From positions 7,670-71,669 of the forward strand of contig CAZBWQ010000003.1 of assembly GCA_964495565.1 (NCBI GenBank): a stretch of 64,000 bases of DNA, given 5' to 3'. The position numbers were made by a program, and so were the translations under genes. Below, piece after piece: positions 1 to 64,000 of this stretch. The first letter of the stretch is position 1. Each line of letters begins with the position of its first letter. The notes under the pieces were generated by a model that was not told where the DNA came from, ran no database searches, and was given only the letters and a program-made list of their open reading frames with translations. The DNA comes from an uncultured Sandaracinaceae bacterium. GTDB taxonomy: Bacteria > Myxococcota_A > Polyangia > Polyangiales > Houyiibacteriaceae.

Positions 1-473
1 AAATCGCGCTCCGTCGCCTTGCCCGCATCCAACATCGCTTGCGCTTGGAGGGCGGCGGCGCTGATCGAATCGAGACCGAGCGGCTGCACGTAATAGGGGT
101 CGTTCTGGATGTTCATCACGTCGGGGACCGGACCGAGCGAGCAACGACCGAACGCAAAGACGAGCGCCGTATCGATGTCGCCGTGCAAAAGACGGACCCA
201 CGCTTCGTAGAGCGCGAAGGCTCCGTCCATCTCCACGTGCGACTCACGGATCGGAGGCCAGGCCTTGAGCCCATCGACCGCCGCCACGAACGAAAAGGCG
301 CGTCCAAGCAGATAGTCGGTGCTGCCGGACACCGTGAACCCGATGTCGTCCTGCGTGAGCCCGACTTGGCTCATCGCCTGGGACGTGACCGGTTGCACGA
401 GCTCGGGCTCATCGGCGTGAATGACCGGGGCCGACGGCAACTGCGCGAAAGAGACGATGGCGATGTCCCGCAT
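1..473 (-). CDS. thiolase-fold (SCP-x/Ltp-type) protein, N-terminal part only; the gene runs off the left edge
   Basis: My own translation of the minus strand from ATG 473..471 gives MRDIAIVSFAQLPSAPVIHADEPELVQPVTSQAMSQVGLTQDDIGFTVSGSTDYLLGRAFSFVAAVDGLKAWPPIRESHVEMDGAFALYEAWVRLLHGDIDTALVFAFGR..., a thiolase-like N-domain layout. It has an ATGA stop/start overlap with the DUF35 gene. It is absent from the ORF track because it has no stop inside the window. Confidence 0.75.
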   Translation of the reverse strand, partial: MRDIAIVSFAQLPSAPVIHADEPELVQPVTSQAMSQVGLTQDDIGFTVSGSTDYLLGRAFSFVAAVDGLKAWPPIRESHVEMDGAFALYEAWVRLLHGDIDTALVFAFGRCSLGPVPDVMNIQNDPYYVQPLGLDSISAAALQAQAMLDAGKATERD

Positions 474-1381
474 CAGAGGTGCTCCTTGTACTTTTCGAAC
501 GGAACGTCCGGCTCGCCGGTGGGCTCGAAATACAGGATGTTCTCGAGCGACGGTTGCCACTGATCCTGCGGCTTCCACTTGGCTTGAACTCGCATGCCCA
601 TCCGTACCTCGTCGTACGGAATGCCGCTGATCAGGTGGTAGATCGGCATGTCGGCGCCGTCGAGCACGATCGCGCCAAAGCAATACGGAGGCTTGAGCTT
701 CTGACCCTCGAACGGGATTCGAATGATCGTGAACGTCGTGAGCACCCCGCGATCGGTGACCTCGACGTACTCGCTGGTCGGTTTGCCGGTCACCGGATCG
801 GCTGCCCGCGGTGGGACGTACACCTTGCCGGACTCCGGGTCCCGTCCGCCGATGATCTTGCCCTCTTGAAGGCCCTGGAGATACGCCGAGTAGTGCTGTC
901 CCGGGTTCACCTCGAACTGCAGGTGCACCGGTCCGGGCATGAATGCCGAGACGGGCTCGAAACAAGCGATGTCGCGAATCGTCCCGGTTTTGTGCTCTGC
1001 CCAGCGGAGCCGAACGCGCATGCCGGTCTTCATTTGCTTGGCATCGCCGGCGTCGACGGCATGCACCATGGCATTGTCGGCTCCGTCGATTTGGATCAGG
1101 GCCCACGCGAAAGGGCGGTCGAGAGGATGGGCGGTGCGAGGCGCCGTCACCCAGGACCACGATTTCACGGTGCCCGTCGGGCGCAGCTCGACGAATTCGC
1201 CGGTGGTCGCTTCCCCGTCCTCGTCGTACTCGAGCGGCGGGCAAAGGACGCGGCCGTCTGCCGTCTTCACGCCTTCGAGCACCTCGTACCGGAGGCTCTC
1301 CAAAAACCGGCCGACGATGGGGCCAGTGCTTCGAGTGTACGTGTATTCGAGCACGTACGGAGCCGAAAGAATCTCACTCAT
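473..1381 (-). CDS. tandem DUF35 (OB-fold, acyl-CoA-associated) protein
   Basis: 302-aa ORF with two repeated OB-fold halves (...FAWALIQIDGADNAMVHAVD...MKTGMRVRLRW... and ...CFGAIVLDGADMPIYHLISG...VRMGMRVQAKW...). It lies directly upstream of a thiolase-fold gene, the usual DUF35/thiolase pairing. Confidence 0.85.
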   Translation of the reverse strand: MSEILSAPYVLEYTYTRSTGPIVGRFLESLRYEVLEGVKTADGRVLCPPLEYDEDGEATTGEFVELRPTGTVKSWSWVTAPRTAHPLDRPFAWALIQIDGADNAMVHAVDAGDAKQMKTGMRVRLRWAEHKTGTIRDIACFEPVSAFMPGPVHLQFEVNPGQHYSAYLQGLQEGKIIGGRDPESGKVYVPPRAADPVTGKPTSEYVEVTDRGVLTTFTIIRIPFEGQKLKPPYCFGAIVLDGADMPIYHLISGIPYDEVRMGMRVQAKWKPQDQWQPSLENILYFEPTGEPDVPFEKYKEHL

Positions 1382-1402
1382 GGGTTCTCTCGCGATGCGT
1401 GG

Positions 1403-1738
1403 TCAGCCTTGAGGGAAGAACTTCTGCATCTTCTGGGCAAGCGCGATGTTGCCCTTGACCTTGAGCTTGCGGGTCAGAAAGGCCTTCCGGCCGTCGAGAT
1501 CGCCATTGGCCATCTCGATGAACTTCCCGGCGTCCATCATGATGTTGAGCGAGGGCTTTTCCACGGTGCCCTTCTCGACGCCTTTGAACTCGCCGTCTTC
1601 GATCGTGACGACCCACTCGCCGCCACCCTCGCCGCTCAGCGTATACTGGAGCTGGGCGCTCACGCCTTTGGCTTGGTCCGGCACGAATCGTTCCGCGAGC
1701 GTGTCGAAGTATTCTTGCGTGTTGGCTACCTTGGCCAT
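1403..1738 (-). CDS. SCP2 (sterol carrier protein 2) domain protein
   Basis: 111 aa; ...LQYTLSGEGGGEWVVTIEDGEFKGVEKG...MDAGKFIEMANGDLDGRKAFLTRKLKVKGNIALAQKMQKFF is the typical SCP2 C-terminal pattern. A GGAGG sequence sits upstream of ATG 1738. Confidence 0.85.
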   Translation of the reverse strand: MAKVANTQEYFDTLAERFVPDQAKGVSAQLQYTLSGEGGGEWVVTIEDGEFKGVEKGTVEKPSLNIMMDAGKFIEMANGDLDGRKAFLTRKLKVKGNIALAQKMQKFFPQG

Positions 1739-1775
1739 GTATTCACCTCCCCGTGTCTTTCCGGGTGTTCAGAAG

Positions 1776-1789
1776 TGAAACATGTTCTA
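1776..1789. promoter_or_regulatory. KstR-type operator-like palindrome TGAAACATGTTCTA (site A)
   Basis: Fits TnnAACnnGTTnnA. It lies 38 nt upstream of the SCP2 start in an AT-richer patch (cagAAGTGAAACATGTTCTAtttt). The AAGTGAAAC..GTT core is shared with sites B and C. Confidence 0.6.
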
Positions 1790-1842
1790 TTTTGCCCGAG
1801 CCCGCCCGTCAAGTCGGCTCGGACCGATCACGCTAGCCCGGG

Positions 1843-2247
1843 TCACCCCGAGGGCGTGAACGATCCCAACACCCGCAGCCCCGCCATGCACCCGTTGCCG
1901 GCGCGTCGCACCCAAACGACCAGGGCGCGTTTGTAGATTTGGCGACCGCTGTGAGTCGTGATTCGCAGATGACAGAGATCCCCGGTGTGAACCCAGCCAT
2001 CGAAGGAGAGCTGAATACCCCGTGCGCTCACGTCGATGGCCGACGCGGTTGCTTCGATGGGGCTGAGGATCTGGACCTCGACGTCCGAGGACCAACGCCG
2101 GTTGCGGCGGCGCTCGTCCGAAGACGCAGCCGGCCGAACCTGCGAGTGCTTGCGCACGGGAGGAGGTCGGGTCGAGCCTCGTTTCGGTTTGAAGGCCATC
2201 GCTAGCCTGCGCCGCGCGGTCGGCGTGCTCGCAGCGTAGGTTTTCAT
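1843..2247 (-). CDS. PilZ domain protein (c-di-GMP receptor type)
   Basis: RRRNRR ... DVSARG matches the RxxxR / DxSxxG PilZ signature. The N-terminal Arg/Lys-rich leader makes the start uncertain; an alternative Met lies 16 codons downstream. Confidence 0.65.
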   Translation of the reverse strand: MKTYAASTPTARRRLAMAFKPKRGSTRPPPVRKHSQVRPAASSDERRRNRRWSSDVEVQILSPIEATASAIDVSARGIQLSFDGWVHTGDLCHLRITTHSGRQIYKRALVVWVRRAGNGCMAGLRVLGSFTPSG

Positions 2248-2248
2248 G

Positions 2249-2291
2249 ATGCCCGTGTCGGGAGCGATTGTCGACTAAGTCGCACGGGCAT
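2249..2291. repeat. perfect 9-bp inverted repeat ATGCCCGTG ... CACGGGCAT with a 25-nt spacer; function unknown
   Basis: Read directly from the sequence. It lies between the thiolase stop (2364) and the PilZ start (2247), touching the PilZ start codon. Confidence 0.3.
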
Positions 2292-2363
2292 GTGCGGCAC
2301 GTCACACGTCACGAAACGTGGACGGGCAAACGGCGGTTCAGGGTCCCCGAAATGGGACTCGGC

Positions 2364-3518
2364 TCAGCTCAGCCGCTCGATGATGGTGACGTTCGCTTGA
2401 CCGCCACCTTCGCACATCGTCTGCAAACCGTACTTGCCACCGGTTCGCTCGAGCTCGTGCAAGAGCGTGGTCATGAGCTTGGCACCCGTCGCACCGAGGG
2501 GGTGACCTAGCGCGATCGCACCGCCGTTGACGTTGACCTTTTCGAGATCTGCATCGAGCTCCTTGGCCCATGCGAGAACCACGGGCGCGAAAGCCTCGTT
2601 GATCTCGACGAGGTCGATGTCGTTCAAGCTCATGCCCGCCTTCTTCAGCGCGTAGCGCGTAGCCGGAATCGGCGCCGACAACATGCGGATCGGGTCCTCA
2701 CCGCGAACGCTCATGTGATGGATTCGGGCTCGGGGCTTCAACCCGTGCTCTTTGAGAGCCTTCTCCGACACGACGAGCATGGCCGCAGAGCCGTCCGAGA
2801 TCTGACTCGCGACCGCGGCAGTGAGGCGGCCGCCATCCATCAGAACGGGGAGCGCGGCCATCTTTTCGAGGGTGGTGTCGGCACGCGGACCCTCGTCGGC
2901 CTTCACGTCGCCGAAGGGAACGATCTCACGATCGAAACGCCCCTCCTTCTGCGCACGCAGAGCCCGCTGATGGCTTTCCAGCGCGAACTTCTCGAGCTCC
3001 TCGCGCGAGAGGTCCCACTGCTTGGCGATCAGCTCGGCCCCGTAGAACTGGTTGACGGGTTTGTCGCCGTAGCGTTCCGTCCAGCCCACCGACCCCGAGA
3101 ACGGATCGGGAATGCCGAATGCTTGGCCGGCCAGCATCGAAGCGCCGATCGGAATCATGCTCATGTTCTGCACGCCGCCTGCCACGACCACGTCTTGGGT
3201 GCCGCTCATGACGGCCTGGGCAGCAAAATGGACCGCTTGTTGAGAAGAACCGCACTGACGGTCGATCGTCACGCCGGGCACGTGCTCCGGATAGCCGGCG
3301 GCCAACCAGCACGTCCGGGCGATGTCACCGGCCTGCGTGGCGACGGAGTCGACACAACCAAAGATGACGTCGTCCACGACGGCCGGGTCGATGCCAGCGC
3401 GCTCGATCAAGCCCTTGATGGCATGCGCGCCGAGATCGGCAGAATGAACTTTGCTCAGACCGCCCTTCTTCCTTCCGACGGGCGAACGAGCTGCTTCGAC
3501 GATGTACGCTTCCGGCAT
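2364..3518 (-). CDS. acetyl-CoA C-acyltransferase (thiolase), FadA-type
   Basis: 384 aa; MPEAYIVEAARSPVGRKKGGL..., ...DRQCGSSQQA... (nucleophilic Cys) and C-terminal ...NVNGGAIALGHPLGATGAKL...MCEGGGQANV. Confidence 0.92.
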   Translation of the reverse strand: MPEAYIVEAARSPVGRKKGGLSKVHSADLGAHAIKGLIERAGIDPAVVDDVIFGCVDSVATQAGDIARTCWLAAGYPEHVPGVTIDRQCGSSQQAVHFAAQAVMSGTQDVVVAGGVQNMSMIPIGASMLAGQAFGIPDPFSGSVGWTERYGDKPVNQFYGAELIAKQWDLSREELEKFALESHQRALRAQKEGRFDREIVPFGDVKADEGPRADTTLEKMAALPVLMDGGRLTAAVASQISDGSAAMLVVSEKALKEHGLKPRARIHHMSVRGEDPIRMLSAPIPATRYALKKAGMSLNDIDLVEINEAFAPVVLAWAKELDADLEKVNVNGGAIALGHPLGATGAKLMTTLLHELERTGGKYGLQTMCEGGGQANVTIIERLS

Positions 3519-3587
3519 GTGAACCTCTCTGTGCTTGCTGTTTTGTAAGGGTTGTCGTCGTCCGCCGCAAGGACTCGCCTTGCGTGA

Positions 3588-4601
3588 TCAAAGAACGTGT
3601 TGGTCGATGCGCCCCCGATGGTGAGGCTCGTCGCCATGGGCTGCGGCGAGCGCCCAGGCACGTTTCATCCACATATGCAGGTCGTATTCGATGGTGTAGC
3701 CGATGGCGCCATGGACCTGCAGAGCCTGCTTGGCCACGAATTGTGCAGCCTGCCCTGCATAGATCTTGGCCAGAGACACGGCGATAGACGCGTCGGCGCT
3801 CGAGCTCGCGAGGCTCCAGGCGGCCCGATACACGAGAGGCCGAGCGAATTCCTGCTGGATGAGCGCATCGGCGAGGCGGTGCTTGACCGCCTGCTGCGCG
3901 CCGATGGGCTTTCCGAACTGCTCGCGGTCCTTCGCGTACTGCACCGCCATGTCGAGCATCCTACGGCAGAGCCCGACGAGGAGCGCCGAGGCACCGAGCG
4001 CTGCGCGGTCGTGGCTCATCGACAGCAACGCGTCGACGTCGACGTCGCGTCGCATGCGGTAGCGTTCTTCGTGCCGAAAGGAAACACGGCCCAGATTCCG
4101 GGCGCGGTCCACCGACTGTTCCGCGACGACCTCGGCCTCGGCGAGCGGTACGCAAAAGAGCTCGCCATCGCGTTCGGCGATCAAGACGTCCGCCGAGCCG
4201 ACGTGCGGGGCGATCGGCGGCGCTCCGAGCGACACCGTCATCTGCGCGGTTCCCGCCAGGGCCCGGCCGAGCCAACGTTCCCGTTGTTCGTCGGTACCGG
4301 CGAGCTCGAGCAAAGGGATCCCCACGGCAAGCGTTTCCACGATGGGAACGGGACAAGCCGCGTAACCGACCTCCTCCACGGGGAGCACCCAGTCGAGCTC
4401 CGTCATGGCCATGCCGCCTGCCTCTTCGCTCGCGGTCATGCCGACCAATCCGGTTTGTGCCAGCGTTTCCCAGACGGCGTGGGCTCCGTCGAGCCGCCCC
4501 TCCCACGCCGCGCGGACGACATCGGGCGGACACTCCCGCTGCAACACGTCTCGAACGGTGTCGCGAAGCATCTTTTGGTCGTCCGTGAACGTGAAACGCA
4601 T
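3588..4601 (-). CDS. acyl-CoA dehydrogenase family protein, short subunit of a probable two-gene ACAD
   Basis: 337 aa with an ACAD C-terminal pattern (...REQFGKPIGAQQAVKHRLAD...IYAGQAA...QVHGAIGYTIEYDLHMW...). It lies 4 nt downstream of a longer ACAD gene. Confidence 0.85.
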   Translation of the reverse strand: MRFTFTDDQKMLRDTVRDVLQRECPPDVVRAAWEGRLDGAHAVWETLAQTGLVGMTASEEAGGMAMTELDWVLPVEEVGYAACPVPIVETLAVGIPLLELAGTDEQRERWLGRALAGTAQMTVSLGAPPIAPHVGSADVLIAERDGELFCVPLAEAEVVAEQSVDRARNLGRVSFRHEERYRMRRDVDVDALLSMSHDRAALGASALLVGLCRRMLDMAVQYAKDREQFGKPIGAQQAVKHRLADALIQQEFARPLVYRAAWSLASSSADASIAVSLAKIYAGQAAQFVAKQALQVHGAIGYTIEYDLHMWMKRAWALAAAHGDEPHHRGRIDQHVL

Positions 4602-4604
4602 GAC

Positions 4605-5765
4605 CTATTTCCGCGGCAATCCGAGAACACGCTCGGCGATGATGTTTCGCTGGATCTCGTTGGTACCTGCGTAGATCGGCCCCGCTAGCGCGAACTGAAA
4701 ACCCTTCATCCACTGCCCGTCATCGATCGCGCTCGGTGCGCCCTCGTCGAGCTCTTGCAACGCACCGAGAATGGCCAGCGCGGTTTCGTGCGTCCGCACG
4801 TCCATCTCGGACCAAAAGACCTTGTTCATGCTGGAGTCGGCGCCGATCGGATGACCTTCCATCATGCGACTGACGGTCTGGAAGGTGAACCACCGATACG
4901 CCTGGGCGTCCATCCAAGCCCGCACGACCTGATCGCGCAGCGCGGGATCGGCCTGCGCTCGGCGACTTCGATACAAGTCGATCAAGCGCGCGGCCGTCGC
5001 CATGAAACGCCCCGGGCTTCGCAGGCTCAGGCCACGTTCGGAGCTCGTGGTGGCCATGGCGACTTTCCAACCCTGGTGCACTTCGCCGATGACGTCTCGA
5101 TCGGGAACGAACACCTCTTCCAAGAAGATCTCGGCAAAGCCTTCGTCTCCATCGAGACGATCCACGCCGCGCACGGTCACACCCTGCGCGCGAAGCGGGA
5201 ACATGAAATACGTCAGCCCGCGGTGCCGCGTCTGCTCGGGATCGGTGCGGAACAAGCCGTACGCCATGTCGCAGAATGCAGCACGGGTGGACCAGGTCTT
5301 CTGGCCACTCAGCAACCAACCCCCTTCGGTGCGACGCGCCGTGCTCTTGAGCGCGGCGAGATCACTACCGGCATTGGGCTCGGACCACGCCTGCGCCCAG
5401 GTGACGTCTCCGCGCGCCATGGGACGCAAGATTCGCTCTTTCTGATCCTCGGTGCCGAACTCGAAGAGCGTGGGCGCCAGCAAGAAGATGCCGTTTTGGG
5501 TGACCCGGTTGGGCGCGCCAGCGCGGTAGTACTCTTCTTCGAAGATCAACCATTCGACGAGCGAAGCCTCCCGACCTCCGTATGGCTTGGGCCAGGACAC
5601 GGCCGCCCACCCCGCATCGAAGAGATCCCGCTCCCACTCGAGGTGCTGCGCAAACCCCTCCCGGGTATCGCCAGACGAAAAGGGCTCGCGAGGCACGTGG
5701 GCTTCGAGCCACGATCGGCACTCCTGCCGAAATGCCTTCTCCGATTCGGTGAAGTCGAGATCCAT
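4605..5765 (-). CDS. acyl-CoA dehydrogenase
   Basis: Start trimmed to MDLDFTESEKAFRQECRSWL (ATG 5765). ...WAQAWSEPNAGSDLAALKSTA... and ...YAGTNEIQRNIIAERVLGLPR are ACAD hallmarks. The upstream in-frame extension in the ORF track is Arg/Gly-rich noise overlapping the neighbouring gene. Confidence 0.9.
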   Translation of the reverse strand: MDLDFTESEKAFRQECRSWLEAHVPREPFSSGDTREGFAQHLEWERDLFDAGWAAVSWPKPYGGREASLVEWLIFEEEYYRAGAPNRVTQNGIFLLAPTLFEFGTEDQKERILRPMARGDVTWAQAWSEPNAGSDLAALKSTARRTEGGWLLSGQKTWSTRAAFCDMAYGLFRTDPEQTRHRGLTYFMFPLRAQGVTVRGVDRLDGDEGFAEIFLEEVFVPDRDVIGEVHQGWKVAMATTSSERGLSLRSPGRFMATAARLIDLYRSRRAQADPALRDQVVRAWMDAQAYRWFTFQTVSRMMEGHPIGADSSMNKVFWSEMDVRTHETALAILGALQELDEGAPSAIDDGQWMKGFQFALAGPIYAGTNEIQRNIIAERVLGLPRK

Positions 5766-5773
5766 GCGCCCTC

Positions 5774-7075
5774 TCACGCACACAAGCGCCCGAGGGTGTC
5801 TCGAGCTTCCGTCATGATCCGCTCGAGGAGCTCCAACACCGTCGGGATCTCGTCGATCACACCCGTCACCTGACCGGTGGGCAGGATGCCCGCCTCGATT
5901 TTGCCATCGACCATCGATGCCTTCGTCAACATCGGCGCGTTGGCCGCCATCGCGAGCTGGGACCAAGTGAGCTCTTGGTTCTTCTTCATGGCCAGCCCCT
6001 CCTCGAGAAGCTCTGGAAGGGAAGTGCCGGTGACCCGCATCAGCGACAGGGCATTGAGCGCCGCCCGTGGAAATCGGGTCAGGAGGCTCGCTTTCTCGAG
6101 CTGCTCGATGAGCGGTGTGCGGATGACGCGCTGAGGATATCCATCGACCGCCTTGGTGACGACCGTCCCGTTGGCCTTGGTTTCGAGATAGATCTGCTTC
6201 ACCTGGTCGGGGACCTGGCTTTCCTTCGTGAGCAGGAAACGCGTTCCCATGGCGATTCCCTCGGCGCCGAGCGCGAGCGCAGCCACCAGCCCGCGGCCGT
6301 CGCGGAAACCACCGGCAGCCACGACGGGAATGTCGACGGCGGACGCGACGTCCGGGATCAGAATGGAGGTCGGTATCTGCCCGGTGTGTCCGCCACCCTC
6401 CTGCCCCTGCGCGATCACCGCGTCGACACCCCAACCCTGGACCTTCTCGGCGTGCCGGCGCGCTCCGATGGTAGGCATGGTCAGGACACCCGCATCTTTG
6501 AGAGTCTTGACCACGCGCTCGCCCGGCGCCTGGGCAAAGCTCGCAACCCGGACTTTCTGCTCAATCAAGAGGTCGACCCGCTTCATGATGTCGCTCTGAT
6601 CGGCGCGCATGTTGACCCCGAAAGGCTTGTCGGTTCGATCCTTGACCTTCGCGATGGCCTCGCGCAGCTCCCGAAAAGTCATCGTCGCAGCGGCCAAGAT
6701 GCCGAGGCCGCCCGCCTCGCTCGTCGCGGAAGTCAAGCTCGCCCCCGACACCCAGCCCATTCCGGTCTGCACGATCGGATACTCGATCCCGAAGAGCTCA
6801 CAAATGCGCGTGCGCAGCGCGTGCGAGGGCTTGGTCTCGGCGCCCCCGGTTGCTTTTGTGGTTGCCTCCACGCGCGATACGACCGACCGCTTGGACGGCT
6901 TCTTCTTGCGTGCTTTGGGCTTGGCCTCGGCCTCGGGCGCTTTCTTCGGCGCGCGCGTCCGACGCTCCGCCTTCTTCGACGGCGATTTCTTGGTGGCCTT
7001 CTTCTTCGTGGCCTTCTTCGTGGGCGCGGCTTTTCTTTTGGATGCGGCCTTCTTGGTTCGCTTCTCGGCGCTCAT
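5774..7075 (-). CDS. nitronate monooxygenase / enoyl-reductase family flavoprotein (IpdC-like by position) with a Lys/Ala-rich N-terminal tail of about 86 aa
   Basis: The NMO core runs from ...LRTRICELFGIEYPIVQTGMGWVSG... to ...AQGQEGGGHTG...VVAAGGFRDGRG.... There is an ATGA overlap with the upstream CoA-transferase B stop. An alternative GTG start at VEATTK would remove the tail. Confidence 0.85.
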   Translation of the reverse strand: MSAEKRTKKAASKRKAAPTKKATKKKATKKSPSKKAERRTRAPKKAPEAEAKPKARKKKPSKRSVVSRVEATTKATGGAETKPSHALRTRICELFGIEYPIVQTGMGWVSGASLTSATSEAGGLGILAAATMTFRELREAIAKVKDRTDKPFGVNMRADQSDIMKRVDLLIEQKVRVASFAQAPGERVVKTLKDAGVLTMPTIGARRHAEKVQGWGVDAVIAQGQEGGGHTGQIPTSILIPDVASAVDIPVVAAGGFRDGRGLVAALALGAEGIAMGTRFLLTKESQVPDQVKQIYLETKANGTVVTKAVDGYPQRVIRTPLIEQLEKASLLTRFPRAALNALSLMRVTGTSLPELLEEGLAMKKNQELTWSQLAMAANAPMLTKASMVDGKIEAGILPTGQVTGVIDEIPTVLELLERIMTEARDTLGRLCA

Positions 7076-7836
7076 GCTGCGACTTCCTTTTGCGCGTAGC
7101 CCTTGGGGTCGAGCTCACGGAGGAGCTTCAAGGCATCTGGGGTCGGCGTGGGCGTCGTGTCCAGCTTTTCGGGAATGACCAGCTCGAATCCCGTATTGTC
7201 GACGACGTCCTGCAGACCGACACCCGGATGCAGGGAAACGAGCCGCATCCGACGGTCGGGAGTGTCGAAGTCGAACACCCCGAGATTGGTGATCACCCGC
7301 CGAATCTCGTGAAAGCGGCTGACGTCCGGACCGAGCTCGCGGGCGCGGTCGTATCCCACCCCGCTCACCATGTCGACCTCGGCCACGAAGGTCTTCGGGG
7401 TGTGATTGGGCACCCAATAGCTGGTGACGTGATTGATCGTGTTGCCGGGGGCGCCGCGCACACCGAGCAGCTGGGCTTTGGGCCGCGTCCAATCGCCGAT
7501 GCACGCGATGTTCTGGTTTCCGTATCGATCGATTTGGGAGGCACCCATCATGACGTGTCTGCGGCCCCACCAAAGGGTCTCGAAGACGGTCCCGAACGGC
7601 ATCCACCCTTCGATGTCGCTCTCGGCGGGCTTGGCGCCGAGCGGCAACGCCCGTCGCAGGAGCAGGTTGAAGCCATCGGTCATCAAGATCTCGGGCGCGA
7701 AGCTGGCCTTGGCCAGACGGGCCCCCAAGCTGGGCGTCGTGCCCATGGCGCTCACCAGGATTTCGCCGTCGCCCCGAAAGCATTCGGCGATGGCGAGCGC
7801 ACATATGTCGGCCCGGGTCGCTTCGACCGCGGTCAT
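7072..7836 (-). CDS. CoA-transferase family I, subunit B (IpdB-like by position)
   Basis: Start trimmed to MTAVEATRADICALAIAECF (ATG 7836, ATGA overlap with the subunit A stop). ...GASQIDRYGNQNI...LLGVRGAPGNT... is the glutaconate/3-oxoacid CoA-transferase B pattern. Confidence 0.9.
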   Translation of the reverse strand: MTAVEATRADICALAIAECFRGDGEILVSAMGTTPSLGARLAKASFAPEILMTDGFNLLLRRALPLGAKPAESDIEGWMPFGTVFETLWWGRRHVMMGASQIDRYGNQNIACIGDWTRPKAQLLGVRGAPGNTINHVTSYWVPNHTPKTFVAEVDMVSGVGYDRARELGPDVSRFHEIRRVITNLGVFDFDTPDRRMRLVSLHPGVGLQDVVDNTGFELVIPEKLDTTPTPTPDALKLLRELDPKGYAQKEVAA

Positions 7837-8678
7837 TTCGCCACCGCCTTTTGATAGTCCGCCTCGCTGAGCTCGAGATAGTCCGCCCGAAAGGATTCCC
7901 ACGCCGCTCCGTCTTTGGCGCTCTCCGCGTACAGGCGTTGGAACGCCTCGTCGCGGCCGTAGTCGGGCGGACACTCGGTGAAGTGCGCACCATGGGGCGC
8001 TTCCACCACTCCCTGAACCATCATGCGATTGATCTGCAAGCTCTGGAGAGGTCCGCCCTGGACCAGCTCCTCGGTTGGAACGACTCTCTCGCAGCTCATG
8101 AATGCCTTCTTTGCCGCCATGCAGAAGAGGTGGTCGAAGTACGGATCGCGTCCGAGCGACTGACCATTGCCGCTCGAATCGGCGCGATTCATGTGGACGA
8201 AGGCCACGTCTACGTGAAGCGCCGGCACGGCCACGAGCTCTTCCCCGTCGTCGTAGGGGGAACGGACGGTTTTGAGGTGCGGGTTGATCTTCATCACGTC
8301 CGAGCCGAGACCCGCCCGGGTCGGCAAGAACGGAAGGCGTTGGGCCGCGGCCCGAAGCCCGAGCAGGAACATGCCCTCGTCGAGCTCGATGGCTTCCACC
8401 GAGCCCTCCTGCCGGGCCTTTCGAAAGTGCGGCTCGAGTGGGATCGAGTCCAACGACACGAATCCGTATACGGCCTTCTTCAGCTGGCCGGTCGCGCAAA
8501 GGATGCCGACGTCGGGGCCGCCATACGAAACGACCGTCAGATCCTTGACCCCTTTGCGCACGAGCGCGCGAACGAATGCCATGGGCTTGCGACGAGACCC
8601 CCACCCGCCGAAGCCGATGGTCATCCCGTCGGTGACTTCCGCGACCGCTTCATCGACGGTCATGCGCTTGTCGTTCAC
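7833..8678 (-). CDS. CoA-transferase family I, subunit A (IpdA-like by position)
   Basis: 281 aa; MNDKRMTVDEAVAEVTDGMTIGFGGWGSRRKPMAFVRALVRKGVKDLTVV... is the typical subunit A N-terminus. Confidence 0.9.
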   Translation of the reverse strand: MNDKRMTVDEAVAEVTDGMTIGFGGWGSRRKPMAFVRALVRKGVKDLTVVSYGGPDVGILCATGQLKKAVYGFVSLDSIPLEPHFRKARQEGSVEAIELDEGMFLLGLRAAAQRLPFLPTRAGLGSDVMKINPHLKTVRSPYDDGEELVAVPALHVDVAFVHMNRADSSGNGQSLGRDPYFDHLFCMAAKKAFMSCERVVPTEELVQGGPLQSLQINRMMVQGVVEAPHGAHFTECPPDYGRDEAFQRLYAESAKDGAAWESFRADYLELSEADYQKAVAK

Positions 8679-8687
8679 GAAGCTACC

Positions 8688-9446
8688 TCACTCCTCTGTG
8701 TCGGGGTCGCGCTTTTCGACGAACGCATCGCGCGCCTCGTCTGCCACACCCGCGAGATTCAACTCGAACGTGAAACCCTGCTCGAACCGATAGGAGCGGT
8801 TGACGTCGACCGGATCGATGTTGTTCAGGCACTGTTTGGCGACTCGCACCACCCGCGGGATCTTCTTGGTGAAGGTGCGAGCGACCTTCCTCGCTTCGTC
8901 GACGAGCTGATCCGGATCGACCACCGCGTACACGGAGCCCCAGGCGTGAAGCTCTTCGGCCGACGCCGGCTCGCAGGTGAGAACCATCGCGCGCATCTTG
9001 AGTGGCGGGACCAAGCGGGCCAGGTGCGTGGCCGCGCCAAGCGCGCCCCGATCGACCTCGGGAAGCGCGAATTTGGCCCCCCTGGCGGCGATCAGGATGT
9101 CGGAGTTTCCAGCCAGACCGATGCCACCGCCCACGCAGTAGCCGTGCACCGCCGTGATCACGGGCACCGGGCACTCGTACACGGCCTTGAAGGCTTCCCA
9201 GCAGCCTCGATTGGCGCCGAGCAACGCATCGAAGCCCTCGGTGGTTTGCATTTCCTTGATGTCGACGCCGGCGTTGAACCCGCGGCCCTCGGCGCGAAGG
9301 ATCACCGCGCGCGTGTCTGGATCCCGGCCTGCCCCGGTCACGAGGTCCGCGAGCTCGAACCAGCCTTGGACCGGAATCGCGTTGACCGGAGGGTAGTCGA
9401 CCGTGATTTCGGCTATTCCATCAATGATTTCAACTGAAATGCCCAC
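8688..9446 (-). CDS. enoyl-CoA hydratase/isomerase (crotonase) family (EchA20-like by position)
   Basis: 252 aa; ...VILRAEGRGFNAGVDIKEM...AVHGYCVGGGIGLAGNSD.... GTG start at 9446 with AAGGA 8 nt upstream. Confidence 0.9.
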   Translation of the reverse strand: MGISVEIIDGIAEITVDYPPVNAIPVQGWFELADLVTGAGRDPDTRAVILRAEGRGFNAGVDIKEMQTTEGFDALLGANRGCWEAFKAVYECPVPVITAVHGYCVGGGIGLAGNSDILIAARGAKFALPEVDRGALGAATHLARLVPPLKMRAMVLTCEPASAEELHAWGSVYAVVDPDQLVDEARKVARTFTKKIPRVVRVAKQCLNNIDPVDVNRSYRFEQGFTFELNLAGVADEARDAFVEKRDPDTEE

Positions 9447-9474
9447 GACGCATCCTTCGGCGGGAGGGGCGAAG

Positions 9475-9488
9475 TGAAACGCGTTTCA
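9475..9488. promoter_or_regulatory. KstR-type operator-like perfect palindrome TGAAACGCGTTTCA (site B)
   Basis: It lies 29 nt upstream of the enoyl-CoA hydratase start codon, in the 51-nt gap after the preceding gene. The flanks gAAGTGAAACGCGTTTCAGT closely match site C. Confidence 0.65.
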
Positions 9489-9497
9489 GTGCTCCGG

Positions 9498-10028
9498 TCA
9501 AGTCGACGCGGAAGGCGCCGCCGCCCGGAGACCCTCGAGGAACGCTTCGATCGACGGCGTGATCGGTCGACCCATGCGCGTCAGCTCGGCGCGCACGGAC
9601 TCGATCGCGCTGCCGACGTCCGACGTGGTGATCGTCCGAAGCGGCGGAACGCGAAACCGGTAGACCACCCGAAGGACGGCGCGAAAGATCGCCTCGGGCA
9701 TCACGACGACGACCGCCACGTCATCCCGATCGAGCTCGTGGCGGCGCGCCTCCAGCCATTCGGAGAACTTTCTTCGAACCGAGCTCGAGATCACCCCCGT
9801 CCCGCGATGGTGCTGGACCAGCCCGAGAAAGGGCCGGCTCTGGGTGAGGTGAGAGTCCGCGAGAGCGAGCATCCGGTCGACCTCGCCTTCCTGCACCAAG
9901 CGGGGCAGCTTCATGTCGAAGAACACGAGCGGCGAAAGCGTCGCATCGATTCGGATTCGTTCAGATTCGTAGGTGGGCTCCGGGTCCCATCGGTGTCGTG
10001 TATGCATAAGCCATCCAAAGGTGAGCAA
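9498..10028 (-). CDS. hypothetical protein, paralog of 12522..12935
   Basis: 176-aa ORF with no recognisable catalytic motif. It shares blocks with the 12522 ORF (RRKFSEWLEARRHEL / QRKAITEWIDRDRQHL; PPLRTITTSDVGSAIESV / PIPVKVFRDVSAAESW). The start could also be the second Met (MHTRH). Confidence 0.6.
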   Translation of the reverse strand: MLTFGWLMHTRHRWDPEPTYESERIRIDATLSPLVFFDMKLPRLVQEGEVDRMLALADSHLTQSRPFLGLVQHHRGTGVISSSVRRKFSEWLEARRHELDRDDVAVVVVMPEAIFRAVLRVVYRFRVPPLRTITTSDVGSAIESVRAELTRMGRPITPSIEAFLEGLRAAAPSAST

Positions 10029-10124
10029 ACCTCATAAATAAGCAGCGAGGCCGGAATTTGCCTGGTTTCCGACGCCCGTCAACCCTCGGCCGAGGACGGG
10101 CGAAACCCGGTTGCGAGGCGGTGA

Positions 10125-11726
10125 TTGCCGCGCTCCCAGCTTGGCGATATCAAGGGCGCGGTGGTGGAGACGATCCCCGAGCTCGTTCGAACACAGGCCC
10201 TGGCGCTGGGGGATCGACCGGCGATCATCGACGGGCCCACGACCCTGAGCTTTGCCACGCTCGCGGAGCGGGTCGACGAGACGGCACGGGCCCTGCTCGG
10301 GCTCGGCATTCACAAGGGCGATCGGGTCGCCATTTGGGCTCCCAACATGTGGGAGTGGATCGTGTGCGCCCTGGCGATTCACACGGTCGGTGGCGTGATG
10401 GTTCCGATCAACACGCGCTACAAGGGCATCGAGGCGGCCTATCTCTTGAACAAGAGCGGCGCCAAGGCGCTCTTCACGGTCACCGACTTCCTCGGGGTCG
10501 ATTACGTCACCCTCCTGCGAGAATGTGAGGTGGACCTGCCTGCGCTGTCGAACGTGATCGTCCTTCGCGGACGAGCCCCGGAGAGAACGCTCGGCTACGA
10601 TGAGCTGCTCGCGGCCGCGTCCCGGGTCCCGAGCACGGCTGGCATGGAGAGGTCTGCCACCGTGAGCCCCGACGACCTGGCCGACATCCTCTTCACCTCC
10701 GGGACGACGGGCAAGCCCAAAGGGGCGATGTGCACGCACCGGCAAAACCTTCGTGTGTTCGATCAATGGAGCTCGATCGTCGGCCTGCGGGAGGGGGATC
10801 GCTACCTGATCGTGCTGCCTTTCTTTCACAGCTTCGGTTACAAGGCCGGTTGGCTTTCGGCCTTGATGCGCGGCGCGGTCGTCTTTCCGGAGCCGGTTTT
10901 CGACGTCGATGTGGTCCTGCGGCGCGTCGAACAAGACCAGATCACCATGCTCCCGGGGCCGCCTGCTCTGTACCAGTCGATTCTCCTGCACCCCAATCGA
11001 GACCGCTTCGACCTCTCGAGCCTTCGACTCGCGGTGACCGGCGCCGCCGCGATTCCAGTCGAGCTCATCCACAAAATGAAGCGCGACCTCGGCTTCGAGA
11101 CGGTGATCACGGCATACGGCCTCACCGAAAGCTGCGGCGTGGTGACGATGTGTCGGCTCGACGACGACGCCGAAACCATCGCGACGACCAGCGGGCGCGC
11201 CATTCCGGACGTCGAAGTCCGTATCGTCGATGCGGACGGCAAGCCCATGCCGCCCAATCAGCCCGGCGAGATCGTGGTCCGCGGCTACAACGTGATGAAG
11301 GGGTACTTCGACGCGCCGGAGGAGACCACGGAGGCGATCGACGAAGACGGGTGGCTGCACACCGGAGACGTCGGCACGCTGGACGAGCGCGGCTACATCC
11401 GCATCACCGACCGGCTGAAAGACATGTTCATCGTCGGTGGGTTCAACGCCTACCCCGCGGAGATCGAGAACATCCTTCTGCAGATGCCCGGTGTTGGCGA
11501 GGTCGCGGTCATCGGGATCCCGGATGAGCGACTCGGCGAGGTCGGGATGGCGTTCGTGGTGCCGGCGCCCGGACACGAGCTCGAGCCGGAAGCCGTCATC
11601 CGGTGGAGCCGGGCTCACATGGCGAACTTCAAGGTGCCTCGCCAAGTGAAGATCGTGGAGGCCCTTCCGCGCAACGCGACCGGCAAGGTCGTCAAGTACG
11701 AGCTTCGTGAGCGCGCCCGTGCATGA
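10125..11726 (+). CDS. acyl-CoA synthetase (AMP-forming, ANL superfamily); FadD3-like by context
   Basis: 533 aa; ...ILFTSGTTGKPKGAM..., ...YGLTES..., ...WLHTGDVG...GYIRITDRLKDMFIVGGFNAYPAEIE..., ...PRNATGKV. Confidence 0.9.
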   Translation: MPRSQLGDIKGAVVETIPELVRTQALALGDRPAIIDGPTTLSFATLAERVDETARALLGLGIHKGDRVAIWAPNMWEWIVCALAIHTVGGVMVPINTRYKGIEAAYLLNKSGAKALFTVTDFLGVDYVTLLRECEVDLPALSNVIVLRGRAPERTLGYDELLAAASRVPSTAGMERSATVSPDDLADILFTSGTTGKPKGAMCTHRQNLRVFDQWSSIVGLREGDRYLIVLPFFHSFGYKAGWLSALMRGAVVFPEPVFDVDVVLRRVEQDQITMLPGPPALYQSILLHPNRDRFDLSSLRLAVTGAAAIPVELIHKMKRDLGFETVITAYGLTESCGVVTMCRLDDDAETIATTSGRAIPDVEVRIVDADGKPMPPNQPGEIVVRGYNVMKGYFDAPEETTEAIDEDGWLHTGDVGTLDERGYIRITDRLKDMFIVGGFNAYPAEIENILLQMPGVGEVAVIGIPDERLGEVGMAFVVPAPGHELEPEAVIRWSRAHMANFKVPRQVKIVEALPRNATGKVVKYELRERARA

Positions 11727-12483
11727 ATTCCCAGACGGCGTGGCCCTCGTGGTGGGCGGAAGCGGTGGGATCGGGAGCGCGATCGCGCGCAACCTGGCCG
11801 CCCGTGGCGCACGGATCGCCCTGACCTATCGCCGCAATCGCGATGCTGCATCGGAGGTGGCACGGCAAATCGAGCAGCATGGGGGCGCTTGCGAGCTGCA
11901 CCGCGTGGACCTCGAAGATTTGGAGTCGGTGACCGCGTGCTTCGAAAGCCTGTCGGCGAGCCACGGTCAGATTCACACGGTCGCCCATGCCGCCGGAACG
12001 CGCATCGATCAGCCCTACATCAGCCAGGTGAGCCCCGAGCAGTGGCGAAAGACGATCGACTGCGACGTCCACGGGTTTTTTCACGTCGCTCACGTCGCAC
12101 TGCCGCATCTTCGGCGCAGCCGCGGCTCGATCGTGTTCGTCAGCTCGGCGGGCCTGAAGCGCTTTCCGCCCGGCGACGTTCTGTCCGTCGCTCCCAAGGG
12201 GGCGATCGAGGCACTGATACGTGGCATCGCTCGCGAGGAGGGGCGGTACGGCGTCCGCGCCAACAGTGTCGCGGTTGCCGTGGTCGACGCCGGCATGTTT
12301 CCGAAGCTGGTCGAGAGCGGTGAGCTCAGCCAAGCGTGGATCGACGCCGCGATTCGCAACACTCCGATGCGGCGATTCGGCACACCCGACGAGATCGCAG
12401 ATGCCGTGGTCTTCCTGGCTTCCTCACGTGCACGCTACATCACCGGACAGACTCTGTTCGTCGACGGAGGTTACACGTTGTAG
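11707..12483 (+). CDS. short-chain dehydrogenase/reductase (SDR)
   Basis: VVGGSGGIGSAIA (TGxxxGxG type) with S...PKGAIEAL in the catalytic region. GTG start overlaps the synthetase 3' end by 20 nt; an alternative GTG lies at 11719. Confidence 0.8.
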   Translation: MSAPVHEFPDGVALVVGGSGGIGSAIARNLAARGARIALTYRRNRDAASEVARQIEQHGGACELHRVDLEDLESVTACFESLSASHGQIHTVAHAAGTRIDQPYISQVSPEQWRKTIDCDVHGFFHVAHVALPHLRRSRGSIVFVSSAGLKRFPPGDVLSVAPKGAIEALIRGIAREEGRYGVRANSVAVAVVDAGMFPKLVESGELSQAWIDAAIRNTPMRRFGTPDEIADAVVFLASSRARYITGQTLFVDGGYTL

Positions 12484-12521
12484 GGCTGCGTCGGCCTGAG
12501 TAGACTGCGCAACGGGGAAGC

Positions 12522-12935
12522 ATGGGGCAGGTTCTCTTCGATGAAAGCCGACGACCGCTGATGCGAATGACGTATCAGGGTCTGTGCGACGATGCAGAGT
12601 GGCGGCGACACGTCGGCCGCATGTCGGAGTGGGCCCGACGAGGAGAGCCTTACGCCGTCGTCATCGACGCCCGTCAGGTGGGCCGCGTGCCTGCCACGCA
12701 ACGGAAGGCCATCACCGAGTGGATCGACCGGGATCGTCAGCACCTCAAGGTCAACTGCGCCGGCGGCGCGCTGATCTTCTCGAGCCCCATCCAGCAAGGG
12801 CTTTGGACCGCCATCTCGTGGGTCACCCCGAGCCCGATTCCGGTCAAGGTGTTCCGTGATGTGTCCGCCGCCGAATCTTGGCTTCGAGACATGCTGGCCG
12901 CGAAGTTTCCCTCGTTGCGTCTGGAGAAATCATGA
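12522..12935 (+). CDS. hypothetical protein, paralog of 9498..10028
   Basis: 137 aa, sharing the blocks listed for 9498..10028. There is an ATGA overlap with the following synthetase gene. Confidence 0.6.
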   Translation: MGQVLFDESRRPLMRMTYQGLCDDAEWRRHVGRMSEWARRGEPYAVVIDARQVGRVPATQRKAITEWIDRDRQHLKVNCAGGALIFSSPIQQGLWTAISWVTPSPIPVKVFRDVSAAESWLRDMLAAKFPSLRLEKS

Positions 12936-14644
12936 GCTCCCCGAATTCATCGGAGCCATCGACGGCCGACCAGAGCCGCATGCAGGCAATCGAGGCACAG
13001 CTTCTCGCGAAGGGCTCCCCGTTCGAGCTCACCGAGGAAGAGGTGCTGGGCGAACGGGTCAAGGTCTTCGCGAACCGTGCCCGATCGCTTCGTGACCTGC
13101 TACTACGAGCCCGGGAATTCGCGGATGCCGAGTATTTGGTCTTCCGGGACGGCCCACGGGAGCGGCGCTACACCTTCGGCGAGCACGAGCAGCTCGTGGC
13201 AGGCGCCGCAGCGGCCTTTGCGGACCGGTATGGCGTCGGCAAGGGAGACCGCGTCGCCATCTTGGCGGCGAACTGCCCCGAGTGGGTGATCTCGTTTTGG
13301 GCTACGGTCAGCCTCGGCGCCATCTGCGTCGGCCTGAACGGGTGGTGGACCGAAGACGAAATCCGGTACTCGGTGCGCCACAGCCAGCCCAAGCTGTTGA
13401 TCACAGACCGCAAGCGCGCATCGCGCATTCGTGGCGACGTCGGAGCGCCGCTGTTGGTGGTCGAAGACGAGCTCGATGCGCTGCTCGAAGGGTATCGGGA
13501 CGCGACGCTTCCCACCGTGCCGATTGCCGAGAGCGACCCGGCCATCATGCTCTACACCAGCGGCACGACGGGTCGCGCCAAAGGCGTCGTACACACGCAT
13601 GGCAACGTCACGAACATGATCATGGTGAGCTTCTTTCACGGCGCGCGGCTGATGATGGCCAACCCGAAGCAGGCGTCACTGCCGCAACTGCCGAACAGCA
13701 TTCTCGTGACGAGCCCCCTCTTTCACGTGTCCGGTCTCCACTGCGCGGCCGTGACGGCGCTGGCCGGGGGCGCGAAGACCGTGTGGCCCATGGGAAGATT
13801 CGATCCCGAGCTCGCCCTCGAGCTCATCGAGCGTGAGAAGATCACGGGTTGGGGTTACACCGCCACCGTTCTCCATCGCCTGCTGAATCACCCGAAGGCC
13901 CACGAATACGACCTGAGCTCGTTCCGATCCGTCGGCGGGGGCGGCTCTCCGATCCCCTCGCCCTTGCTCGACAAAGCACGGGCGCTCTTCCCCAACTGCC
14001 AGCACACGATGGGCGTCGGATACGGCTTGACCGAAGGAACCGCCTTCGCGACGCTCAACGCCGGCGACGAGCTGAACGACGACCCCGAATCGGTCGGCCG
14101 CCCGGTTCCGGTGGTCGACGTCGAAATTCGCGACGAGCAGGGAAGACCGGTGCCAGACGGCGAAGAAGGCGAGATTCACGTGCGCGGTCCGCTGGTGATG
14201 CTCGGCTACTGGAACGATCCGGAGTCCACGAACGTGGCCATCCGCCCTGGGCGGTGGCTGAACACGGGCGACGTGGGCCGGATCGAAAACGGCAAGCTCT
14301 ACATCGCGTCGCGCAAGAGAGACCTCATCCTCCGAGGCGGCGAAAATGTGTACCCGTTCGAGATCGAGCAGCGTCTCGAGGCACATCCGGCCGTAGCGGA
14401 GGCCGCCGTGATCGGAGTCGAGCACGAGGAGCTCGGGCAAGAGGTGAAGGCCTTCGTCGTGCTCGAAGAAGAGGCTTCCGCATCCTGGGAGGAGCTGCGC
14501 AAGTGGGTCGCGGACGCCCTCGCCTACTACAAGGTGCCCAGTCGGTGGGAGATGCGCGAACGCCCACTCCCACGCAACGCCACCGGAAAGGTGCTAAAGA
14601 ACGCCCTGCGCGATCCGCAGGATTCGATGTTCATCGAGGAGTGA
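12932..14644 (+). CDS. acyl-CoA synthetase (AMP-forming)
   Basis: Start trimmed to MSSPNSSEPS (ATG 12932). ...IMLYTSGTTGRAKGVV..., ...GYGLTEG..., ...WLNTGDVGRIENGKLYIASRKRDLILRGGENVYPFEIE..., ...PRNATGKVLK. Confidence 0.9.
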   Translation: MSSPNSSEPSTADQSRMQAIEAQLLAKGSPFELTEEEVLGERVKVFANRARSLRDLLLRAREFADAEYLVFRDGPRERRYTFGEHEQLVAGAAAAFADRYGVGKGDRVAILAANCPEWVISFWATVSLGAICVGLNGWWTEDEIRYSVRHSQPKLLITDRKRASRIRGDVGAPLLVVEDELDALLEGYRDATLPTVPIAESDPAIMLYTSGTTGRAKGVVHTHGNVTNMIMVSFFHGARLMMANPKQASLPQLPNSILVTSPLFHVSGLHCAAVTALAGGAKTVWPMGRFDPELALELIEREKITGWGYTATVLHRLLNHPKAHEYDLSSFRSVGGGGSPIPSPLLDKARALFPNCQHTMGVGYGLTEGTAFATLNAGDELNDDPESVGRPVPVVDVEIRDEQGRPVPDGEEGEIHVRGPLVMLGYWNDPESTNVAIRPGRWLNTGDVGRIENGKLYIASRKRDLILRGGENVYPFEIEQRLEAHPAVAEAAVIGVEHEELGQEVKAFVVLEEEASASWEELRKWVADALAYYKVPSRWEMRERPLPRNATGKVLKNALRDPQDSMFIEE

Positions 14645-14649
14645 GTCAC

Positions 14650-15870
14650 ATGCGAGAAGCCGTCATCGTCGCCACCGCGCGCAGCCCCATTGGGCGTGCC
14701 TTCAAAGGCTCCTTGGTCGAGATGCGTCCCGACGACTTGGCCGCCATCGTCGTGAAGGCCGCGCTCGCGAAGGTCCCGAGCTTGGATCCTTCGACGATCG
14801 AAGACCTGATGCTCGGCTGTGCGCAGCCTGCGGGCGAGCACGGGTACAACATGGCGCGCGTCGTCAGCCTGCTCGCAGGCATCGACTGCCCCGGGACCAC
14901 GGTCAATCGTTACTGTTCCTCCTCGCTTCAGACGATTCGCATGGCCGCCCATGCGATCAAAGCCGGAGAAGGCGACGTGTTCGTGGCCGCGGGCGTCGAG
15001 TGCGTCAGCCGCTTCGGGCTCGGCAAGGCCGACGGCATGGAAAACACCAAGAACCCCAAGTTTGGAGGTGCCCAGGCCCGTATGGCCGAGTACATGTCTC
15101 CGGATCGCGGAAACTGGGAGCCCGCACCAGGCTTGCCGGACGTCTACATCACCATGCTTCAGACGGCCGAGAACGTCGCACAATACGTGGCGATCTCACG
15201 CGAAGCGCAGGACGAGTTCGCCGCGTTGTCTCAACAGCGTGCCGAAGCGGCGCAAAAGTCCGGGTTCTTCGCCGAGGAAATCACGCCCGTCACGACTCCG
15301 AGCGGCGCGGTCGTCGATACCGACGACTGCCCACGTCACGGAACCACCGTGGAGAAGCTCGCGACCCTCAAGCCCGTCCTCGCCGAGCAGATGGGCGACC
15401 GTGCGACCGTCACCGCAGGCAATGCCTGCCCGCTCAACGACGGAGCCGCGGCCGTGGTGGTGATGAGCGACACCCGAGCCGCAGAGCTCGGGATCAAACC
15501 GCTCGCTCGCATCGTGTCCACCGCCGTGTCTGCGCTCAATCCGGAGATCATGGGCCTCGGTCCGGTCGAAGCGAGCAAGCGGGCGCTTCAACGAGCCGGC
15601 CTCACGATGAGAGACATCGATCTCGTCGAAATCAACGAGGCCTTTGCCGCGCAGGTCCTTCCGTCAGCCCGCGAGCTCGAGGTGCCCATCGAAAAGCTCA
15701 ACGTCAACGGCGGCGCCATCGCGCTCGGGCACCCCTTCGGCCAAACCGGCGCGCGCATCATGACGACCCTCATCCACAATCTGCAGAGCCGCGGCGGGCG
15801 CTACGGCCTCGAAACCATGTGCGTCGGGGGCGGCCAAGGCATGGCCGCCGTGATCGAGCGGCTGGACTGA
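14650..15870 (+). CDS. acetyl-CoA C-acyltransferase (thiolase)
   Basis: Start trimmed to MREAVIVATARSPIGRAFKGSL (ATG 14650). ...VNRYCSSSLQTI..., ...NVNGGAIALGHPFGQTGARI...MCVGGGQGMAAV. Confidence 0.92.
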   Translation: MREAVIVATARSPIGRAFKGSLVEMRPDDLAAIVVKAALAKVPSLDPSTIEDLMLGCAQPAGEHGYNMARVVSLLAGIDCPGTTVNRYCSSSLQTIRMAAHAIKAGEGDVFVAAGVECVSRFGLGKADGMENTKNPKFGGAQARMAEYMSPDRGNWEPAPGLPDVYITMLQTAENVAQYVAISREAQDEFAALSQQRAEAAQKSGFFAEEITPVTTPSGAVVDTDDCPRHGTTVEKLATLKPVLAEQMGDRATVTAGNACPLNDGAAAVVVMSDTRAAELGIKPLARIVSTAVSALNPEIMGLGPVEASKRALQRAGLTMRDIDLVEINEAFAAQVLPSARELEVPIEKLNVNGGAIALGHPFGQTGARIMTTLIHNLQSRGGRYGLETMCVGGGQGMAAVIERLD

Positions 15871-15883
15871 CCCTCGACGGACC

Positions 15884-16810
15884 TCAGGGCACGGCGCGGA
15901 GCTCGAAGCCGAGGCTCACCGTGACGAAGTGCAGCCAGTTCTTCGTGAAACCGTCACCGGGCGGATCGGGATCGCTATCCGTGCCCTCCGCCCCGCCTCC
16001 CAAATAGCGAACGTTGAAAAATGCCGACACACGCTTGGTGAAGTCGTAACCGACACGCAGGCTGGCATCGAGTAGCGCGCCGGTGATCTCCTCGTCGCTT
16101 CCGTTGATCACGCTGATCGGTGCGTAGATTCCGTCAATCTCGGTGCCCCACCACACCCCGCTGTCGAAGAGCCATCGTCCTCGAAACTTCAAGAGGGGAA
16201 CCGGCCCGACGTCGCGGCGATCGGCGCGAAGAGTGCCATCGGCGGAGGTGAAGGTGATGGTGGCGTTTCGGATTTGCAGGCCGAACCCGAGTGATGCCTC
16301 GTCGCCTCGACGACGCAGGAAGTCGTAGAGATAGCTCACCCGCCAAAAAGGAAATCCATACGTCGAGTCGAGCGCGGTGCCGGCCGGAAAGACGACGCCG
16401 TCAAACACCGTGTCCTCGCTGAGCACGGTCTCGCCGGAAAGCTTGAGAGGCTGATAGAGGAATACCAGGGTGTGCCGCCCCTTGATCTTCAGGTCGGTGC
16501 TGAGGCGGAAGAATGGGAACAGCACGTCCTGTCCGCCGTCGTCGCGGTAGTCGAATCGGCTGCCGTCGTTGCTGAGCTGGACGATGTGGCTGGCCACCAC
16601 GAGCATGCCGATCTCGGCGGACAACGACCACTCGACTTTGGGTGGCCTCTCGAGCGTGGCTCGATGTTTGGCAGCGATCTGGGTCGGTGGAGGCGTCGGG
16701 GCTACGGCTTCCGTCGTTGCCGGCGCGGGGGGGTCGGCGTGAAGGGGCGCTGGGGCCAGCCCGAGCACGGCCATCGCGGCGAACGTGGGAACGAGGATTC
16801 GGGCGGCCAT
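15884..16810 (-). CDS. secreted protein of unknown function, possibly outer-membrane beta-barrel
   Basis: Start trimmed to MAARILVPTFAAMAVLGLAPAPLHADPP (signal-peptide-like). The rest has an alternating aromatic/Gly-rich beta-strand-like pattern. The upstream in-frame part of the ORF overlaps the pirin gene and looks non-coding. Confidence 0.55.
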   Translation of the reverse strand: MAARILVPTFAAMAVLGLAPAPLHADPPAPATTEAVAPTPPPTQIAAKHRATLERPPKVEWSLSAEIGMLVVASHIVQLSNDGSRFDYRDDGGQDVLFPFFRLSTDLKIKGRHTLVFLYQPLKLSGETVLSEDTVFDGVVFPAGTALDSTYGFPFWRVSYLYDFLRRRGDEASLGFGLQIRNATITFTSADGTLRADRRDVGPVPLLKFRGRWLFDSGVWWGTEIDGIYAPISVINGSDEEITGALLDASLRVGYDFTKRVSAFFNVRYLGGGAEGTDSDPDPPGDGFTKNWLHFVTVSLGFELRAVP

Positions 16811-16933
16811 GGAGGTCGTGACGGTAGCATGGCCTGTCGAGGGGCCAGGCCACAAAAAGGGGCTCCTCGCCGGCAAATCGAGGGGCTTGCCACCGGCCAC
16901 ATAGAGGCAGAGAGACAAGGAGCCCGAGACACG

Positions 16934-17626
16934 ATGCAGGTACGCCGGAGCCACGAACGGGGTCATGCCAACTACGGCTGGCTCGACACCCACCACACTT
17001 TTTCGTTCGCGAATTACTACGACCCCGAGCACATGGGGTTTCGGAGCCTTCGGGTCATCAACGACGACCGCGTGGTGGGCGGCGAAGGGTTTCCTACGCA
17101 CCCACATCGCGACATGGAGATCATCTCCTACGTCGTCGAGGGTGCCCTCGAGCACCAGGACAGCATGGGCAACGGGTCGATCATTCGTCCCGGCGAGGTC
17201 CAGCGCATGCGCGCGGGGACCGGCGTGACGCACAGCGAGTACAACCACTCCCGGACCGAGCCCGTGCGGTTTCTTCAAATCTGGGTGGTTCCGGAAAGAC
17301 GCGGAATGGAGCCGGGGTATGCGCAGAAGCTCTTTGGGGACGAGAGACGGGGGCGGCTGAGGCTGGTGGCATCCCGGGACGGTCGTGATGGCTCGGTTCA
17401 GATCGAGCAAGACCTGTCGATGTTTGCCTCGGTCTTGGAAGACGGGCAGCGAGTCCGTCACGAGCTCGCCGATGGGCGTCACGCGTGGATTCAAATCGTG
17501 CGAGGCAGCGTCTCGGTCGACGGAGTCGAGCTGAGCGAGGGTGACGGGGCATCCTTCGACCGGGCCTCGACGATCGAAGTCCAAGCGATTGGCGGCAGCG
17601 AGCTCATCCTCTTCGACGTCGCTTGA
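16934..17626 (+). CDS. pirin family protein (cupin; YhhW/quercetinase-like)
   Basis: Start trimmed to MQVRRSHERGHANYGWLDTHHTFSFANYYDP...GFPTHPHRDMEIISYVVEGALEHQDSMGN...VQRMRAGTGVTHSE, the canonical pirin N-domain. Confidence 0.9.
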   Translation: MQVRRSHERGHANYGWLDTHHTFSFANYYDPEHMGFRSLRVINDDRVVGGEGFPTHPHRDMEIISYVVEGALEHQDSMGNGSIIRPGEVQRMRAGTGVTHSEYNHSRTEPVRFLQIWVVPERRGMEPGYAQKLFGDERRGRLRLVASRDGRDGSVQIEQDLSMFASVLEDGQRVRHELADGRHAWIQIVRGSVSVDGVELSEGDGASFDRASTIEVQAIGGSELILFDVA

Positions 17627-17704
17627 GCGGGACCTGGACGCGGCGACGCTACCTGGATCGAGCGTTGATTCGGTGGTGCCGGCGACCGGCCGGTGATCGC
17701 AGCG

Positions 17705-18769
17705 TCAAGCGCTCGGCTTGTAGAGCCCTTTGCCGGTGATCATCGGTAGATCGAGCGCGGAAAGCAGCCCAGGGTGCGCCCCGCAGACGGCGGGAATCGC
17801 ATTGACGATCCGGGTCGCCGTCAACACGACGCCACCCACGGCGTGATCGCCGTGCTCGTCTTCGAACTCGTACTCGACACGCATGCTGGGCACGCCCCGA
17901 ATGAGCACGCGATACGAGCCGTTGCTCTGTGGCCACTCGGGCGCGAGGTCGTCGTCCAACCGGGTCACGTGCTCGACGACCAGCGCAGGGCGGCCATCCA
18001 CGATGCCCTGTACCTCGAAACGAAGCGCTCCAGTCGTGCCCTCTTCGATTTGGTAAGGTCCGAGCTGCATCGGCTTGATCGCGGGACGGCGTTCGTGAAC
18101 CTCGCGTATCTCGTCGAGCTCCAAGCCGACTCCCTCGGCCAAGAGCCGCAACGTGCCGCCCCATGCAAACGTCAGCATGCCAGGCATCAGCAACACGGGC
18201 GTGTGATCGAGCGGCTTCCCGAAACCCATGATGTCGACGATGGTTTCTGGTTGGTTGTAGGTCGCGTAGTTGATGATCTCTTGGATCCGGATTTCGCTCC
18301 AGTGCTCCGAGAGTCCCGACAGAACGAGCGGCAGGGTGTCGTTTGCAAACCCAGGGTCGATGCCCGAGGTCAAGAACGACGTGCCGCCGGCCTCGCAGGC
18401 GTCGCTCAGCCGCTTGGTGAACATGTCGTTCAGGGTGGTCGGATGAACCAACCCGACCATGGAGCAGGATACGACGTTCTTTCCGGACGCCAGAATGCGT
18501 GCCATGTCCTCGATGGCTTCTGCCGGGCGCATGCCGGCATCGGCCGTGTAACAAACGCAGTCAGCGTCGAGGGCGAGCAGCGCTTCGACGTCCCGCGTGG
18601 CTCGAATGCCAACCGGCGCAACCCCCGCGAGCTCGCCGGCGTCTTTGCCCTCCTTGGCTTCGCTGCTCACGAAGAGCCCCACGAGCTCGAGCTCTGGATG
18701 ACCGACGATGGCACGCAGCGCGTAGCGGCCTACGTTTCCCGTGCTCCACTGAATGACTTTGAAGGGCAT
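17705..18769 (-). CDS. NAD(P)-binding oxidoreductase, DapB-N-like / amine dehydrogenase-like family
   Basis: 354 aa; MPFKVIQWSTGNVGRYALRAIVGHPELELVGLFVSS... is the typical N-terminus of this family. Confidence 0.7.
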   Translation of the reverse strand: MPFKVIQWSTGNVGRYALRAIVGHPELELVGLFVSSEAKEGKDAGELAGVAPVGIRATRDVEALLALDADCVCYTADAGMRPAEAIEDMARILASGKNVVSCSMVGLVHPTTLNDMFTKRLSDACEAGGTSFLTSGIDPGFANDTLPLVLSGLSEHWSEIRIQEIINYATYNQPETIVDIMGFGKPLDHTPVLLMPGMLTFAWGGTLRLLAEGVGLELDEIREVHERRPAIKPMQLGPYQIEEGTTGALRFEVQGIVDGRPALVVEHVTRLDDDLAPEWPQSNGSYRVLIRGVPSMRVEYEFEDEHGDHAVGGVVLTATRIVNAIPAVCGAHPGLLSALDLPMITGKGLYKPSA

Positions 18770-18783
18770 GGTCTGCGTGTTTA

Positions 18784-19743
18784 GTGCAGGGCAACCACGG
18801 CTGCAATGCTAGGATCGGGCGAGGTCCCTTGAGCGAAGCGAGCCCCAAACCGGAGAGCCGCGTCTTCTGGCGCTTGGCCGCAGCATGCGCGGTCGTGCTC
18901 GTTCTGCTCAACTGGAGCTGGTACGCGTGGGCTCGTGAGATTCCAGGATCGCTTGCGGTGTATCTGATCGCGGGGAGCGCCGTGTACTTCGGCCTTCTGC
19001 GCTGGGTCGCTGGAATCCGTTTTCGGAGCTTGTCTTACGAAGCGAAGTTCGTCGTCGTCAGCGCCACGCTGTTGCTCATCGTGTTTCTCGCGTTCGGGCG
19101 CGCCAATGCCTATTTCGGATTTTGGGAGAGATACGTGCCACGCGACGCGAGGATGCCCTTGTTCGGCTTCTTCTACTTCGCGACGTGCAGCGTGCTTTTG
19201 CGGTTGGCGGTCCCCTATCTGTTGCTTCGCTTCAAGTTGCGACAGCGACCGCGTGAGTACGGCTACGTGGTGCGCGGTGGGACGCGCTGGCGTTGGGTCT
19301 ATCTCGGGCTGTTCTTGGGGATGGTCCCACTGGTGCTTTGGGCGTCGACCCTGGCCGACTTCCAAGCGAGCTACCCACAGAGCCGGGGAATCGTGGTTGC
19401 AAACCAGGTGTCGCTCCGGCTGTTCGTGATGTACCACGTCGCCTATTTCTTGATGTTCCTTTCCGGCGAGAGCTTCTGGCGCGGATACATGACCTTCGGT
19501 CTCGGGCGGGATCTCGACGTGTTGGCGCTGCCGTGGATGGTCATGCTCTACAGCATCGGCCACTACGCGAAGCCGATCCTCGAAGTGAATGGCTCGATCG
19601 TCGCCGGATACGTCCTCGGGTACCTGGCGCTGCGGCACCGCTCGTTTTTTCTCGGGGCTCTGCTCCACTGGTCGATCGCGCTGAGCATGGATCTCGCCGT
19701 CCTCTGGCAGCGAGGCGTGACCTGGGACACGCACCCCTTCTAA
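18784..19743 (+). CDS. CPBP (CAAX/Abi) family intramembrane metalloprotease-like membrane protein
   Basis: Multi-pass hydrophobic protein with ...GESFWRGY..., ...IGHYAKP... and ...LLHWSIAL... resembling the three CPBP motifs. The GTG start lies 14 nt from the divergent gene, so the start is uncertain. Confidence 0.65.
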   Translation: MQGNHGCNARIGRGPLSEASPKPESRVFWRLAAACAVVLVLLNWSWYAWAREIPGSLAVYLIAGSAVYFGLLRWVAGIRFRSLSYEAKFVVVSATLLLIVFLAFGRANAYFGFWERYVPRDARMPLFGFFYFATCSVLLRLAVPYLLLRFKLRQRPREYGYVVRGGTRWRWVYLGLFLGMVPLVLWASTLADFQASYPQSRGIVVANQVSLRLFVMYHVAYFLMFLSGESFWRGYMTFGLGRDLDVLALPWMVMLYSIGHYAKPILEVNGSIVAGYVLGYLALRHRSFFLGALLHWSIALSMDLAVLWQRGVTWDTHPF

Positions 19744-19777
19744 AACTACCGCGATTTCCAGCACTTGGACCCCAGAC

Positions 19778-19819
19778 CGCGAAAACCCGGGTGCGTCCCA
19801 GCCGGGCTCGATTTTCGCG
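19778..19819. other. imperfect hairpin CGCGAAAACCCGG-loop-CCGGG(ctcga)TTTTCGCG
   Basis: Read directly. It lies 35 nt downstream of the CPBP gene stop and 66 nt upstream of operator site C. No U-tract follows, so it is not a canonical intrinsic terminator. Confidence 0.3.
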
Positions 19820-19884
19820 ATGTGGGTCGTAGGTGGTTGAAACGACGAGGGTTTTCGAGGGCGAGCGTGTCCCCTTGCAGAAAG

Positions 19885-19898
19885 TGAAACATGTTTCA
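19885..19898. promoter_or_regulatory. KstR-type operator-like perfect palindrome TGAAACATGTTTCA (site C)
   Basis: It is located at the 5' end of the MDR-reductase operon. The central ATG (19891) is the first in-frame ATG of that ORF. Flanks are aAAGTGAAACATGTTTCAGT. Confidence 0.65.
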
Positions 19899-20937
19899 GT
19901 CTTGCCGCGTATCCGTGGCGGCAAGCAACCGAAAGATCCTGCTGAAGAGGCGTCCGGTCGGCATGCCGTCACGCGAGGACTTCGCCGTCGGTGAGGGACC
20001 GATCGGGAACCCCGGGCCAGGCGAAGTGCTGCTCCGAAATCTCTATCTGTCGATCGATCCGGCCATTCGCGGTTGGATGAGCGACGCGAAGTCGTATCTG
20101 CCGCCCATCGAGCTCGGCGACTCGATTCGCAGCGGGACTTTGTCCGAGGTCGTCGAATCGAACGCCGAGGGTTGGGAGCCGGGCGACCTCGTGCGGGCGC
20201 TCGCCGCGTGGGAATCGTACAGCGTCGTGCCGGTCCGCAACCTGCACGGCAAGGTACGCCCGATCGAAGGGGTGCCCCTTTCCTCGATGTTGAGCGTGCT
20301 CGGCGGCACCGGGCTGACCGCGTACTTCGGGCTGCTGCACGTGGGGCGCCCTCGAGCAGGCGAAACGGTCTTGGTCTCTGCAGCTGCCGGGGGGGTTGGC
20401 TCGATCGTCGGCCAGCTCGCGAAGATTCGAGGATGTCGAGCCGTGGGGCTGACGGGAACCGACGACAAGTGCAACTGGATCGTCGACGAGCTCGGCTACG
20501 ACGTGGCCATCAACTACAAGACGGCCGACCTCAAGGCCGCGCTCGGCGAGGCCTGTCCCGATGGCGTCGACGTCTTCTTCGACAGTGTGGGCGGGGAGAT
20601 TTTGAACACGGTGCTGACACGGATTCGTTACCACGGACGCGTCGTCATTTGCGGGGCGATGTCCCAGATCAATGCGCGGGAGCTGCCCCCCGGCCCGAGC
20701 AACTATCTTCAGCTTCTGGCCAAGAGCGCGCGGATGGAAGGCTTCACGACGTTGGACTTCGCGACTCGCTACGACGATGCCCGCCAAGAGCTGGCAAAGT
20801 GGATCGCAGAGGGCAAGATCGTTCACCGTGACGACGTCGTCGAGGGGCTGGAGCGTGCACCGGCGCATTTGCTCCGACTATTCACCGGCGATCATCGCGG
20901 CAAACTGATGGTCGAAATCGCCGAAGCAGAGGTGTGA
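19891..20937 (+). CDS. NADP-dependent oxidoreductase, MDR superfamily (CurA/YncB / alkenal-enone reductase type)
   Basis: ...SNRKILLKRRPVGMPSREDFAV...GEVLLRNLYLSIDPAIRGWMSD...VLVSAAAGGVGSIVGQLAKIRG.... The start is uncertain (ATG 19891 inside the palindrome, or GTG 19915). Confidence 0.85.
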   Translation: MFQSCRVSVAASNRKILLKRRPVGMPSREDFAVGEGPIGNPGPGEVLLRNLYLSIDPAIRGWMSDAKSYLPPIELGDSIRSGTLSEVVESNAEGWEPGDLVRALAAWESYSVVPVRNLHGKVRPIEGVPLSSMLSVLGGTGLTAYFGLLHVGRPRAGETVLVSAAAGGVGSIVGQLAKIRGCRAVGLTGTDDKCNWIVDELGYDVAINYKTADLKAALGEACPDGVDVFFDSVGGEILNTVLTRIRYHGRVVICGAMSQINARELPPGPSNYLQLLAKSARMEGFTTLDFATRYDDARQELAKWIAEGKIVHRDDVVEGLERAPAHLLRLFTGDHRGKLMVEIAEAEV

Positions 20938-21842
20938 CGATGGCAGGAATTTGTGAAGGACGGGTCGTGATCGTGACGGGCGCAGGCCGTGGCATCGGCC
21001 GGGAGCATGCCCTCGAGTTCGCGAGGCAGGGCGCCAAAGTGGTGGTCAACGATCTCGGCGTCAGCAACAGCGGCGAAGGGCCCGACGAAGGACCGGCACA
21101 CGAGGTGGTTCGCGCGATCCGCGAGATGGGTGGAGAAGCGGTCGCAAACGGGGCCGACGTTGCGGACTGGGCGCAATCCGAAGCCCTGGTCCGACAAGCG
21201 ATCGACGAGTTCGGTCGACTCGACGTCGTCGTCAACAACGCGGGGTTCGTTCGAGATCGTATGTTCGTGAGCTGCAGCGAGGACGAGTGGGACGCCGTGA
21301 TCCGGGTGCACCTCAAAGGGCACTTTTGCGTCACGCGGCACGCGGCGGCGTACTGGAGGCAGCGTGTGAAATCCGGTGAGGAGGTCGACGCACGCATCAT
21401 CAACACGAGCTCCGGAGCCGGTGTCCTCGGAAGCGTCGGACAGGCCAGTTACTCGGCGGCCAAGGCGGGGATCGCGACGTTGACGCTCGTTCAGGCCGCA
21501 GAGCTCGGTCGCTACGGCATCACCGCGAACGCCATCTGTCCCATCGCGCGCACCCGCATGACGGAGGTCTTCGGCGATGCGATGAAAGCTCCCGAGCAAG
21601 GCTTCGACCGCAACGATCCTGCCAACGTCTCTCCGTTCGTGGTCTGGCTCGGCAGCGCCCAATCCCGTGGCGTCACCGGCCGGGTCTGGGAGGTGTTCGG
21701 GGGCACGATCACCGTGTTCGACGGGTACCGGCGCGAGCAGACCGTCGACATCGGCAAGCGGTGGGATCCGGCCGCCATCGGGTCGGCCGTCGAAGAGGTT
21801 CTTTCGAAAGCGCGCCCGCCCGTCGAGGTCTACGGCTCATGA
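20934..21842 (+). CDS. SDR, MFE-2 / 17beta-HSD4 (Hsd4A-like) 3-hydroxyacyl-CoA dehydrogenase type
   Basis: ...VVIVTGAGRGIGREHA...VVVNDLG...VVVNNAGFVRDRMF...EDEWDAVIRVHLKGHF...SYSAAKAG.... GTGA overlap with the preceding stop; an alternative ATG lies at 20940. Confidence 0.85.
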   Translation: MTMAGICEGRVVIVTGAGRGIGREHALEFARQGAKVVVNDLGVSNSGEGPDEGPAHEVVRAIREMGGEAVANGADVADWAQSEALVRQAIDEFGRLDVVVNNAGFVRDRMFVSCSEDEWDAVIRVHLKGHFCVTRHAAAYWRQRVKSGEEVDARIINTSSGAGVLGSVGQASYSAAKAGIATLTLVQAAELGRYGITANAICPIARTRMTEVFGDAMKAPEQGFDRNDPANVSPFVVWLGSAQSRGVTGRVWEVFGGTITVFDGYRREQTVDIGKRWDPAAIGSAVEEVLSKARPPVEVYGS

Positions 21843-22621
21843 GGCAACCTTTCGACTTTTCGAAGACCACCGTGCTGGTGACGGGCGGAAGCCGCGGGAT
21901 CGGCCGAGGCATCGCCGAGGCCTTTTTGGCGATGGGAGCCGAAGTCGTCATCTGCGGCCGGAGCGAGCCCGAGCGTCTGCCCACGGCAAGCGACAACAGC
22001 GCGAGCTTCATCCAGGCCGACGTGCGAGACGCGAACCAAGTCGAGGCGCTGTTCGAGCAGATCCGGAGCCGCCTCGGCCGACTCGACGTCCTGATCAACA
22101 ACGCGGGCGGGGCGCCTCCTGCGGACGCGGCGACGGCGTCGCCTCGATTCTCGGAGAAGGTCATCCAGCTGAATCTCATCGCCGCTCTGCACTGCGCGCA
22201 ACAAGCCAATCGACTCATGCAGGCGCAACGCTCGGGTGGCTCCATCATCAACATCGCGAGCGTGTCGGGGGTGCGTCCGTCGCCCGGAACCGCTGCGTAC
22301 GGCGCCGCCAAGGCCGGTCTCATCAATCTGACGGGAAGCCTGGCCATCGAGTGGGCGCCCAAAGTGCGTGTCAATGCGATCTCGGCGGGTCTCATCGAGA
22401 CCGAGCAAGCGCATCTTCACTACGGCGACCAGGCTGGCGTGGCTCGTGTCGCCGAAACCGTACCCCTCAGGCGCCTGGGCACCTCGGAGGACATCGCCGG
22501 AGCATGCTTGTATCTCGCTTCCCCACTCGCGTCCTACGTGAGCGGCGCCAACCTGCTCTTGCACGGCGGAGGTGAGACGCCCGCCTTCCTCGCCGCCGCA
22601 ACGGCCAACCGTGAGGAGTGA
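21839..22621 (+). CDS. SDR family oxidoreductase
   Basis: Start trimmed to MRQPFDFSKTTVLVTGGSRGIGRGIA (ATGA overlap). NNAG and AAYGAAKAG motifs are present. Confidence 0.85.
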   Translation: MRQPFDFSKTTVLVTGGSRGIGRGIAEAFLAMGAEVVICGRSEPERLPTASDNSASFIQADVRDANQVEALFEQIRSRLGRLDVLINNAGGAPPADAATASPRFSEKVIQLNLIAALHCAQQANRLMQAQRSGGSIINIASVSGVRPSPGTAAYGAAKAGLINLTGSLAIEWAPKVRVNAISAGLIETEQAHLHYGDQAGVARVAETVPLRRLGTSEDIAGACLYLASPLASYVSGANLLLHGGGETPAFLAAATANREE

Positions 22622-22627
22622 GAGCCC

Positions 22628-23767
22628 ATGGACTTTGCGTTTTCGGAGGAACAAAACGAGCTGAGGAGAGTCGCGAGGCGCTTTCTCGAGGTGGCATCCG
22701 CCGAGGACCGGGTCCGCTCGGCGATGGCGACGGAGCGGGGCTACGATCCCTCGGTCTGGGAGCAGCTTTCGAAGGAGCTGGCCTGGACGGCCCTGACCAT
22801 TCCAGAGGAGCATGGGGGGCTCGGCATGAGCTACCTCGACCTCCATCCACTCATGGAGGAAATGGGGCGCGCGTTGCTGTGCTCCCCGTTCTTTTCGACG
22901 ATCTGCCTCGGAGCCAACGCGTTGCTGGTGGGCGGAACCGAAGCCCAAAAGGCCCACTACCTTCCAGCCGTCGCGGCAGGCGACGTGAAGCTGACCCTGG
23001 CTTACGCAGAGCAGGTCCATCCCGACGAGCCCGAAGGGATCGAGACGACGTACCGCCGGGACGGCGTCGACTACGTGCTCACCGGAGCAAAGAGCTACGT
23101 GCTCGACGGCCACACGGCAGACGCGATCATCGTCGTCGCCAGGGCGCCGGGCAGCCGTGGCGCCGACGGCGTGAGCCTGTTCTTGGTGCCCGGGGAGACG
23201 AGGGGCTTGAAGCGCGTCTGGCTGCCGACCATGGATCAAACGCGGCGGTTGGCCGCGTTGCAACTCGACGACGTCGTCGTTCCACGCGATGCGCTGGTGG
23301 GCCTCGAAGGAAGCGGATGGACCTCGTGCGAAAAAACGCTCGATCTCGCGAGAATCGCCCTCGCTGCGGAGCAGGTGGGCGGCGCCGAGAAGACACTCGA
23401 CATGTCGGTCGAGTACGCGAAAGTGCGCCAGCAGTTCGGCCGGCCGATCGGGTCGTTTCAGGCGATCAAACACAAGTGTGCCGACATGCTGACGATGGTC
23501 GAGTCCGCACGGTCCGCGGCGTTCTATGCGAGCGCGCTGGCTTCGCAGGGCGAGCAGGATCTCGCCGAAGCGGCATCAGGCGCGAAATCGTATTGCTCCG
23601 ACACCTTCTTTCACTGCGCTGCGGAGAACATCCAGATCCACGGTGGGATCGGGTTTACCTGGGAGCATCCCGCCCATCTGTATTTCAAGCGAGCGAAATC
23701 CTCGGAGGCTCTTTTCGGGGATCCTCCTTTTCACCGCGAGCGCGTCGCGCGATGCATGGGGTTGTGA
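22628..23767 (+). CDS. acyl-CoA dehydrogenase (first of an adjacent pair)
   Basis: 379 aa; MDFAFSEEQNELRRVARRFLE..., ...REQFGRPIGSFQAIKHKCADM..., ...QIHGGIGFTWEHPAHLYFKRA. Confidence 0.9.
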   Translation: MDFAFSEEQNELRRVARRFLEVASAEDRVRSAMATERGYDPSVWEQLSKELAWTALTIPEEHGGLGMSYLDLHPLMEEMGRALLCSPFFSTICLGANALLVGGTEAQKAHYLPAVAAGDVKLTLAYAEQVHPDEPEGIETTYRRDGVDYVLTGAKSYVLDGHTADAIIVVARAPGSRGADGVSLFLVPGETRGLKRVWLPTMDQTRRLAALQLDDVVVPRDALVGLEGSGWTSCEKTLDLARIALAAEQVGGAEKTLDMSVEYAKVRQQFGRPIGSFQAIKHKCADMLTMVESARSAAFYASALASQGEQDLAEAASGAKSYCSDTFFHCAAENIQIHGGIGFTWEHPAHLYFKRAKSSEALFGDPPFHRERVARCMGL

Positions 23768-24942
23768 TGGAGCTACAGCTGACCGAAGAGGAAGAAGCGT
23801 TCCGACAGGAAGTGAGGTCCTGGCTCGCCGAGCAGCTCGGTGGGCCTTACCGCCATCTCCGCGGGCGTGGCGCGTCGGGTGACCAGGAGTCCTACGTCGA
23901 AGAACGCATCGAGTGGGGCAAAGTCATGGGAGCGGCAGGCTGGAACTGCATCGGGTGGCCCGAGGAATACGGTGGCCGCGGCTGCACCATCAAAGAGGAA
24001 GCGATCTTCAACGAGGAGTACGTGCGCGCCAACGGCCCCGGTCGAGTCGGCCACATCGGAGAGACTTTGCTCGGGCCCACGCTGATTCACTTCGGGACGG
24101 ACGAGCAGCGACGGCGTTTTCTCCCACCGATCGTGTCGGGCGACGAGATCTGGTGTCAGGGCTACTCGGAGCCGGGCGCCGGATCCGACCTCGCCAACGT
24201 GCAGACCAAAGCGACCCTCGTGGGGAACGAATGGATCATCGAAGGACAGAAGATCTGGACCTCCGGGGCGCTGCACTCGGACTGGTGCTTCGTCCTGTGC
24301 CGAACGGACCCTTCGGCACCCAAACATCGGGGTATCAGCTACATCCTGGTGCCGATGCACCAAGACGGCATCGAGATTCGGCCGATCAAGCAAATGAGCG
24401 GAGGAGCCGAGTTCGCCGAAGTGTTCTTCGATGGCGCGAAGGCACGACAGGATCACGTGGTGGGAGGAGTCAACGAGGGCTGGAAGGTCGCGATGGGAAC
24501 GCTGGCGTTCGAGCGCGGCGCATCGACCTTGGGTCAGCAGTACCTCTTCCAACAAGAGCTCGAGCAAGTGCTCGAGACTGCCAAGCGGACAGGCGCCGCC
24601 AAGGATCCCGTCTTCCGCCAACGCCTCGCGGCTGCCCAGATCGGCTTGAGGATCATGCGAGTCAATGCGCTGCGCACGTTGGAGCACCAGGGCGCAGACC
24701 TGAGCCGTGAAGCGCTGATCAGCAAGCTCTATTGGTCGAACTGGCACCGCGATCTCGGTAAGCTCGCCATGGACGTGCTCGGCCTAGACGCGGAGCTCAT
24801 CGAGGGGACGCCTTACGAGCTGACCTCGATGCAGAAGTGGTACCTATTCGCGAGAGCCGATACGATTTACGCAGGCTCGAACCAGATTCAAAGAAACATC
24901 ATCGGCGAGCGAGGGCTCGGCCTCCCGAAGGAGCCTCGATGA
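23767..24942 (+). CDS. acyl-CoA dehydrogenase (second of the pair), paralog of 4605..5765
   Basis: Start trimmed to MELQLTEEEEAFRQEVRSWLAEQL (TGATG junction). ...WCQGYSEPGAGSDLANVQTKA..., ...YAGSNQIQRNIIGERGLGLPK. Confidence 0.9.
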   Translation: MELQLTEEEEAFRQEVRSWLAEQLGGPYRHLRGRGASGDQESYVEERIEWGKVMGAAGWNCIGWPEEYGGRGCTIKEEAIFNEEYVRANGPGRVGHIGETLLGPTLIHFGTDEQRRRFLPPIVSGDEIWCQGYSEPGAGSDLANVQTKATLVGNEWIIEGQKIWTSGALHSDWCFVLCRTDPSAPKHRGISYILVPMHQDGIEIRPIKQMSGGAEFAEVFFDGAKARQDHVVGGVNEGWKVAMGTLAFERGASTLGQQYLFQQELEQVLETAKRTGAAKDPVFRQRLAAAQIGLRIMRVNALRTLEHQGADLSREALISKLYWSNWHRDLGKLAMDVLGLDAELIEGTPYELTSMQKWYLFARADTIYAGSNQIQRNIIGERGLGLPKEPR

Positions 24943-25721
24943 GCAAGCAACCCAGATACGTGAGCGGACACGGTCTGCTCGAGGGCAAAATGGTTCTCGT
25001 CACTGCGTCGGCGGGAACGGGAATCGGATTCGCGACCGCCATGCGGTGTGCCGAAGAGGGGGCCGCCGGGCTCGTCATCAGCGACATCCACGAACGAAGG
25101 CTCACGGAGGCAGCAGACGAAATCGAGAGCAAAACCGGGATGCGGCCTGCCGTCGTCTTGTGCGACGTGACCAACGAGCAACAGGTGCAGACCATGTTCG
25201 AAACGGCGATCGACGCGATGGGGCACGTCGACGTCTTGATGAACAATGCCGGCCTCGGCGGATATGCCAAGGTCGTCGACATGACCGACGATCAATGGGG
25301 CAAGGTGCTCGACGTGACGCTCAACGGCTGCTTTCGATGCACGCGGGCCGCGCTTCGACACATGATGCCGCGAGGCCAGGGGACGATCGTGAACAATGCT
25401 TCGGTGCTCGGATGGAGAGCGCAGGAAGGGCAGGCACATTACGCGGCCGCCAAGGCGGGCGTGATGGCACTCACCCGGTGCGCTGCGATCGAAGCGGCAG
25501 AGGCGGGCGTACGGATCAACTGCGTCGCGCCCTCCCTCGCGATGCACCCGTTTCTCGAAAAAGTCACCCCGCCCGGGCTCCTCGAGGAGCTCCAAAAACG
25601 GGAGGCGTTCGGCCGGGGCGCCGAGCCCTGGGAGGTGTCGAACGTCATGGTGTTCTTGGCGAGCGACTACAGCTCCTACATGACCGGCGAGGTGGTCTCC
25701 GTCTCGAACCAGCACGCCTGA
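24939..25721 (+). CDS. SDR family oxidoreductase
   Basis: Start trimmed to MSKQPRYVSGHGLLEGKMVLVTASAGTGIGFAT (ATGA overlap). NNAG and HYAAAKAG motifs are present. Confidence 0.85.
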   Translation: MSKQPRYVSGHGLLEGKMVLVTASAGTGIGFATAMRCAEEGAAGLVISDIHERRLTEAADEIESKTGMRPAVVLCDVTNEQQVQTMFETAIDAMGHVDVLMNNAGLGGYAKVVDMTDDQWGKVLDVTLNGCFRCTRAALRHMMPRGQGTIVNNASVLGWRAQEGQAHYAAAKAGVMALTRCAAIEAAEAGVRINCVAPSLAMHPFLEKVTPPGLLEELQKREAFGRGAEPWEVSNVMVFLASDYSSYMTGEVVSVSNQHA

Positions 25722-25727
25722 CACCCG

Positions 25728-26705
25728 TTACCGGGCTGCCACGCGTTGCTGCCAGGCGTCCGAGTGCCGAAGCAGGTAGCGCCTGATCAAAGGCGCAACC
25801 GGCCGTACCAGAGGACGGGTGAAACGCGATTTTCGGCGCAGCTCTTCGACGAGATCGTCGAAGCGGTGCCTTTGATAGCGCAACAACGCCTGACTCTCCG
25901 TGGTATCGAGCCAATCGCAGTAGTAGACGTCGGTCCCGTACGCCTCCTCGGGAAACCGCCCGAGTCCCGCGGCCTCGAACATGGCGCCGTAGAGCTCCCC
26001 GAACGTGAGGCGGCAGCCCTCTCCCCCTCCGATCATCAGGATTTTGCCCCACGCCTCCGGAGTCTCGAGGGCGCGCACCTGCGCAAGCGCCACGTCTTCG
26101 GGGTGGACCCACTCGAGCCGCGTTCGCGGATCGATGCCGAACAGAACCCGAAAGACGTCTGGTGACAGGTCACCGGCCGCGGTCTTGGTCCCCACCGAGA
26201 CACCGATCCGCAAAATGACGTGAGGCAACCCGGACGACTGCAACAAGCCCTCGCATTCGGCTTTGTTCGACGTGTAGACGTCGGTGCCGAAGGCAGGGTC
26301 CGCGGACGTCAGTGGAGGCCCTCCAGGAGCGCGGGGCCCACAAACCGAGAGCGAGGACGCAAACACCAGCACGGGAGGCCGCTCTCGCACCCTCATCGCA
26401 GCCAAGAGATTTCGGGTTCCGCCGACGTTGACCTCGTGCGCCAGCTGGGGGTGTTTTTCCGTAGCCGGTGCGAGAATCGCGGCGTCGTGGATGATCGCAT
26501 CGCACTCCGCCACGCACGGCTCGACGTCCTTCGCCTCGCGAATGTCGCCCCAGACGGTCGTCACCGCATCGCGAAATCGGCGTGCTTCCCGTCGGTTCCG
26601 GCGATTCGGCACGTCGAAGGCGATGACGCTGTGACCTTCCTCCAACGAGCGCCGGAGGGCCTCCTGTCCGAGCCGCCCGAAAGCGCCGGTCACCAACACC
26701 CTCAT
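25728..26705 (-). CDS. NAD-dependent epimerase/dehydratase (extended SDR)
   Basis: Start trimmed to MRVLVTGAFGRLG (ATG 26705; the ORF-track start is a TTG 12 codons upstream). YTSNK catalytic motif. Confidence 0.8.
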   Translation of the reverse strand: MRVLVTGAFGRLGQEALRRSLEEGHSVIAFDVPNRRNRREARRFRDAVTTVWGDIREAKDVEPCVAECDAIIHDAAILAPATEKHPQLAHEVNVGGTRNLLAAMRVRERPPVLVFASSLSVCGPRAPGGPPLTSADPAFGTDVYTSNKAECEGLLQSSGLPHVILRIGVSVGTKTAAGDLSPDVFRVLFGIDPRTRLEWVHPEDVALAQVRALETPEAWGKILMIGGGEGCRLTFGELYGAMFEAAGLGRFPEEAYGTDVYYCDWLDTTESQALLRYQRHRFDDLVEELRRKSRFTRPLVRPVAPLIRRYLLRHSDAWQQRVAAR

Positions 26706-26734
26706 TCGCCTCAGGCTGACCTGCTCCGTGCCAG

Positions 26735-26768
26735 GTATCAAATTGAAGCGGCTGTCAGTTCCTGATAC
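26735..26768. repeat. 6-bp inverted repeat GTATCA ... TGATAC in an AT-richer divergent promoter gap
   Basis: Read directly. It lies between the epimerase start (26705, minus strand) and the LLM start (26800, plus strand). Function unknown. Confidence 0.25.
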
Positions 26769-26799
26769 GAAGCGGAACCCTCTGTTGGAAGGAGATGGG

Positions 26800-27843
26800 A
26801 TGCGCCTCGGACTGACTCTCGGATACGCAGGTCCTCAACTGAACACGACGGTGCAGGACCTCGTGAACATGGACAAGATTGGCGAGGTCGAAAGGCTCGG
26901 TTACGACTCGATTTGGACGGCCGAGTCGTGGGGCAACGACGCCGTCACCCCCCTCGCGTGGGTGGGCTCCCAGACCTCCCGCATCAAGCTCGGCACCGCG
27001 ATCATGCAGCTCCCGGGACGCTCTCCGGCCAACGCCGCGATGACGGCCATGACGATGGACATCCTCTCCAACGGCCGCTTCATCATGGGGCTCGGAACGT
27101 CGGGGCCGCAGGTCGTCGAAGGATGGCATGGTGTCCCCTTCCACAAGAGCCTCACCTGGCTTCGTGAGTACGTGACGATCGTGAAGAAGATCTTCGCGCG
27201 TGAGGCCCCTCTCGAGTTCGACGGGGAGCGCTATCAGATCCCGTACACCGGCGAGGGGTCCTCGGGCCAAGGGAAGCCTCTTCGGAGCATGATTCGGAGC
27301 CGGCCGGACATTCCCGTGTACACGGGCTCGATGGCGCCGAAGTCGCAGGCGATGTCGGCTGAAATCGCCGACGGCTGCCTGCTGACCTGCATGCATCCGG
27401 AGCGCCCCGACGTGCTCATGGAGAACTTCGACGAGGGATTCGCCAAAGCCGGAAACGGAAAAGGACTCGAGAGCTTCGACATCGCGCCCACCGTCGTAGT
27501 CATCATCGGTGAGCCCGAGCAGGCGATGGTGCCTTGCAAGATGCAACTGGCGCTCTACATCGGCGGGATGGGGTCCCGAAAGAAGAACTTCTACAAAGAC
27601 TACCTGAGCCGGGTGGGCTTCGAAGAAGCGTGTGAGAAGGTGCAGACCCTGTTCTTGGACGGCAAGCGCAATGAGGCGATCGCGGCGGTCCCAGACGAAA
27701 TGGTCGATGCCCTCTACCTGGTGGGGTCCAAGGATCGAATTCGCGATCGCTTCCAGCGGTGGAAAGAGTCCCCCGTCGGCACCATGATGATCGGCTCGCA
27801 GGACATGGACACGCTACGGTTCATGGCCGAGCTCAACGCGTGA
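26800..27843 (+). CDS. luciferase-like monooxygenase (LLM) class oxidoreductase, probably F420-dependent
   Basis: Start trimmed to [13 protein letters not shown] with GGAAGGAG upstream. ...[20 protein letters not shown]...[15 protein letters not shown]... is the LLM fold. It is the first gene of the operon that continues into npdG-cofE-cofD-cofC. Confidence 0.8.
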
Positions 27844-27853
27844 GGTAGAATCA

Positions 27854-28510
27854 ATGAAGATCGGAATCGTGGGTGGCACCGGCCGTGAAGGACGCGGCCT
27901 CGTGGCTCGATGGGCCAAAGCAGGACACGACGTGTTCATCGGGTCGCGCCAGGCCGAAAAGGGCGCAGCCAAGGCGGCTGAGCTGACCGAGGAGCTCGGC
28001 GTCGACATCCGGGGCGCAGACAACCTGACGGCTTGTCGCGAGTCGGAGCTCATCGTCGTCACGGTGCCCTACGGCGCGCACCGAGCCACGTTCGAGTCGA
28101 TTGCAGAAGCCGTGGGAGACAAGATCCTGGTCGACATCACCGTGCCCCTCCAACCGCCGAAGGTCCGATCGGTGCACTTGCCGGAGGGTCAGGCCGCCGC
28201 GCTCGAAGCACGGGAGCTACTGCCGGAAGGAACGCGTCTCGTGGCGGCCCTCCACCACATCAGCTCCGAGCACCTGACCGATCCGGATCACGACTTCGAC
28301 TGCGACGTGTTGGTTTGTGGAGACGACAAAGAGGCGCGGGCCGCGGTCATCGATCTGATCTCCGATCTGGGGTTGCGAGGCATCGATGCGGGCGTGCTCA
28401 AGAACGCCATCGCACTCGAATCGCTCACTCCGGTGTTGCTTCACATCAATCGCCGCTACAAAGTCGTGGGCTCGGGGATCCGCATCACGGGCATTCCGGA
28501 GTCGGAATGA
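27854..28510 (+). CDS. npdG: NADPH-dependent F420 reductase
   Basis: 218 aa; [32 protein letters not shown]... and ...[20 protein letters not shown]... match the NpdG/Fno pattern. Confidence 0.8.
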
Positions 28511-29322
28511 CCCGAGCCGAGCCAGCTGCAGGCGCGCTGCAAGTCGGCTCGGAGCTGTGGGTCCGCGCCCTTCCGGGCATCCCGACGGTTCGTCCCGGCG
28601 ACGATCTCGCGGCGATTCTCGTCCGGAGCTTGGTCGATGCGGGGATCGCGCTAGTGGACGGGGACGTCGTCGTGGTCGCTAGCAAGATCGTTTCCCGCGC
28701 GGAAAATTGCTTCGTCGACCTGGGCGGCATCGTCCCGAGCGATCGGGCGCTCGAGCTCGCACGCGAGGTCGACAAAGACCCGCGGCTGGTGGAATTGATC
28801 ATTCGCGAGAGCACGGCGGTCTCTCGGAAGAGAATCGGGGCGCTGATCGTGCGTCATCGCCTGGGCTTCATCTCCGCCAATGCCGGCATCGATGCCAGCA
28901 ATGCGGGGGATGTCGCAGACGACTCGCCGTCGGGGACCTGGGTGCTGACGCTTCCGCGTGATCCCGATGCGACCGCGATGGCCCTTCGCGCGGCGCTCTC
29001 CGAGCGTTTCGCCGCGGACATCGGCGTCGTCATCAGCGACTCGTGGGGCCGGCCCTTTCGCCGCGGCACGGTGGGCTTCGCGATCGGCATCGCAGGCGTT
29101 CCCGCTCTGTGGGATCGACGAGGCGCGCCCGACCGGCATGGACGGGTCTTGGAGGCGACCGAATCAGCGGTCGCGGATTCCCTGGCGGCCGCGGCCGACC
29201 TCGTGGCGGGGCAGGCTGACGAGGGCCGCCCCGTGACGCTGATCCGAGGGCTGCGCTTCACCCCATCCCTGGATTCGGCCCAGACCATCATGCGCGACCC
29301 CGAAACCGACTTGTACGCATGA
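28507..29322 (+). CDS. cofE: coenzyme F420-0:L-glutamate ligase, single-domain form
   Basis: Start trimmed to MTRAEPAAG (ATGA overlap). ...[15 protein letters not shown]...[11 protein letters not shown]...[21 protein letters not shown].... Confidence 0.85.
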
Positions 29323-30254
29323 CGGAGCCATCAGGAGCGAGCCACCACGTGGTCGCGCTGGCTGGGGGGGTCGGCGGTGCAAGGCTCGTCGACGGGCTCG
29401 ATCGTGTGTTGCCCCCCGGGGCTTTGACGATCATCGCGAACACGGGCGACGACTTCGAGCACTGGGGTCTGCACATCAGCCCCGACCTCGACACCATCAT
29501 GTACACCCTGGCCGGGTTGGCGCCGCAAGACCGCGGGTGGGGGATTGACGGCGACACCTTTCACGTCCTCGAAGAGGCCCGTCGAAGAGGGGAGCCCGAT
29601 TGGTTTCAACTCGGCGATCGCGACTTGGTCACGCATCTGTCGCGATCGGCGGCCCTCTCGAGAGGGATGACGCTCACCGAGGCCACCCGTGCACTCTGCC
29701 TGTCCTTGGGAGTCGATCGCCCGATTCTGCCGATGAGCGATCGACTCCGCCCGACCACGATCGTGACCGAGCGAGGGGCAGAGCTCGCGTTTCAAGACTG
29801 GCTGGTGCGACAGAGAGCAGAGCCGTCGGTGCGCGAGGTTCGTCACGGAGGCTCTGCGGTGCCCTCGCCGTCGGTGCTCGACGCGCTCGAACGTGCGACC
29901 TTGGCGGTGATCTGCCCGTCCAACCCGTACGTGTCGGTCGATCCCATCCTCTCGCTTTCCGGCGTCCGTGAGCGAGTGAGCGCCATCCCCGCGATCGCCG
30001 TGAGCCCCATCCTCGGCGGACGCGCGGTCAAAGGCCCTCTCGCAAGCATGCTCGTGGAGCTCGACGGATGGCAGCCTTCGGCCCAAGCGGTAGCGCAGCA
30101 CTACGAAGGGCTCTTGGACGCGTACGTCGTCCACGAGGGCGATGGGTTCGATGCGCCCTACCCCGTGCTCGAAACGAACATCCTGATCGAATCCGAAGAA
30201 GACCGGACAGCTTTGGCGCGCGAGCTGCTCGTGCTCGCCCGAGGCTTGCCATGA
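29319..30254 (+). CDS. cofD: 2-phospho-L-lactate (or analogue) transferase
   Basis: 311 aa; ...VVALAGGVGGARLVDGL...IIANTGDDFEHWGLHISPDLDTIMYTLAG...WFQLGDRDL... is the CofD/FbiA signature. ATGA overlaps on both sides. Confidence 0.9.
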   Translation: MTEPSGASHHVVALAGGVGGARLVDGLDRVLPPGALTIIANTGDDFEHWGLHISPDLDTIMYTLAGLAPQDRGWGIDGDTFHVLEEARRRGEPDWFQLGDRDLVTHLSRSAALSRGMTLTEATRALCLSLGVDRPILPMSDRLRPTTIVTERGAELAFQDWLVRQRAEPSVREVRHGGSAVPSPSVLDALERATLAVICPSNPYVSVDPILSLSGVRERVSAIPAIAVSPILGGRAVKGPLASMLVELDGWQPSAQAVAQHYEGLLDAYVVHEGDGFDAPYPVLETNILIESEEDRTALARELLVLARGLP

Positions 30255-30847
30255 GCTGCTGGGCACTCGTACCGACCAAGGGATTCGATCGGGGAAAGTC
30301 GCGGTTGGCCGCGGCGTTGCCACCGAGCGAGCGTTCGCGGTTGGCCCGAGAGATGTTCGAGCACGTCATCGACGTTCTTCGTGCCTCCGCGACCGTCGAC
30401 GAAATCGCCGTGGTGAGCGACTCCGCACGCACGCGGCGTCGTGCAGAGCACCTCGGGGCCGTGCCACTCGCGGACGCGGAGGGGAGCGAAGGATTGGCCT
30501 CCGTCGTGGATGCCGCGATCGCCGAGTTGAAACTTCGCGGAGCCACGCGCGTGATCGTGTGCATGAGCGATCTTCCCGAGCTCGGCGACGAAGACGTCGC
30601 GGTCGTGAGCCGGAGGCTCGACGAGTTCGACGTGGTGCTGGGGCCCGATCTTTCCGATCGGGGCACCAACCTCATCGGGATGAAACCGGCCGCTGCGCTA
30701 CCGAGCTGCTTGGGCCACGAAGACAGCCTTCGCCGCCATCGCGAGCGCGCACGCACCCTCGGTCTCGAGGTGCACGTCGAACGGCGGCCGGGTATCGCCT
30801 TCGACGTCGACCATCCTGGAGATCTCGACCGCCTGCGCCGCCGCTAA
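30251..30847 (+). CDS. cofC: phospholactate/PEP guanylyltransferase (CofC/FbiD family)
   Basis: Start trimmed to MSCWALVPTKGFDRGKSRLAAALPPSERSRLAREMF, the typical CofC N-terminus. ...CMSDLPEL...GTNLIG.... Confidence 0.8.
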   Translation: MSCWALVPTKGFDRGKSRLAAALPPSERSRLAREMFEHVIDVLRASATVDEIAVVSDSARTRRRAEHLGAVPLADAEGSEGLASVVDAAIAELKLRGATRVIVCMSDLPELGDEDVAVVSRRLDEFDVVLGPDLSDRGTNLIGMKPAAALPSCLGHEDSLRRHRERARTLGLEVHVERRPGIAFDVDHPGDLDRLRRR

Positions 30848-31653
30848 TGACTCGCCGAGAAGCGGTCCATCACCATTCCGAACATCCGTCTGCTGAGCCA
30901 TCGGGGCAGCAGCGTCATTGCGATGACCGTCAGCTTGTTGACGACGCCCGGAATCACGGTCACGCGGCGACCCATCTTTTTCATGCTGGCTCTCACGACG
31001 TGGCTCGGGCTCGAAAAGATCAGGGCCGCAAACGGACCGAAGCGGCGCGGCTCGAGACCGGCAACCTGCTGAAATTCCGTGCGCGTCCCGCCGGGGCACA
31101 GAGCCTGCACGTCGACGCCGTACGGCGCGAGCTCGGACGCGAGCCCCTCGGCAAAGAGGAGGTCGTATGCCTTCGTCGCGTTGTAGTTGGCCATCCCGCG
31201 AGCGGCGCAAAACGCGTTGACCGAGGAAACGACGACGATGCCGCCACGGCCTCGATCCCGCATTCCCTGTGCAAGCTCGTGAGTCAACAGAGCAGGTGCG
31301 CGGCAGTTGAGGTTGATCATGGATTCCTGGACGTGGAGATCCATGTCGAGAAACGGACCGCTCGAGCCGAAACCCGCGCAGTGCACCAGAAGACCGATCT
31401 CGAGGTCCTCGATCACCGGCTGCAAGACCCGCATCGGGTCCCGTGACGCGAGATCGACGGGCGCCACCCGCACCTCGACGCCGCAAGCATCCTCGATGAT
31501 CGCGGCGAGCTCTTCGAGCCGCTGACGCCGCCTCGCGACCAAGACGACGTGGATTCCTCGTTCTGCGATGCGACGCGCGTATTCCGCTCCGATCCCGGCG
31601 GAAGCTCCCGTGATCACCGCCCACGGGCCGTATCGCTCGGCGAACTCGCCCAT
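30844..31653 (-). CDS. SDR family oxidoreductase, last gene of the cofG-cofH operon
   Basis: 269 aa; ...WAVITGASAGIGAEYA..., ...NYNATKAYD.... Its start is 2 nt after the cofH stop. Its stop codon overlaps the convergent cofC stop (CTAA). Confidence 0.85.
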   Translation of the reverse strand: MGEFAERYGPWAVITGASAGIGAEYARRIAERGIHVVLVARRRQRLEELAAIIEDACGVEVRVAPVDLASRDPMRVLQPVIEDLEIGLLVHCAGFGSSGPFLDMDLHVQESMINLNCRAPALLTHELAQGMRDRGRGGIVVVSSVNAFCAARGMANYNATKAYDLLFAEGLASELAPYGVDVQALCPGGTRTEFQQVAGLEPRRFGPFAALIFSSPSHVVRASMKKMGRRVTVIPGVVNKLTVIAMTLLPRWLSRRMFGMVMDRFSASH

Positions 31654-31655
31654 GC

Positions 31656-32933
31656 TCAGCCGACGACCCGCAGTCCCCGGGGCTCGTAATGAAATCGCGG
31701 ATCCCGGGTGAGCGCGTCATAAGAGCCGAACACCTGCTCGCAATCGTCGATCGAATCGAGCGGCTCGACCGGATCGGTTTCGGCGGACATGCCGAAATCG
31801 CGTACCACTCCATAGGTCGTCGTTCGTTGAACCGGAAGGCGGCCTGCGTCCCGAATCGCTCGCCGCAGCGTGGCCGGCGTCATGAGCTGACCGTGTCGGG
31901 CGCCCGCGGCGGTCGAGATGCTCTCGTTCATCAGGGTCCCTCCGAGGTCGTTGACACCACAGCTGAGCAGAAACTGTGAGACTCGAAGCCCTTCCTTGAC
32001 CCAAGATGCCTGAAGATTGGGGATGTCTCGGCCGAGCATGAGGCGCGCGGTCGCATACAGACGCAGCACGTCGTCCCCGGTCGGTCCCGGCCGTACACCG
32101 GGCACCTTGCTCGAAGCGAACAGTGGCGCTTCCTCGTGTACGAAGGACAGCGGAACGAACTCCGTGAAGCCGCCCGTCTCGCGTTGAACGCTGCGCAACA
32201 GCTCCATGTGCAGCATTCGCTGTTCGACCGATTCGACGTGACCGAACATCATCGTCGACGTCGTGGGTATCCCCAAGCGATGAGCGGACTCGATGACCTC
32301 CAACCACTCACCGGTCGTGATTCGAGTCGGAGAAATCGTCTTCCGGAGTCGATCATCGAGGATCTCCGCCGAAGTGCCCGGCAAGGACCCGAGGCCGGCT
32401 TCCTTGAGCTCGGCGAGGTAGTCCGCGTACGGGACGCGTTTGAGCGAAGCTCCGAACTTCACTTCCTCCGGCGAAAATGCGTGAATGTGGATTTCGGGGG
32501 CTGCTCGCTTGACCACCTTGCAGAGCTCGACGTAGCTGTCCGCGGTGAGGTTGGGCGACAGCCCCGCCTGGAGGCATACCTCCGTCGCACCCATCTCCCA
32601 TGCCTGCCGTACGCGGTGCGCGATTTCGTCGTGCGGCAGGAAGTACCCCTGCTCCGACCGCACGGTGCGGGCAAACGCGCAGAACTTGCAGTTCTTGATG
32701 CACACGTTCGTGAAATTGATGTTTCGGTTGACCACGTAGGTGACGCGGTCACCGGCTTGTTGTCGCCGTAGCTCGTTCGCAACGAGGCAGAGCGCGTGAA
32801 GGTCCACCCCCCGCGCCTCGCTCAGCGCCACCCCCTCCTGCACACCGATCTCGCGACCCTCCAGGCTTTGCTCGAGAATCACGCGGATGGTCGGGGAAAC
32901 GGATTGAAGACAGCTTTCGAGAGCGGTGGTCAT
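31656..32933 (-). CDS. cofH: FO synthase subunit 2 (radical SAM)
   Basis: Start trimmed to MTTALESCLQ (ATGA overlap). ...NRNINFTNVCIKNCKFCAF... is the radical-SAM cluster; C-terminal ...GGTLMNESISTAAGARHGQ...QRTTTYG. Confidence 0.85.
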   Translation of the reverse strand: MTTALESCLQSVSPTIRVILEQSLEGREIGVQEGVALSEARGVDLHALCLVANELRRQQAGDRVTYVVNRNINFTNVCIKNCKFCAFARTVRSEQGYFLPHDEIAHRVRQAWEMGATEVCLQAGLSPNLTADSYVELCKVVKRAAPEIHIHAFSPEEVKFGASLKRVPYADYLAELKEAGLGSLPGTSAEILDDRLRKTISPTRITTGEWLEVIESAHRLGIPTTSTMMFGHVESVEQRMLHMELLRSVQRETGGFTEFVPLSFVHEEAPLFASSKVPGVRPGPTGDDVLRLYATARLMLGRDIPNLQASWVKEGLRVSQFLLSCGVNDLGGTLMNESISTAAGARHGQLMTPATLRRAIRDAGRLPVQRTTTYGVVRDFGMSAETDPVEPLDSIDDCEQVFGSYDALTRDPRFHYEPRGLRVVG

Positions 32934-34072
32934 GGCCCGGTGAGCTCCAATTGCAGGCGGTCGACGTGAGGACGCAACGATGGATCCACGAATCCAGCGG
33001 TCGCGAGGTGCGAGGGATAGATCGGCAGTCGTGGCTCCAGCCGAAAACCCTCTTCTCGGCAAACGTGTCGAAGGGCCTCGAGATGAGGCCAGGGATGGGA
33101 TGGATTGATGTAGTCCGGGCTGACCGGAGAAATCCCGCCGAAATCGTTGATTCCGGCGGCAATCAGAGTGCAGGCGGCAGCGGGGCTGAGGTTTGGCGGA
33201 GCCTGAACGCTGATCTCGTCGTCGAGCAGCAAGCGGGCAAGCGCGATCGTCCGGGCCAGGTCCTCGGAAGTCGGCTCGGGAGCGCCCGCCATCGGAATCC
33301 GTGGGTGCGAGCGGAAGTTCTGCACGATCACCTCTCCGATGTGACCGTGCTCCGCGTGCAACTCTCGTATCGCGAGGATCGTGTCGATGCGTTCCGCTAC
33401 CGTCTCGCCGATTCCGATCAGCAGCCCGGAGGTGAACGGAATCTGCAATTCGCCGGCCTCGCGCGTCATGCGAATCCGCTTGGCGGGCCTCTTGTCGGGC
33501 GCACGATGATGCGGCATGCCCTTTTCGCACAACCGCTCGCTGACGTTTTCGAGCATCAGCCCGAGGCTGACGTTCACCGGCTTCAGCGTGAGCATTTCCT
33601 CGCGCGTCAGAATCCCCGCGTTGGTGTGCGGGAGCAGGCCGAGCGCAAGCGCTTCCTCGGCGACCCAGCGCAGATAATCGACGGTGCGCTCGTGTCCCCA
33701 CGATCGGAGCAAGGCGCGATACTCTCGAAACCCGGTCTCGGGAGTGTCTCCGAGGCAGAGCAGCGCCTCCACGCAACCTTGCTCGCGCGCGCGTCCCAGC
33801 CAGGTCCGGACTTCTTTCGGGCTCATGGTCCACTCGCCCGGATCACCCGGAGAGCGCCGAAACGAGCAATAGTCGCACTGGTTTCGGCAAAGGTTGGTGA
33901 TCGGCAAGAACACCTTCGGGGAGAAAGTGAGAGCCTTTCCCCAAGCTCGGTCACGACGCGTTCGAGCGGCCGAGAGCAGGCCGTCGGTGTCCGCCTCGGC
34001 GAGGCGATGGGCATCCGAGGCCTCGACCGGGCTCGAGCTGGCTCGCCGCAGAATCGCCGAAGCGGAGGTCAT
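32930..34072 (-). CDS. cofG: FO synthase subunit 1 (radical SAM)
   Basis: Start trimmed to MTSASAILRR (ATGA overlap). ...FLPITNLCRNQCDYCSF..., ...INDFGGISPVSPDYINPSHPWP.... Confidence 0.88.
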   Translation of the reverse strand: MTSASAILRRASSSPVEASDAHRLAEADTDGLLSAARTRRDRAWGKALTFSPKVFLPITNLCRNQCDYCSFRRSPGDPGEWTMSPKEVRTWLGRAREQGCVEALLCLGDTPETGFREYRALLRSWGHERTVDYLRWVAEEALALGLLPHTNAGILTREEMLTLKPVNVSLGLMLENVSERLCEKGMPHHRAPDKRPAKRIRMTREAGELQIPFTSGLLIGIGETVAERIDTILAIRELHAEHGHIGEVIVQNFRSHPRIPMAGAPEPTSEDLARTIALARLLLDDEISVQAPPNLSPAAACTLIAAGINDFGGISPVSPDYINPSHPWPHLEALRHVCREEGFRLEPRLPIYPSHLATAGFVDPSLRPHVDRLQLELTGP

Positions 34073-34944
34073 GGCATCTTGGCGATAACGTTGTCCGCGA
34101 ACCGTTTCAAGCCGTCGATTCGGCCCTCCAAGGTTCCGCCCACCATCGGGGTGCCATACATGAGCCAAGGCACTGTGATGATGTCCGTGACGCCAGCCTC
34201 CTCGAGCCGCTTGTAGCCATCCGCATCCCAGACGTCGGTCACGACCGCCTGGTATTCCATCGGGAGATGATCGCGGCCGTATTCCTTGCGGAACGCTTCG
34301 ATTTGCGCGATCAGAGCAAGCAACTGCTTGGAGGGCAGCATCGCCGAAGACCACCCGTCCCCATACTTTGCAGCGCGCCGGAGGCCCGGCTTGCTGTGTC
34401 CGCCGATGTAGATGGGAATCGGCTCGGTCGGTGCCGGGCTCATCTGGATCTTTCCGAAGTCGTAGTGCTCGCCGTGGTACTCGACCATCCCTCCGCCCCA
34501 GATCAGACGAAGTATCTCCAGGCATTCGTCCATCCGTTTGCCGCGAGTGTCGAAATCGGTGCCACACCACTTGAACTCTTCGGGAAGCCAGCCGAGCCCG
34601 CATCCGAAGCCGAACCGATTGTTGGAAATCGCAGCGAGCGATGCCACTTGTTTCGCCACCAACACGGGATGACGCACAGGGAGCTTCACCACGCTGGTGT
34701 AGAAGAAGATTCGTTCCGTCGCGCCCGCCATCGCGGCCGCTCCGACCAGCGGCTCGATCCAAGGTGTCTCGCCGTCCCACATGCGGCTTCCGTCCTGCGT
34801 GTACGGATACGGCTTGCTCACCTCTTGCGAAAAGAAGATCGAGTCCGGCAGGACGACGGCATGGTACCCGAGCTTTTCGGCCTCTCGTGCGACCGGGATG
34901 TACTGCTCAGGAGGCGCCATGGCGATGGAGACGCTGAACTTCAT
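34069..34944 (-). CDS. LLM class oxidoreductase, probably F420-dependent; first gene of the cofG-cofH operon
   Basis: 291 aa; MKFSVSIAMAPPEQYIPVAREAEKLGYHAVVLPDS...NNRFGFGCGLGWLPEEF.... Confidence 0.8.
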   Translation of the reverse strand: MKFSVSIAMAPPEQYIPVAREAEKLGYHAVVLPDSIFFSQEVSKPYPYTQDGSRMWDGETPWIEPLVGAAAMAGATERIFFYTSVVKLPVRHPVLVAKQVASLAAISNNRFGFGCGLGWLPEEFKWCGTDFDTRGKRMDECLEILRLIWGGGMVEYHGEHYDFGKIQMSPAPTEPIPIYIGGHSKPGLRRAAKYGDGWSSAMLPSKQLLALIAQIEAFRKEYGRDHLPMEYQAVVTDVWDADGYKRLEEAGVTDIITVPWLMYGTPMVGGTLEGRIDGLKRFADNVIAKMP

Positions 34945-34975
34945 GGCCGGGAGCCTAGCATAGCCCCCATCGCAA

Positions 34976-36243
34976 TCACGCCCTGTCGCGCGGGATTCGA
35001 TTGCCGATCACGCGGGTGACGTTGAGCCAGGCCAGCATCTTTGCGGACAGCAACGGTTTGCCGGTGTTGAGGAACGCGACGCTGATGTCGCGGTCGGGAT
35101 CGGCCCATCCGAGCACGTTGGTGAACCCGAGATGCCCGTAGGCGTTTGCGGTTCGAGGACCATAAAACCCGAATCGGCGCCCGCCGAGCATGAACCCCAT
35201 CGACAGCGGAATCGGCATCATCAAGACCCGGTCTACTTGCCCAGTGACCTGTGGCTTGACCGCGCGAGCCACGGTCCGTGGATCGAAGACCCGCGTGTCC
35301 TCGAAGGTTCCACCGCAAAGCAGGGTTTCGAAGAACCGAGATATCTCTTCCGGCGTCGCGATGAGGTTCCCGGCCGGCACGACGGCCGTCCGAAAACGCG
35401 GATCGTTGGCAATCTCGACCAGCTCCCGCATCGACGCGCCGAAGGCCACTTGAACCAGATTTTTGTAAGGCCACGTGGGTGCCGGTCCGGTGAAGGCATC
35501 GACGGCGACTCGATCCAGCTCGTCGGCGGAGACCCCAAATCGGAAGTGCCTCATCTCGAGTGGGTCACGGATCTTGGTCTTCAAGAAGCTCTGGATGTCC
35601 GTCCCGGTCACGCGCCGAATGATCTCACCGAGAATGAAGCCGCTCGTGATCGCCTGATAGGCCTGGACGCTCCCAGGCCGATGGGTGGGCTCGAGCTCAC
35701 AGAAGGCCCGCACGATCTCGTCGGGCCTGGACAACAAATCCAGGTCGATTGCCTCCTCGGGCGTCGGCGGGATGCCTGCCCGATGCGTGAGAATGTCCCG
35801 AATCGTGATGTTGTGCTTTCGCTTCTTCGCGAACTCGGGAATGAAGGTTGCGACCGGCTCGTCGACGTGAAGCTGCTCTTGCTCCTGAAGCAGGTGAATC
35901 AACATCGCCGTGACGGTCTTCGATCCGGAAAAGAAGTTGTACAGCGTGTCCGGAGTTGCCTTCACCAGCGGCGTACCTTCCGGATCGTCCGGGCTGTTGC
36001 CGCGTGCATGACCGATCGCGCGGTCGAGGATGATCTCGCCGCGGCGCCGAATGCACAGCGCGATGGCGGGATGAAGCCCCGTCTTGTAGAACCTCACCAC
36101 CGCGTCCCAAATCGCATCGACGTCGTCTTTGGTCAGACCCACCGCCCTCGGATCGGTCTCGCGGTGACTTTTGATCGTCACCTCGTCGGGATCGAACACG
36201 CGAACGGTGATTGGGCGCAGATCCCGAATACGAAGCCTCTGCA

Positions 36244-36244
<1 letters not shown>
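34976..36244 (-). CDS. serine hydrolase, beta-lactamase/esterase (class C-like) family
   Basis: ...YNFFSGSKTVTAM... (SxxK). ATG 36244 forms a TGATG junction with the metH stop. C-terminal ...AYGHLGFTNVLGWADP.... Confidence 0.8.
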
Positions 36245-39921
<3,677 letters not shown>

Positions 39922-40060
39922 GCCGCCTCCACCCCCTCCTCGGCGGGCCTGGGTAATGACCCGAAAAGAGGCTGCGCGCCCCCCAAACCCGCCAGGCGCC
40001 TCGGGGGGTACATTGCTCCTGATGGGTTAAGGTAGACTGTCTGGAACGGGTGCGCCGACG

Positions 40061-41116
40061 ATGAATTCCAACCGATTGGCTTTTGGCACTGCATGGGTTC
40101 GTTTTCTTCTGGCCGCCTGTGGAGTCTGGCTCATTCCGCTCGTCTATCCACCGATGGCGGCGCACCGATGGGTGTTCATCGCCTACGCCGGGGTGGCTCT
40201 CGTCGAGCAGTTTTTCATCTGGCGAGACATCGGCGGTCCTTGGCGCCCCTTTCTGGGTGGGATTCTCGATATGGCCCTTCTCACCTTCCTCGTCCAGCGC
40301 GTGGGCTCTTCCCGCACCGTCATCGTGGCTCTCTACTTCGTGGCGGGGATCGTCAACTCCCTGGTCGTCACCCCGCGGATGGGCCTCTTGCTGTCGGGCA
40401 TCGGCGCCGCGATGTATTCGGCCGTGGTGGTGATGGAAGTGCGTGGAGAGCTTCCGTACGCCCCAGACGGCCCGCTTTGGCTTCAGTCCCACCGGCCCAA
40501 CGCGAGCCTAGGTGTGCTTCAAGCGCTCCTGGTGACCGTGCTGCTGATGTTCGGCACGGCGATCGTCGCGACTCTGGTTCGGAGGATCAATCAGCGGGAA
40601 ACGGAGCTGGTGATCGCCAACGAGCGACTCGCGGAGCTCTCCCGACAAGACCCGTTGACCAAGCTGTGGAACCGACGGCACATCTTGAGTCACATCGAGC
40701 AGGGTCTCGCATGGCTGAATCGCGGAAGGCCGATGGCGATCGTGATGATCGATCTGGACCAATTCAAGCGAGTCAACGACAGCAGCGGGCACCTCCAAGG
40801 CGACCGGCTGCTGCAGAGCGTCGCCGATGCGCTGCGGCGATCGACCCGTGAGGTCGACGTGGCAGGCCGTTACGGTGGTGACGAGTTCGTCGTGGTTTTG
40901 GCCGATACCAATCAAGAAGAAGGCCGGGCTGCGGGAAATCGTTTCGTCGCGGCGATCCGGGAAGTGGGCATGAAATACGACGCGATCAACCCGGTGACCG
41001 CCAGCGCGGGACTGAGCATCGCACGTCCCGGAGACACCGTGGCGAGCCTCTTGAAGCGTGCTGACGATTTCGCATACTCCGCCAAGGCCAAAGGCGGCAA
41101 TCGCCTTTGCGGTTGA
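40061..41116 (+). CDS. membrane-anchored diguanylate cyclase (GGDEF)
   Basis: The N-terminal ~170 aa is hydrophobic and multi-pass. The C-terminus has ...DLDQFKRVNDSSGH...REVDVAGRYGGDEFVVVLAD..., with an RxxD I-site 5 residues before GGDEF. Confidence 0.88.
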   Translation: MNSNRLAFGTAWVRFLLAACGVWLIPLVYPPMAAHRWVFIAYAGVALVEQFFIWRDIGGPWRPFLGGILDMALLTFLVQRVGSSRTVIVALYFVAGIVNSLVVTPRMGLLLSGIGAAMYSAVVVMEVRGELPYAPDGPLWLQSHRPNASLGVLQALLVTVLLMFGTAIVATLVRRINQRETELVIANERLAELSRQDPLTKLWNRRHILSHIEQGLAWLNRGRPMAIVMIDLDQFKRVNDSSGHLQGDRLLQSVADALRRSTREVDVAGRYGGDEFVVVLADTNQEEGRAAGNRFVAAIREVGMKYDAINPVTASAGLSIARPGDTVASLLKRADDFAYSAKAKGGNRLCG

Positions 41117-41119
41117 GGG

Positions 41120-41968
41120 ATGGCGGAACGAGTCCTGATTGCAGGTTGCGGTGACGTCGGCAACGCTCTGGGGGCGCGGCTGCTCGCAGACGGTTGTGCG
41201 GTCTGGGGTGTGCGGCGGCGCATCGAGGCCCTCGGCCCCGGAATTGCTCCTTGGCCGATCGATCTTCAGGACCCCGCCGCCATGACGGATCCCCCGGCTC
41301 GATTCGACTACGTCTTCTACACGGCGAGCGCCGATCGGCGAGACGAAGATCACTACCGATCGATCTACGTGAAAGCACTCGATGACCTTCTTCGCACGCT
41401 TCGCGAAGCCGGGTGCCCGCTTCGACGAGTGCTTTTCACTTCGAGCACCGCGGTCTACGGCCAAAGCGACGGCGAGTGGGTCGACGAGACCTCGGCGACG
41501 GAGCCTTCCCGATTCAACGGACGGATCTTGTTGGAGGCCGAGTCGATCGTCCGCAACTGGGGTCCGGGCGGAATCAACGTTCGACTTTCGGGAATTTACG
41601 GGCCGGGAAGGACGAGGCTGGTGCGGAACGTGTGGAACGGAGAAGCGAAAGCAACCCCGAGCTTCACCAACCGGATCCACGTCGAGGACTGCGCGGGCGT
41701 GCTCCACCACCTGATGCGCGCGAAGGAGCCGGAGGGGCTGTATCTCGCCTCGGACGACGACCCGGCGACCACGGCCGAGGTGGTACGTTGGCTGAGCACG
41801 GCGCTCGGGGTCGCCGAGCCCCCGGCCGAGCCAACCGACCGCTTGAACAAGAGGTGCCGCAACGCGAGGCTGCGACGAAGCGGCTACCGTTTCGAGTATC
41901 CGACCTTCCGCGAAGGCTACGCGGGTGTCGTTCGCGACTTCTTGCGCGAGCAAGGTGCGAGCCGCTGA
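41120..41968 (+). CDS. NAD(P)-binding epimerase/SDR-like protein
   Basis: 282 aa; MAERVLIAGCGDVGNALG... Rossmann motif and ...SSTAVYG.... Confidence 0.7.
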   Translation: MAERVLIAGCGDVGNALGARLLADGCAVWGVRRRIEALGPGIAPWPIDLQDPAAMTDPPARFDYVFYTASADRRDEDHYRSIYVKALDDLLRTLREAGCPLRRVLFTSSTAVYGQSDGEWVDETSATEPSRFNGRILLEAESIVRNWGPGGINVRLSGIYGPGRTRLVRNVWNGEAKATPSFTNRIHVEDCAGVLHHLMRAKEPEGLYLASDDDPATTAEVVRWLSTALGVAEPPAEPTDRLNKRCRNARLRRSGYRFEYPTFREGYAGVVRDFLREQGASR

Positions 41969-41972
41969 GGGC

Positions 41973-42293
41973 TCATGCAGTTCGGCGGATCAGATGAAAC
42001 CCGAAGGGGGTTTCGATGATCGGGCTCGTCCCTCCGACCTCGAGCGCAAAAGCCGCGTCTTCGAAGCCTTTGACCATCTGACCGCGTCCGAAGCTCCCTA
42101 GATCGCCTCCAGCTTGCGCCGATCCGCAATCGGAATGCTCGCGGGCCAACGTCGAGAAATCGGCGCCCGCGGATAGCTGGCGTTGAATTTCTTCGATTCC
42201 GGATCGGGCTTCCTCTTTGCTGCGCGTCGCGTTCGAACGCTCGGACCCAGCGTACATGAGCAAGATGTGTGAGGCGCTGATCTGATCGGCCAT
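41973..42293 (-). CDS. parvulin-type peptidyl-prolyl cis-trans isomerase
   Basis: 106 aa; ...ASHILLMY...GGDLGSFGRGQMVKGFEDAAFAL...SPIIETPFGFHLI... is the PpiC pattern. Confidence 0.88.
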   Translation of the reverse strand: MADQISASHILLMYAGSERSNATRSKEEARSGIEEIQRQLSAGADFSTLAREHSDCGSAQAGGDLGSFGRGQMVKGFEDAAFALEVGGTSPIIETPFGFHLIRRTA

Positions 42294-42343
42294 GTCGTAC
42301 CCTCCCCTTTCGTTCCGCGGGAGAGCCTAACAGAATTCGTCTC

Positions 42344-43747
42344 TCACGAAAGGCTCGAGATCGGGCGCAGCGCTCCGATGAAACGCCGTGCGACCTCCAT
42401 GCGATCGATCTTGCCCGATCGGTTCAATGGCAGAGCCTCGACGATGCAGATCTGCTTGGGATGCTTGTACGACGCCAAGTCTCGGTCGAGTCGTGCACGC
42501 AAGGCATCCACTCGGTAAGCGCCGGGCTCGATCTCGAGGGCTGCCACCACGCGCTGTCCCCACTCTTCATCCGGGACCGAGAACACGCACGCAGCCCGGA
42601 CGCCGGGCACGGCTTCGAGGGATGCTTCGACTTCCCGAGGCGCCACGTTCTCACCGCCGGTGACGATCATCTCGTCGAGGCGGCCGTGGACCATCAGCTG
42701 CCCGTCGGTCGAAAACGCCCCCGCGTCCCCGGTGCGAAACCACCCGTCGTCCGTCCATGACGCGCCCATGCGATCTTCGTCGAGATATCCATCCATGAGA
42801 ACCGATCCCCGGATCTGAATTTCGTCTCGTCGAATGCGGAGCCCGATGCCTTCGAGCGGCGCGCCCGAACCCGGCGTCCCGATTTGATGTAGACTCTGTG
42901 TCGCGACCTGTGAGCATGCCTCGGTGCATCCGTAGGTCGCCAGCGCGGGAATTCCGCGCTCGACGGCACGACGGCGAAGCGAGTCGGGAAACGGAGCGCC
43001 GCCCACCAGCACGGCCCGAAGCGCTGGATCGGGCGCCCAACGAGGCTCGTCGCAAGACAAGAGCCGGTGCAACATCGTCGGCACCACGCTCAACAAGGTC
43101 ACTCGATCCCGCTCCATGATCCGGATCGCACGCTCTGCTTCGAAAGGACCTTCGCTCAACGCTACGCACCTGCGTGCGATCAAGCACCGGGTGAGTATCG
43201 AGAGGCCCCCAACGTGAGCCGGCGGCATGCACAAGAGCCATCGGTCCTCGGGCTCCCAAGGCAGGTTCGACGCATGGGCGGAGGCCGAAGCGACGAACGC
43301 GCGGCGCGACAGCCGTGCGCCGCGGGGCACGCCGCGGGTGCCGGAGGTGTAGACCACGGCCAGCGTGCGCTCTTCGGGAACCGTGCGATCGCCGAGCTCA
43401 ATTTGTTCGCCCGAAGCCGAGGACTCCGGGGGCGCGCCGTCGATTCGGTACACGGGCTGCGATTGCGAGAGCACGGTGCCGCGCTCGCGGTCGGTGAGAC
43501 GCGGATGCAGGAGGACCGCAGGACACCCGATCTCGAAGAGCGCATACAACCACACGGCGGAGGCCAGATCCGGGCGCGGAGCGATTGCGATGGGATCGCC
43601 AGGCTCGATCCCACGCGCACGAAGCGCACGCATGGCTCCGCGCACGCGCTCGGCCACCTCGGCATAGGACAACGCTCGCCCTCGATCGACGAGGCAGTCG
43701 CGGGTGGCATCCTCCCTTGCCGCGGCCAACACGCTGAGCTCACGCAT
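42344..43747 (-). CDS. menE: O-succinylbenzoate-CoA ligase
   Basis: Start trimmed to [13 protein letters not shown]. ...VVYTSGTRGVPRGARLS..., ...YGCTEA..., ...WFRTGDAG... ANL motifs. It sits at the end of the men operon. The specific substrate is inferred from context. Confidence 0.78.
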   Translation of the reverse strand: MRELSVLAAAREDATRDCLVDRGRALSYAEVAERVRGAMRALRARGIEPGDPIAIAPRPDLASAVWLYALFEIGCPAVLLHPRLTDRERGTVLSQSQPVYRIDGAPPESSASGEQIELGDRTVPEERTLAVVYTSGTRGVPRGARLSRRAFVASASAHASNLPWEPEDRWLLCMPPAHVGGLSILTRCLIARRCVALSEGPFEAERAIRIMERDRVTLLSVVPTMLHRLLSCDEPRWAPDPALRAVLVGGAPFPDSLRRRAVERGIPALATYGCTEACSQVATQSLHQIGTPGSGAPLEGIGLRIRRDEIQIRGSVLMDGYLDEDRMGASWTDDGWFRTGDAGAFSTDGQLMVHGRLDEMIVTGGENVAPREVEASLEAVPGVRAACVFSVPDEEWGQRVVAALEIEPGAYRVDALRARLDRDLASYKHPKQICIVEALPLNRSGKIDRMEVARRFIGALRPISSLS

Positions 43748-44813
43748 CGGATGGTTCCTCCAGATGGAGCCCGAGGCCGGGCTGGTCGTGCCCGACGATT
43801 TCGCGGCCGCGGATCGCGGCGATGTCGTGCGACGGCCACAAGTCGAGCGCTGGGTGCGGCCCGAGGCCGGCCGCCAGCTCGGTGCCCAAGGCCAAGGCCA
43901 GCTCGGCAGTCGCGGCCCTCGCGATGGGCCCGTCGAAGCAGTGGGATACCAGCGCGCGTGCTCCATGCGCGGCGGCATGCCTCGCGATCTCGAACGATGC
44001 GAGGAACCCGCCCAACACCATCGGCTTGAGAACGACTGCACGGATCTTTCCGGTCTCGAGCAGCCGCTGCGAAAGAGACCCGTCGCGCAAGGTCTCGTCG
44101 AGCGCGAAAGGCAGCGGCAGGCCGAGCACCTCGGGCCAGCTCGCCTTGGGCACGGGCTCCTCGATCAACTCGACCTCGAGGGCCTCGAGGGCCGAGGCAT
44201 GCCGCTCGAGCGCTCGAGGCGGGATCCTACCGTTGGCATCCAGCCGAAGCGTGACGTCCGGATGCGCCTTGCGAATTCGGCTCAGCTCCGCCACCTCGGC
44301 GTCGAGGTTTGCTCCGATCTTGAGCTTGAGATGCGTCGCCCCGTCTTCGGCGAGCCGATCGACGCACGCGGACCACGCGCCGTGATCGGATGTCGGGACC
44401 AGATCCGCCATGGGAACCGGTCGACCGATGGCTGGGTCGGCGAGAAGCCGATGCACCGGCCGGCCGCGGTTGTGACCCAGCCAATCCAGAAGCGCCGTCT
44501 CGAGGGCGAAGCGACAAGAAGGGCCGGTCACCGGATGCGCGGCCCACGCATCGGCCAATAGCGCCAGTGGCGTCGACAGCGCGTCGACCTCGAGGGGGGC
44601 CTCCACCAATCGTGCGAGCTCGCGCTCGACGCCGTCGAATGCGTCCGGTGAGTATCCTGGCAGGGGCGAGGCCTCTCCGAGCCCGAAGGTGCCGTCCGAG
44701 CGCGTCAGTTGGAGCACGGCGAAGCTGCGTTTGGCAAGCCCGGAGGCGGCGCCGACGAGCGTCTGCGGGAGCGCCCCTTCGAGCAGATCGAGCTTCGCGT
44801 GCAACTCGGTCAT
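43740..44813 (-). CDS. menC: o-succinylbenzoate synthase (enolase superfamily)
   Basis: Start trimmed to [11 protein letters not shown] (ATGA overlap). ...HLKLKIG..., ...TLRLDANG..., ...IEEPV..., ...ALDETL.... Confidence 0.78.
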
Positions 44814-45700
44814 AGGGCGATCCCCAGCGCGAACGACGCTCCGAACACCGAGAGCAGCTTGGCGGTGCCGGCCAGCGTGCGATTGAGCGCCGGTCCACGG
44901 TCTTCCGCCACCGAGCGAAACAAGCGCGCCGCCCATGGCAGCGTCAACAGCGGCAGGCAGACCCAAACAGCGCTCGCACCCGAAGCGAACATCACGACCG
45001 GCGTCACGTAGGCCGCGCCGAGCAGCAGCGCGTATTCACACACGCCGCCGCGTCTCCTCAACCGGACGACCAAAGTGCGTTTGCCGGCGCGCTCATCTCC
45101 TTCGACGTCGCGCACGTTGTTGACGACCAAAATCGCGGTAGCGAGGGCGCCGATCGGGATCGATGCGGCCCACGCCACACTCGGAACGAAAGACGCTTGG
45201 ACGAACGCCGTACCGCACACCGCCACGAATCCGAAGAAGGCCATCACGAATACGTCTCCCAGACCGTTGTATGCCAATGGAAACGGTCCTCCGGTGTAAG
45301 CGAGCCCGGCGGCCATGGAGGCCAGCCCGATGACCACCACGACGGGGCCGGCGATCCAGGTCAGATACACCCCGACGATCAAAGCGAGCGCGAAGGTGAC
45401 CGCGATTCCACGTCGGAGCTGTACCGGGGTCAGAAGGCCGGCCTGGGCGGCGCGCACCGGACCCAGACGGTGCTCGGTATCGGCTCCCTTCTGAAAGTCG
45501 TAGAGGTCGTTGGCGAAGTTGGTGCCGATTTGGATGAGAAACGCCCCGAGGAGCGCGGCCAGCGCCGCATCCGCGCGAAACGCGTGGGCGTCCCACGCGC
45601 AGGCCGTGCCGACGGCGACGGGCGCAAAGGCGGCGGGAAGCGTCGCGGGACGCGCGGCGAGCGTCCAGGCGCGCACCGACCCCGGGCGCACGCTCGTCAT
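44810..45700 (-). CDS. menA: 1,4-dihydroxy-2-naphthoate polyprenyltransferase
   Basis: 296 aa, polytopic; ...[17 protein letters not shown]... is the UbiA-family Asp-rich motif. Confidence 0.85.
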
Positions 45701-46446
45701 CGTCGAGCGGCCTCCTCCGCCGCGAGCAGCGCCTCGGCCACCGCGCGGGGTGCCTCGACGAGCAAGTTGTGCCCGGCGCCTTCGATGATGCGTGGCTCGA
45801 GGCTCGGATGCCGGGCGCCGAGGGCCGCGGCGACGTCGCGGAACTTGGAATCCCGATCGCCGGCCATCACGATCGTTGGAGTCGAGCTCCGTCGCAGAGC
45901 CGGTCCGTAGTCCGGCATTTCGGCAAGACCCAAGACCTCCAAGGCATGCGCCAAACCGTCCGCTTCATGGCTCATCCGGATGGCACGCTGCCGGTCGACG
46001 AGCGCGCGGGGCAACGACTGCTGCGTCTCGAACAGAGGCAACCGTTCCCACTCCGACACGAAGGCCTCCAAGCCGTCATCCCTGAGCCGACGGGCACGGT
46101 CCCGATCGAGGGCGCGCCGCTCCTCGCGGGCCGAAGAGTCGGACAAACCGGGGTGCACGCCGATCAACACGGCCCCGGCGAAAAGGGACGGGTGACCGAG
46201 GATCAGCCCCAGCGCGAGCCGGGCTCCCATCGAGTAGCCGGCCACCAAGCGTGGCGGCTCGAGACGCGCAGCCAACGCCGCGAGACGGCGTAGCTCGTCC
46301 TCGAACGAGCTCGACGAGACATCACGCCAGTCTTTTCCGTGTCCGGTCAGTGTGGGAACGAGCGGGGCACGACGCAGCTCGGCATGACGGAGCACGTCAT
46401 CCCAAGCTCGCGGCGACCCCGTGAAACCGTGCAGGAGGAGCCACAT
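45697..46446 (-). CDS. menH: SHCHC synthase (alpha/beta hydrolase)
   Basis: [18 protein letters not shown]..., ...[12 protein letters not shown].... TGATG junction with menD and ATGA overlap with menA. Confidence 0.75.
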
Positions 46447-48230
46447 CAAGAGGCCCCTGCCGCGAGCTTGCGCTCGACGCGGGCGACGAGCTCGCTTCCG
46501 AGCTCACGTGCGCTCTCGGGCACGACCCGGGCCTCGATCACCGTGCAACCCGCTCGCGCATAGGCCGACGGAAGAGCCCTTCGAAGGTCGGACACGGTCC
46601 GGACCCCGATGAAACGACATCCAAACGCGGCGACGGCTTTCTCGAAGTCGACGTCATGCGGCGTCGTGAAATACCGAAGCCACGGCGGCTCACCGCTTTG
46701 CGCGACGGGTAGCTGGTCGAAGATCCGGCCGCCCCCGTTGTGAATCACCACGACGACCAACGGGTGCTCGGCACGCCCGGCGAGCTGAAGTCCATTCAAA
46801 TCGTGCAAGAAGCTGACGTCTCCGACCAACAGCGTGGTGGGGCCGGTCGTGCCTGAGGCCACGCCCGCAGCGCCAGAGACGACGCCGTCGATTCCGCTCA
46901 CGCCGCGCTGGTGGAACACGTCGAGCATCTTGTCGCTCGGGGGCGCCCAGGTGTCGACATCGCGAATGGGAAGGCTGTTGCCGAGCACGAATGCGCTGCC
47001 GCGAGGTAGCGACTCCACGACCGCTCTGGTGGCGGCGGGCTCCGTCAACGTATCCGTGTCTTCCGAGAGAAGATCCTCCACCGCATTCCAGACCGTGGCT
47101 TCGGCTCGTTTGAAGCGCTCGACGAATGCGACGTCCCTTCGTTCCGCGTGATAGCGAGCGTCACGCAACGCGGCGAGCAACGAGCCGACGTCACACTGGA
47201 CGATCGCCTCGGCGTCGGACGTCGGATCGACCCACTTCCACGGATGGACCACCAACCGACGAATGCGCCCCGCCGCGCAAAGCTGCTCCCACCCTTTCGA
47301 GACCGGGGCCGCGCCGAGCTGCAAGACGAAATCGGGAAGACACCTCTGGCGGCCGCTCGGAGCCCGCCATGTCGTGTCGAATCCCCCGAGCACGTGGCCG
47401 AGGCCTCGATGCCGGAGCTGGCTCGAAGTCTCGGCGAGGATCAGCGCACCCGCGCGCGCCGCGAGCTCGTCGGCCGCGCCCGCAAACCGACCGGTTGGCC
47501 AATCGGAGGGGCCGCACAACAGGATGGGCCGGGATGCGGAATCGAGCGCCTCGACGACCGCATCGACGATCCGTGGGGGGACCGGGTCGCATGGGTCGGA
47601 GTCGTATGATCGCGCGCGCCAAACCGTGGGCATGGGCTCCGACGCGATTCGATCGACCTGCGTCCGGAGCTCGGTCGCGGAGGCGATGGGCTCGAGAGGC
47701 TTGCGCGCTTGGGCGTTGAGGTGGACGGGCCCCGGAGCCGGCGCCGTCGCCGCGGCCACCGACTGCGCGATCAGGCGCCGGAGCGCATGCAGGCTTTGCT
47801 CGTCGCTTCGCGGCTCTCCGAGATCCGCAAAGAATCGGACGTGCGTGCCGAAGAGACCGACCTGATCGGTCGTCTGATTGGCCCCGCAATGATGGAGCTC
47901 CGGCGGCCGGTCGGCCGAGAGCACGACCACGGGGACGCCGGCCTCGTTGGCCTCCATCACGGCGGGAAAGTAGTTGGCGGCGGCGCTTCCGGAGGTGCAG
48001 AGCAGCAAAGACGGGCGGAGGGTCGCACGCGCGCGACCCAAGGCGTAGTGCGCTGCGGAACGCTCGTCGATGGCACTCACGCACTCGAGCCCCTGCCGTT
48101 GGAGCGCGGCGATCACGAATGGAGTCGAGCGGGAACCGGGGCTGATGACGGCATGATCGACTCCCGCACGGACGAAGCTGTCGATGACGAGCCTCGTCCA
48201 CTGTGTCTGTCGATCAGCGGCCGTCCCCAT
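46446..48230 (-). CDS. menD: SEPHCHC synthase (ThDP-dependent)
   Basis: Start trimmed to MGTAADRQTQWTRLVIDSFVRAGVDHAVISPGSRSTPF.... ...LLVGDVSFLHDLNGL... is the ThDP motif region. Confidence 0.88.
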   Translation of the reverse strand: MGTAADRQTQWTRLVIDSFVRAGVDHAVISPGSRSTPFVIAALQRQGLECVSAIDERSAAHYALGRARATLRPSLLLCTSGSAAANYFPAVMEANEAGVPVVVLSADRPPELHHCGANQTTDQVGLFGTHVRFFADLGEPRSDEQSLHALRRLIAQSVAAATAPAPGPVHLNAQARKPLEPIASATELRTQVDRIASEPMPTVWRARSYDSDPCDPVPPRIVDAVVEALDSASRPILLCGPSDWPTGRFAGAADELAARAGALILAETSSQLRHRGLGHVLGGFDTTWRAPSGRQRCLPDFVLQLGAAPVSKGWEQLCAAGRIRRLVVHPWKWVDPTSDAEAIVQCDVGSLLAALRDARYHAERRDVAFVERFKRAEATVWNAVEDLLSEDTDTLTEPAATRAVVESLPRGSAFVLGNSLPIRDVDTWAPPSDKMLDVFHQRGVSGIDGVVSGAAGVASGTTGPTTLLVGDVSFLHDLNGLQLAGRAEHPLVVVVIHNGGGRIFDQLPVAQSGEPPWLRYFTTPHDVDFEKAVAAFGCRFIGVRTVSDLRRALPSAYARAGCTVIEARVVPESARELGSELVARVERKLAAGAS

Positions 48231-49569
48231 GGAGCGCTCCAAGAAGCGCCTGCATCTTGAGCTCGGTTTCGACGTACTCGGCGTCGGGGTCGGAGTCGGC
48301 CATGATGCCGGCACCCGCGTAGACCCAAGCCTTTCCGTCCCGCAGCAGCCCGGACCGAAGCGCGACGACGAACTCCCCATCGCCGGCCGCATCCGCCCAG
48401 CCGACGGGCGCGCTGAACCAGCCACGAGGCAATGCTTCGTTTTCGATGATCCACCGAACTGCATCGCTCGTCGGCACGCCGCCGACCGCCGGCGTCGGAT
48501 GAAGCGCCCGGACCAACTCGAGGACGTGCGTCGACTCGCGAAGATGCCCTTCGATAGGCGTTTGCATGTGAAGGACGTTGGGAAGCTCGCGTACGCTGGG
48601 CTCCGAAGCCGAGCGAAGGGAATCGCAGAATGGATCGAGCGCCCGAAGAATGGCGTTGACGACGAGCTGATGCTCTTCGCGTTCTTTGGCGCTCGCCATC
48701 ATCCGAGCTGCCTCGCCATGTGCCGTCGATCCCGCAAGCGCTTCGCTCAGGACAGCCGCTCCCCGGCGCGAAACCAGAAGCTCGGGCGTCGCACCCAGGA
48801 AGGTCGTTCGATCGCGCCACACGGCAAACCGCGTGCATCCGGGGAAGCGCTGCTCGAGGCGCTTCAGAACGTCGAGGGGCGCCGTTCCGGCCTCCAGCTC
48901 GACCACGCAGTGTCGTGCCGCCACGACCTTTTCGAAGCTCCCGCTTTGAATCCGGTCGCGAATTCGCTCGACTTGAGCCGACCACGTAGAGCGGTCGGCT
49001 TCCTCGATGCGGCTCGCGGACACCGGCGACGGAATCACCCCGATCGGTCGCTCGAGGCCTCCCCAAATGGTATCGAGCTCGTCCAAGCGCTCTTCGATGG
49101 TGGCGTCATCCGCTCCGTGGATCGCAAAGGACAGCCAGGCTCGCTCGTCCACGTGGTACGTCCAGCGGGGTAGCCGCAGAAATCCGTCTCCAAAAGCCTC
49201 CCAGGGGTGCTGCGACGCGGCGCCCGGGGCGAACGACGCTCCCCCGAACACGCGTGGCGCCGGGCTCGACGCTTCGGTCATGTGGTGGATCTGGGCGAAG
49301 AATTCGGTCACCGCCTCGGCATCCATCGGAAGGGTCGCAGCGACACCCAGTCCCGCGCAGGCGGCGCTCAGCGGAGGATCCCACAACAGGCTGGCTTCGT
49401 TCGGCAGCACACGGAGCAAGGCATCGGGTGGCGCGACTGGCGCTGGCACCGTCACGATGAGGCCGTTCGCGTCCGAGCTTCGCGTCCGGAGCGCGCGCTC
49501 GAAGAGTGCACGGGACGCCTCACGCCGGGGAAGGCCATCCAAAGCAAAGGCGGCGCCCTGCGATCTCAC
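48214..49569 (-). CDS. menF: isochorismate synthase
   Basis: Chorismate-binding C-terminus ...PTPAVGGVP...RGWFSAPVGW...EFVVALRS...YAGAGIMADSDPDAEYVETELK. The start is proposed at GTG 49569 (GTGA overlap with the ubiE stop); the ORF-track ATG 49653 would overlap ubiE by 88 nt. Confidence 0.82.
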   Translation of the reverse strand: MRSQGAAFALDGLPRREASRALFERALRTRSSDANGLIVTVPAPVAPPDALLRVLPNEASLLWDPPLSAACAGLGVAATLPMDAEAVTEFFAQIHHMTEASSPAPRVFGGASFAPGAASQHPWEAFGDGFLRLPRWTYHVDERAWLSFAIHGADDATIEERLDELDTIWGGLERPIGVIPSPVSASRIEEADRSTWSAQVERIRDRIQSGSFEKVVAARHCVVELEAGTAPLDVLKRLEQRFPGCTRFAVWRDRTTFLGATPELLVSRRGAAVLSEALAGSTAHGEAARMMASAKEREEHQLVVNAILRALDPFCDSLRSASEPSVRELPNVLHMQTPIEGHLRESTHVLELVRALHPTPAVGGVPTSDAVRWIIENEALPRGWFSAPVGWADAAGDGEFVVALRSGLLRDGKAWVYAGAGIMADSDPDAEYVETELKMQALLGALHGDGR

Positions 49570-50294
49570 GAGGAAGCCTCCTCGGGCTCCGCGACGAAGA
49601 GCGTGCAAGCGCCGAAGGTCAAGGGCTTCACCTCGACCAACTTCATGCCGCATTCGGCCATCAGCGCGGCGAACTCGTCGGCCGGAGGAAATGCCGCAAT
49701 CGACTCTTGCAGGTACCGATACTCACGCGAGCCCGACAGCATCCCGCCGAGCCGGGGGATGACCTTGCGGACGTGGAACCGCGCCAGCGGGCTCAGCCAG
49801 CCGACGCTCGGCTCGCCCAGCTCCAGCACGGCCACACGACCTCCTGGCTTCGTCACGCGGGCCATTTCCCGCAGAGCCGCCGCCCGGTCGGGGACGTTTC
49901 GGATGCCAAATGCGATGCAACAGCCGTCGAACGCATCGTCTTCGTAGGGGAGTGACTGCGCATCGCCCGGCTCCAGCCGAACACGGTCGGACAACCCGCT
50001 CCGCTCGGCCTTTTGCGTCCCGATCGCGAGCATGCGGTCTGAGGGATCGCTGCCGGTCACCTGCGCGTCCGGATGCAAGCGGGCGATCATCAGCGCGAGG
50101 TCGGCGGTACCCGTCGCCAGATCGAGCACGCGGGCGTTGGGTGGCAAGCTCATGGCCGCGACGGTCTTGCGTCGCCAAGACTGGTCGATGCCCATCGACA
50201 TCAATCGGTTGAGTAAGTCGTACCGTCCGGCGATCTCGTCGAACATCGCGCCCGAGCCCGCCTTCGGGGCCGCCTGGTGCAGCGATCCGGTCAC
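49566..50294 (-). CDS. ubiE: demethylmenaquinone / ubiquinone C-methyltransferase
   Basis: ...MFDEIAGRYDLLNRLMSMGIDQSWRRK...VLDLATGTADLA...AFGIRNVPD.... The start is proposed at GTG 50294 (GTGA overlap with the HMG-CoA reductase stop). Confidence 0.85.
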   Translation of the reverse strand: MTGSLHQAAPKAGSGAMFDEIAGRYDLLNRLMSMGIDQSWRRKTVAAMSLPPNARVLDLATGTADLALMIARLHPDAQVTGSDPSDRMLAIGTQKAERSGLSDRVRLEPGDAQSLPYEDDAFDGCCIAFGIRNVPDRAAALREMARVTKPGGRVAVLELGEPSVGWLSPLARFHVRKVIPRLGGMLSGSREYRYLQESIAAFPPADEFAALMAECGMKLVEVKPLTFGACTLFVAEPEEASS

Positions 50295-51505
50295 GTACCA
50301 CCTCGCTCGACCTTTTGTGCTTGGATACGGGCGTTCTCCAACACCTCTTCCTTGCGAGAGTGAAGCCGCATGTGTCCGCGTTGAATGCCCTCCCCTGCGA
50401 GCGCGCGAAGCGCGGCGAGGTTCGAAGCCATGCCCGCAGCCCCCATCACCACCGCGAGCTCGCCGGCATTCTTGATTCCCATGAGCTCGAACGCTGCGCG
50501 GACGCCTCGATGTACGCGGGTCGATCCTCCCACGGTCCCGACGGCCATCGGCATCTCGAGCTCGCCGTGAATGCCGCTTTCCGTTCGCTTCCACACGACG
50601 AGGGGCTTGTAGGTTCCGGACAGGGACGCAAACGCGTGCGCGCCGGCTTCGATCGACCGCCAGTCCTGACCCATGGCGAGCGCCACGGCGTCGATGCCGT
50701 TCATCACGCCCTTGTTGTGGGTGACCGCACGGAACGGATCGAGCTCGGCGAATCGGCTCGCTTTCACGATCCCGTCGGCCAGCTCCGGTCCTCCGAGCGC
50801 GTCGACGCTGACGTCGCAACGGACGAAGACCCGGCGCCGCAGAGGCAGGTTGCTGAGAATTCGAAGCCCGACCGTGCCACCGGTGAGCTCGTGGATGTGA
50901 GGAGCCACGGCTTCGGCGACGGCGTCGACCACGTTGGCACCCATGGCGTCCCCGACATCGACGTAGAGATGCACTACCAAGACGCCATCCTCCTCGTCGA
51001 GCACGCGCACGTCGAGGTCGCGGCACCCGCCGCCGCGTCGCACCATGCCCGGAATTGCCGCGTCCGCGATCTGGAAGATGCGTTCGCGCTCGGCTTCGAC
51101 GCGCGCTTTGGCAGCCTCGGGCTCGGGAACGTCGTCGAACTGGACTTGGGTGGTCATGATGGGAGCGGTCGCCTCGCCGAAGAATCCGCCCGTCATTCGG
51201 ACCTGCCTGGCGGCATTCGAAGCGGCCGCGACGACGGAAGGCTCTTCGACCGCCATCGGAACGAGCACGTCGGTGTTGTTCACTCGGAAGTTGAGCGCGA
51301 TCGAGAGCGGCAATCCGTGGACACCGATCACGTTCTCACTCATGCGGTCCGCCACGTCGAGCGCGAGCCGGCCGCCGTCCTGCAGGTGTCGCACGGACTC
51401 CTCCGAGAGAAGCCCGGTCTCGATCATGACGCGTAGCCGAGTCGTGATGTGCTCACGATAAAAACCCGGGATCCGGCTGGTCACGGCTGGTGGTTGCTTG
51501 GACAT
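50291..51505 (-). CDS. HMG-CoA reductase, class II
   Basis: 404 aa; ...SENVIGVHGLPLSIA...VPMAVEEPSVVAAASNAA...DAMGANVVD...HNKGVMNGIDAV.... Confidence 0.9.
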   Translation of the reverse strand: MSKQPPAVTSRIPGFYREHITTRLRVMIETGLLSEESVRHLQDGGRLALDVADRMSENVIGVHGLPLSIALNFRVNNTDVLVPMAVEEPSVVAAASNAARQVRMTGGFFGEATAPIMTTQVQFDDVPEPEAAKARVEAERERIFQIADAAIPGMVRRGGGCRDLDVRVLDEEDGVLVVHLYVDVGDAMGANVVDAVAEAVAPHIHELTGGTVGLRILSNLPLRRRVFVRCDVSVDALGGPELADGIVKASRFAELDPFRAVTHNKGVMNGIDAVALAMGQDWRSIEAGAHAFASLSGTYKPLVVWKRTESGIHGELEMPMAVGTVGGSTRVHRGVRAAFELMGIKNAGELAVVMGAAGMASNLAALRALAGEGIQRGHMRLHSRKEEVLENARIQAQKVERGGT

Positions 51506-51529
51506 CGATGCGTATCTCCTGATTGCTCG

Positions 51530-52600
51530 CTAGGACTCCCGGTGGACGGTGGCACGTGCCACCGTAAACAGTGCATCGCGTGCTCGACTGTCGGGGAGAT
51601 CCCCCAGCGCGCGACAGGCCGCCTCGGCTTCTCGGACGGCGACCTCCCTCGTCGACTCGAGCGCCCCCGTCTCGTGGAGGGCCGTCAGGAGCCTCGTTTT
51701 CGCTTTCTCGGTCGCGTCGTCTGGGTTGCCGTTCACGACCTCTTCGAGAACCGGCAGCAGAGAAGGCTCTCGTTCGAGCGCGACGAGCACGGGATGGGTC
51801 ATCTTCCCTTCGCGCAAATCGGCAAAAGGAGACTTGCCCGTGGTCGCGCCGTCGCCTGCATAGTCGAGATGGTCGTCGATCAGCTGAAACGCGACCCCCA
51901 AATGAAGCCCGTACTCTTCGACCGCCTTGCAGGCGCGCGGATCGAGGCCGCCAGCGCGGGCGCCGGCGAACATGGCCCACCGAAACAGCGCCGCGGTCTT
52001 GCCTTCGACCACCTTCATGTAGGTGCTCATGCGGGCATCGAGGTGGCCTCGGTTCTCGAGTTGGATCGCCTCGGCGAAAATCATCTCGTCGATGATGTCG
52101 AGGAGGCGAGTCAGAACATCGGGCATCTCCGCGGCACGAACACGCCGCAGGGCATCGACCAAAAGCCAGTCGCCCGCGAAAATCGAAGCCGCGTTCCCGT
52201 ACAAGGTCCGCGCCGCGGGAGCTCCTCGCCGCTGCTCGCCCGCATCGACGACGTCGTCGTGCAAGAGGGTTGCACAGTGCACCAGCTCGACGGCCACTCC
52301 GAATTCGCGTGTCTTTTCGTCGAGCCCGTTTCCGAGCTTCGATGCGAGAACGACGCACATCGGCCGTAGACGCTTGCCCGCGATCTCCAGCAAATGGTGC
52401 GCGCTCTTGTGGACGACGCTTTCGCCCACGGGCATGCTGCGGATCCCCTCCTCGAGGGAAGCCATGTCCCAACGGACCAGCTCTGCGAGGTCGGCCAGGT
52501 GCGCGGACAAATCGCCGAGGCCCTGTGAATCGCACACGGCCTGCAGGCTCGAGAGCACGTCGGACGACGAGTCACTCCGAACCGCGGCTATCAGAGACAC
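51530..52600 (-). CDS. long-chain polyprenyl diphosphate synthase
   Basis: ...LLHDDVVD... (first DDxxD) and ...FQLIDDHLDYAG... (second). The start is proposed at GTG 52600 with GGAGG 6 nt upstream; the ORF-track ATG would overlap the regulator gene. Confidence 0.85.
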   Translation of the reverse strand: MSLIAAVRSDSSSDVLSSLQAVCDSQGLGDLSAHLADLAELVRWDMASLEEGIRSMPVGESVVHKSAHHLLEIAGKRLRPMCVVLASKLGNGLDEKTREFGVAVELVHCATLLHDDVVDAGEQRRGAPAARTLYGNAASIFAGDWLLVDALRRVRAAEMPDVLTRLLDIIDEMIFAEAIQLENRGHLDARMSTYMKVVEGKTAALFRWAMFAGARAGGLDPRACKAVEEYGLHLGVAFQLIDDHLDYAGDGATTGKSPFADLREGKMTHPVLVALEREPSLLPVLEEVVNGNPDDATEKAKTRLLTALHETGALESTREVAVREAEAACRALGDLPDSRARDALFTVARATVHRES

Positions 52601-52628
52601 AGCAAGCCTCCGTTGAGATTCCCCTGGG

Positions 52629-53207
52629 TCATGGTTCGTCTTCTTCGACCGAGCGAAGGTCGCTCGGGTTGATCGCGCGCCCCGCCACCAACAGACGGAC
52701 GAGCCGCTCGCCAGCCCTTGATAGCGCACTCAGCCGCGAAAGTCGCTTGCGCATGAAGTCGACCCGCCGGCGCTCCGCGTGGTCCAAACGCCCCCGAACC
52801 TGCTCGAGGACCTGTTGTGCCTCGCCGAGCGCGTCGTTCGCCTCGCGAATCAAGTTGAGCTCCCTCCGCTCGTAGACGCGTCGCAACAACTTCCAAACGC
52901 TCGTTTCTGCTTCGTAAAAGTCCTTGCGCTCGCCCGGCCGCCAGGTCTTGCGGACCGCGCCCCACCGCACGAGGTCCCCGAGAGACAAGCTCACCGCGCT
53001 GCTGCTCAACCGAAGGGTGTCGGCCAACTCCGCCGTGGTCAGGGGCTCGGGCGAGAGGTAGAGGATCGTCCAAAGACGCCCCATGTGACGCCGAAACCCC
53101 CAAAACTCCATCAAGCGGCCGATCGCGTCGGCGGCCTGGAGCTCGGCGCTCCGCCATAGAGGCTCGGAATCATTGAACTCTTGTCGTTTTGCTACGGCGC
53201 TCGGCAC
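52629..53207 (-). CDS. winged-helix transcriptional regulator, GbsR/MarR-like
   Basis: 192 aa; ...MEFWGFRRHMGRLWTILYLSPEPLTTAELADTLRLSSSAVSLSLGDLVRWGAVRK... is the wHTH region, followed by a C-terminal coiled-coil-like region. Confidence 0.7.
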   Translation of the reverse strand: MPSAVAKRQEFNDSEPLWRSAELQAADAIGRLMEFWGFRRHMGRLWTILYLSPEPLTTAELADTLRLSSSAVSLSLGDLVRWGAVRKTWRPGERKDFYEAETSVWKLLRRVYERRELNLIREANDALGEAQQVLEQVRGRLDHAERRRVDFMRKRLSRLSALSRAGERLVRLLVAGRAINPSDLRSVEEDEP

Positions 53208-53223
53208 TCGGATGGCTCAGTTC

Positions 53224-53241
53224 CTTCAAATTTTCTTGAAG
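53224..53241. promoter_or_regulatory. AT-rich inverted repeat CTTCAA-ATTTTC-TTGAAG
   Basis: Read directly. It lies 17 nt upstream of the regulator start (53207, minus strand), in the divergent gap to ilvD, and is unusually AT-rich for this DNA. Confidence 0.35.
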
Positions 53242-53324
53242 AGACGTAGGGCTCTGGCAGCAGCGCGTCAAGCAAACGGCGCGTGGCACCGCCGGCCACC
53301 GCCGGTGCTAGACTCCCGGGCCCC

Positions 53325-55007
53325 ATGAGCGCCAAGTTGAACAAGTACAGCAGCCGCATCACGCAACCCCCCTCGCAGGGCGCATCCCAAGCGATGCTTC
53401 ATGCGACCGGTCTGACCCGGGCCGACATGGACAAGGCCCAGGTCGGAATCTCGGCAGTCTGGTACGAAGGGAACAGCTGCAACATGCATCTCAACGACCT
53501 GGCCGCCGCCGTGAAAGAGGGCGTGGTCGAGGCCGGCCTCGTGGGCATGCGCTTCAACACCATCGGTGTCTCGGACGGCATCTCGATGGGCACCGACGGA
53601 ATGAGCTACTCGCTTCAGTCTCGTGATCTGATCGCGGACTCGATCGAGACGGTGATGAGCGCCCAGTGGTACGACGCCAACATCTCGATCCCCGGATGCG
53701 ACAAGAACATGCCCGGCTGCATGATCGCCATAGGACGACTCAATCGCCCCGCATTGATGATTTACGGCGGAACGATCCGAGCCGGCCGGGGCAGTGACGG
53801 GGAGAAGCTCGACGTCGTGTCGGCATTCCAGTCCTACGGACAGCTGCTCGCGCAGTCGATCGACGAGCACAAGCGCCTCGACATCATCGAGCATGCGTGT
53901 CCCGGTGCAGGCGCCTGCGGCGGAATGTATACCGCCAACACGATGGCGTCGGCCATAGAAGCGATGGGCATGTCGCTGCCCTATAGCTCCTCGACGCCCG
54001 CGGAAGATCCGAAGAAGCGAGAGGAGTGCCTCCGCGCTGGACAAGCGATTCGCTCGTTGCTCGAGCGCGACATCAAGCCCAGAGACATCATGACCCGCGA
54101 AGCCTTCGAAAATGCCATGGTGACGATCATGGCCCTCGGGGGCTCGACCAACGCGGTCTTGCATCTGATCGCGATGGCTCGCGCCGTCGAGGTGCCGCTC
54201 TCGATCGACGATTTTCAAGCCGTCAGCAACCGGGTTCCATTGCTCGCCGATCTCAAGCCGAGCGGCCAGTACGTCATGGAGGACCTTCATCGCGTGGGCG
54301 GGGTTCCGGCAGTTCTTCGTTACTTGCTCGAGCAAGGTGCGCTGCACGGCGAATGCCTCACGGTGACCGGGAAGACGCTGGCAGAAAATCTCGCCGAGCT
54401 CCCTGGTCTCGCAGAGGGCCAGCGAATCATTCGCTCCTGGGATCAACCGATCAAGGAAACCGGGCATCTGACGATCTTGCGGGGGAGCCTCGCACCCGAA
54501 GGCGCGGTCGCGAAGATCACCGGCAAGGAGGGACTCTACTTCCAGGGGCCGGCCAAGGTCTTCGACAGCGAAGAGGCGATGTTGTCGGCCATGGAGCGCG
54601 GCGAGATCGTGAAAGGCCAGGTCGTCGTCATTCGCTACGAAGGACCCAAGGGCGGGCCGGGCATGCCAGAAATGCTTTCCCCCACCTCGGTGATCATGGG
54701 AGCCGGGCTCGGCCAGGACGTGGCGCTGATCACCGACGGTCGATTTTCGGGCGGCTCGCACGGGTTCATCATCGGTCACATCACGCCCGAAGCGCAGGAG
54801 GGCGGTCCGATCGCATTGGTTCACGATGGCGATCCGATCACGATCGACGCGCGTGCGCGCACCATCGACGTCGACGTCGACCCGGCCGAGCTGGCCAGAC
54901 GGCAGGCATCCTGGGAGCCGCCTCCACTCAAAGCGCGGCGCGGCACACTTTACAAGTACATCAAAAACGTGAAAAGCGCCTCCGAGGGCTGCGTCACGGA
55001 CGAGTAA
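53325..55007 (+). CDS. ilvD: dihydroxy-acid dehydratase
   Basis: Start trimmed to [29 protein letters not shown].... ...CDKNMPG..., ...[13 protein letters not shown]..., ...[14 protein letters not shown].... Confidence 0.95.
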
Positions 55008-55136
55008 GCGCCCCGCTCGGTGCGGGCCTTCGACCGTTCATCGGACCGAGGGCACCATTGGCCCGGTTTCTTCAGCAATTCCGTGGGACGACCCTAGATT
55101 GGGGAAGCCGGGGCAGGCATCACCACGGGGTTCGAG

Positions 55137-56294
55137 ATGTACATCAACAAACGCGGCCTTCGCGAAATCGGGGGCGTCTTGTTCAAGGAGCCGACGGTTG
55201 GAAGGTTGGTGACGACCGCCTGGATCGCGCCGATTTACCTCGGACTGCGTCAAACCGCCGCGACCTTCCGTGCATTGGACGAGGTGGTCTGCCCGGAATA
55301 CCGCGGGCAACGAGTGGAGCGCCCGGTGTTCGTGTTCGCAAATCCGCGTAGCGGCACCACGCTCATGCACCGGCTGCTGAGCATGGACGAGGAGGTCTTC
55401 ACGACCGTCAAGCTCTATCAGACGATCTTCCCCGCCGTGACGGCGACGCGAACCTTCAAACGGCTCATCGCGCTCTCTTCGGGGCCGACCGGCTCCTGGC
55501 TGCGCCGGGCGTATGACTTCTTCAACGCGCCGCTCGAACGACGGTGGCAAGACGTCCATCGGCTGAGCCTCGACCAGCCCGAAGAAGACGTTTGCACCCT
55601 GCTCTGGAGCCTGACCTCGCCTGCGACGGGTCTGCTCTTTCCCTTCATGGAAGACATCCCGAGTCAGACCTGGATCGACCGGCAGCCGCCCGAAGAACGC
55701 CGCGCGTTCATGGATTGCTACGAGGACACGATCAAGCGGCACGTCTTCGAGGCGGGTGGCAAGCGGTTCCTGAACAAGAACGTCTTCTTTTCGACTCGGA
55801 TCCGCGCCGTGCACGAAAAGTTTCCAGACGCCGTGTTCGTCTACCTGGTCCGCAATCCTCACGATTGCCTTCCCTCGTTCCTCAACATGTTCTATCGCGC
55901 TTGGAAAGCACATTCGCCGGGAATCCGACCCGATGGAAAAGAGATTCAGGCGCTCAAGCGGCTCGGCTACGAGTACTACCGATACGCCATGGAGTGTCGC
56001 AAAGACATCCCGCCGGATCAGTTCATCGCGGTCCGCTACGAGGACCTCGTGGCCGACCCCAAGAAGACGATCGTCGGCTTGTACGAGCGCCTCGGAATGC
56101 CGGTGAGCAAATCGCTGTTGGCCAAGCTCGACGAGGCACGCATGTCCCAGCGCGACTACGAGAGCGCGAGAACCGTCGAGCTCGATTTCTTCGGAATCAA
56201 CCGACGCGAGGTGCGCGAGGAGCTCCACGAGATCTTCGAAGCATTCGGCTACGACGAGCCGGCCCGATCCGACTACGCCGAAGCGGCCGAATAG
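55137..56294 (+). CDS. sulfotransferase family protein
   Basis: ...VFVFANPRSGTTLMHRLL... is the PAPS 5'-phosphosulfate-binding loop, and ...VRYEDLVADP... is the 3'-phosphate-binding region type. The start is uncertain. Confidence 0.72.
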   Translation: MYINKRGLREIGGVLFKEPTVGRLVTTAWIAPIYLGLRQTAATFRALDEVVCPEYRGQRVERPVFVFANPRSGTTLMHRLLSMDEEVFTTVKLYQTIFPAVTATRTFKRLIALSSGPTGSWLRRAYDFFNAPLERRWQDVHRLSLDQPEEDVCTLLWSLTSPATGLLFPFMEDIPSQTWIDRQPPEERRAFMDCYEDTIKRHVFEAGGKRFLNKNVFFSTRIRAVHEKFPDAVFVYLVRNPHDCLPSFLNMFYRAWKAHSPGIRPDGKEIQALKRLGYEYYRYAMECRKDIPPDQFIAVRYEDLVADPKKTIVGLYERLGMPVSKSLLAKLDEARMSQRDYESARTVELDFFGINRREVREELHEIFEAFGYDEPARSDYAEAAE

Positions 56295-56372
56295 CGCCCG
56301 CCGAGCGGCGAAGCGGCGGCCGACTAACGCTCCGTCGGACCCGGTGTACATTGGAGCCTCCGAGGAGGCTGT

Positions 56373-57593
56373 ATGGATACCGAAGAAAAGCGCTTCGAGT
56401 TCACGGGTGGTCGGGGAGAGACGCTCTCCGCGAGAATCCACCTGCCCGCGGTCGAGCCGAAGGCGTGGGCGATCTTTGCACACTGCTTCACGTGCTCGAA
56501 GGAGAGTCGGGCAGCTCGATTCATCAGCTCGGCCCTGGCCGAGCGTGGGATCGCGACTCTGCGTTTCGACTTCACCGGCCTCGGAGAAAGCGAGGGGGAG
56601 TTCGGCGCGACCACGTTCTCACACAACATGAGCGACATCGTGGCGGCCGCCGACGCGCTGCGGGAGACGTATCGTGCACCGGCTCTGCTCGTCGGCCACA
56701 GCCTCGGCGGCTCCGCGGTCTTGGGCGCCGCCAAGGAAATTCCCGAAGCGGTCGGTGTGGCGACGATTGGCTCCCCGTTCGATCCGGAGCACGTGGCACG
56801 TCTCTTCGGGTCTTCGCTCGAGCAAATCGAATCGGACGGAGAAGCAGTCGTCGATCTGGGAGGACGGCGATTCAAGATCCGCAAGAGCTTTCTCGATGAT
56901 CTGCGAGACCAGTGCAATGCCGAGCGAATCGGCGAAATGAAGAAGGCGTTGGTCGTGTTCCATTCTCCACAAGACGCCGTGGTCGACATCGACAACGCCC
57001 GCTTGATCTACAAGGCAGCGCGACACCCGAAGAGCTTCATCTCGCTCGATGGGGCGGATCATTTGCTGAGCCGTCGCAGCGACGGCCGCTACGTCGCCGA
57101 CGTCATGGCCGCCTGGGCCAGCCGCTACCTGCCGGAGCAACCGGAGGCCGAGCTCCCCGAGGACACGCCCCAGGGTCAGGTCGTGGTCGAGGGGAAGACC
57201 TCTGCCTTCCTTCAGCGAATCCGGGCGCGCAACCACGTGTTTTCGGCAGACGAGCCCCTCGACAAGGGCGGCACCAACCTCGGCCCGAACCCCTACGATC
57301 TTCTTTTGGCCAGCCTCGGGGCCTGCACCTCGATGACGCTCAAGATGTACGCGGGTCGCAAAGAGTGGCCGCTCGAAGCGGTCCGGGTCACTCTCCAGCA
57401 TGGACGGGTGCACGCGGACGATTGCAAAGACTGTGAGACGAAGTCGGGCATGATCGACGTGATCGACAAGCGGCTCGAGCTCGAGGGAGAGCTGAGCGAC
57501 GAGCAGCGGGAGCGCCTGCTCGAAATCTCCGCGCGGTGCCCCGTGCATCGAACGCTGATCAACGAGATCCGGATTCGCTCGGAGCTGGTTTGA
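56373..57593 (+). CDS. bifunctional alpha/beta hydrolase / OsmC-family protein
   Basis: The N-terminal half has ...LLVGHSLGGSA... (nucleophile elbow). The C-terminal ~135 aa has ...GTNLGPNPYDLLLASLGACTSMTL...ISARCPVHRTL... (OsmC/Ohr Cys pair). Confidence 0.82.
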   Translation: MDTEEKRFEFTGGRGETLSARIHLPAVEPKAWAIFAHCFTCSKESRAARFISSALAERGIATLRFDFTGLGESEGEFGATTFSHNMSDIVAAADALRETYRAPALLVGHSLGGSAVLGAAKEIPEAVGVATIGSPFDPEHVARLFGSSLEQIESDGEAVVDLGGRRFKIRKSFLDDLRDQCNAERIGEMKKALVVFHSPQDAVVDIDNARLIYKAARHPKSFISLDGADHLLSRRSDGRYVADVMAAWASRYLPEQPEAELPEDTPQGQVVVEGKTSAFLQRIRARNHVFSADEPLDKGGTNLGPNPYDLLLASLGACTSMTLKMYAGRKEWPLEAVRVTLQHGRVHADDCKDCETKSGMIDVIDKRLELEGELSDEQRERLLEISARCPVHRTLINEIRIRSELV

Positions 57594-59593
57594 CGACGCT
57601 CGCCTCGCTCGATGACGTATCGCTCGCGCTCGGAGGGCAGCAGCTCTTCGATGGGCTTTCGCTTCAGGTGCACGAAGGCGACCACGTCGGATTGGTCGGC
57701 CCCAACGGGTCTGGCAAATCGAGCTTGTTGCGGCTTCTGGCTGGCTCGATCGAGCCCGACGGCGGAGCCGTTCGAATCGTGCCGGGCGTGCGAGTCGGTT
57801 TCTTGCCGCAGGAGATCGAATCGTTTCCCGACCAGGCGCTCTTTCGTTTCGTCTACGAGAGCGTCCCCGAACGACCCGAGCTTCAAGAGGCTCTGCACAG
57901 AGCGGAGGCACGCCTTCGTGAGCTCGAGCGGTCCGCGACGGCCGGCCCCGACGACGTGGTCGCGGCGGCCAGTGAGGTCGCGACCTTGCACGAACGAGCG
58001 GCAATTCTCGACGCGAGGTTCTCGGAGCACGAGGCCAAGCGGATTCTTCACGGCCTCGGCTTCACACAAGAGGATCATGCCCGACCGCTCTCCGAGCTCA
58101 GCGGTGGATGGAAAATGCGAGCGGTCTTGGCTTCGCTCCTGTTTCAGCGGCCCGAGCTCTTGCTTCTCGACGAGCCGACGAATCACCTGGACATGCCGTC
58201 CGTCGCTTGGTTCTCCAGCTTTCTGCAGAGTTACTCCCACTGCTTCTTTCTGGTTTCTCACGATCGGGAGTTTCTCAACGAACAAATCAACCGCGTGGTG
58301 AGCTTCGAGCCCGAGGGTGTGCGCACCTTCCGAGGCGACTACGAACGGTATCTCGAGCAACGAGACCAAGAGCGTCAGGTGTTGGAAAATCGGGCCAAGA
58401 ACATAGAGCGTGAGAAGGCCCACCTGGAGCAGTTCGTGAAGCGGTTTCGAGCCAAGGCGAGCAAGGCCGCGCAGGTCCAGAGCCGCATTCGAAAGCTCGA
58501 AAAGATGGACACGGTCGAGCTGCATCGATCGGCGCGCGAAGCGCGCTTTGCGTTCCCCGCCACCGCGAGAGGCGCTCGCGTGCCGTTGCGCGCCGACGGC
58601 TTGAGCAAGTCGTTCGATGACCACGTGGTCCTGAACGACGTGTCGTTGTCCGTGGAGCGAGGCGACCGCGTCGCCATCGTGGGGCCGAATGGCGCCGGCA
58701 AGACGACGCTTTTGAAGATCCTTGCGGGCGAGGTCGAGCCCTCGGGTGGCCACGTCCATCTGCCGGGCCAATCGGACGTTCGCTACTTCGCGCAACATCA
58801 CGCAGAAGCCCTGAGCCTCGACCGCACCGTCCTTCAGGAGGTCAGCTATGCGAGCGACGGGGCCGCAACGGAGCGCGTGCGCACCGTTCTCGGAGGCCTG
58901 CTTTTCGGCGATCAGGCCGTGGACAAGCGGATCTCCGTGCTCTCGGGCGGCGAACGGGCGCGGGTAGCCCTCGCCAAGATCCTCATTCGCCCCGGCAACG
59001 TGCTGCTGATGGACGAGCCGACCAACCATCTCGATCTCGCGACCACCGAGGCACTCACGAGCGCGCTCGAGACCTACGACGGAACCCTACTCTTCGTGAG
59101 TCACAATCGAGCCTTCATTCGGCGTTTGGCGACCAAGCTCTGGGTCGTGCACGACGGCGGCGTGGAAAGCTACCCCGGCACGCTCGACGACTATCTCTGG
59201 TCTTGTCGGGACAGAGACGCCACGCCGGTCACCGACGCCTCTCCGCGGCCAGCATCGCGCAAGAAGAGCCGGCAGGAACGAAAAGAGGAACGCCGACGAG
59301 CGGCCGAGCATCGCGCCATGCAAAGCCGGGAGATCAAGCCGCTCGAAACCAAGGTGAAACAGCTCGAAGAGAGCATCGCCGGTCTGGAAAAAGCCATCGC
59401 AGAGCACAACGAGGCGCTCAGCAACCCCGAGCTGTACGAGGACGCCGAACGGCGGGATGAGGTGCTTCGACAAGTCCGCGAGGCGCAGCAGTCGCTCGAG
59501 GGGGCGCTCGAGCAGTGGTCGGAAGCTCACGAGGAGCTCGAAGAGATGCGCGCGCAGCTCGAGTCCGAAAGCAGCGCGGAGCCAAAGAGCTGA
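57590..59593 (+). CDS. ABC-F family ATPase (two NBDs, no TMD) with a C-terminal coiled coil
   Basis: Two Walker A loops (GPNGSGKSS, GPNGAGKTT), two LSGG signatures and a Lys/Glu-rich C-terminus. The start is proposed at TTG 57590 (TTGA overlap); there is no in-frame ATG before the first P-loop. Confidence 0.82.
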   Translation: MTTLASLDDVSLALGGQQLFDGLSLQVHEGDHVGLVGPNGSGKSSLLRLLAGSIEPDGGAVRIVPGVRVGFLPQEIESFPDQALFRFVYESVPERPELQEALHRAEARLRELERSATAGPDDVVAAASEVATLHERAAILDARFSEHEAKRILHGLGFTQEDHARPLSELSGGWKMRAVLASLLFQRPELLLLDEPTNHLDMPSVAWFSSFLQSYSHCFFLVSHDREFLNEQINRVVSFEPEGVRTFRGDYERYLEQRDQERQVLENRAKNIEREKAHLEQFVKRFRAKASKAAQVQSRIRKLEKMDTVELHRSAREARFAFPATARGARVPLRADGLSKSFDDHVVLNDVSLSVERGDRVAIVGPNGAGKTTLLKILAGEVEPSGGHVHLPGQSDVRYFAQHHAEALSLDRTVLQEVSYASDGAATERVRTVLGGLLFGDQAVDKRISVLSGGERARVALAKILIRPGNVLLMDEPTNHLDLATTEALTSALETYDGTLLFVSHNRAFIRRLATKLWVVHDGGVESYPGTLDDYLWSCRDRDATPVTDASPRPASRKKSRQERKEERRRAAEHRAMQSREIKPLETKVKQLEESIAGLEKAIAEHNEALSNPELYEDAERRDEVLRQVREAQQSLEGALEQWSEAHEELEEMRAQLESESSAEPKS

Positions 59594-59652
59594 CCTCATC
59601 GCAGAGGTGTGCTCTTTTCATTCATCCACGACTCTGCGATAACGCAGCGTGG

Positions 59653-60681
59653 ATGGGTAGCTCGATCGAAAAGACGCTTCACGAGCTCGGCAACGGAATC
59701 TTCGCGTACACGCAGCTTCCCGGGTCGTGGGGCTGGAGCAACTCCGGCCTGATCACCGACGGGGGGCAAAGCCTTCTCGTGGATACTTTGTTCGACGAGA
59801 AGATCACGGCCGAAATGCTCGCCACCATGCGACGCGCGGTTCCCGCGGCCAAGCGCATCGGCGTGGTCGTCAACACCCACGGTAACGGCGACCACTGCTA
59901 CGGCAACTCGTTGGTCCGGGACGCGGAGATCATCGGGACGGCCGGATGCGTCGAAGATCTTCGCGAATCACCGGCAAGCCGAAATCGACTGCTCATGCGC
60001 GCGGCGACCGCCATGCGCGCGCTCGGACCCGGAGGACGCATGCTCGGTCGGGTCCTCGGCGCGGTCGGAGTCGACAAGCTGACGAACTTGGCAGACGCGG
60101 GCGAGATGGCGCTTCCCTTGTTCGAGGGCTTCGATTTTTCGTCCGAGACCGTCTTTCCCAATCGGATCTTCGAGGGCGAGATGACGCTGCGGGTGGGAGA
60201 CAAAGAAGTCGTGCTGCTCGAGATGGGTCCCGCGCATACCCGTGGCGATGCGGTGGTGTGGGTCCCGGCGGACAAGACCCTGTTCACCGGGGACCTCTTG
60301 TTCAAGGGCGCGCACCCCATCGTCTGGCAGGGGCCGGTCTCCAATTGGATCGCCGCGCTGCGGCGCCTGTTGGCCATGGACATCGAGACGGTCGTCCCGG
60401 GCCACGGGCCCCTCACGGACCAATCGGGTCTGCGGGAGGCTTTGCACTACTTCGAAGTGTTGAGCGAAGAGGCGCGCAAACGACACGACTCCGGCATGTC
60501 GGTCGAAGAGGCAGCCGCGAACCTTCAACTGACGGAGTTTTCCGGCTGGCTCGATCCCGAGCGCATCTACGTCAACGTGGACACGCTCTACCGCGACTTT
60601 CGGGGCGACGAGGAGCCAGGCGACGTGCTCGCCTCGTTCGCCGGGATGGCGCGCCTGCGGAAGCGGCTCGGGCGAGCTTGA
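59653..60681 (+). CDS. MBL-fold metallo-hydrolase
   Basis: Start trimmed to MGSSIEKTLHELGNGIFAY. ...VVNTHGNGDHCYGN... (HxHxDH variant) and ...VVPGHGP.... Confidence 0.8.
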   Translation: MGSSIEKTLHELGNGIFAYTQLPGSWGWSNSGLITDGGQSLLVDTLFDEKITAEMLATMRRAVPAAKRIGVVVNTHGNGDHCYGNSLVRDAEIIGTAGCVEDLRESPASRNRLLMRAATAMRALGPGGRMLGRVLGAVGVDKLTNLADAGEMALPLFEGFDFSSETVFPNRIFEGEMTLRVGDKEVVLLEMGPAHTRGDAVVWVPADKTLFTGDLLFKGAHPIVWQGPVSNWIAALRRLLAMDIETVVPGHGPLTDQSGLREALHYFEVLSEEARKRHDSGMSVEEAAANLQLTEFSGWLDPERIYVNVDTLYRDFRGDEEPGDVLASFAGMARLRKRLGRA

Positions 60682-60766
60682 CGCATGCGCTTCTCGTTTT
60701 GCTGTGTGACGCGACTTTTGCGAGCATAGCCGAAGAGCGGCCGCGTGGTGCTACAACCAGATCGGT

Positions 60767-63565
60767 ATGAACAAACCACTCAAGGTCACTTTGATCACGA
60801 TCGGCTCCGTCTTCGGCTTGGCCATCCTCGCCTTGGCGCTGATCCCGCTCCTCTTCGAGGATCGAATCGTCGCGCTCGTGCGAGCCGAGCTCGAAAAACG
60901 GGTCGACGCCACGATCGAGCTCACCGACGTCGATCTGTCTCTGCTGTCGACCTTTCCGAATCTCACTCTCGAAGTCACCGGGCTCGAGGTCACCGGCAAG
61001 GGCGAGTTCGAGGGCACCCGCCTGCTCGCGGCACAGAAGATTGGCGTCGGCATCGGACTCTTCACCTTGATTCGGGAGGATTCGATTCAGATCGAGTCGA
61101 TCGAGATCGAAGGGCCGAAGATCCACGTCGTGGTCACCGACGAGGGCCTCGCCAACTACGACATTTTGATCGAGCCTTCGGAGCCTGAAGAGCCCACAGA
61201 GGAAGTCGCTTTCGAGATCGAGGATTACCGGATCGAGGACGGCTCGATCCGCTACGAAGCCCCCGGGGTCTGGGTCGATGTGGAGGGGTTGCAACACGAG
61301 GGCAGCCTCCGTGTGGCCGGACAGGAGCAGGAGCTGGCGTCGGCGACCACGATCGAAACGCTGACCACGAAGCTCGATGACGTCGCGTACCTCGACAGGG
61401 CCCGCGCGAACCTCGACCTCCGCGCCACCGTGCAAGGGGCGGCAAACGAGCTCGCGCTGAGTCGAATCCGTCTGGCGCTGAACGAGCTCGCGATCGTCGG
61501 CTCCGGATCCGTTGGTTGGGGTGGCGAGGGGCTGGCGATCGACCTCGAGATGGCATCCGAGGAGGGGCTTTCGGTCAAAGCGCTGGTCTCCGCGATTCCC
61601 GATGCGTACTCAGGCGACTTCGAAGGAATGAAAGCCGGCGGCACGTTCACGCTGAAAGTGCGCGCAAAAGGAGAGCTCGGGCCGGACGACGACGACGTTC
61701 CTTCGTTTGCGATCACCACCACCGTGCGAAACGGTCGGCTGCAGTATCCCGACCTTCCGCTCGCGATCACGGACCTGCAGCTCGACGCGAGAGTCGATCA
61801 CCCAGGAGGCAACCTCGACAAGATGGAAATCGCGGTGCCGAAGTACGGTCTGACGGTCGGCCAGAGCCATGGCGAGGGCAATCTCCGGATCACCCGCCCT
61901 CTTTCTCACCCCAATGTCGACCTCGTGTTGGATGGACGCTTCGACCTCGCGGAGATCGCGCAGGCATACCCGATTCCGGAGGTCGATCGACTCGAAGGGC
62001 TCGTCGAGGCGGAGATCGATCTCGAAACCCGGGGCGACCGGATCGAACGTCTCGCCGGCTTCATCAACGCCTCCAAGATCGCCTACCAGTCGGCGAGCTT
62101 GCCAGTCATCCGAGTTCCAGAGGCATCGGCCACCCTGTCGCCCTCCAACACCAAAATCGAGAAGTTGAAGGCAGAGGTCGGGACGAGCGACATCCTGGTG
62201 CGAGGCGTGGCTTCCCCGCTAACCACCTTCTTGAGCGACGACGAAACGATTACCATGAATGCTTCGCTCATTTCGAAACGCCTTCGGGTGGAAGACTTCC
62301 TGGGGCAGCAAACGCCCACGGAAAGCGAAGAGGAAGGCTCTGAGGCTGCCTCAGACTCTGCCTTCGTCTTGCCCGACGATCTCGAAGCCAAGCTCGACTT
62401 CGACGTGCAGCTCTTGACCTACGGCGACCTGACGCTCGAGAATTTCGAGGGGACCGGCCGGATCCGCGATCGGAAGCTGATCCTCGAAGACATCCGCGCC
62501 AAGGCGCTGGGTGGGTCCATGACGCTCGAGGGGGCGGTCGCCACCCATCCGGAGCGACCCACCACCTTCGATATGAGCTACACCGTCGACAAGGCGAGCT
62601 TTGCTCGAGCCTTCGAAGCCCTCCCCTCGATGCGCGCGTACGCCCCGATCGCCCGCTACCTCGACGGACGCTTTTCGACCGACCTCCATGCGAGCGGCAC
62701 GTTGGGGCCCGATTTCGCGCCGAAGCTCGACTCGATCGACGCCGCGGGGCTGGTCGCGGCCGTACAGAGCAAGCTCAGCAGTGACTTCAAGCCGCTTCAA
62801 GAGCTGACGAGCGCCGTTCCGGCGATTCCCAAGCCACTCGACATCGAGAGCTTCCGGACGCGCTTCGCGATCGATGACGGCGCGGTCGAAGTCAAGCCGT
62901 TCACCGTGGACGTCAAAGGCTTGACGATGCAGGTGAGCGGACGTCACGGGCTGGATCAAGACATGAAGTATGGGGTGTCGACCGCGGTCCCGATCGAGAC
63001 GTTGACCTCGAAGCTGGTCTCGGAAGTGCGAAGCCTCGGCCTCGATCTCGCCAAGGTGAAAACCGTCGGCGTCCAGGCGACCCTGACCGGGTCGATCCAA
63101 TCACCTCGCGTCTCGGTGAAGGTCGACACGGGAGAGCTTCGAAGCGCCGTCGCCGACGCGGTGTCGGACGAGCTCGAAGAGCAGCGGGCTCGCGCATTGG
63201 AGGAAGCGCAAGCACAGGCGGACCGCCTCCTGGCCGAAGCGGAGAAACAGGCCCAACGGATCCGTGACGAAGCCAAACGTGCCGCCGAGAAAGTCCGCCA
63301 AGAAGGCCATGCGCGGGCAAAGCAGGTCGAGCAGGAAGCAAAGGGCAACCCGCTGGCCGAGATCGCGGCGCGGGAGGCCGCGAAGCGCATCCGGAGTGAG
63401 ACAGACAAGCGAGTCGACCAGATGATCGCCGAAGCGAACAAGAGAGCGGATCAAGCCGTGTCCGAGGCTCGCAAGCGCGCAGCGGAGGTCGTCGAGGCAG
63501 CGGAGACGGAGAGCAAACGAACCACCGACGCCGTCGAAGGTCAGACTACCGATCGGATCCGGTGA
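60767..63565 (+). CDS. AsmA-family envelope protein with a C-terminal charged coiled-coil region
   Basis: 932 aa with an N-terminal TM anchor (VTLITIGSVFGLAILALALIPLLF) followed by a long beta-rich AsmA-like body. The last ~130 aa are Ala/Glu/Lys/Arg heptad-like. Confidence 0.68.
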   Translation: MNKPLKVTLITIGSVFGLAILALALIPLLFEDRIVALVRAELEKRVDATIELTDVDLSLLSTFPNLTLEVTGLEVTGKGEFEGTRLLAAQKIGVGIGLFTLIREDSIQIESIEIEGPKIHVVVTDEGLANYDILIEPSEPEEPTEEVAFEIEDYRIEDGSIRYEAPGVWVDVEGLQHEGSLRVAGQEQELASATTIETLTTKLDDVAYLDRARANLDLRATVQGAANELALSRIRLALNELAIVGSGSVGWGGEGLAIDLEMASEEGLSVKALVSAIPDAYSGDFEGMKAGGTFTLKVRAKGELGPDDDDVPSFAITTTVRNGRLQYPDLPLAITDLQLDARVDHPGGNLDKMEIAVPKYGLTVGQSHGEGNLRITRPLSHPNVDLVLDGRFDLAEIAQAYPIPEVDRLEGLVEAEIDLETRGDRIERLAGFINASKIAYQSASLPVIRVPEASATLSPSNTKIEKLKAEVGTSDILVRGVASPLTTFLSDDETITMNASLISKRLRVEDFLGQQTPTESEEEGSEAASDSAFVLPDDLEAKLDFDVQLLTYGDLTLENFEGTGRIRDRKLILEDIRAKALGGSMTLEGAVATHPERPTTFDMSYTVDKASFARAFEALPSMRAYAPIARYLDGRFSTDLHASGTLGPDFAPKLDSIDAAGLVAAVQSKLSSDFKPLQELTSAVPAIPKPLDIESFRTRFAIDDGAVEVKPFTVDVKGLTMQVSGRHGLDQDMKYGVSTAVPIETLTSKLVSEVRSLGLDLAKVKTVGVQATLTGSIQSPRVSVKVDTGELRSAVADAVSDELEEQRARALEEAQAQADRLLAEAEKQAQRIRDEAKRAAEKVRQEGHARAKQVEQEAKGNPLAEIAAREAAKRIRSETDKRVDQMIAEANKRADQAVSEARKRAAEVVEAAETESKRTTDAVEGQTTDRIR

Positions 63566-63583
63566 CCTGCGGCTGTCGTTGGG

Positions 63584-64000
63584 TCATGCTGCGCGCGCGG
63601 GGAGCAGCTCGATGACGGGCCCATGCCGCAAGGTGTGCAAGACACCGTGGTAGAGCCCGAGCGACTCGTAGATGGCAGCCGTGATGTTCACCGTCCGCAG
63701 CTGTCCGGACAACGAAAGCGGAAAGCCGTTGTGGACGTGGGCTGCTGCAAGGCGGATCTCGGGGTTGGCCCAACCGCCAGCGCCGCCCATGCCGAAGTGG
63801 CCGAAGGCTCTCGGCACGTCCATCAACAGCGCATCCGCGCGGTGATAGCCGAGCCGCCAGTGCAACGGGTAGAGCACCACCCGGTCGGGGCGCTTCATCT
63901 GGACCTGCGAGGCACGTTCGACGATCTCCCGATCGACCAAACGCAACCCATCGAGCTCGCCGCCCAAGGAAAGCATGGAATACATCTTGGCGAGCGATCG
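63584..64000 (-). CDS. serine hydrolase (beta-lactamase family), C-terminal part only; the gene runs off the right edge
   Basis: ...FGHFGMGGAGGWANPEIRLAAAHVHNG... parallels the C-terminus of the 34976..36244 hydrolase (...YGHLGFTNVLGWADPDRDISVAFLNTG...). Confidence 0.65.
   Translation of the reverse strand, partial: RSLAKMYSMLSLGGELDGLRLVDREIVERASQVQMKRPDRVVLYPLHWRLGYHRADALLMDVPRAFGHFGMGGAGGWANPEIRLAAAHVHNGFPLSLSGQLRTVNITAAIYESLGLYHGVLHTLRHGPVIELLPARAA

Follow-up and report, generated by a model that had tools for sequence, protein, structure and literature searches.

Do the short palindromes scattered through a gene cluster of an uncultured Polyangiales bacterium act as operators of a KstR-type repressor and, if so, which genes would they govern and where is the repressor encoded? 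The question arises from a stretch of 64,000 nt (hereafter, the window) in which the initial annotation had picked out three 14-mers fitting the operator pattern of KstR (Rv3574), a regulator described from actinobacteria (PMC8700777) with the core operator TnnAACnnGTTnnA, for which dimer binding and self-repression have been shown (Kendall et al. 2007, PMC1995591). An exact search of the window with TNNAACNNGTTNNA returned the same three positions and no others, at 1776-1789 (TGAAACATGTTCTA, site A), 9475-9488 (TGAAACGCGTTTCA, site B), and 19885-19898 (TGAAACATGTTTCA, site C), with no strand assigned to any of the operators; in the orientation of the minus-strand operon behind it, site A reads TAGAACATGTTTCA. 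Could three such matches have arisen by chance? The pattern has only eight fixed positions and a scan allowing one mismatch found seven further matches against 7.3 expected in total, both of which speak for a chance origin; against it, dinucleotide-preserving shuffles of the window gave a mean of 0.20 matches, with none of 100 shuffles reaching three and a largest count of two, in line with the annotation's rough estimate of well under one match per 64 kb. As the one-mismatch matches show no excess, there appear to be three sites only, with no halo of weaker ones, and searches of the window for weaker sites with one or two mismatches yielded nothing above chance.

The sites also resemble each other in their surroundings, though less than had been proposed. 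The trinucleotide AAG lies directly 5' of all three on the plus strand, so the claim of shared flanks holds on that side; the GTTTCAGT end is common to sites B and C only, and site A ends in GTTCTATT. All three fall in short non-coding gaps (51-171 nt) ahead of operons with steroid or lipid catabolic genes, as the annotation had described: site A is 37 nt ahead of the start codon of an SCP2 gene (1738) in a 104-nt gap after a PilZ gene, site B is 28 nt ahead of the start of an enoyl-CoA hydratase gene (9446) in a 51-nt gap, and site C is 16 nt ahead of a likely GTG start (19915) in a 171-nt gap. An ATG within the site C palindrome was considered as the start codon and rejected, its frame running into a stop in the orthologs from two relatives (L055 and L056).

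The genes behind the sites were mapped from codon-position GC statistics and family scans (Pfam and NCBIfam), and the first ~28 kb of the window constitute a steroid-catabolic cluster. The operon behind site A, on the minus strand, opens with a sterol-carrier-like SCP2 gene (1403..1738; Pfam SCP2, E 2.7e-17), continues with a 302-aa DUF35/ChsH2-C OB-fold gene (473..1381; Pfam OB_ChsH2_C, E 2e-26, and synteny in relatives), which we take to match Rv3521 in size and position, and runs off the window in the 5' part of an Ltp4-like thiolase-fold gene (1..472). Past the window edge the operon can be followed on contig L001, which is 100% identical to window positions 1-2622 and carries the same genes onward to the first 81 codons of a Rieske gene, adding an Ltp3-like gene, an acyl-CoA synthetase, and the start of a Rieske/KshA_C gene. 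In the relative L006, the Ltp4-like and Ltp3-like orthologs exceed the NCBIfam cut-offs for PRK07937 (514 bits) and PRK08313 (635 bits), respectively, and the acyl-CoA synthetase of this operon in relatives falls in PRK07798. The PilZ-domain gene (1843-2247, minus strand; cyclic-di-GMP receptor type) that separates site A from the ring C/D operon occupies the same place in most relatives; in a catabolic cluster such a gene is unexpected. Three mutually independent short-read contigs (L002, L004, and L005) encode the exact SCP2 protein of the window and all start 9 nt before site A (equivalent to window position ~1798), a shared assembly break that suggests strain variation or a repeated k-mer upstream of the site.

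Site B precedes a ring C/D-type operon (2364..9446, minus strand; Pfam and NCBIfam) composed of an EchA20-type hydratase (8688-9446; NCBIfam PRK07938, 388 bits, cut-off 260), the two subunits of an IpdAB-like CoA-transferase (7833-8678 and 7072-7830; Pfam), an IpdC-like reductase of the NMO family (5774-7075; Pfam), two acyl-CoA dehydrogenases of the FadE type (4605-5771 and 3588-4601; Pfam), and a FadA6-type thiolase (2364-3518; NCBIfam PRK07801, 708 bits, cut-off 591). A weak NCBIfam match to IpdE2 also occurs in this operon, and its gene order is identical in six relatives (L006, L009, and L055-L058). The operon behind site C (19915..25721, plus strand; Pfam and ORFs), which retains its order in L055-L058, begins with an NADP-dependent oxidoreductase (19915-20937, with the likely GTG start), followed by two SDRs (20934-21842 and ~21839-22621), two acyl-CoA dehydrogenases (22628-23767 and ~23767-24942), and a last SDR ending at 25721, these five all assigned by Pfam and ORFs. 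The three genes ahead of site C differ between relatives. The initial annotation had called the sites' targets acyl-CoA catabolic operons; their catabolic nature stands, and with steroid marker families in the cluster (the FadD3-family ligase, the EchA20-type and FadA6-type enzymes, and the Ltp3/Ltp4-like proteins) the description can be narrowed to genes for steroid side-chain and ring C/D degradation.

One segment of the cluster has no KstR-type site. It extends on the plus strand from 10125 to 15870 and comprises a FadD3-family ligase (10125-11726; NCBIfam FadD3 family, 765 bits, cut-off 657), an SDR, a small DUF7793-like protein (12522-12935), a CasG-like steroid-acid CoA ligase (12878-14644; 684 bits, below the NCBIfam cut-off of 750), and a thiolase (14641-15870). 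The gap upstream of FadD3 (10029-10124) shows little conservation among relatives, and neither a KstR or KstR2 motif nor any other conserved element was found in it. In one relative, L058, the corresponding gap (~9775-9815) holds three tandem copies of TAGAACGTCAA/T, an array of direct repeats of a KstR-type half-site that is absent from the window and from the other relatives. A gene for a protein of 160-176 aa (window 9498-10028, minus strand), without a Pfam match, always separates FadD3, which is divergent, from site B/EchA20 and is conserved, as is the DUF7793-like protein, in every syntenic locus; in the window, where this ORF has 176 aa, its stop codon and the -35-like hexamer at site B overlap. 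The space from the FadD3 operon to site C contains another ORF without a family match (15884 to ~16850, minus strand), whose product has an N-terminus resembling a signal peptide and a C-terminal sequence resembling a beta-barrel; L055-L058 lack this ORF here.

The remainder of the window (28-64 kb) is outside the steroid cluster and encodes, among others, F420 biosynthesis, MetH, menaquinone synthesis, HMG-CoA reductase, and IlvD. The F420-related genes (26728-34944) directly adjoin the cluster and include luciferase-like oxidoreductases (26728-27843 and 34069-34944), an F420-type NADP oxidoreductase (27854-28510), CofD (29319-30254), and an FbiC-like radical-SAM/CofH protein (31656-33833). 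Since this cofactor is typical of actinobacteria, its genes beside the cluster may bear on the origin of the cluster. Further along, HMG-CoA reductase, polyprenyl synthase, and MarR-like genes stand in a row (50291-53207, minus strand), a mevalonate/isoprenoid locus in an organism that apparently degrades sterols.

Conservation of the sites was assessed in two sets of relatives, drawn from a lineage in which the closest species-representative genome is ~77-80% identical in DNA to the window. For the first set, one genome per species was scanned for a KstR-like protein, which gave 43 loci (691 kb), all from the same myxobacterial MAG lineages (one carries the label Coxiellaceae, and two are given simply as 'uncultured bacterium'). 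In these loci there are 64 occurrences of the motif, where the window's shuffle rate would predict ~2, and they fall at two orthologous places only. The first is the ortholog of site A (aaaaTAGAACAYGTTTCActtc), which 31 of the 43 loci have, amid flanks that vary, at ~6150 nt upstream of the gene for the KstR-like protein; most of the loci in which it is missing do not extend that far upstream. The second is a fourth site, site D (ggcTAGAACAYGTTCTA), located 2.5-7 kb downstream of the regulator gene between an amidohydrolase gene and an operon with an HsaA-like oxygenase (404 bits, cut-off 450), an HsaE-type hydratase, and an acetaldehyde dehydrogenase and 4-hydroxy-2-oxovalerate aldolase of the HsaG/F type, that is, the lower ring A/B pathway.

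The second set consisted of four further genomes (L055-L058), each with a 21.6-kb locus, retrieved through FadD3 orthologs 75-83% identical to that of the window. Three of them (L055-L057) have the motif only at the orthologs of sites A, B, and C, and L058 has it at B and C only, owing to a different order of genes on the site A side. In L006, L009, and L055-L058 a near-identical site B stands ahead of the hydratase ortholog, site C is kept ahead of the orthologous oxidoreductase gene in L055-L058, and across ~0.8 Mb of the relatives' loci there are no extra occurrences of the motif. Conservation ahead of orthologous operons, which the initial annotation had proposed as a check, is thus seen for all three sites. 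The DNA flanking the sites in relatives is only about 75-80% identical, and the persistence of three intergenic matches at orthologous positions in such a background rules out a chance origin, leaving coincidence vanishingly improbable. Homologues of SCP2, FadD3, and the regulator were recovered only from MAGs labelled as uncultured Myxococcales, Polyangiales, or 'delta proteobacterium', which places the source of the window among the Polyangiales myxobacteria and outside the mycobacteria and other actinobacteria.

Conservation extends to the promoters in which the sites are embedded. Upstream of site A, in gene orientation, a -35-like hexamer (TTGACG, 1807..1812, minus strand) stands at a distance of 17 nt, and CTTGACG is invariant at exactly this distance in 32 unique sequences, the sequence between being variable; at site D, CTGGACA is likewise invariant exactly 17 nt upstream in 33 sequences. 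With the spacing of site A, the TAGAAC half-site would tentatively fall at the -10 position. Site B has a hexamer 7 nt upstream (TTGACC, 9496..9501, minus strand), with ggtcaagcc at a fixed distance from the site in all five genomes compared, and site C has one 4 nt upstream (TTGCAG, 19875..19880, plus strand), with TTGCA at the same distance in five of five genomes. At these two sites the operator tentatively takes up the spacer and extends as far as the -10/start region, and with just 16 nt between site C and the start codon, the leader of its transcript is suggested to be very short or absent. The -35-like elements rest on this conservation; the -10 assignments and the geometry of occlusion are tentative.

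Such an arrangement might also be expected if the palindromes were core-promoter or transcript-leader elements that function without any repressor, read by an alternative sigma factor or acting as RNA structure. Each site overlaps the presumed -10/start region, a strict sigma-70 scan called no promoter at site A, B, or C, and the CACTTC part of the site A flank is conserved along with the palindrome, all of which would fit. However, the same dyad-symmetric 14-mer stands at three different distances from the -35-like hexamer, unlike an element recognized by polymerase, its sequence equals that of an experimentally proven TetR operator, and a regulator of the cognate type is encoded in the cluster. 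A repressor-free role for the palindromes is on these grounds highly improbable.

Where, then, is the regulator? The absence of a TetR-family gene from the window, stated in the initial annotation, was upheld by Pfam, which assigned the family to none of ~50 ORFs, and by tblastn of KstR-like proteins against the window, which gave nothing better than E 0.3; the 176-aa ORF beside site B and the MarR-like ORF at 52629-53207 were checked individually as TetR candidates and neither is one. In relatives, the site A operon reads SCP2, DUF35, Ltp4-like, Ltp3-like, acyl-CoA synthetase, Rieske/KshA_C, and, as its last gene, a 192-aa TetR-family protein (TetR_N and TetR_C_20). In every syntenic locus that extends far enough, this gene directly follows the Rieske gene, after 2-13 nt and in the same direction, with an RlmL-type methyltransferase gene next; it has no motif of its own, the closest operator being that of site A at 6.1 kb upstream. 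No second TetR gene was found in any of the relatives' loci examined. The regulator gene of the strain itself was not recovered, the closest contigs (L059-L064) belonging to other species at 78-81% DNA identity, and by synteny it is predicted ~4.4-4.9 kb to the left of window position 1. The annotation's proposal that the regulator acts in trans from elsewhere is accordingly to be replaced, the gene being probably the last of the site A operon. With that position, the regulator is probably subject to negative autoregulation through site A.

Among solved structures, the protein encoded in relatives is closest to M. tuberculosis KstR (PDB 5cw8/3mnl/5aqc; E 6e-22 over residues 3-190), ahead of the next best match at E 1.6e-12, and KstR2 structures match it weakly (E 8e-4). 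Aligned with KstR it has 31% identity and 51% positives (E 2e-29), with the helix-turn-helix region well conserved, and JGI's automatic annotation already gives some of the relatives' proteins the name 'cholesterol catabolism regulator'. In NCBIfam the KstR equivalog NF033703 leads all other families by a wide margin, with the FadR model second, but its 118-125 bits fall short of the cut-off (280), and for this reason the protein is referred to here as a KstR-like homologue and not as KstR. Judged from its sequence, the regulator would therefore be a distant KstR homologue and not an ortholog in the strict sense, and with 31% identity and a sub-cut-off score, the same DNA specificity as KstR is not guaranteed. 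Three orthologs with an overall identity of 76-78% do not differ at all in residues 1-58, in keeping with the invariance of the operator. Together with the fit to the published core and the sites kept in orthologous promoters, the homologue encoded in the relatives' clusters bears out the attribution of the sites to the KstR type, and the view that the three palindromes are real, conserved operators of that type is supported at the level of sequence.

A different TetR-type protein could nevertheless read these sites, namely a fatty-acid-responsive regulator (PsrA-like or FadR-like) encoded elsewhere, with the KstR-like protein reading something else. PsrA is such a regulator in Pseudomonas, where it represses beta-oxidation genes and responds to an acyl ligand, and its consensus is (G/C)AAAC-N2-4-GTTT(G/C), which sites B and C fit as GAAAC-N2-GTTTC. 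The FadR model ranks second for the KstR-like protein in NCBIfam (41 bits), and many of the target genes are of a generic beta-oxidation type. By contrast, the site A orthologs and all copies of site D have half-sites of the form TAGAAC, which is canonical for KstR and at odds with the PsrA consensus; moreover, motif and KstR-like gene go together in 43 genomes, the loci examined contain no further TetR gene, and steroid-specific families (FadD3 and HsaA-like) are among the targets. Control by a fatty-acid regulator from elsewhere in the genome is, on this balance, improbable.

The palindromes are most probably operators of a KstR-like TetR repressor in the steroid-catabolic cluster of this uncultured Polyangiales bacterium. 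As proposed, a repressor dimer would bind each 14-bp palindrome, and with the palindromes placed inside or against the core promoter (17, 7, and 4 nt past the -35-like hexamer, with 16-37 nt left to the start codon) the bound dimer would block RNA polymerase, an operator that overlaps the polymerase footprint being the usual geometry of TetR-type repression. Encoded by the last gene of the site A operon, the repressor would limit its own synthesis. By analogy with mycobacterial KstR, release may be brought about by a steroid CoA-thioester from early in the pathway, which would switch on the genes for the side-chain, for ring C/D and, outside the window, the HsaA/E/G/F-like genes for rings A/B. 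The FadD3 operon, with no site, is a point against this model.

The mechanism itself is already known; the novelty lies in the host lineage and the wiring. Two large surveys of bacteria that degrade steroids make no mention of Myxococcota or Deltaproteobacteria, and a literature search of incomplete coverage, which conveys absence of evidence only, turned up neither KstR nor 9,10-seco steroid catabolism in Myxococcota. The occurrence of the operator, a homologous repressor, and apparently corresponding operons (that of Rv3521-ltp4-ltp3 among them) in dozens of uncultured Polyangiales genomes extends the range of the system to another phylum, and the combination of operator and regulator offers a compact marker of steroid-catabolic regulons in metagenomes. 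It is possible, at a little short of even chances in our judgment, that a whole KstR-type unit moved between Actinobacteria and Polyangiales and that a single repressor serves the side-chain and the A/B and C/D rings without KstR2. If this is true, a widespread uncultured lineage of sediment and soil, in a phylum that produces sterols, would comprise unrecognised aerobic steroid degraders.

Among known systems, the closest is that of KstR in Mycobacterium, Rhodococcus, and Nocardia, where it governs cholesterol catabolism. The window sites share its 14-bp core, and in both systems the sites are in promoter gaps of steroid or lipid catabolic operons. The proven M. tuberculosis sites include ACTGAAACGTGTTCTAGTTT and AATGAAACGTGTTCTAGCCT, with TGAAAC half-sites, and TAGAAC occurs among them as well; a further site, GTTAGAACCTGTTCTACTCG, lies in the gap between Rv3520c and Rv3521, and hsaC and hsaD are listed in the regulon (PMC1995591). 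The latter gap is upstream of Rv3521-ltp4-ltp3; judging by sizes (302/351/382 aa), gene order, and the M. tuberculosis genes, this operon is presumably the counterpart of the site A operon, so that a site would stand ahead of an operon of this type in both systems. The hsaA and hsaEFG genes also belong to the mycobacterial regulon. Both regulators are of the TetR family, with KstR the closest solved structure to the one in relatives, and negative autoregulation has been shown there and is probable here. The two differ in host phylum, Actinobacteria against Myxococcota, and in the place of the regulator gene: mycobacterial kstR is divergent from fadE34 with an operator in its own promoter, whereas the relatives' regulator is at the 3' end of a target operon.

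With PsrA, the likeness is limited to the GAAAC-N2-GTTTC of sites B and C, the site A orthologs and site D having TAGAAC instead; no PsrA-like gene was seen in the loci examined, and the co-located regulator resembles KstR. KstR2 has the motif AnCAAGnnCTTGnT, which was found in no promoter gap of the window or the relatives, where the loci examined also contain no second TetR gene. The sole match to the KstR2-type pattern in the window, ATCAAGCCCTTGAT at 3406-3419, lies inside the coding sequence of the FadA6-type thiolase and is matched in one relative only, also within a gene; as a KstR2 operator it was judged to be a chance occurrence. The genes behind site B (EchA20, IpdAB, IpdC, FadE, and FadA6 types), together with FadD3, presumably correspond to the gene set under KstR2 in actinobacteria. 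There, KstR2 (Rv3557c) controls the lower, C/D-ring pathway and is released by HIP-CoA (PMC8700777, PMC4810484). The wiring thus departs from the actinobacterial scheme: the ring C/D genes, a separate KstR2 regulon in actinobacteria, here form an operon with a KstR-type operator, which suggests a simpler arrangement in which one repressor covers the ring C/D genes too.

Follow-up and report, generated by a model that had tools for sequence, protein, structure and literature searches.

The closest described counterpart of the locus reported here is the KstR2 regulon known from Mycobacterium tuberculosis and Rhodococcus jostii RHA1 (Rv3548c–Rv3553, Rv3556c and Rv3559c–Rv3564), which acts in HIP (ring C/D) catabolism (PMC5380842). 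The scd genes of Comamonas testosteroni TA441 (ScdL1L2, ScdK, ScdG, ScdY, ScdF), which encode a proteobacterial B/C/D-ring pathway, belong by description to the same enzyme families. [quoted passage not shown] Here we describe the window, meaning the whole 64-kb stretch of DNA analysed, from an uncultured member of the Myxococcota. With a probability of roughly 0.85, positions 2364–9446 are the counterpart of the core operon of steroid ring C/D (HIP) catabolism and form part of a more extensive steroid cluster.

All 13 KstR2-regulon enzymes had reciprocal best BLASTP matches in the window (33–67% identity), with loci from the M. tuberculosis complex, M. heckeshornense and a M. riyadhense-like genome as references. 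By orthology, the operon and the genes at 10125–25721 encode the full enzyme set of the mycobacterial regulon. Subunit sizes, IpdAB signature residues and the adjacency of genes for alpha and beta ACAD subunits agree with those of the regulon, and the order echA20-ipdA-ipdB-ipdC is identical to the mycobacterial one, in which the locus differs from TA441. There are also several differences from the regulon. KstR-type boxes stand in place of the KstR2 repressor and the KstR2 box, neither of which was found in the window; fadE31, fadE32 and fadA6 are joined into the ipd operon; and fdxB, Rv3555c, the PPE genes and aspB are missing from the window. IpdC carries a Lys/Ala-rich N-terminal tail (85 residues, encoded at 6821–7075) that is kept across the clade, and a CasG-like ligase, a second thiolase, a CurA-like enone reductase, a PilZ-like ORF and two small ORFs are interleaved with the pathway genes. 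The host phylum, Myxococcota, differs as well.

The ring C/D operon

The original prediction, made from the letters of the sequence, read the minus-strand genes as a crotonase, CoA-transferase subunits A and B, an NMO-type flavoprotein, a long and a short ACAD and a thiolase. All seven genes are real and stand in that order (Table 1), with intergenic gaps of 9, −4, −4, 8, 3 and 69 nt, a tight packing compatible with a single transcription unit. The proposed synteny and orthology with the actinobacterial HIP module were likewise borne out, all seven proteins being reciprocal best hits of mycobacterial EchA20, IpdA, IpdB, IpdC, FadE31, FadE32 and FadA6. The EchA20 orthologue is 67% identical to Rv3550 over 236 aa (NCBIfam NF005925, 388 bits, cut-off 260) and the IpdC orthologue 57% identical to Rv3553 over 341 aa (Pfam NMO, 280 bits). 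The FadA6 orthologue shares 64% identity with Rv3556c over 387 aa, compared to 44% with FadA5, and scores 708 bits against NF005865 (cut-off 591).

FadE30 to FadE33 had all been named as references for comparison with the two ACADs. The operon pair corresponds to FadE31 and FadE32, while FadE30 and FadE33 (IpdE1 and IpdE2) are matched by a second pair at 22628–24942. The long ACAD is 57% identical to mycobacterial FadE31 over 386 aa and 36% identical to FadE30, and its best solved structures, 4X28_A and 6WY9_A, are alpha2beta2 steroid ACADs, the type expected of such adjacent genes. The short ACAD has FadE32 as its best and reciprocal match (33% identity, compared to 31% for FadE33), and Pfam detects just the N- and C-terminal ACAD domains; the middle domain is missing, an arrangement shared with mycobacterial FadE28, FadE32 and FadE33.

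The putative ring C hydrolase has the class I CoA-transferase fold (Pfam CoA_trans, both subunits) in common with GctAB and the 3-oxoacid and 3-oxoadipate CoA-transferases, but its similarity to these enzymes is far weaker than to IpdAB. The alpha subunit scores 357 bits to R. jostii RHA1 IpdA (6CO6_A, 62.5% identity) versus 94 bits to glutaconate CoA-transferase A, and the beta subunit 285 bits to M. tuberculosis IpdB (6CON_B) versus 71 bits to glutaconate CoA-transferase B; other CoA-transferases reach at most 58 bits. Identities to Rv3551 and Rv3552 are 60% and 55%, and the subunit sizes given in the original prediction fit both the window and mycobacteria (292 and 249–250 aa). The alpha subunit retains the Glu of the DEGM motif, where the variant chain 6COJ has Ala. 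In the beta subunit, the Gly of the TDG motif stands at the position of RHA1 Gly57-beta. True CoA-transferases carry their catalytic Glu at this position (PMC5380842), and that residue is therefore missing here. A glutaconate or 3-oxoadipate transferase identity was rejected: the pair groups with IpdAB and, judged by these comparisons, is not a member of the glutaconate, 3-oxoacid or 3-oxoadipate CoA-transferase families.

Table 1. Annotated features of the locus (positions in the window; bits are scores against the model named).
Feature	Position	Strand	Remarks
Ltp4-like thiolase-fold protein, N-terminal part	3..473	-	truncated by window edge
Double OB-fold (DUF35) protein	473..1381	-	Pfam OB_ChsH2_C, two stretches
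SCP2 sterol-carrier-like protein	1403..1738	-	Pfam SCP2, 63 bits; syntenic in relatives
Predicted KstR-type operator	1776..1789	.	38 nt upstream of SCP2 gene; kept in 45/45 related loci
FadA6 orthologue, thiolase	2364..3518	-	384 aa
FadE32-like beta subunit, short ACAD	3588..4601	-	337 aa
FadE31 orthologue, long ACAD, alpha subunit of putative heteromeric acyl-CoA dehydrogenase	4605..5765	-	386 aa
IpdC orthologue, NMO-type flavoprotein, putative FMN acyl-CoA reductase/dehydrogenase	5774..7075	-	433 aa
IpdB orthologue, CoA-transferase-fold beta subunit	7072..7836	-	254 aa
IpdA orthologue, CoA-transferase-fold alpha subunit of putative ring C hydrolase	7833..8678	-	281 aa
EchA20 orthologue, crotonase, putative ring D hydrolase on HIEC-CoA	8688..9446	-	252 aa
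Predicted KstR-type operator TGAAACGCGTTTCA	9475..9488	.	29 nt upstream of echA20 start; site at same position in 36/40 related loci
FadD3 orthologue, putative HIP-CoA ligase	10125..11726	+	
Second acyl-CoA ligase	12932..14644	+	closest model steroid-24-oyl-CoA synthetase CasG (NF052580), 684 bits, below cut-off 750
Second thiolase	14641..15870	+	NF005890, 661 bits, cut-off 580; 38% identity to FadA6
Predicted KstR-type operator TGAAACATGTTTCA	19885..19898	.	start of curA-like-to-ipdF operon; kept in 13/13 related loci holding this gene
Rv3548c orthologue (SDR)	20934..21842	+	59% identity, 303 aa, reciprocal best hit
Rv3549c orthologue (SDR)	21839..22621	+	54% identity, 254 aa, reciprocal best hit
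FadE33/IpdE2-like beta subunit	22628..23767	+	FadE33 best and reciprocal match, 34–35% identity
FadE30/IpdE1 orthologue, alpha subunit	23752..24942	+	56% identity, 383 aa, reciprocal best hit
IpdF orthologue (SDR)	24939..25721	+	62–64% identity to mycobacterial IpdF, reciprocal best hit
F420-dependent luciferase-like oxidoreductase, Rv3520c family	26728..27843	+	TIGR03559, 370 bits, cut-off 335

Remaining enzymes and proposed pathway

The module extends beyond the operon first described, with orthology placing FadD3, Rv3548c, Rv3549c, IpdE2, IpdE1 and IpdF counterparts at 10125–25721. The 11 enzymes that are not beta subunits share 50–67% identity with their mycobacterial counterparts, and the beta ACAD subunits are weaker matches, just 33–35% identical to FadE32 and FadE33. 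Curated NCBIfam cut-offs were passed for the FadD3 family, for NF005925 and NF005865, and for the SDR models NF005861, NF005893 and NF005880. The FadD3 orthologue, a reciprocal best hit, is 50% identical to mycobacterial FadD3 over 517 aa and scores 765 bits against NF005801 (cut-off 657). A FadD3-like synthetase and an SDR had been noted upstream of the operon on the other strand; both are present, but the SDR (11707–12483) is orthologous to no KstR2-regulon SDR, and the orthologues of those lie at 20934–22621 and 24939–25721, not next to fadD3. The IpdE2-like protein reaches 200 bits against the NCBIfam IpdE2 model, under the cut-off of 450. NCBI names the mycobacterial IpdF proteins 5-hydroxy-7a-methyl-1-oxo-hexahydro-indene-carboxyl-CoA reductase.

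From the gene content, orthology, signature residues and synteny observed here, we infer substrates and enzyme activities by orthology to the enzymes characterised in Crowe et al. 2017 (PMC5380842). FadD3 would convert HIP to HIP-CoA, and IpdE1-IpdE2, together with SDRs and hydratases, would shorten the propionyl side chain to give 5-OH-HIC-CoA. IpdF and IpdC would then yield HIEC-CoA, EchA20 would hydrolyse the five-membered ring D to give COCHEA-CoA, and IpdAB would hydrolyse the six-membered ring C. [quoted passage not shown]

Upper-pathway genes and probable regulation

Downstream of the operon the cluster runs through genes for SCP2, the DUF35 protein, Ltp4 and Ltp3, an acyl-CoA ligase and a KshA-like protein, a predicted 9-alpha-hydroxylase. 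Ltp4-like and then Ltp3-like genes follow the DUF35 gene on contigs L085 and L093. Contig L085 matches window positions 1–2622 at 100% identity and continues with the Ltp4-like (350 aa; NF005924, 492 bits, cut-off 419), Ltp3-like, acyl-CoA ligase and Rieske genes. Of the Rieske gene, L085 includes the first 81 codons, whose product shares 84% identity with the KshA-like protein of a relative, placing the start of a KshA-like gene of the same organism about 3.4 kb past the left edge of the window. In relatives, this protein has Rieske and KshA_C domains and scores 196–217 bits to solved KshA structures (next family, 79 bits); with 324 aa, it falls about 60 residues short of the length of characterised KshA. 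Past it, the relatives' flanks encode a KstR-like repressor and HsaA-, HsaD- (some relatives), HsaE-, HsaG- and HsaF-like proteins; these hsa genes were observed in relatives only, at about 80% nucleotide identity to the organism of the window. The HsaA-, HsaD-, HsaE-, KstR- and CasG-like proteins score under NCBIfam curated cut-offs, the relatives' KstR-like protein at 119 bits (cut-off 280).

We take the gene order of the M. tuberculosis KstR regulon region Rv3520c–Rv3526 to be F420-dependent LLM, Rv3521, ltp4, ltp3, kshA, and the DUF35 protein presumably holds the Rv3521 position, before ltp4 and ltp3. The present locus resembles that region in its Rv3520c-family oxidoreductase, double-DUF35, Ltp4-like, Ltp3-like and KshA-like genes and in its KstR-type operators; it differs in that the genes adjoin the HIP operon directly, with the LLM gene 25 kb away, in the shorter KshA and in the low score of the KstR-like protein. 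The genes for F420 biosynthesis, a trait typical of Actinomycetota, also adjoin the pathway genes as a complete set, and the window contains HMG-CoA reductase, polyprenyl synthase and menaquinone genes as well.

The KstR-type motif TnnAACnnGTTnnA (PMC1995591) occurs three times in the window versus 0.2 expected, and none of 100 shuffles reached three. The site TGAAACATGTTTCA lies at the start of the curA-like/Rv3548c/Rv3549c/ipdE2/ipdE1/ipdF operon, and in relatives a box also precedes hsaA. From this conservation we infer repression: a KstR-like TetR protein acting at TnnAACnnGTTnnA boxes probably controls the ech-ipd, SCP2-ltp and curA-like-to-ipdF operons and hsaA.

The original prediction had found no ring A/B genes in the window, which holds on a domain scan: no Rieske, KstD-type, extradiol-dioxygenase or HsaA-type domains were found in the window genes scanned, which were all but the MetH-like, ABC-F-like and AsmA-like ones. 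It had therefore suggested HIP-like acids, in place of whole steroids, as a possible substrate. Under such a scheme the organism would take up HIP, or bicyclic or alicyclic acids like it, that other steroid degraders release, and leave intact steroids alone; FadD3, the activator of free HIP, would suit it, as would the lack of ring A/B genes in the window and of KstD, KshB, HsaB and HsaC in the flanks searched at the locus and in its relatives. A side-chain P450 and an Mce4-type importer were likewise not found in the sequence reached. However, the KshA-like gene belongs to the same gene string, relatives carry hsaA, hsaD, hsaE, hsaG and hsaF beside it, hsaA and the ech-ipd operon share an operator type, which suggests one regulon, and side-chain-type genes (Ltp3/Ltp4-like, DUF35, SCP2, CasG-like ligase) are present. 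These observations weaken the case for HIP-like acids, and a stand-alone HIP module seems unlikely. Because the cluster continues into the KshA-like gene and, in relatives, into hsa genes, whole steroids, degraded via the aerobic 9,10-seco route, are the more likely substrate.

Discussion

It is considerably less plausible that the steroid enzymes were recruited for a non-steroid alicyclic or terpenoid substrate, such as one that arises when the lineage degrades its own isoprenoid lipids. The upper-pathway proteins under curated cut-offs, the short KshA-like protein and the isoprenoid-related genes of the window could be read in this way. However, the identity of the 11 non-beta-subunit enzymes to the mycobacterial pathway and the retained IpdAB signature residues point to the same intermediates, which usually accompany conservation of a full pathway, and KshA_C is a steroid-hydroxylase-type domain.

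The original prediction also guessed a myxobacterial genome, and the nearest relatives are indeed Myxococcota assemblies. The genomes most similar to it belong to uncultured Myxococcota of Polyangiales type, a placement that depends on the binning of related assemblies by other groups. The gene order is common to about 40 species-level Myxococcota assemblies and at least 30 metagenome contigs. Many independent studies contributed to the closest 40 loci (79–88% IpdA identity), which include contigs of 0.9–3.5 Mb; all but three, two labelled 'uncultured bacterium' and one Coxiellaceae, carry the labels Myxococcales, Polyangiales, Sandaracinaceae, Myxococcota or delta proteobacterium. A mis-binned actinobacterial or proteobacterial fragment, which would leave steroid catabolism without a new phylum, could account for the mycobacterium-like proteins and the F420 set, but is the least credible explanation given these labels, the divergence of the proteins from mycobacterial ones, and the improbability of one binning error recurring in dozens of assemblies, although an old transfer is possible.

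Ring C/D catabolism as part of a larger steroid cluster thus remains our preferred reading. To our knowledge, the Myxococcota have not previously been reported to degrade steroids, and steroid ring C/D genes in an uncultured myxobacterium would extend an established pathway to a phylum new to it.

Gene content of the operon and its orthology to the mycobacterial HIP module

Gene calls based on listed ORFs, GC by codon position and a gene caller that uses codon usage, combined with Pfam assignments that confirmed the family of each of the seven genes, agreed with the gene description and coordinates originally predicted for the minus-strand operon at 2364-9446 (Table). Intergenic gaps from echA20 to fadA6 are 9, -4, -4, 8, 3 and 69 nt, and this tight packing fits a single transcription unit. 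The echA20-ipdA-ipdB-ipdC order, on which the comparison with the actinobacterial module for steroid ring C/D (HIP) degradation had been built, is the same in the window as in the mycobacterial reference loci L089, L090 and L091.

Curated models and solved structures gave little purchase on several of these proteins. NCBIfam gave no match to an IpdA or IpdB model for the two subunits of the CoA-transferase-fold pair, the best NCBIfam hit of IpdC was FabK (below its cut-off), both short acyl-CoA dehydrogenases (ACADs) scored well under the cut-off of the NCBIfam IpdE2 model, and PDB searches with EchA20 and IpdC returned generic crotonases and FabK only, which is uninformative for membership. 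Orthology was therefore demonstrated with fetched mycobacterial reference loci, searched by BLASTP in both directions against the window proteins. Among these, L089 (M. tuberculosis complex), whose contig stops at PPE64, spans Rv3542c-Rv3557c; the M. canettii locus stops just short of ipdF. IpdF references came from L091 (M. heckeshornense) and from L092 (a M. riyadhense-like genome), the latter of which also provided FadE30, FadD3, FadE31, FadE32 and FadE33. All 13 KstR2-regulon enzymes (EchA20, IpdA, IpdB, IpdC, IpdF, FadA6, FadD3, FadE30-FadE33, Rv3548c and Rv3549c) were matched as reciprocal best hits, indicating that every enzyme of the regulon is present. The HIP module had been placed correctly at 2.4-9.4 kb but drawn too short, as orthologues outside the operon extend it to approximately 2.4-25.7 kb. 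The short-chain dehydrogenase (SDR) beside fadD3 shares just 25-30% identity with the SDRs of the regulon and is not orthologous to them. An Hsd4A assignment for the PRK07791-type SDR was dropped, since BLAST identified that protein as the Rv3548c orthologue.

Features of the window and their positions
Feature	Position	Strand	Details
KstR-type site	1776-1789		38 nt before SCP2 gene
PilZ-domain candidate ORF	1843-2247	minus	Pfam 31 bits; between fadA6 and SCP2 gene
Thiolase; FadA6	2364-3518	minus	384 aa; 64% identity, 44% to FadA5; reciprocal best BLASTP hit
Short ACAD; FadE32	3588-4601	minus	337 aa; 33% identity; reciprocal best BLASTP hit
Full-length ACAD; FadE31	4605-5765	minus	386 aa; 57% identity, 36% to FadE30; reciprocal best BLASTP hit
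NMO-type flavoprotein; IpdC	5774-7075	minus	433 aa; 57% identity; reciprocal best BLASTP hit
IpdC N-terminal tail	6821-7075	minus	first 85 codons
CoA-transferase-fold beta; IpdB	7072-7836	minus	254 aa; 55% identity (Rv3552); reciprocal best BLASTP hit
CoA-transferase-fold alpha; IpdA	7833-8678	minus	281 aa; 60% identity (Rv3551); reciprocal best BLASTP hit
Crotonase; EchA20	8688-9446	minus	252 aa; 67% identity; reciprocal best BLASTP hit
KstR-type site	9475-9488		29 nt before echA20
orf176	9498-10028	minus	small conserved ORF
FadD3	10125-11726		50% identity; reciprocal best BLASTP hit
SDR beside fadD3	11707-12483		
orf137	12522-12935	plus	small conserved ORF
Candidate insertion	15884-18769		between second thiolase and orf319
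KstR-type site	19885-19898		start of curA-like operon holding Rv3548c, Rv3549c, ipdE2, ipdE1, ipdF
Rv3548c	20934-21842		59% identity; reciprocal best BLASTP hit
Rv3549c	21839-22621		54% identity; reciprocal best BLASTP hit
FadE33/IpdE2	22628-23767		34-35% identity; reciprocal best BLASTP hit
FadE30/IpdE1	23752-24942		56% identity; reciprocal best BLASTP hit
IpdF	24939-25721		62-64% identity; reciprocal best BLASTP hit
F420 region	26728-34944		F420 set and two F420-dependent oxidoreductases
Menaquinone operon and isoprenoid genes	42344-52600		

The adjacent ACAD genes had been read as a steroid ACAD pair, an assignment of type that held, and the pair in the operon can now be named as FadE31/FadE32. 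It combines a full-length alpha subunit, whose best PDB hits were 4X28_A and 6WY9_A, with a shorter beta subunit that has no detectable middle domain, as is also the case for FadE28, FadE32 and FadE33. By these features the pair is of the heteromeric (alpha2beta2) steroid ACAD type, for which a heterotetramer with FAD bound only at alpha-containing sites is predicted. Loss of fadE32 in M. smegmatis leads to accumulation of MOODA.

The N-terminal tail of IpdC is rich in Lys, Ala, Thr and Pro and resembles histone H1 (24 Lys and 16 Ala; pI 11.5). The ipdC ATG overlaps the ipdB stop codon, and third-position GC in the tail region is 0.82. Orthologues in the clade carry tails of 60-105 residues that begin M-x-x-x-KRTTKAP, whereas mycobacterial IpdC is without this basic extension.

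Identity of the CoA-transferase-fold pair

The ipdA and ipdB genes are adjacent and overlap by 4 nt; their products, at 281 and 254 aa, are of the size expected for IpdAB (about 280-290 aa for alpha and about 250 aa for beta), and both carry the Pfam CoA_trans domain. The alpha subunit scored 357 bits against IpdA of R. jostii RHA1 (6CO6_A; 62.5% identity) and 348 bits against M. tuberculosis IpdA, compared with 94 bits for glutaconate CoA-transferase (1POI_A) and at most 58 bits for other CoA-transferases. Similarly, the beta subunit scored 285 bits against M. tuberculosis IpdB (6CON_B) and 263 bits against RHA1 IpdB, and only 71 bits against GctB (1POI_B). In RHA1 IpdAB, Gly57-beta stands where type I CoA-transferases have their catalytic beta-subunit Glu (Crowe et al. 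2017, PMC5380842). When LMTDGFN of the window IpdB is aligned with LITDGEA of RHA1, the Gly falls in the same column. Structures 6CO6_A and 6COJ_A differ solely by a Glu to Ala change (MDEGM versus MDAGM), and the window IpdA keeps the Glu, with LDEGM at the aligned position; the residue changed in 6COJ presumably has a catalytic role. A closer relationship to glutaconate or 3-oxoadipate transferases had been named in the original prediction as the outcome that would tell against IpdAB; the bit scores, the TDG Gly and the LDEGM Glu all point the other way, and the bit scores together with the beta-subunit Gly rule out either of those transferases. The window pair is of the IpdAB type, and is predicted to hydrolyse COCHEA-CoA without CoA transfer.

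Under orthology to the pathway of Crowe et al. 2017, FadD3 would convert HIP to HIP-CoA, the propionyl side chain would be removed by IpdE1-IpdE2 with accessory SDRs and hydratases, and IpdF and IpdC would yield HIEC-CoA. EchA20 would then open ring D to give COCHEA-CoA, IpdAB would open ring C, FadA6 would produce MOODA-CoA, and FadE31-FadE32 would start the final beta-oxidation. We infer these pathway steps and enzyme functions from sequence orthology.

Candidate side-chain and ring A/B genes beyond the left edge

L085, a Logan contig of the same organism, 100% identical to window positions 1-2622, reaches 3.6 kb farther and contains the remainder of the Ltp4-like gene (NF005924, 492 bits versus 419), an Ltp3-like gene (NF006180, 637 bits versus 514), an acyl-CoA synthetase gene (NF005863, 705 bits versus 543), and the first 81 codons of a gene encoding a Rieske domain, 84% identical to a 324-aa protein of relatives. 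The protein of relatives has Rieske and KshA_C domains and, among solved structures, scored 217 bits against KshA5, 199 against KshA1 and 196 against M. tuberculosis KshA, with the next family at 79 bits. Sterol C-4 demethylase SdmA, though its best NCBIfam hit, was rejected at 71 bits versus a cut-off of 600 and those KshA scores.

A metagenome scan seeded with the KshA-like protein recovered at least 30 contigs that share the gene string. In these relatives the kshA-like gene is followed by a TetR gene, rlmKL, an enoyl-CoA hydratase gene in some contigs and, on the opposite strand, an Amidohydrolase_2 gene. A third ACAD pair also lies downstream of the kshA-like gene, as do hsa-type genes, seen in relatives only. 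Of these, hsaG (454 bits) and hsaF (542 bits) exceeded their cut-offs of 282 and 286, and the hsaA-like, hsaE-like and hsaD-like genes, the last in three contigs, had HsaA (414 bits), HsaE (393 bits) and HsaD (182 bits) as best hits, under cut-offs of 450, 409 and 400, respectively. KstD, KshB, HsaB and HsaC were found neither in the window nor in the reachable flanks. The KshA-like and hsa genes in the flanking string indicate that the HIP operon belongs to a larger steroid cluster, of which it forms one block.

These results bear on the suggestion that the substrates are HIP-like acids rather than whole steroids. The fact on which it stood, that the window holds no ring A/B genes, was borne out by Pfam and NCBIfam scans, which found no Rieske, KstD-type, extradiol-dioxygenase or HsaA-type protein among the window genes scanned (all except the MetH-like, ABC-F-like and AsmA-like genes). 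The HIP-only idea itself is weakened by the flanking kshA-like and hsa genes.

In nearly all relatives the hsaA block is separated from the KstR-like gene by rlmKL (11583-13679 in related locus L117; the same position in most of L094-L146), an unusual break in the catabolic cluster that is nonetheless conserved.

Regulation

No window protein matched KstR2 (Rv3557c) at E<1e-10. The motif AnCAAGnnCTTGnT, which we take to be the KstR2 operator, has one match in the window, inside the fadA6 coding sequence, compatible with chance. The KstR operator is the palindrome TnnAACnnGTTnnA, found in promoter regions of steroid genes (Kendall et al. 2007, PMC1995591). In the window TnnAACnnGTTnnA has three intergenic matches versus 0.2 expected, a number reached in 0 of 100 shuffles. 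Across 1.08 Mb of related loci we identified 118 KstR-type sites, nearly all at four positions. Three of these correspond to the sites in the window, being occupied in 36 of 40 related loci before echA20, in 45 of 45 before the SCP2 gene and in 13 of 13 at the curA-like operon; the divergent hsaA/amidohydrolase intergenic region carries a site in 17 of 17. The TetR gene next to kshA, seen in relatives only, encodes a 192-aa protein whose best NCBIfam hit is KstR (119 bits, cut-off 280). The phylogenetic footprint of the conserved sites suggests that one KstR-type regulon spans the ring A/B and ring C/D genes, with binding predicted from the conserved sites. In mycobacteria, ring A/B and ring C/D genes are divided between KstR and KstR2, whereas the window has KstR-type operators in place of KstR2-type ones. 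The locus also differs from the mycobacterial KstR2 regulon in gene arrangement, with fadE31, fadE32, fadA6 and the SCP2-to-kshA string fused onto the ipd operon.

Two small ORFs are conserved in relatives: orf176 (47-66% identical), with a sub-threshold TetR_C_15 hint only, and orf137 (64-85% identical), with sub-threshold DUF7793/SpoIIAA-like hints. Neither is similar to the other or to KstR2, and on these hints we did not retain them as regulators or paralogs.

Neighboring genes in the window

Other genes of the window are also of steroid-related character. A ligase is closest to the steroid-24-oyl-CoA synthetase CasG (684 bits, under the cut-off of 750), and there is a second thiolase, a CurA-like enone reductase and a protein of the 3-beta-HSD/epimerase family. 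Adjoining the steroid genes of this myxobacterial genome is the full gene set for F420 biosynthesis (fno, cofE, cofD, cofC, cofH and cofG), together with two F420-dependent luciferase-like oxidoreductases of the Rv3520c family (370 bits versus a cut-off of 335) and the Rv2161c family. Their position may point to F420-dependent steps or to joint transfer with the actinobacterial-type pathway.

The segment between the second thiolase and orf319 holds a minus-strand 566-aa ORF with no family hit and no tblastn match in any related locus, and a 2,4-diaminopentanoate-dehydrogenase-like gene with tblastn matches in two related loci only (L006 and L009); it looks like a lineage-specific insertion. 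The small candidate PilZ-domain ORF is also called in Logan contigs and occurs in some relatives. Farther along, genes for HMG-CoA reductase and a polyprenyl synthase come after a menaquinone operon (menE, menC, menA, menH, menD, menF and a ubiE-type methyltransferase), placing a mevalonate-pathway gene near the steroid cluster.

Host lineage and distribution

When one genome per species was scanned, the best 40 loci had IpdA identities of 79-88% and included contigs of 0.9-3.5 Mb. All but three carried the labels uncultured Myxococcales, Polyangiales, Sandaracinaceae, Myxococcota or delta proteobacterium, the exceptions being two labeled 'uncultured bacterium' and one Coxiellaceae; the 40 came from many studies, including several named sampling projects. 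More than 120 metagenome protein clusters had at least 86% identity to the IpdC core, indicating that the lineage is common. Searches by tblastn with window proteins revealed one conserved order in the close clade, with the Rv3548c-like gene, the curA-like gene, orf319, thiolase, CasG-like ligase, orf137, SDR and fadD3 on one strand, and orf176, echA20, ipdA, ipdB, ipdC, fadE31, fadE32, fadA6, SCP2, DUF35 and ltp on the divergent strand.

Farther relatives (68-76% identity) include other Myxococcota, Binatia, Acidimicrobiia and sponge-associated Actinomycetota. Related loci L047-L083, from Binatia, other Myxococcota and further lineages, read ipdA-ipdB-ipdC-ech, then an ACAD pair, a thiolase and an Rv3548c-like gene; the mycobacterial order ech-ipdA-ipdB-ipdC occurs in the clade of the window and some Acidimicrobiia. 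IpdAB-type modules are widespread among uncultured phyla.

Implications for steroid turnover

The Myxococcota are a phylum known for sterol synthesis. Our literature search pairing Myxococcota with steroid catabolism found no paper linking the two. In surveys of genomes and metagenomes (Bergstrand 2016; Holert 2018), Actinobacteria and Proteobacteria were the only phyla with steroid degraders, and a September 2026 comparative preprint covers the same two phyla only. The chemistry and gene families described here are already known; what is new or different is the host phylum, the fused gene arrangement, the KstR-type sites and the basic IpdC tail. With slightly better than even odds (about 0.55), we propose that uncultured, globally distributed Polyangiales-type Myxococcota carry a contiguous, complete aerobic steroid supercluster of more than 40 kb, with genes for the side chain and for rings A/B and C/D in one KstR-type regulon and with an F420 system as its neighbor; the cluster would probably reflect an old exchange with Actinomycetota.

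If this is true, steroid degradation reaches a third phylum, itself a sterol maker, and these bacteria are unrecognized sterol consumers in coastal and marine sediments. What would add the phylum is the presence, in dozens of Myxococcota assemblies and many metagenome contigs, of a HIP module that is complete, syntenic and linked to kshA and hsa genes. The locus would also be a natural case of HIP genes under KstR-type rather than KstR2-type operators. The same group may both make and consume sterols, which by inference bears on sterol turnover in sediments and on the reading of sterol biomarkers. With its function predicted from sequence, the locus gives a specific lead, open to experimental testing, on how sterols may be turned over in a phylum that also makes them.

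Follow-up and report, generated by a model that had tools for sequence, protein, structure and literature searches.

A predicted Gram-negative-type gene cluster for coenzyme F420 synthesis and recharging in an uncultured Polyangiales-related myxococcote

Nine genes in two convergent operons

The 64-kb stretch of DNA analysed here (the window) very probably carries a functional-looking, Gram-negative-type gene cluster for F420 synthesis and recharging, its host being an uncultured Polyangiales-related member of the Myxococcota from aquatic sediments. ORF calling on the window gave nine intact ORFs, free of frameshifts, across positions 26800–34944, and these two end points are the start codons of the outer genes, LLM1 and LLM2, both of the luciferase-like (LLM) oxidoreductase class. 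A plus-strand operon, LLM1-npdG(fno)-cofE-cofD-cofC, converges on a minus-strand operon, LLM2-cofG-cofH-SDR, and start and stop codons overlap by 4 bp at six junctions of the cluster. Gene identities were judged by the NCBIfam HMM score relative to the curated cut-off (given below as score/cut-off, in bits); with the exception of the SDR, all genes (8/9) exceed their cut-offs, with near full-length coverage of the profile. A run of nine such neighbouring genes with six 4-bp overlaps is far more than chance would provide. The G+C content of the cluster, 0.63–0.67, is the same as that of the remaining window. The first-pass annotation had proposed these nine genes in this order, on these strands and in two convergent operons, and the intact ORFs and curated cut-offs bear it out; its limits are correct to the base, the HMM searches it suggested for the Cof, NpdG and LLM families placed eight genes above family cut-offs, and its overall reading as F420 biosynthesis and recycling is supported at the level of sequence.

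What was computed here is which genes these are, whether they are intact, how the operons are packed, how far relatives conserve them and to which lineage the host belongs; activity and the linker we infer, and the steps of the proposed mechanism are taken from the established biochemistry of the enzyme families. The radical-SAM enzymes CofG and CofH would convert tyrosine and the riboflavin intermediate 5-amino-6-ribitylaminouracil to the deazaflavin FO, CofH cleaving tyrosine and transferring the 4-hydroxybenzyl group to 5-amino-6-ribitylaminouracil, and CofG closing the ring. CofC would activate a three-carbon phospho-acid by GTP-dependent guanylylation, CofD would transfer the activated phospho-acid (2-phospho-L-lactate or enolpyruvyl) onto FO to yield F420-0 or dehydro-F420-0, and the short CofE would add the gamma-glutamyl tail. 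Fno (NpdG) would exchange hydride between NADPH and F420, with LLM1 and LLM2 as the likely local users of F420/F420H2.

A split FO synthase

The cofG (32930–34072, minus strand; TIGR03550, 415.9/213.35) and cofH (31656–32933, minus strand; TIGR03551, 467.6/374.1) genes are separate ORFs of 380 and 425 codons that lie in different frames and overlap by 4 bp; cofG overlaps LLM2 upstream by the same length. The radical-SAM cluster motifs, CRNQCDYC in CofG and CIKNCKFC in CofH, are both of the CxxxCxxC form. CofG also matches NF004884 (408 bits versus 209), and the CofH_C family PF19288 is on record for an identical CofH protein. Against the bifunctional model NF006687 (cut-off 1018), each protein aligns to just one half, with scores of 419.7 and 469.3 bits. 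The two separate ORFs rule out a fused CofG-CofH of the actinobacterial FbiC type (~850 residues), and the split FO synthase of the first-pass annotation stands on both the ORFs and the HMM cut-offs.

CofH-type and Mqn-type enzymes are homologous, and CofH has sizeable scores for both MqnC (355.8 bits, cut-off 428.1) and MqnE (319.7 bits, cut-off 434.55). It is nevertheless extremely improbable that the pair represents MqnC and MqnE of the futalosine pathway, which would leave the F420 set without a head-group synthase: these scores are below the Mqn cut-offs, those of CofG are far below them (MqnC, 80.2 bits; MqnE, 70.8 bits), and both proteins are well over the cut-offs of their own families. 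Moreover, the pair is translationally coupled and faces cofC, cofD and cofE. The identification as FO synthase thus survives the comparison with MqnC and MqnE. Genes of the MenF, MenD, MenH, MenA, MenC and MenE families are found at 42.3–49.7 kb, ~10 kb from the cluster, and the presence of these classical menaquinone genes in the window makes a futalosine route unnecessary.

The linker, the glutamyl tail and the reduction of dehydro-F420

CofC (30251–30847, plus strand; TIGR03552, 128.5/105) has as its best solved relative the 3-phosphoglycerate (3-PG) guanylyltransferase of Mycetohabitans (PDB 7P97, E 4.8e-20), by far nearer than M. tuberculosis FbiD (6BWG, 1.4e-4). In the alignment with these two structures it keeps K20, K26, R28, D116, T147, N148, S165, D191 and D193 (M. 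rhizoxinica numbering), which include the Mg-binding aspartates and the substrate-binding Lys, Thr and Ser residues. The position of S162 is occupied by Gly155, that of M91 by Leu and that of H145 by Arg137, and Gly is found at the S162 position in all of the homologues aligned (23/23). In M. rhizoxinica CofC, mutagenesis has shown Ser or Thr at position 162 to be diagnostic of 3-PG acceptance, with Met91 and His145 as supporting residues (PMC8764529). Since the diagnostic site holds Gly instead of Ser, classical F420 made from 2-phospholactate or PEP is expected, and the CofC sequence points to one of these as the linker rather than to 3PG-F420.

A 3-phosphoglycerate linker, as in M. rhizoxinica, would explain why a dehydro-F420 reductase could be dispensed with; it would also agree with the closeness of 7P97, with the short CofE and the lack of a nitroreductase-type reductase nearby, and with a one-residue insertion in the CofC substrate loop (LG-H-EDS) that is specific to the Polyangiales lineage. 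We consider 3PG-F420 an unlikely product, given that the diagnostic residue is Gly, that Leu and Arg are those of 2-phospholactate/PEP enzymes and that the CofC proteins of the Gram-negative Paracoccus and Oligotropha did not use 3-PG (PMC8764529).

CofD (29319–30254, plus strand) clears its cut-off narrowly (TIGR01819, 270.7/257.45) and is joined to cofE by a 4-bp start/stop overlap; the solved relatives are Methanosarcina mazei CofD (3C3D, E 4.5e-54) and Mycobacterium smegmatis FbiA (6UVX, 1.2e-49). CofE (28507–29322, plus strand; TIGR01916, 246.3/180.65), joined in the same way to npdG upstream of it, is a short stand-alone protein of 271 residues that ends 1–2 residues past the ligase domain, and 2PHN (E 4.6e-42), 7ULD and 2G9I match it over its full length at E ~5e-42. 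An FbiB-type CofE with a C-terminal FMN-dependent nitroreductase domain is ruled out by this length and by the score of 189 for the fused-type model NF009810 (cut-off 304); among the loci compared, a C-terminal CofE extension (204 residues) is found only in an actinobacterial one, L062.

Pfam scans of all supported ORFs found no dehydro-F420 reductase, either as an FbiB C-terminal domain or as FbiE, in the 64-kb window. To our knowledge, the source of 2-phospholactate (the unidentified CofB) is known in no organism. With a short CofE and no reductase found in the window, either this source or a PEP-route reductase is unaccounted for, and the pathway as encoded in the window may be incomplete or may lead to another product. 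The set had been described as complete-looking; complete it is for the five core genes, but not for this one step; the same step is described in the literature as missing from other Gram-negative F420 carriers.

It is possible, though somewhat doubtful, that the linker derives from PEP and that the resulting dehydro-F420-0 is reduced by an FbiE-type nitroreductase encoded elsewhere or by the non-homologous LLM2 or SDR. PEP routes are well documented for Actinobacteria and Chloroflexi, and one has been suggested for Ca. Entotheonella (PMC8498797, PMC8764529), a stand-alone FbiE-type nitroreductase has a precedent in Thermomicrobium, CofD fits M. smegmatis FbiA almost as well as archaeal CofD, and an LLM like LLM2 directly adjoins cofG or cofC in other phyla as well (see below). 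On the other hand, tblastn with a single actinobacterial query, the FbiB C-terminal domain of L062, detected no nitroreductase ORF in the window, nor any at 10 kb or less from cofH in 61 non-actinobacterial loci; one relative (L002) does without the SDR; and LLMs beside F420 genes could be no more than users of the cofactor.

Recharging, candidate F420 users and the neighbouring steroid genes

The npdG/fno gene (27854–28510, plus strand), preceded by a GAGG motif 10 nt upstream of its start, is by its family match (TIGR01915, 208.8/149.8) the predicted NADPH-dependent F420 reductase that would recharge F420H2 from NADPH, in agreement with the NADPH:F420 oxidoreductase called in the first-pass annotation. 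Its solved relatives are the Fno proteins of Thermobifida fusca (5N2I, E 6.5e-45 over residues 2–214) and Archaeoglobus (1JAX, 3e-34).

Both genes called as F420-type LLMs exceed the cut-offs of their families, from which their use of F420 is predicted. LLM1 (26800–27843, plus strand; TIGR03559, 370.7/335), the first gene of its operon, matches the Rv3520c family end to end, and its nearest structures are F420-dependent methylene-H4MPT reductases (8QQ8, E 7e-19). It is 87–90% identical in L001 and L002, contigs of related metagenome-assembled genomes (MAGs), and 63% identical in L039, and is always directly upstream of npdG. LLM2 (34069–34944, minus strand; TIGR03619, 206.2/166.9) belongs to the Rv2161c family and its overlap with cofG couples the two translationally. 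Its relatives in the PDB are mixed, namely the FMN-dependent RutA (3e-16) and the F420-dependent hydroxymycolic acid dehydrogenase 9FP4 (1e-14), and its identity in L001 and L002 is 91–92%. A TIGR03619-like LLM directly beside cofG or cofC is also found in Methylomirabilota, in a Pseudorhodoferax MAG and in ~18 Dehalococcoidia loci, an adjacency that spans four phyla.

The SDR (30844–31653, minus strand), a short-chain dehydrogenase encoded by the last gene of its operon, is assigned by Pfam and NCBIfam to the SDR superfamily only and reaches no specific family cut-off; the best family match is mycolate reductase (151 versus a cut-off of 380) and the nearest structure is the alcohol dehydrogenase 6ZDZ. 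The gene is present in L001, L003 and L081–L083. L002 lacks it, with cofH directly adjoining cofC there, so the SDR probably does not belong to the F420 system.

A steroid C/D-ring catabolic set (IpdAB, FadD3) lies 11 kb upstream of the cluster; IpdAB orthologues, a FadD3-family ligase above its cut-off and an IpdC-like reductase are found 11–20 kb upstream. The two CoA-transferase-like IpdAB subunits (7072–8678) are nearest to 6CO6 and 6CON, with E values of 6e-106 to 3e-103 for the A chains and 6e-84 to 2e-77 for the B chains; glutaconate CoA-transferase gives 1e-25 and 8e-19. We take these two PDB entries, named "probable CoA-transferase", to be IpdAB. In the IpdB-like subunit a Gly aligned to Gly57 of 6CO6_B replaces the transferase glutamate, and replacement of this catalytic glutamate of the beta subunit, by Gly57 in R. 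jostii IpdB, is the criterion for IpdB (PMC5380842). A KstR operator is reported for M. tuberculosis Rv3520c, the namesake of the LLM1 family (PMC1995591). A role for F420 in reductive or oxidative steps of the nearby steroid-ring or lipid catabolism is plausible but unproven, the link resting here on proximity, and the other lineages sampled show no such association of F420 and steroid genes. In Sterolibacterium denitrificans, cofC-cofD-cofE lie beside the acyl-CoA synthetase gene ACS3 in a steroid region (PMC6678751). This organism is likewise Gram-negative and has F420 genes near steroid genes that include IpdC-like and CoA-transferase-like (IpdAB-type) ones, but it belongs to the Betaproteobacteria and the adjacency is immediate rather than at ~11 kb.

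Relation to known systems and host lineage

Among the closest known systems are the Gram-negative F420 clusters of Paracoccus denitrificans, Oligotropha carboxidovorans and Ca. Entotheonella (Ney et al. 2017, via PMC8498797), represented in our comparison set by loci of Pseudorhodoferax (L057) and Methylomirabilota (L010, L012 and L015). Shared with the window are split CofG/CofH, a short stand-alone CofE, CofD, a CofC of the 2-phospholactate/PEP type, Fno, with no other F420-reducing enzyme recognisable in the vicinity, and an LLM beside cofG. The window differs in its two convergent operons, in the Rv3520c-family LLM that heads the fno operon and in the steroid-ring genes nearby, and protein identity is only 30–58%. 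M. rhizoxinica, the source of the closest solved CofC, is also a Gram-negative host with a short CofE and no dehydro-F420 reductase found, but its CofC differs at the three sites discussed above and, unlike the window cluster with its two LLMs and Fno, Mycetohabitans (Paraburkholderia) rhizoxinica has no known F420-dependent enzyme families (PMC8498797). The mycobacterial FbiA, FbiB, FbiC and FbiD use the same chemistry to form FO, to activate and transfer the linker and to add glutamate, and the two LLM families carry the names of M. tuberculosis genes; in the window, by contrast, FO synthase is unfused, CofE lacks the nitroreductase domain that reduces dehydro-F420-0, and Fgd is not nearby. 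Relative to the archaeal CofC/D/E/G/H of the 2-phospho-L-lactate route, the domain architecture is the same gene for gene and the best structure matches of CofD and CofE are archaeal (3C3D and 2PHN), but the host is bacterial.

Over ~20 kb the window is collinear with MAGs of Polyangiales in which the cluster is retained, the flanks being ~74% identical in nucleotides over 15–20 kb. L001, L002 (a Polyangiales MAG) and, in part, L003 share the arrangement of the cluster, with protein identities of 61–92%. Collinear MAGs and an AsmA-family protein encoded in the window confirm that the host, as already suspected, is not actinobacterial, the lineage assignment following the submitters' labels on the related MAGs. 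Three independent metagenome runs contain contigs that encode an identical CofH flanked by the same genes, and DNA of the cluster turns up in metagenomes of ponds, sediments, aquaculture and mangroves. The conservation of the cluster and the collinear flanks in relatives speak for vertical inheritance and purifying selection within the Polyangiales-related lineage.

Some organisms use FO itself as a chromophore, and the Alphaproteobacteria tested gave only traces of F420 (PMC8498797), observations that would fit FO, for instance as a photolyase antenna, being the sole relevant product of an otherwise decaying or silent acquired cluster. This is very unlikely here: none of the nine tightly coupled ORFs is disrupted, synonymous differences are many (74% nucleotide identity versus up to 92% amino acid identity) while the cluster is kept in at least three related MAGs, and the operons also contain Fno and two F420-family LLMs. 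ORF scans found no photolyase encoded in the 64-kb window, which also counts against FO alone. The favoured reading remains a cluster that would make and recharge F420. The pathway itself is known. Its host lineage here, Polyangiales-related Myxococcota, is absent from the phyla given for F420 in a 2021 review, and the literature searched does not list it as a carrier of F420.

Organization of the F420 gene cluster

Methanogenesis, the biosynthesis of antibiotics, the breakdown of xenobiotics and the activation of prodrugs all draw on F420, a low-potential hydride carrier. ORF listing, translation and start-codon placement showed that nine intact ORFs fill positions 26800-34944 exactly, in the order and on the strands proposed in the first-pass annotation. 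On the plus strand, the luciferase-like oxidoreductase gene LLM1 (26800-27843; TIGR03559, score 370.7 against a cut-off of 335) is followed by npdG, also called fno (27854-28510; TIGR01915, 208.8 against 149.8), cofE (28507-29322; TIGR01916, 246.3 against 180.65), cofD (29319-30254; TIGR01819, 270.7 against 257.45) and cofC (30251-30847; TIGR03552, 128.5 against 105). On the minus strand, a second luciferase-like gene, LLM2 (34944-34069; TIGR03619, 206.2 against 166.9), precedes cofG (34072-32930; TIGR03550, 415.9 against 213.35), cofH (32933-31656; TIGR03551, 467.6 against 374.1) and a gene for a generic short-chain dehydrogenase (SDR; 31653-30844). Eight of the nine proteins score above the curated NCBIfam cut-off of a specific family, with nearly end-to-end profile coverage, and at six junctions start and stop codons overlap by 4 bp, a pattern typical of translationally coupled genes. 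The operons are convergent, as had been claimed, and the stop codons of cofC and the SDR gene overlap. The SDR gene is missing from L002, a related Polyangiales-type contig, and is therefore not a required part of the pathway.

The minus-strand operon may start further upstream. A serine-hydrolase gene (beta-lactamase fold; 34976-36247, minus strand) ends 31 bp ahead of LLM2, and its start is overlapped by 4 bp by the stop of metH, which encodes cobalamin-dependent methionine synthase (36244-39921, minus strand); because this gap and overlap link metH, the hydrolase gene and LLM2, cofG and cofH may be co-transcribed with metH. Rfam and tRNA scans of the whole window gave no matches, and no cobalamin riboswitch was detected by the Rfam scan. 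Between 25.5 and 41 kb a promoter scan returned zero sigma-70-like sites, and terminator-like sites were fewer than in shuffled sequences. RNA runs from one study containing the organism yielded, against 22-42 kb, a few short fragments that were 90-95% alike and lay mostly on metH, too little to bear on expression.

CofH-like enzymes and the futalosine enzymes MqnC and MqnE are homologs, and the first-pass annotation had named a grouping with the latter as an outcome that would speak against F420. CofH reaches 355.8 with the MqnC model and 319.7 with the MqnE model, short of the cut-offs of 428.1 and 434.55, whereas CofH and CofG pass the cut-offs of their own families by a wide margin. Both proteins retain the CxxxCxxC radical-SAM motif and are encoded by separate genes, as expected of a split FO (deazaflavin head group) synthase. 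Classical menaquinone families lie in a row at 42344-49653 (minus strand; gene limits approximate): AMP-ligase MenE, MR/MLE-type MenC, UbiA-type MenA, alpha/beta-hydrolase MenH, TPP-dependent MenD and chorismate-binding MenF. With sub-cut-off Mqn scores and classical men genes, nothing points to a futalosine role, and none is required. The Men row is followed by genes for HMG-CoA reductase (50291-51505) and a polyprenyl synthase (51530-52729).

Predicted linker chemistry and the reduction step

F420 is made by three routes, which draw the linker from 2-phospholactate (2-PL) in archaea, from PEP in Actinobacteria and Chloroflexi, and from 3-phosphoglycerate (3-PG) in Mycetohabitans, and in the PEP route dehydro-F420-0 is reduced by a nitroreductase-type FbiB domain or a stand-alone FbiE (PMC8498797). 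By every sequence test, the system in the window is a member of the known F420 pathway with a Gram-negative architecture, differing from the actinobacterial Fbi type by the absence of its defining fusions and from the 3-PG type by the absence of its diagnostic Ser. CofE is the short form (271 aa), with nothing beyond the ligase domain; among the compared loci a 204-aa CofE C-terminal domain was found only in L062, an actinobacterial locus. The nearest CofE structures are archaeal, and for CofD an archaeal CofD (3C3D, 4.5e-54) is a slightly closer match than the mycobacterial FbiA (6UVX, 1.2e-49). The product of npdG is closest to the solved Fno enzymes of Thermobifida and Archaeoglobus, in keeping with the NADPH:F420 oxidoreductase assigned at first pass.

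The closest solved relative of CofC is the Mycetohabitans 3-PG enzyme (7P97, 4.8e-20, versus 1.4e-4 for Mtb FbiD). When the residue-level substrate test of PMC8764529 was applied to an alignment of the window protein and 23 homologs, every one of these proteins had Gly at the diagnostic Ser162 position; in the window protein Met91 is replaced by Leu and His145 by Arg, and all catalytic residues are conserved. From the Gly, Leu and Arg at these positions we expect the product to be classical F420, with a linker from 2-PL or PEP, two sources that sequence cannot separate. Assays of CofC substrate need the cognate CofD (PMC8764529). The window and its three Polyangiales-type homologs alone share a one-residue insertion (LG-H-EDS in place of xG-xxS, residues 155-159), located between the diagnostic Gly and the conserved carboxylate-binding Ser.

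Pfam scans of all codon-bias-supported ORFs, together with tblastn, found no nitroreductase-family ORF in the 64-kb window, and a tblastn search of the window and 80 loci with the L062 FbiB C-terminal domain as single query matched only itself. When 3,305 ORFs from 62 loci were clustered all against all, no further conserved F420 partner, such as a candidate 2-PL kinase, emerged; the groups obtained were limited to shadow ORFs, Fno, LLMs, generic SDRs and lineage-specific neighbors in Dehalococcoidia. The description of the set as complete thus holds for the five core enzymes and is limited to them because the window has no nitroreductase-family ORF; neither a 2-PL supply nor a dehydro-F420 reductase could be assigned in it. 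The same gap has been described as general among Gram-negative carriers (bioRxiv 10.1101/670455).

Both LLM proteins exceed the cut-offs of F420-associated subfamilies and so stand as the candidate F420-dependent enzymes they had been proposed to be. LLM1 belongs to the Rv3520c family, its closest structures are F420-dependent Mer enzymes, and it is also first in the fno operon of the related contigs L001 and L002 and of L039, a third MAG contig. LLM2, whose gene is translationally coupled to cofG, belongs to the Rv2161c family (TIGR03619), and its closest structures are a mixture of FMN and F420 enzymes. When all F420-related ORFs in 62 loci were mapped, a TIGR03619-like LLM directly preceded cofG in the Polyangiales group, in three Methylomirabilota MAGs (246-261, above the cut-off) and in a Pseudorhodoferax MAG (146, below it), and directly followed cofC in ~18 Dehalococcoidia loci, where scores of 142-150 lie below the cut-off yet mark TIGR03619 as the best family. 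LLHT genes have been noted in such F420 clusters (PMC8498797). It is conceivable, and in our judgment highly improbable, that LLM2 acts as a non-nitroreductase enzyme converting dehydro-F420-0 to F420-0 in many bacteria with a short CofE and no FbiE, and not as a mere F420 client. If true, an LLM2-type biosynthetic reductase would close the gap in the "Gram-negative" pathway. Alternatively, the LLM adjoining cofG or cofC may simply be the commonest F420 client.

The Dehalococcoidia loci L008-L035 and L043 carry cofG-cofH-cofD-cofC-LLM in the same direction, with cofE not within 10 kb, and many have a second TIGR03619-type LLM ~6 kb upstream on the opposite strand.

Host lineage and the steroid-type neighborhood

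A scan of the CofH query against one genome per species returned as closest matches L001 (86%, "uncultured bacterium"), L002 (84%) and L003 (81%), the latter two Polyangiales bacterium MAGs. A next tier at 49-60% comprised "delta proteobacterium" MAGs, Dehalococcoidia, Methylomirabilota, Eremiobacterota/Vulcanimicrobiota and Nitrosopumilus, and actinobacterial MAGs reached 47-50%. The window is collinear with L001 over 15 kb and with L002 over 20 kb, at ~74% nucleotide identity, and the collinear flanks include acyl-CoA dehydrogenase, SDR, epimerase, serine-hydrolase and metH genes. Judged from these flanks, the likeness is genome-level and extends beyond any mobile cluster; G+C content is even throughout the region. 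An AsmA-family protein encoded in the window fits a diderm cell. The relationship to Polyangiales, an order of Myxococcota, and the AsmA-family protein bear out the earlier impression that the genome is not actinobacterial. Identical CofH occurs on short contigs from three metagenome runs, and metagenomes of pond, sediment, aquaculture and mangrove origin contain nearly all of the cluster DNA, at ~9x assembler depth in one. The submitters' labels and synteny lead us to identify the host as an uncultured relative of the Polyangiales that lives in sediment.

On L039, the genes LLM1-npdG-cofE-cofD and cofG-cofH share 54-63% identity with those of the window. Its label, "uncultured Enterobacterales", looks unlikely for such a cluster and may reflect an error of binning or classification.

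Upstream of the cluster, 0.4-26.7 kb is a dense lipid/steroid-type catabolic region, the core of which is a steroid C/D-ring (HIP) set spanning 473-15870 on both strands. On the minus strand, 7833-8678 and 7072-7860 encode two CoA-transferase-like subunits that match, with E values of 6e-106 and 6e-84, solved structures that we take to be IpdAB, the next relative being glutaconate CoA-transferase (1e-25 and 8e-19). In the beta subunit Gly replaces the catalytic Glu of true transferases, a loss that sets IpdAB apart (PMC5380842). The region also encodes an IpdC candidate, a FabK/NMO-like reductase (5774-7075), an enoyl-CoA hydratase above its model cut-off (8688-9446), a FadD3-family ligase (10125-11726; 765 against 657), an SDR (11707-12483) and a CasG-like steroid-24-oyl-CoA synthetase-like ligase (12878-14644) whose score of 683.6 is just below the cut-off of 750, along with two thiolases, acyl-CoA dehydrogenases (one IpdE2-like), an SCP2 protein and a ChsH2-type OB-fold protein.

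The proximity of F420 and steroid genes has two parallels. In M. tuberculosis a KstR operator lies at Rv3520c, the namesake of the LLM1 family (PMC1995591), and Rv3520c is listed in the cholesterol catabolic region (PMC6429209); in Sterolibacterium denitrificans, cofC, cofD and cofE directly adjoin the acyl-CoA synthetase gene ACS3 and other steroid genes (PMC6678751). These parallels make the proximity more than a curiosity. The literature searched contained no functional link between F420 and steroid catabolism and no report of IpdAB in Myxococcota. The adjacency is absent in the other lineages sampled, and the relatives' genome loci are too short to reach it; a metagenome scan with 15884-17584 as query found three short syntenic contigs (L100, L101 and L117) that end before the F420 genes. 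The adjacency is a lead and not a result; together with its two parallels it makes a role of F420 in steroid or alicyclic-acid degradation a testable idea.

Further ORFs lie between the steroid set and the cluster. A ~308-aa protein (15884-16810, minus strand) has an N-terminus resembling a signal peptide and matches no Pfam or NCBIfam family; its gene adjoins a pirin-family gene (~16940-17626, plus strand). The protein is 68-83% identical on dozens of metagenome contigs (loci L084-L124), and on the 25 contigs longer than 6 kb that were checked the window neighbors are absent, except on the syntenic L100, L101 and L117. At 22618-24942 (plus strand), a 774-aa ORF, 72-76% conserved in L001/L002, has a complete, PimC-like acyl-CoA dehydrogenase as its C-terminal half (residues 389-766) and no Pfam match in its N-terminal 380 residues, and may be two genes or a fusion.

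F420 genes in a myxobacterial lineage

Wide horizontal spread of the F420 pathway is already established, and standard annotation pipelines would correctly name the cluster genes; what adds interest to the cluster is its steroid-gene context and the recurrent operon-embedded LLM. A 2021 review lists F420-gene carriers in Actinobacteria, Chloroflexi, Alpha- and Betaproteobacteria, Tectomicrobia, Acidobacteria, Firmicutes, Nitrospinae, Rokubacteria and Dadabacteria, makes no mention of Myxococcota or Deltaproteobacteria, and states that no F420-dependent enzymes outside Actinobacteria and Archaea have been studied experimentally (PMC8498797). Our literature search found no description of F420 biosynthesis in myxobacteria, and according to a 2025 paper the use of F420 in the secondary metabolism of myxobacteria has yet to be reported (PMC11876861). 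The cluster adds a sediment-dwelling myxobacterial lineage to the predicted F420 producers. Because it is compact and conserved, this set of five biosynthetic genes, Fno and two LLMs could be expressed as a single unit, and it could help to show what linker is used in Gram-negative bacteria and how dehydro-F420 is avoided or reduced there.
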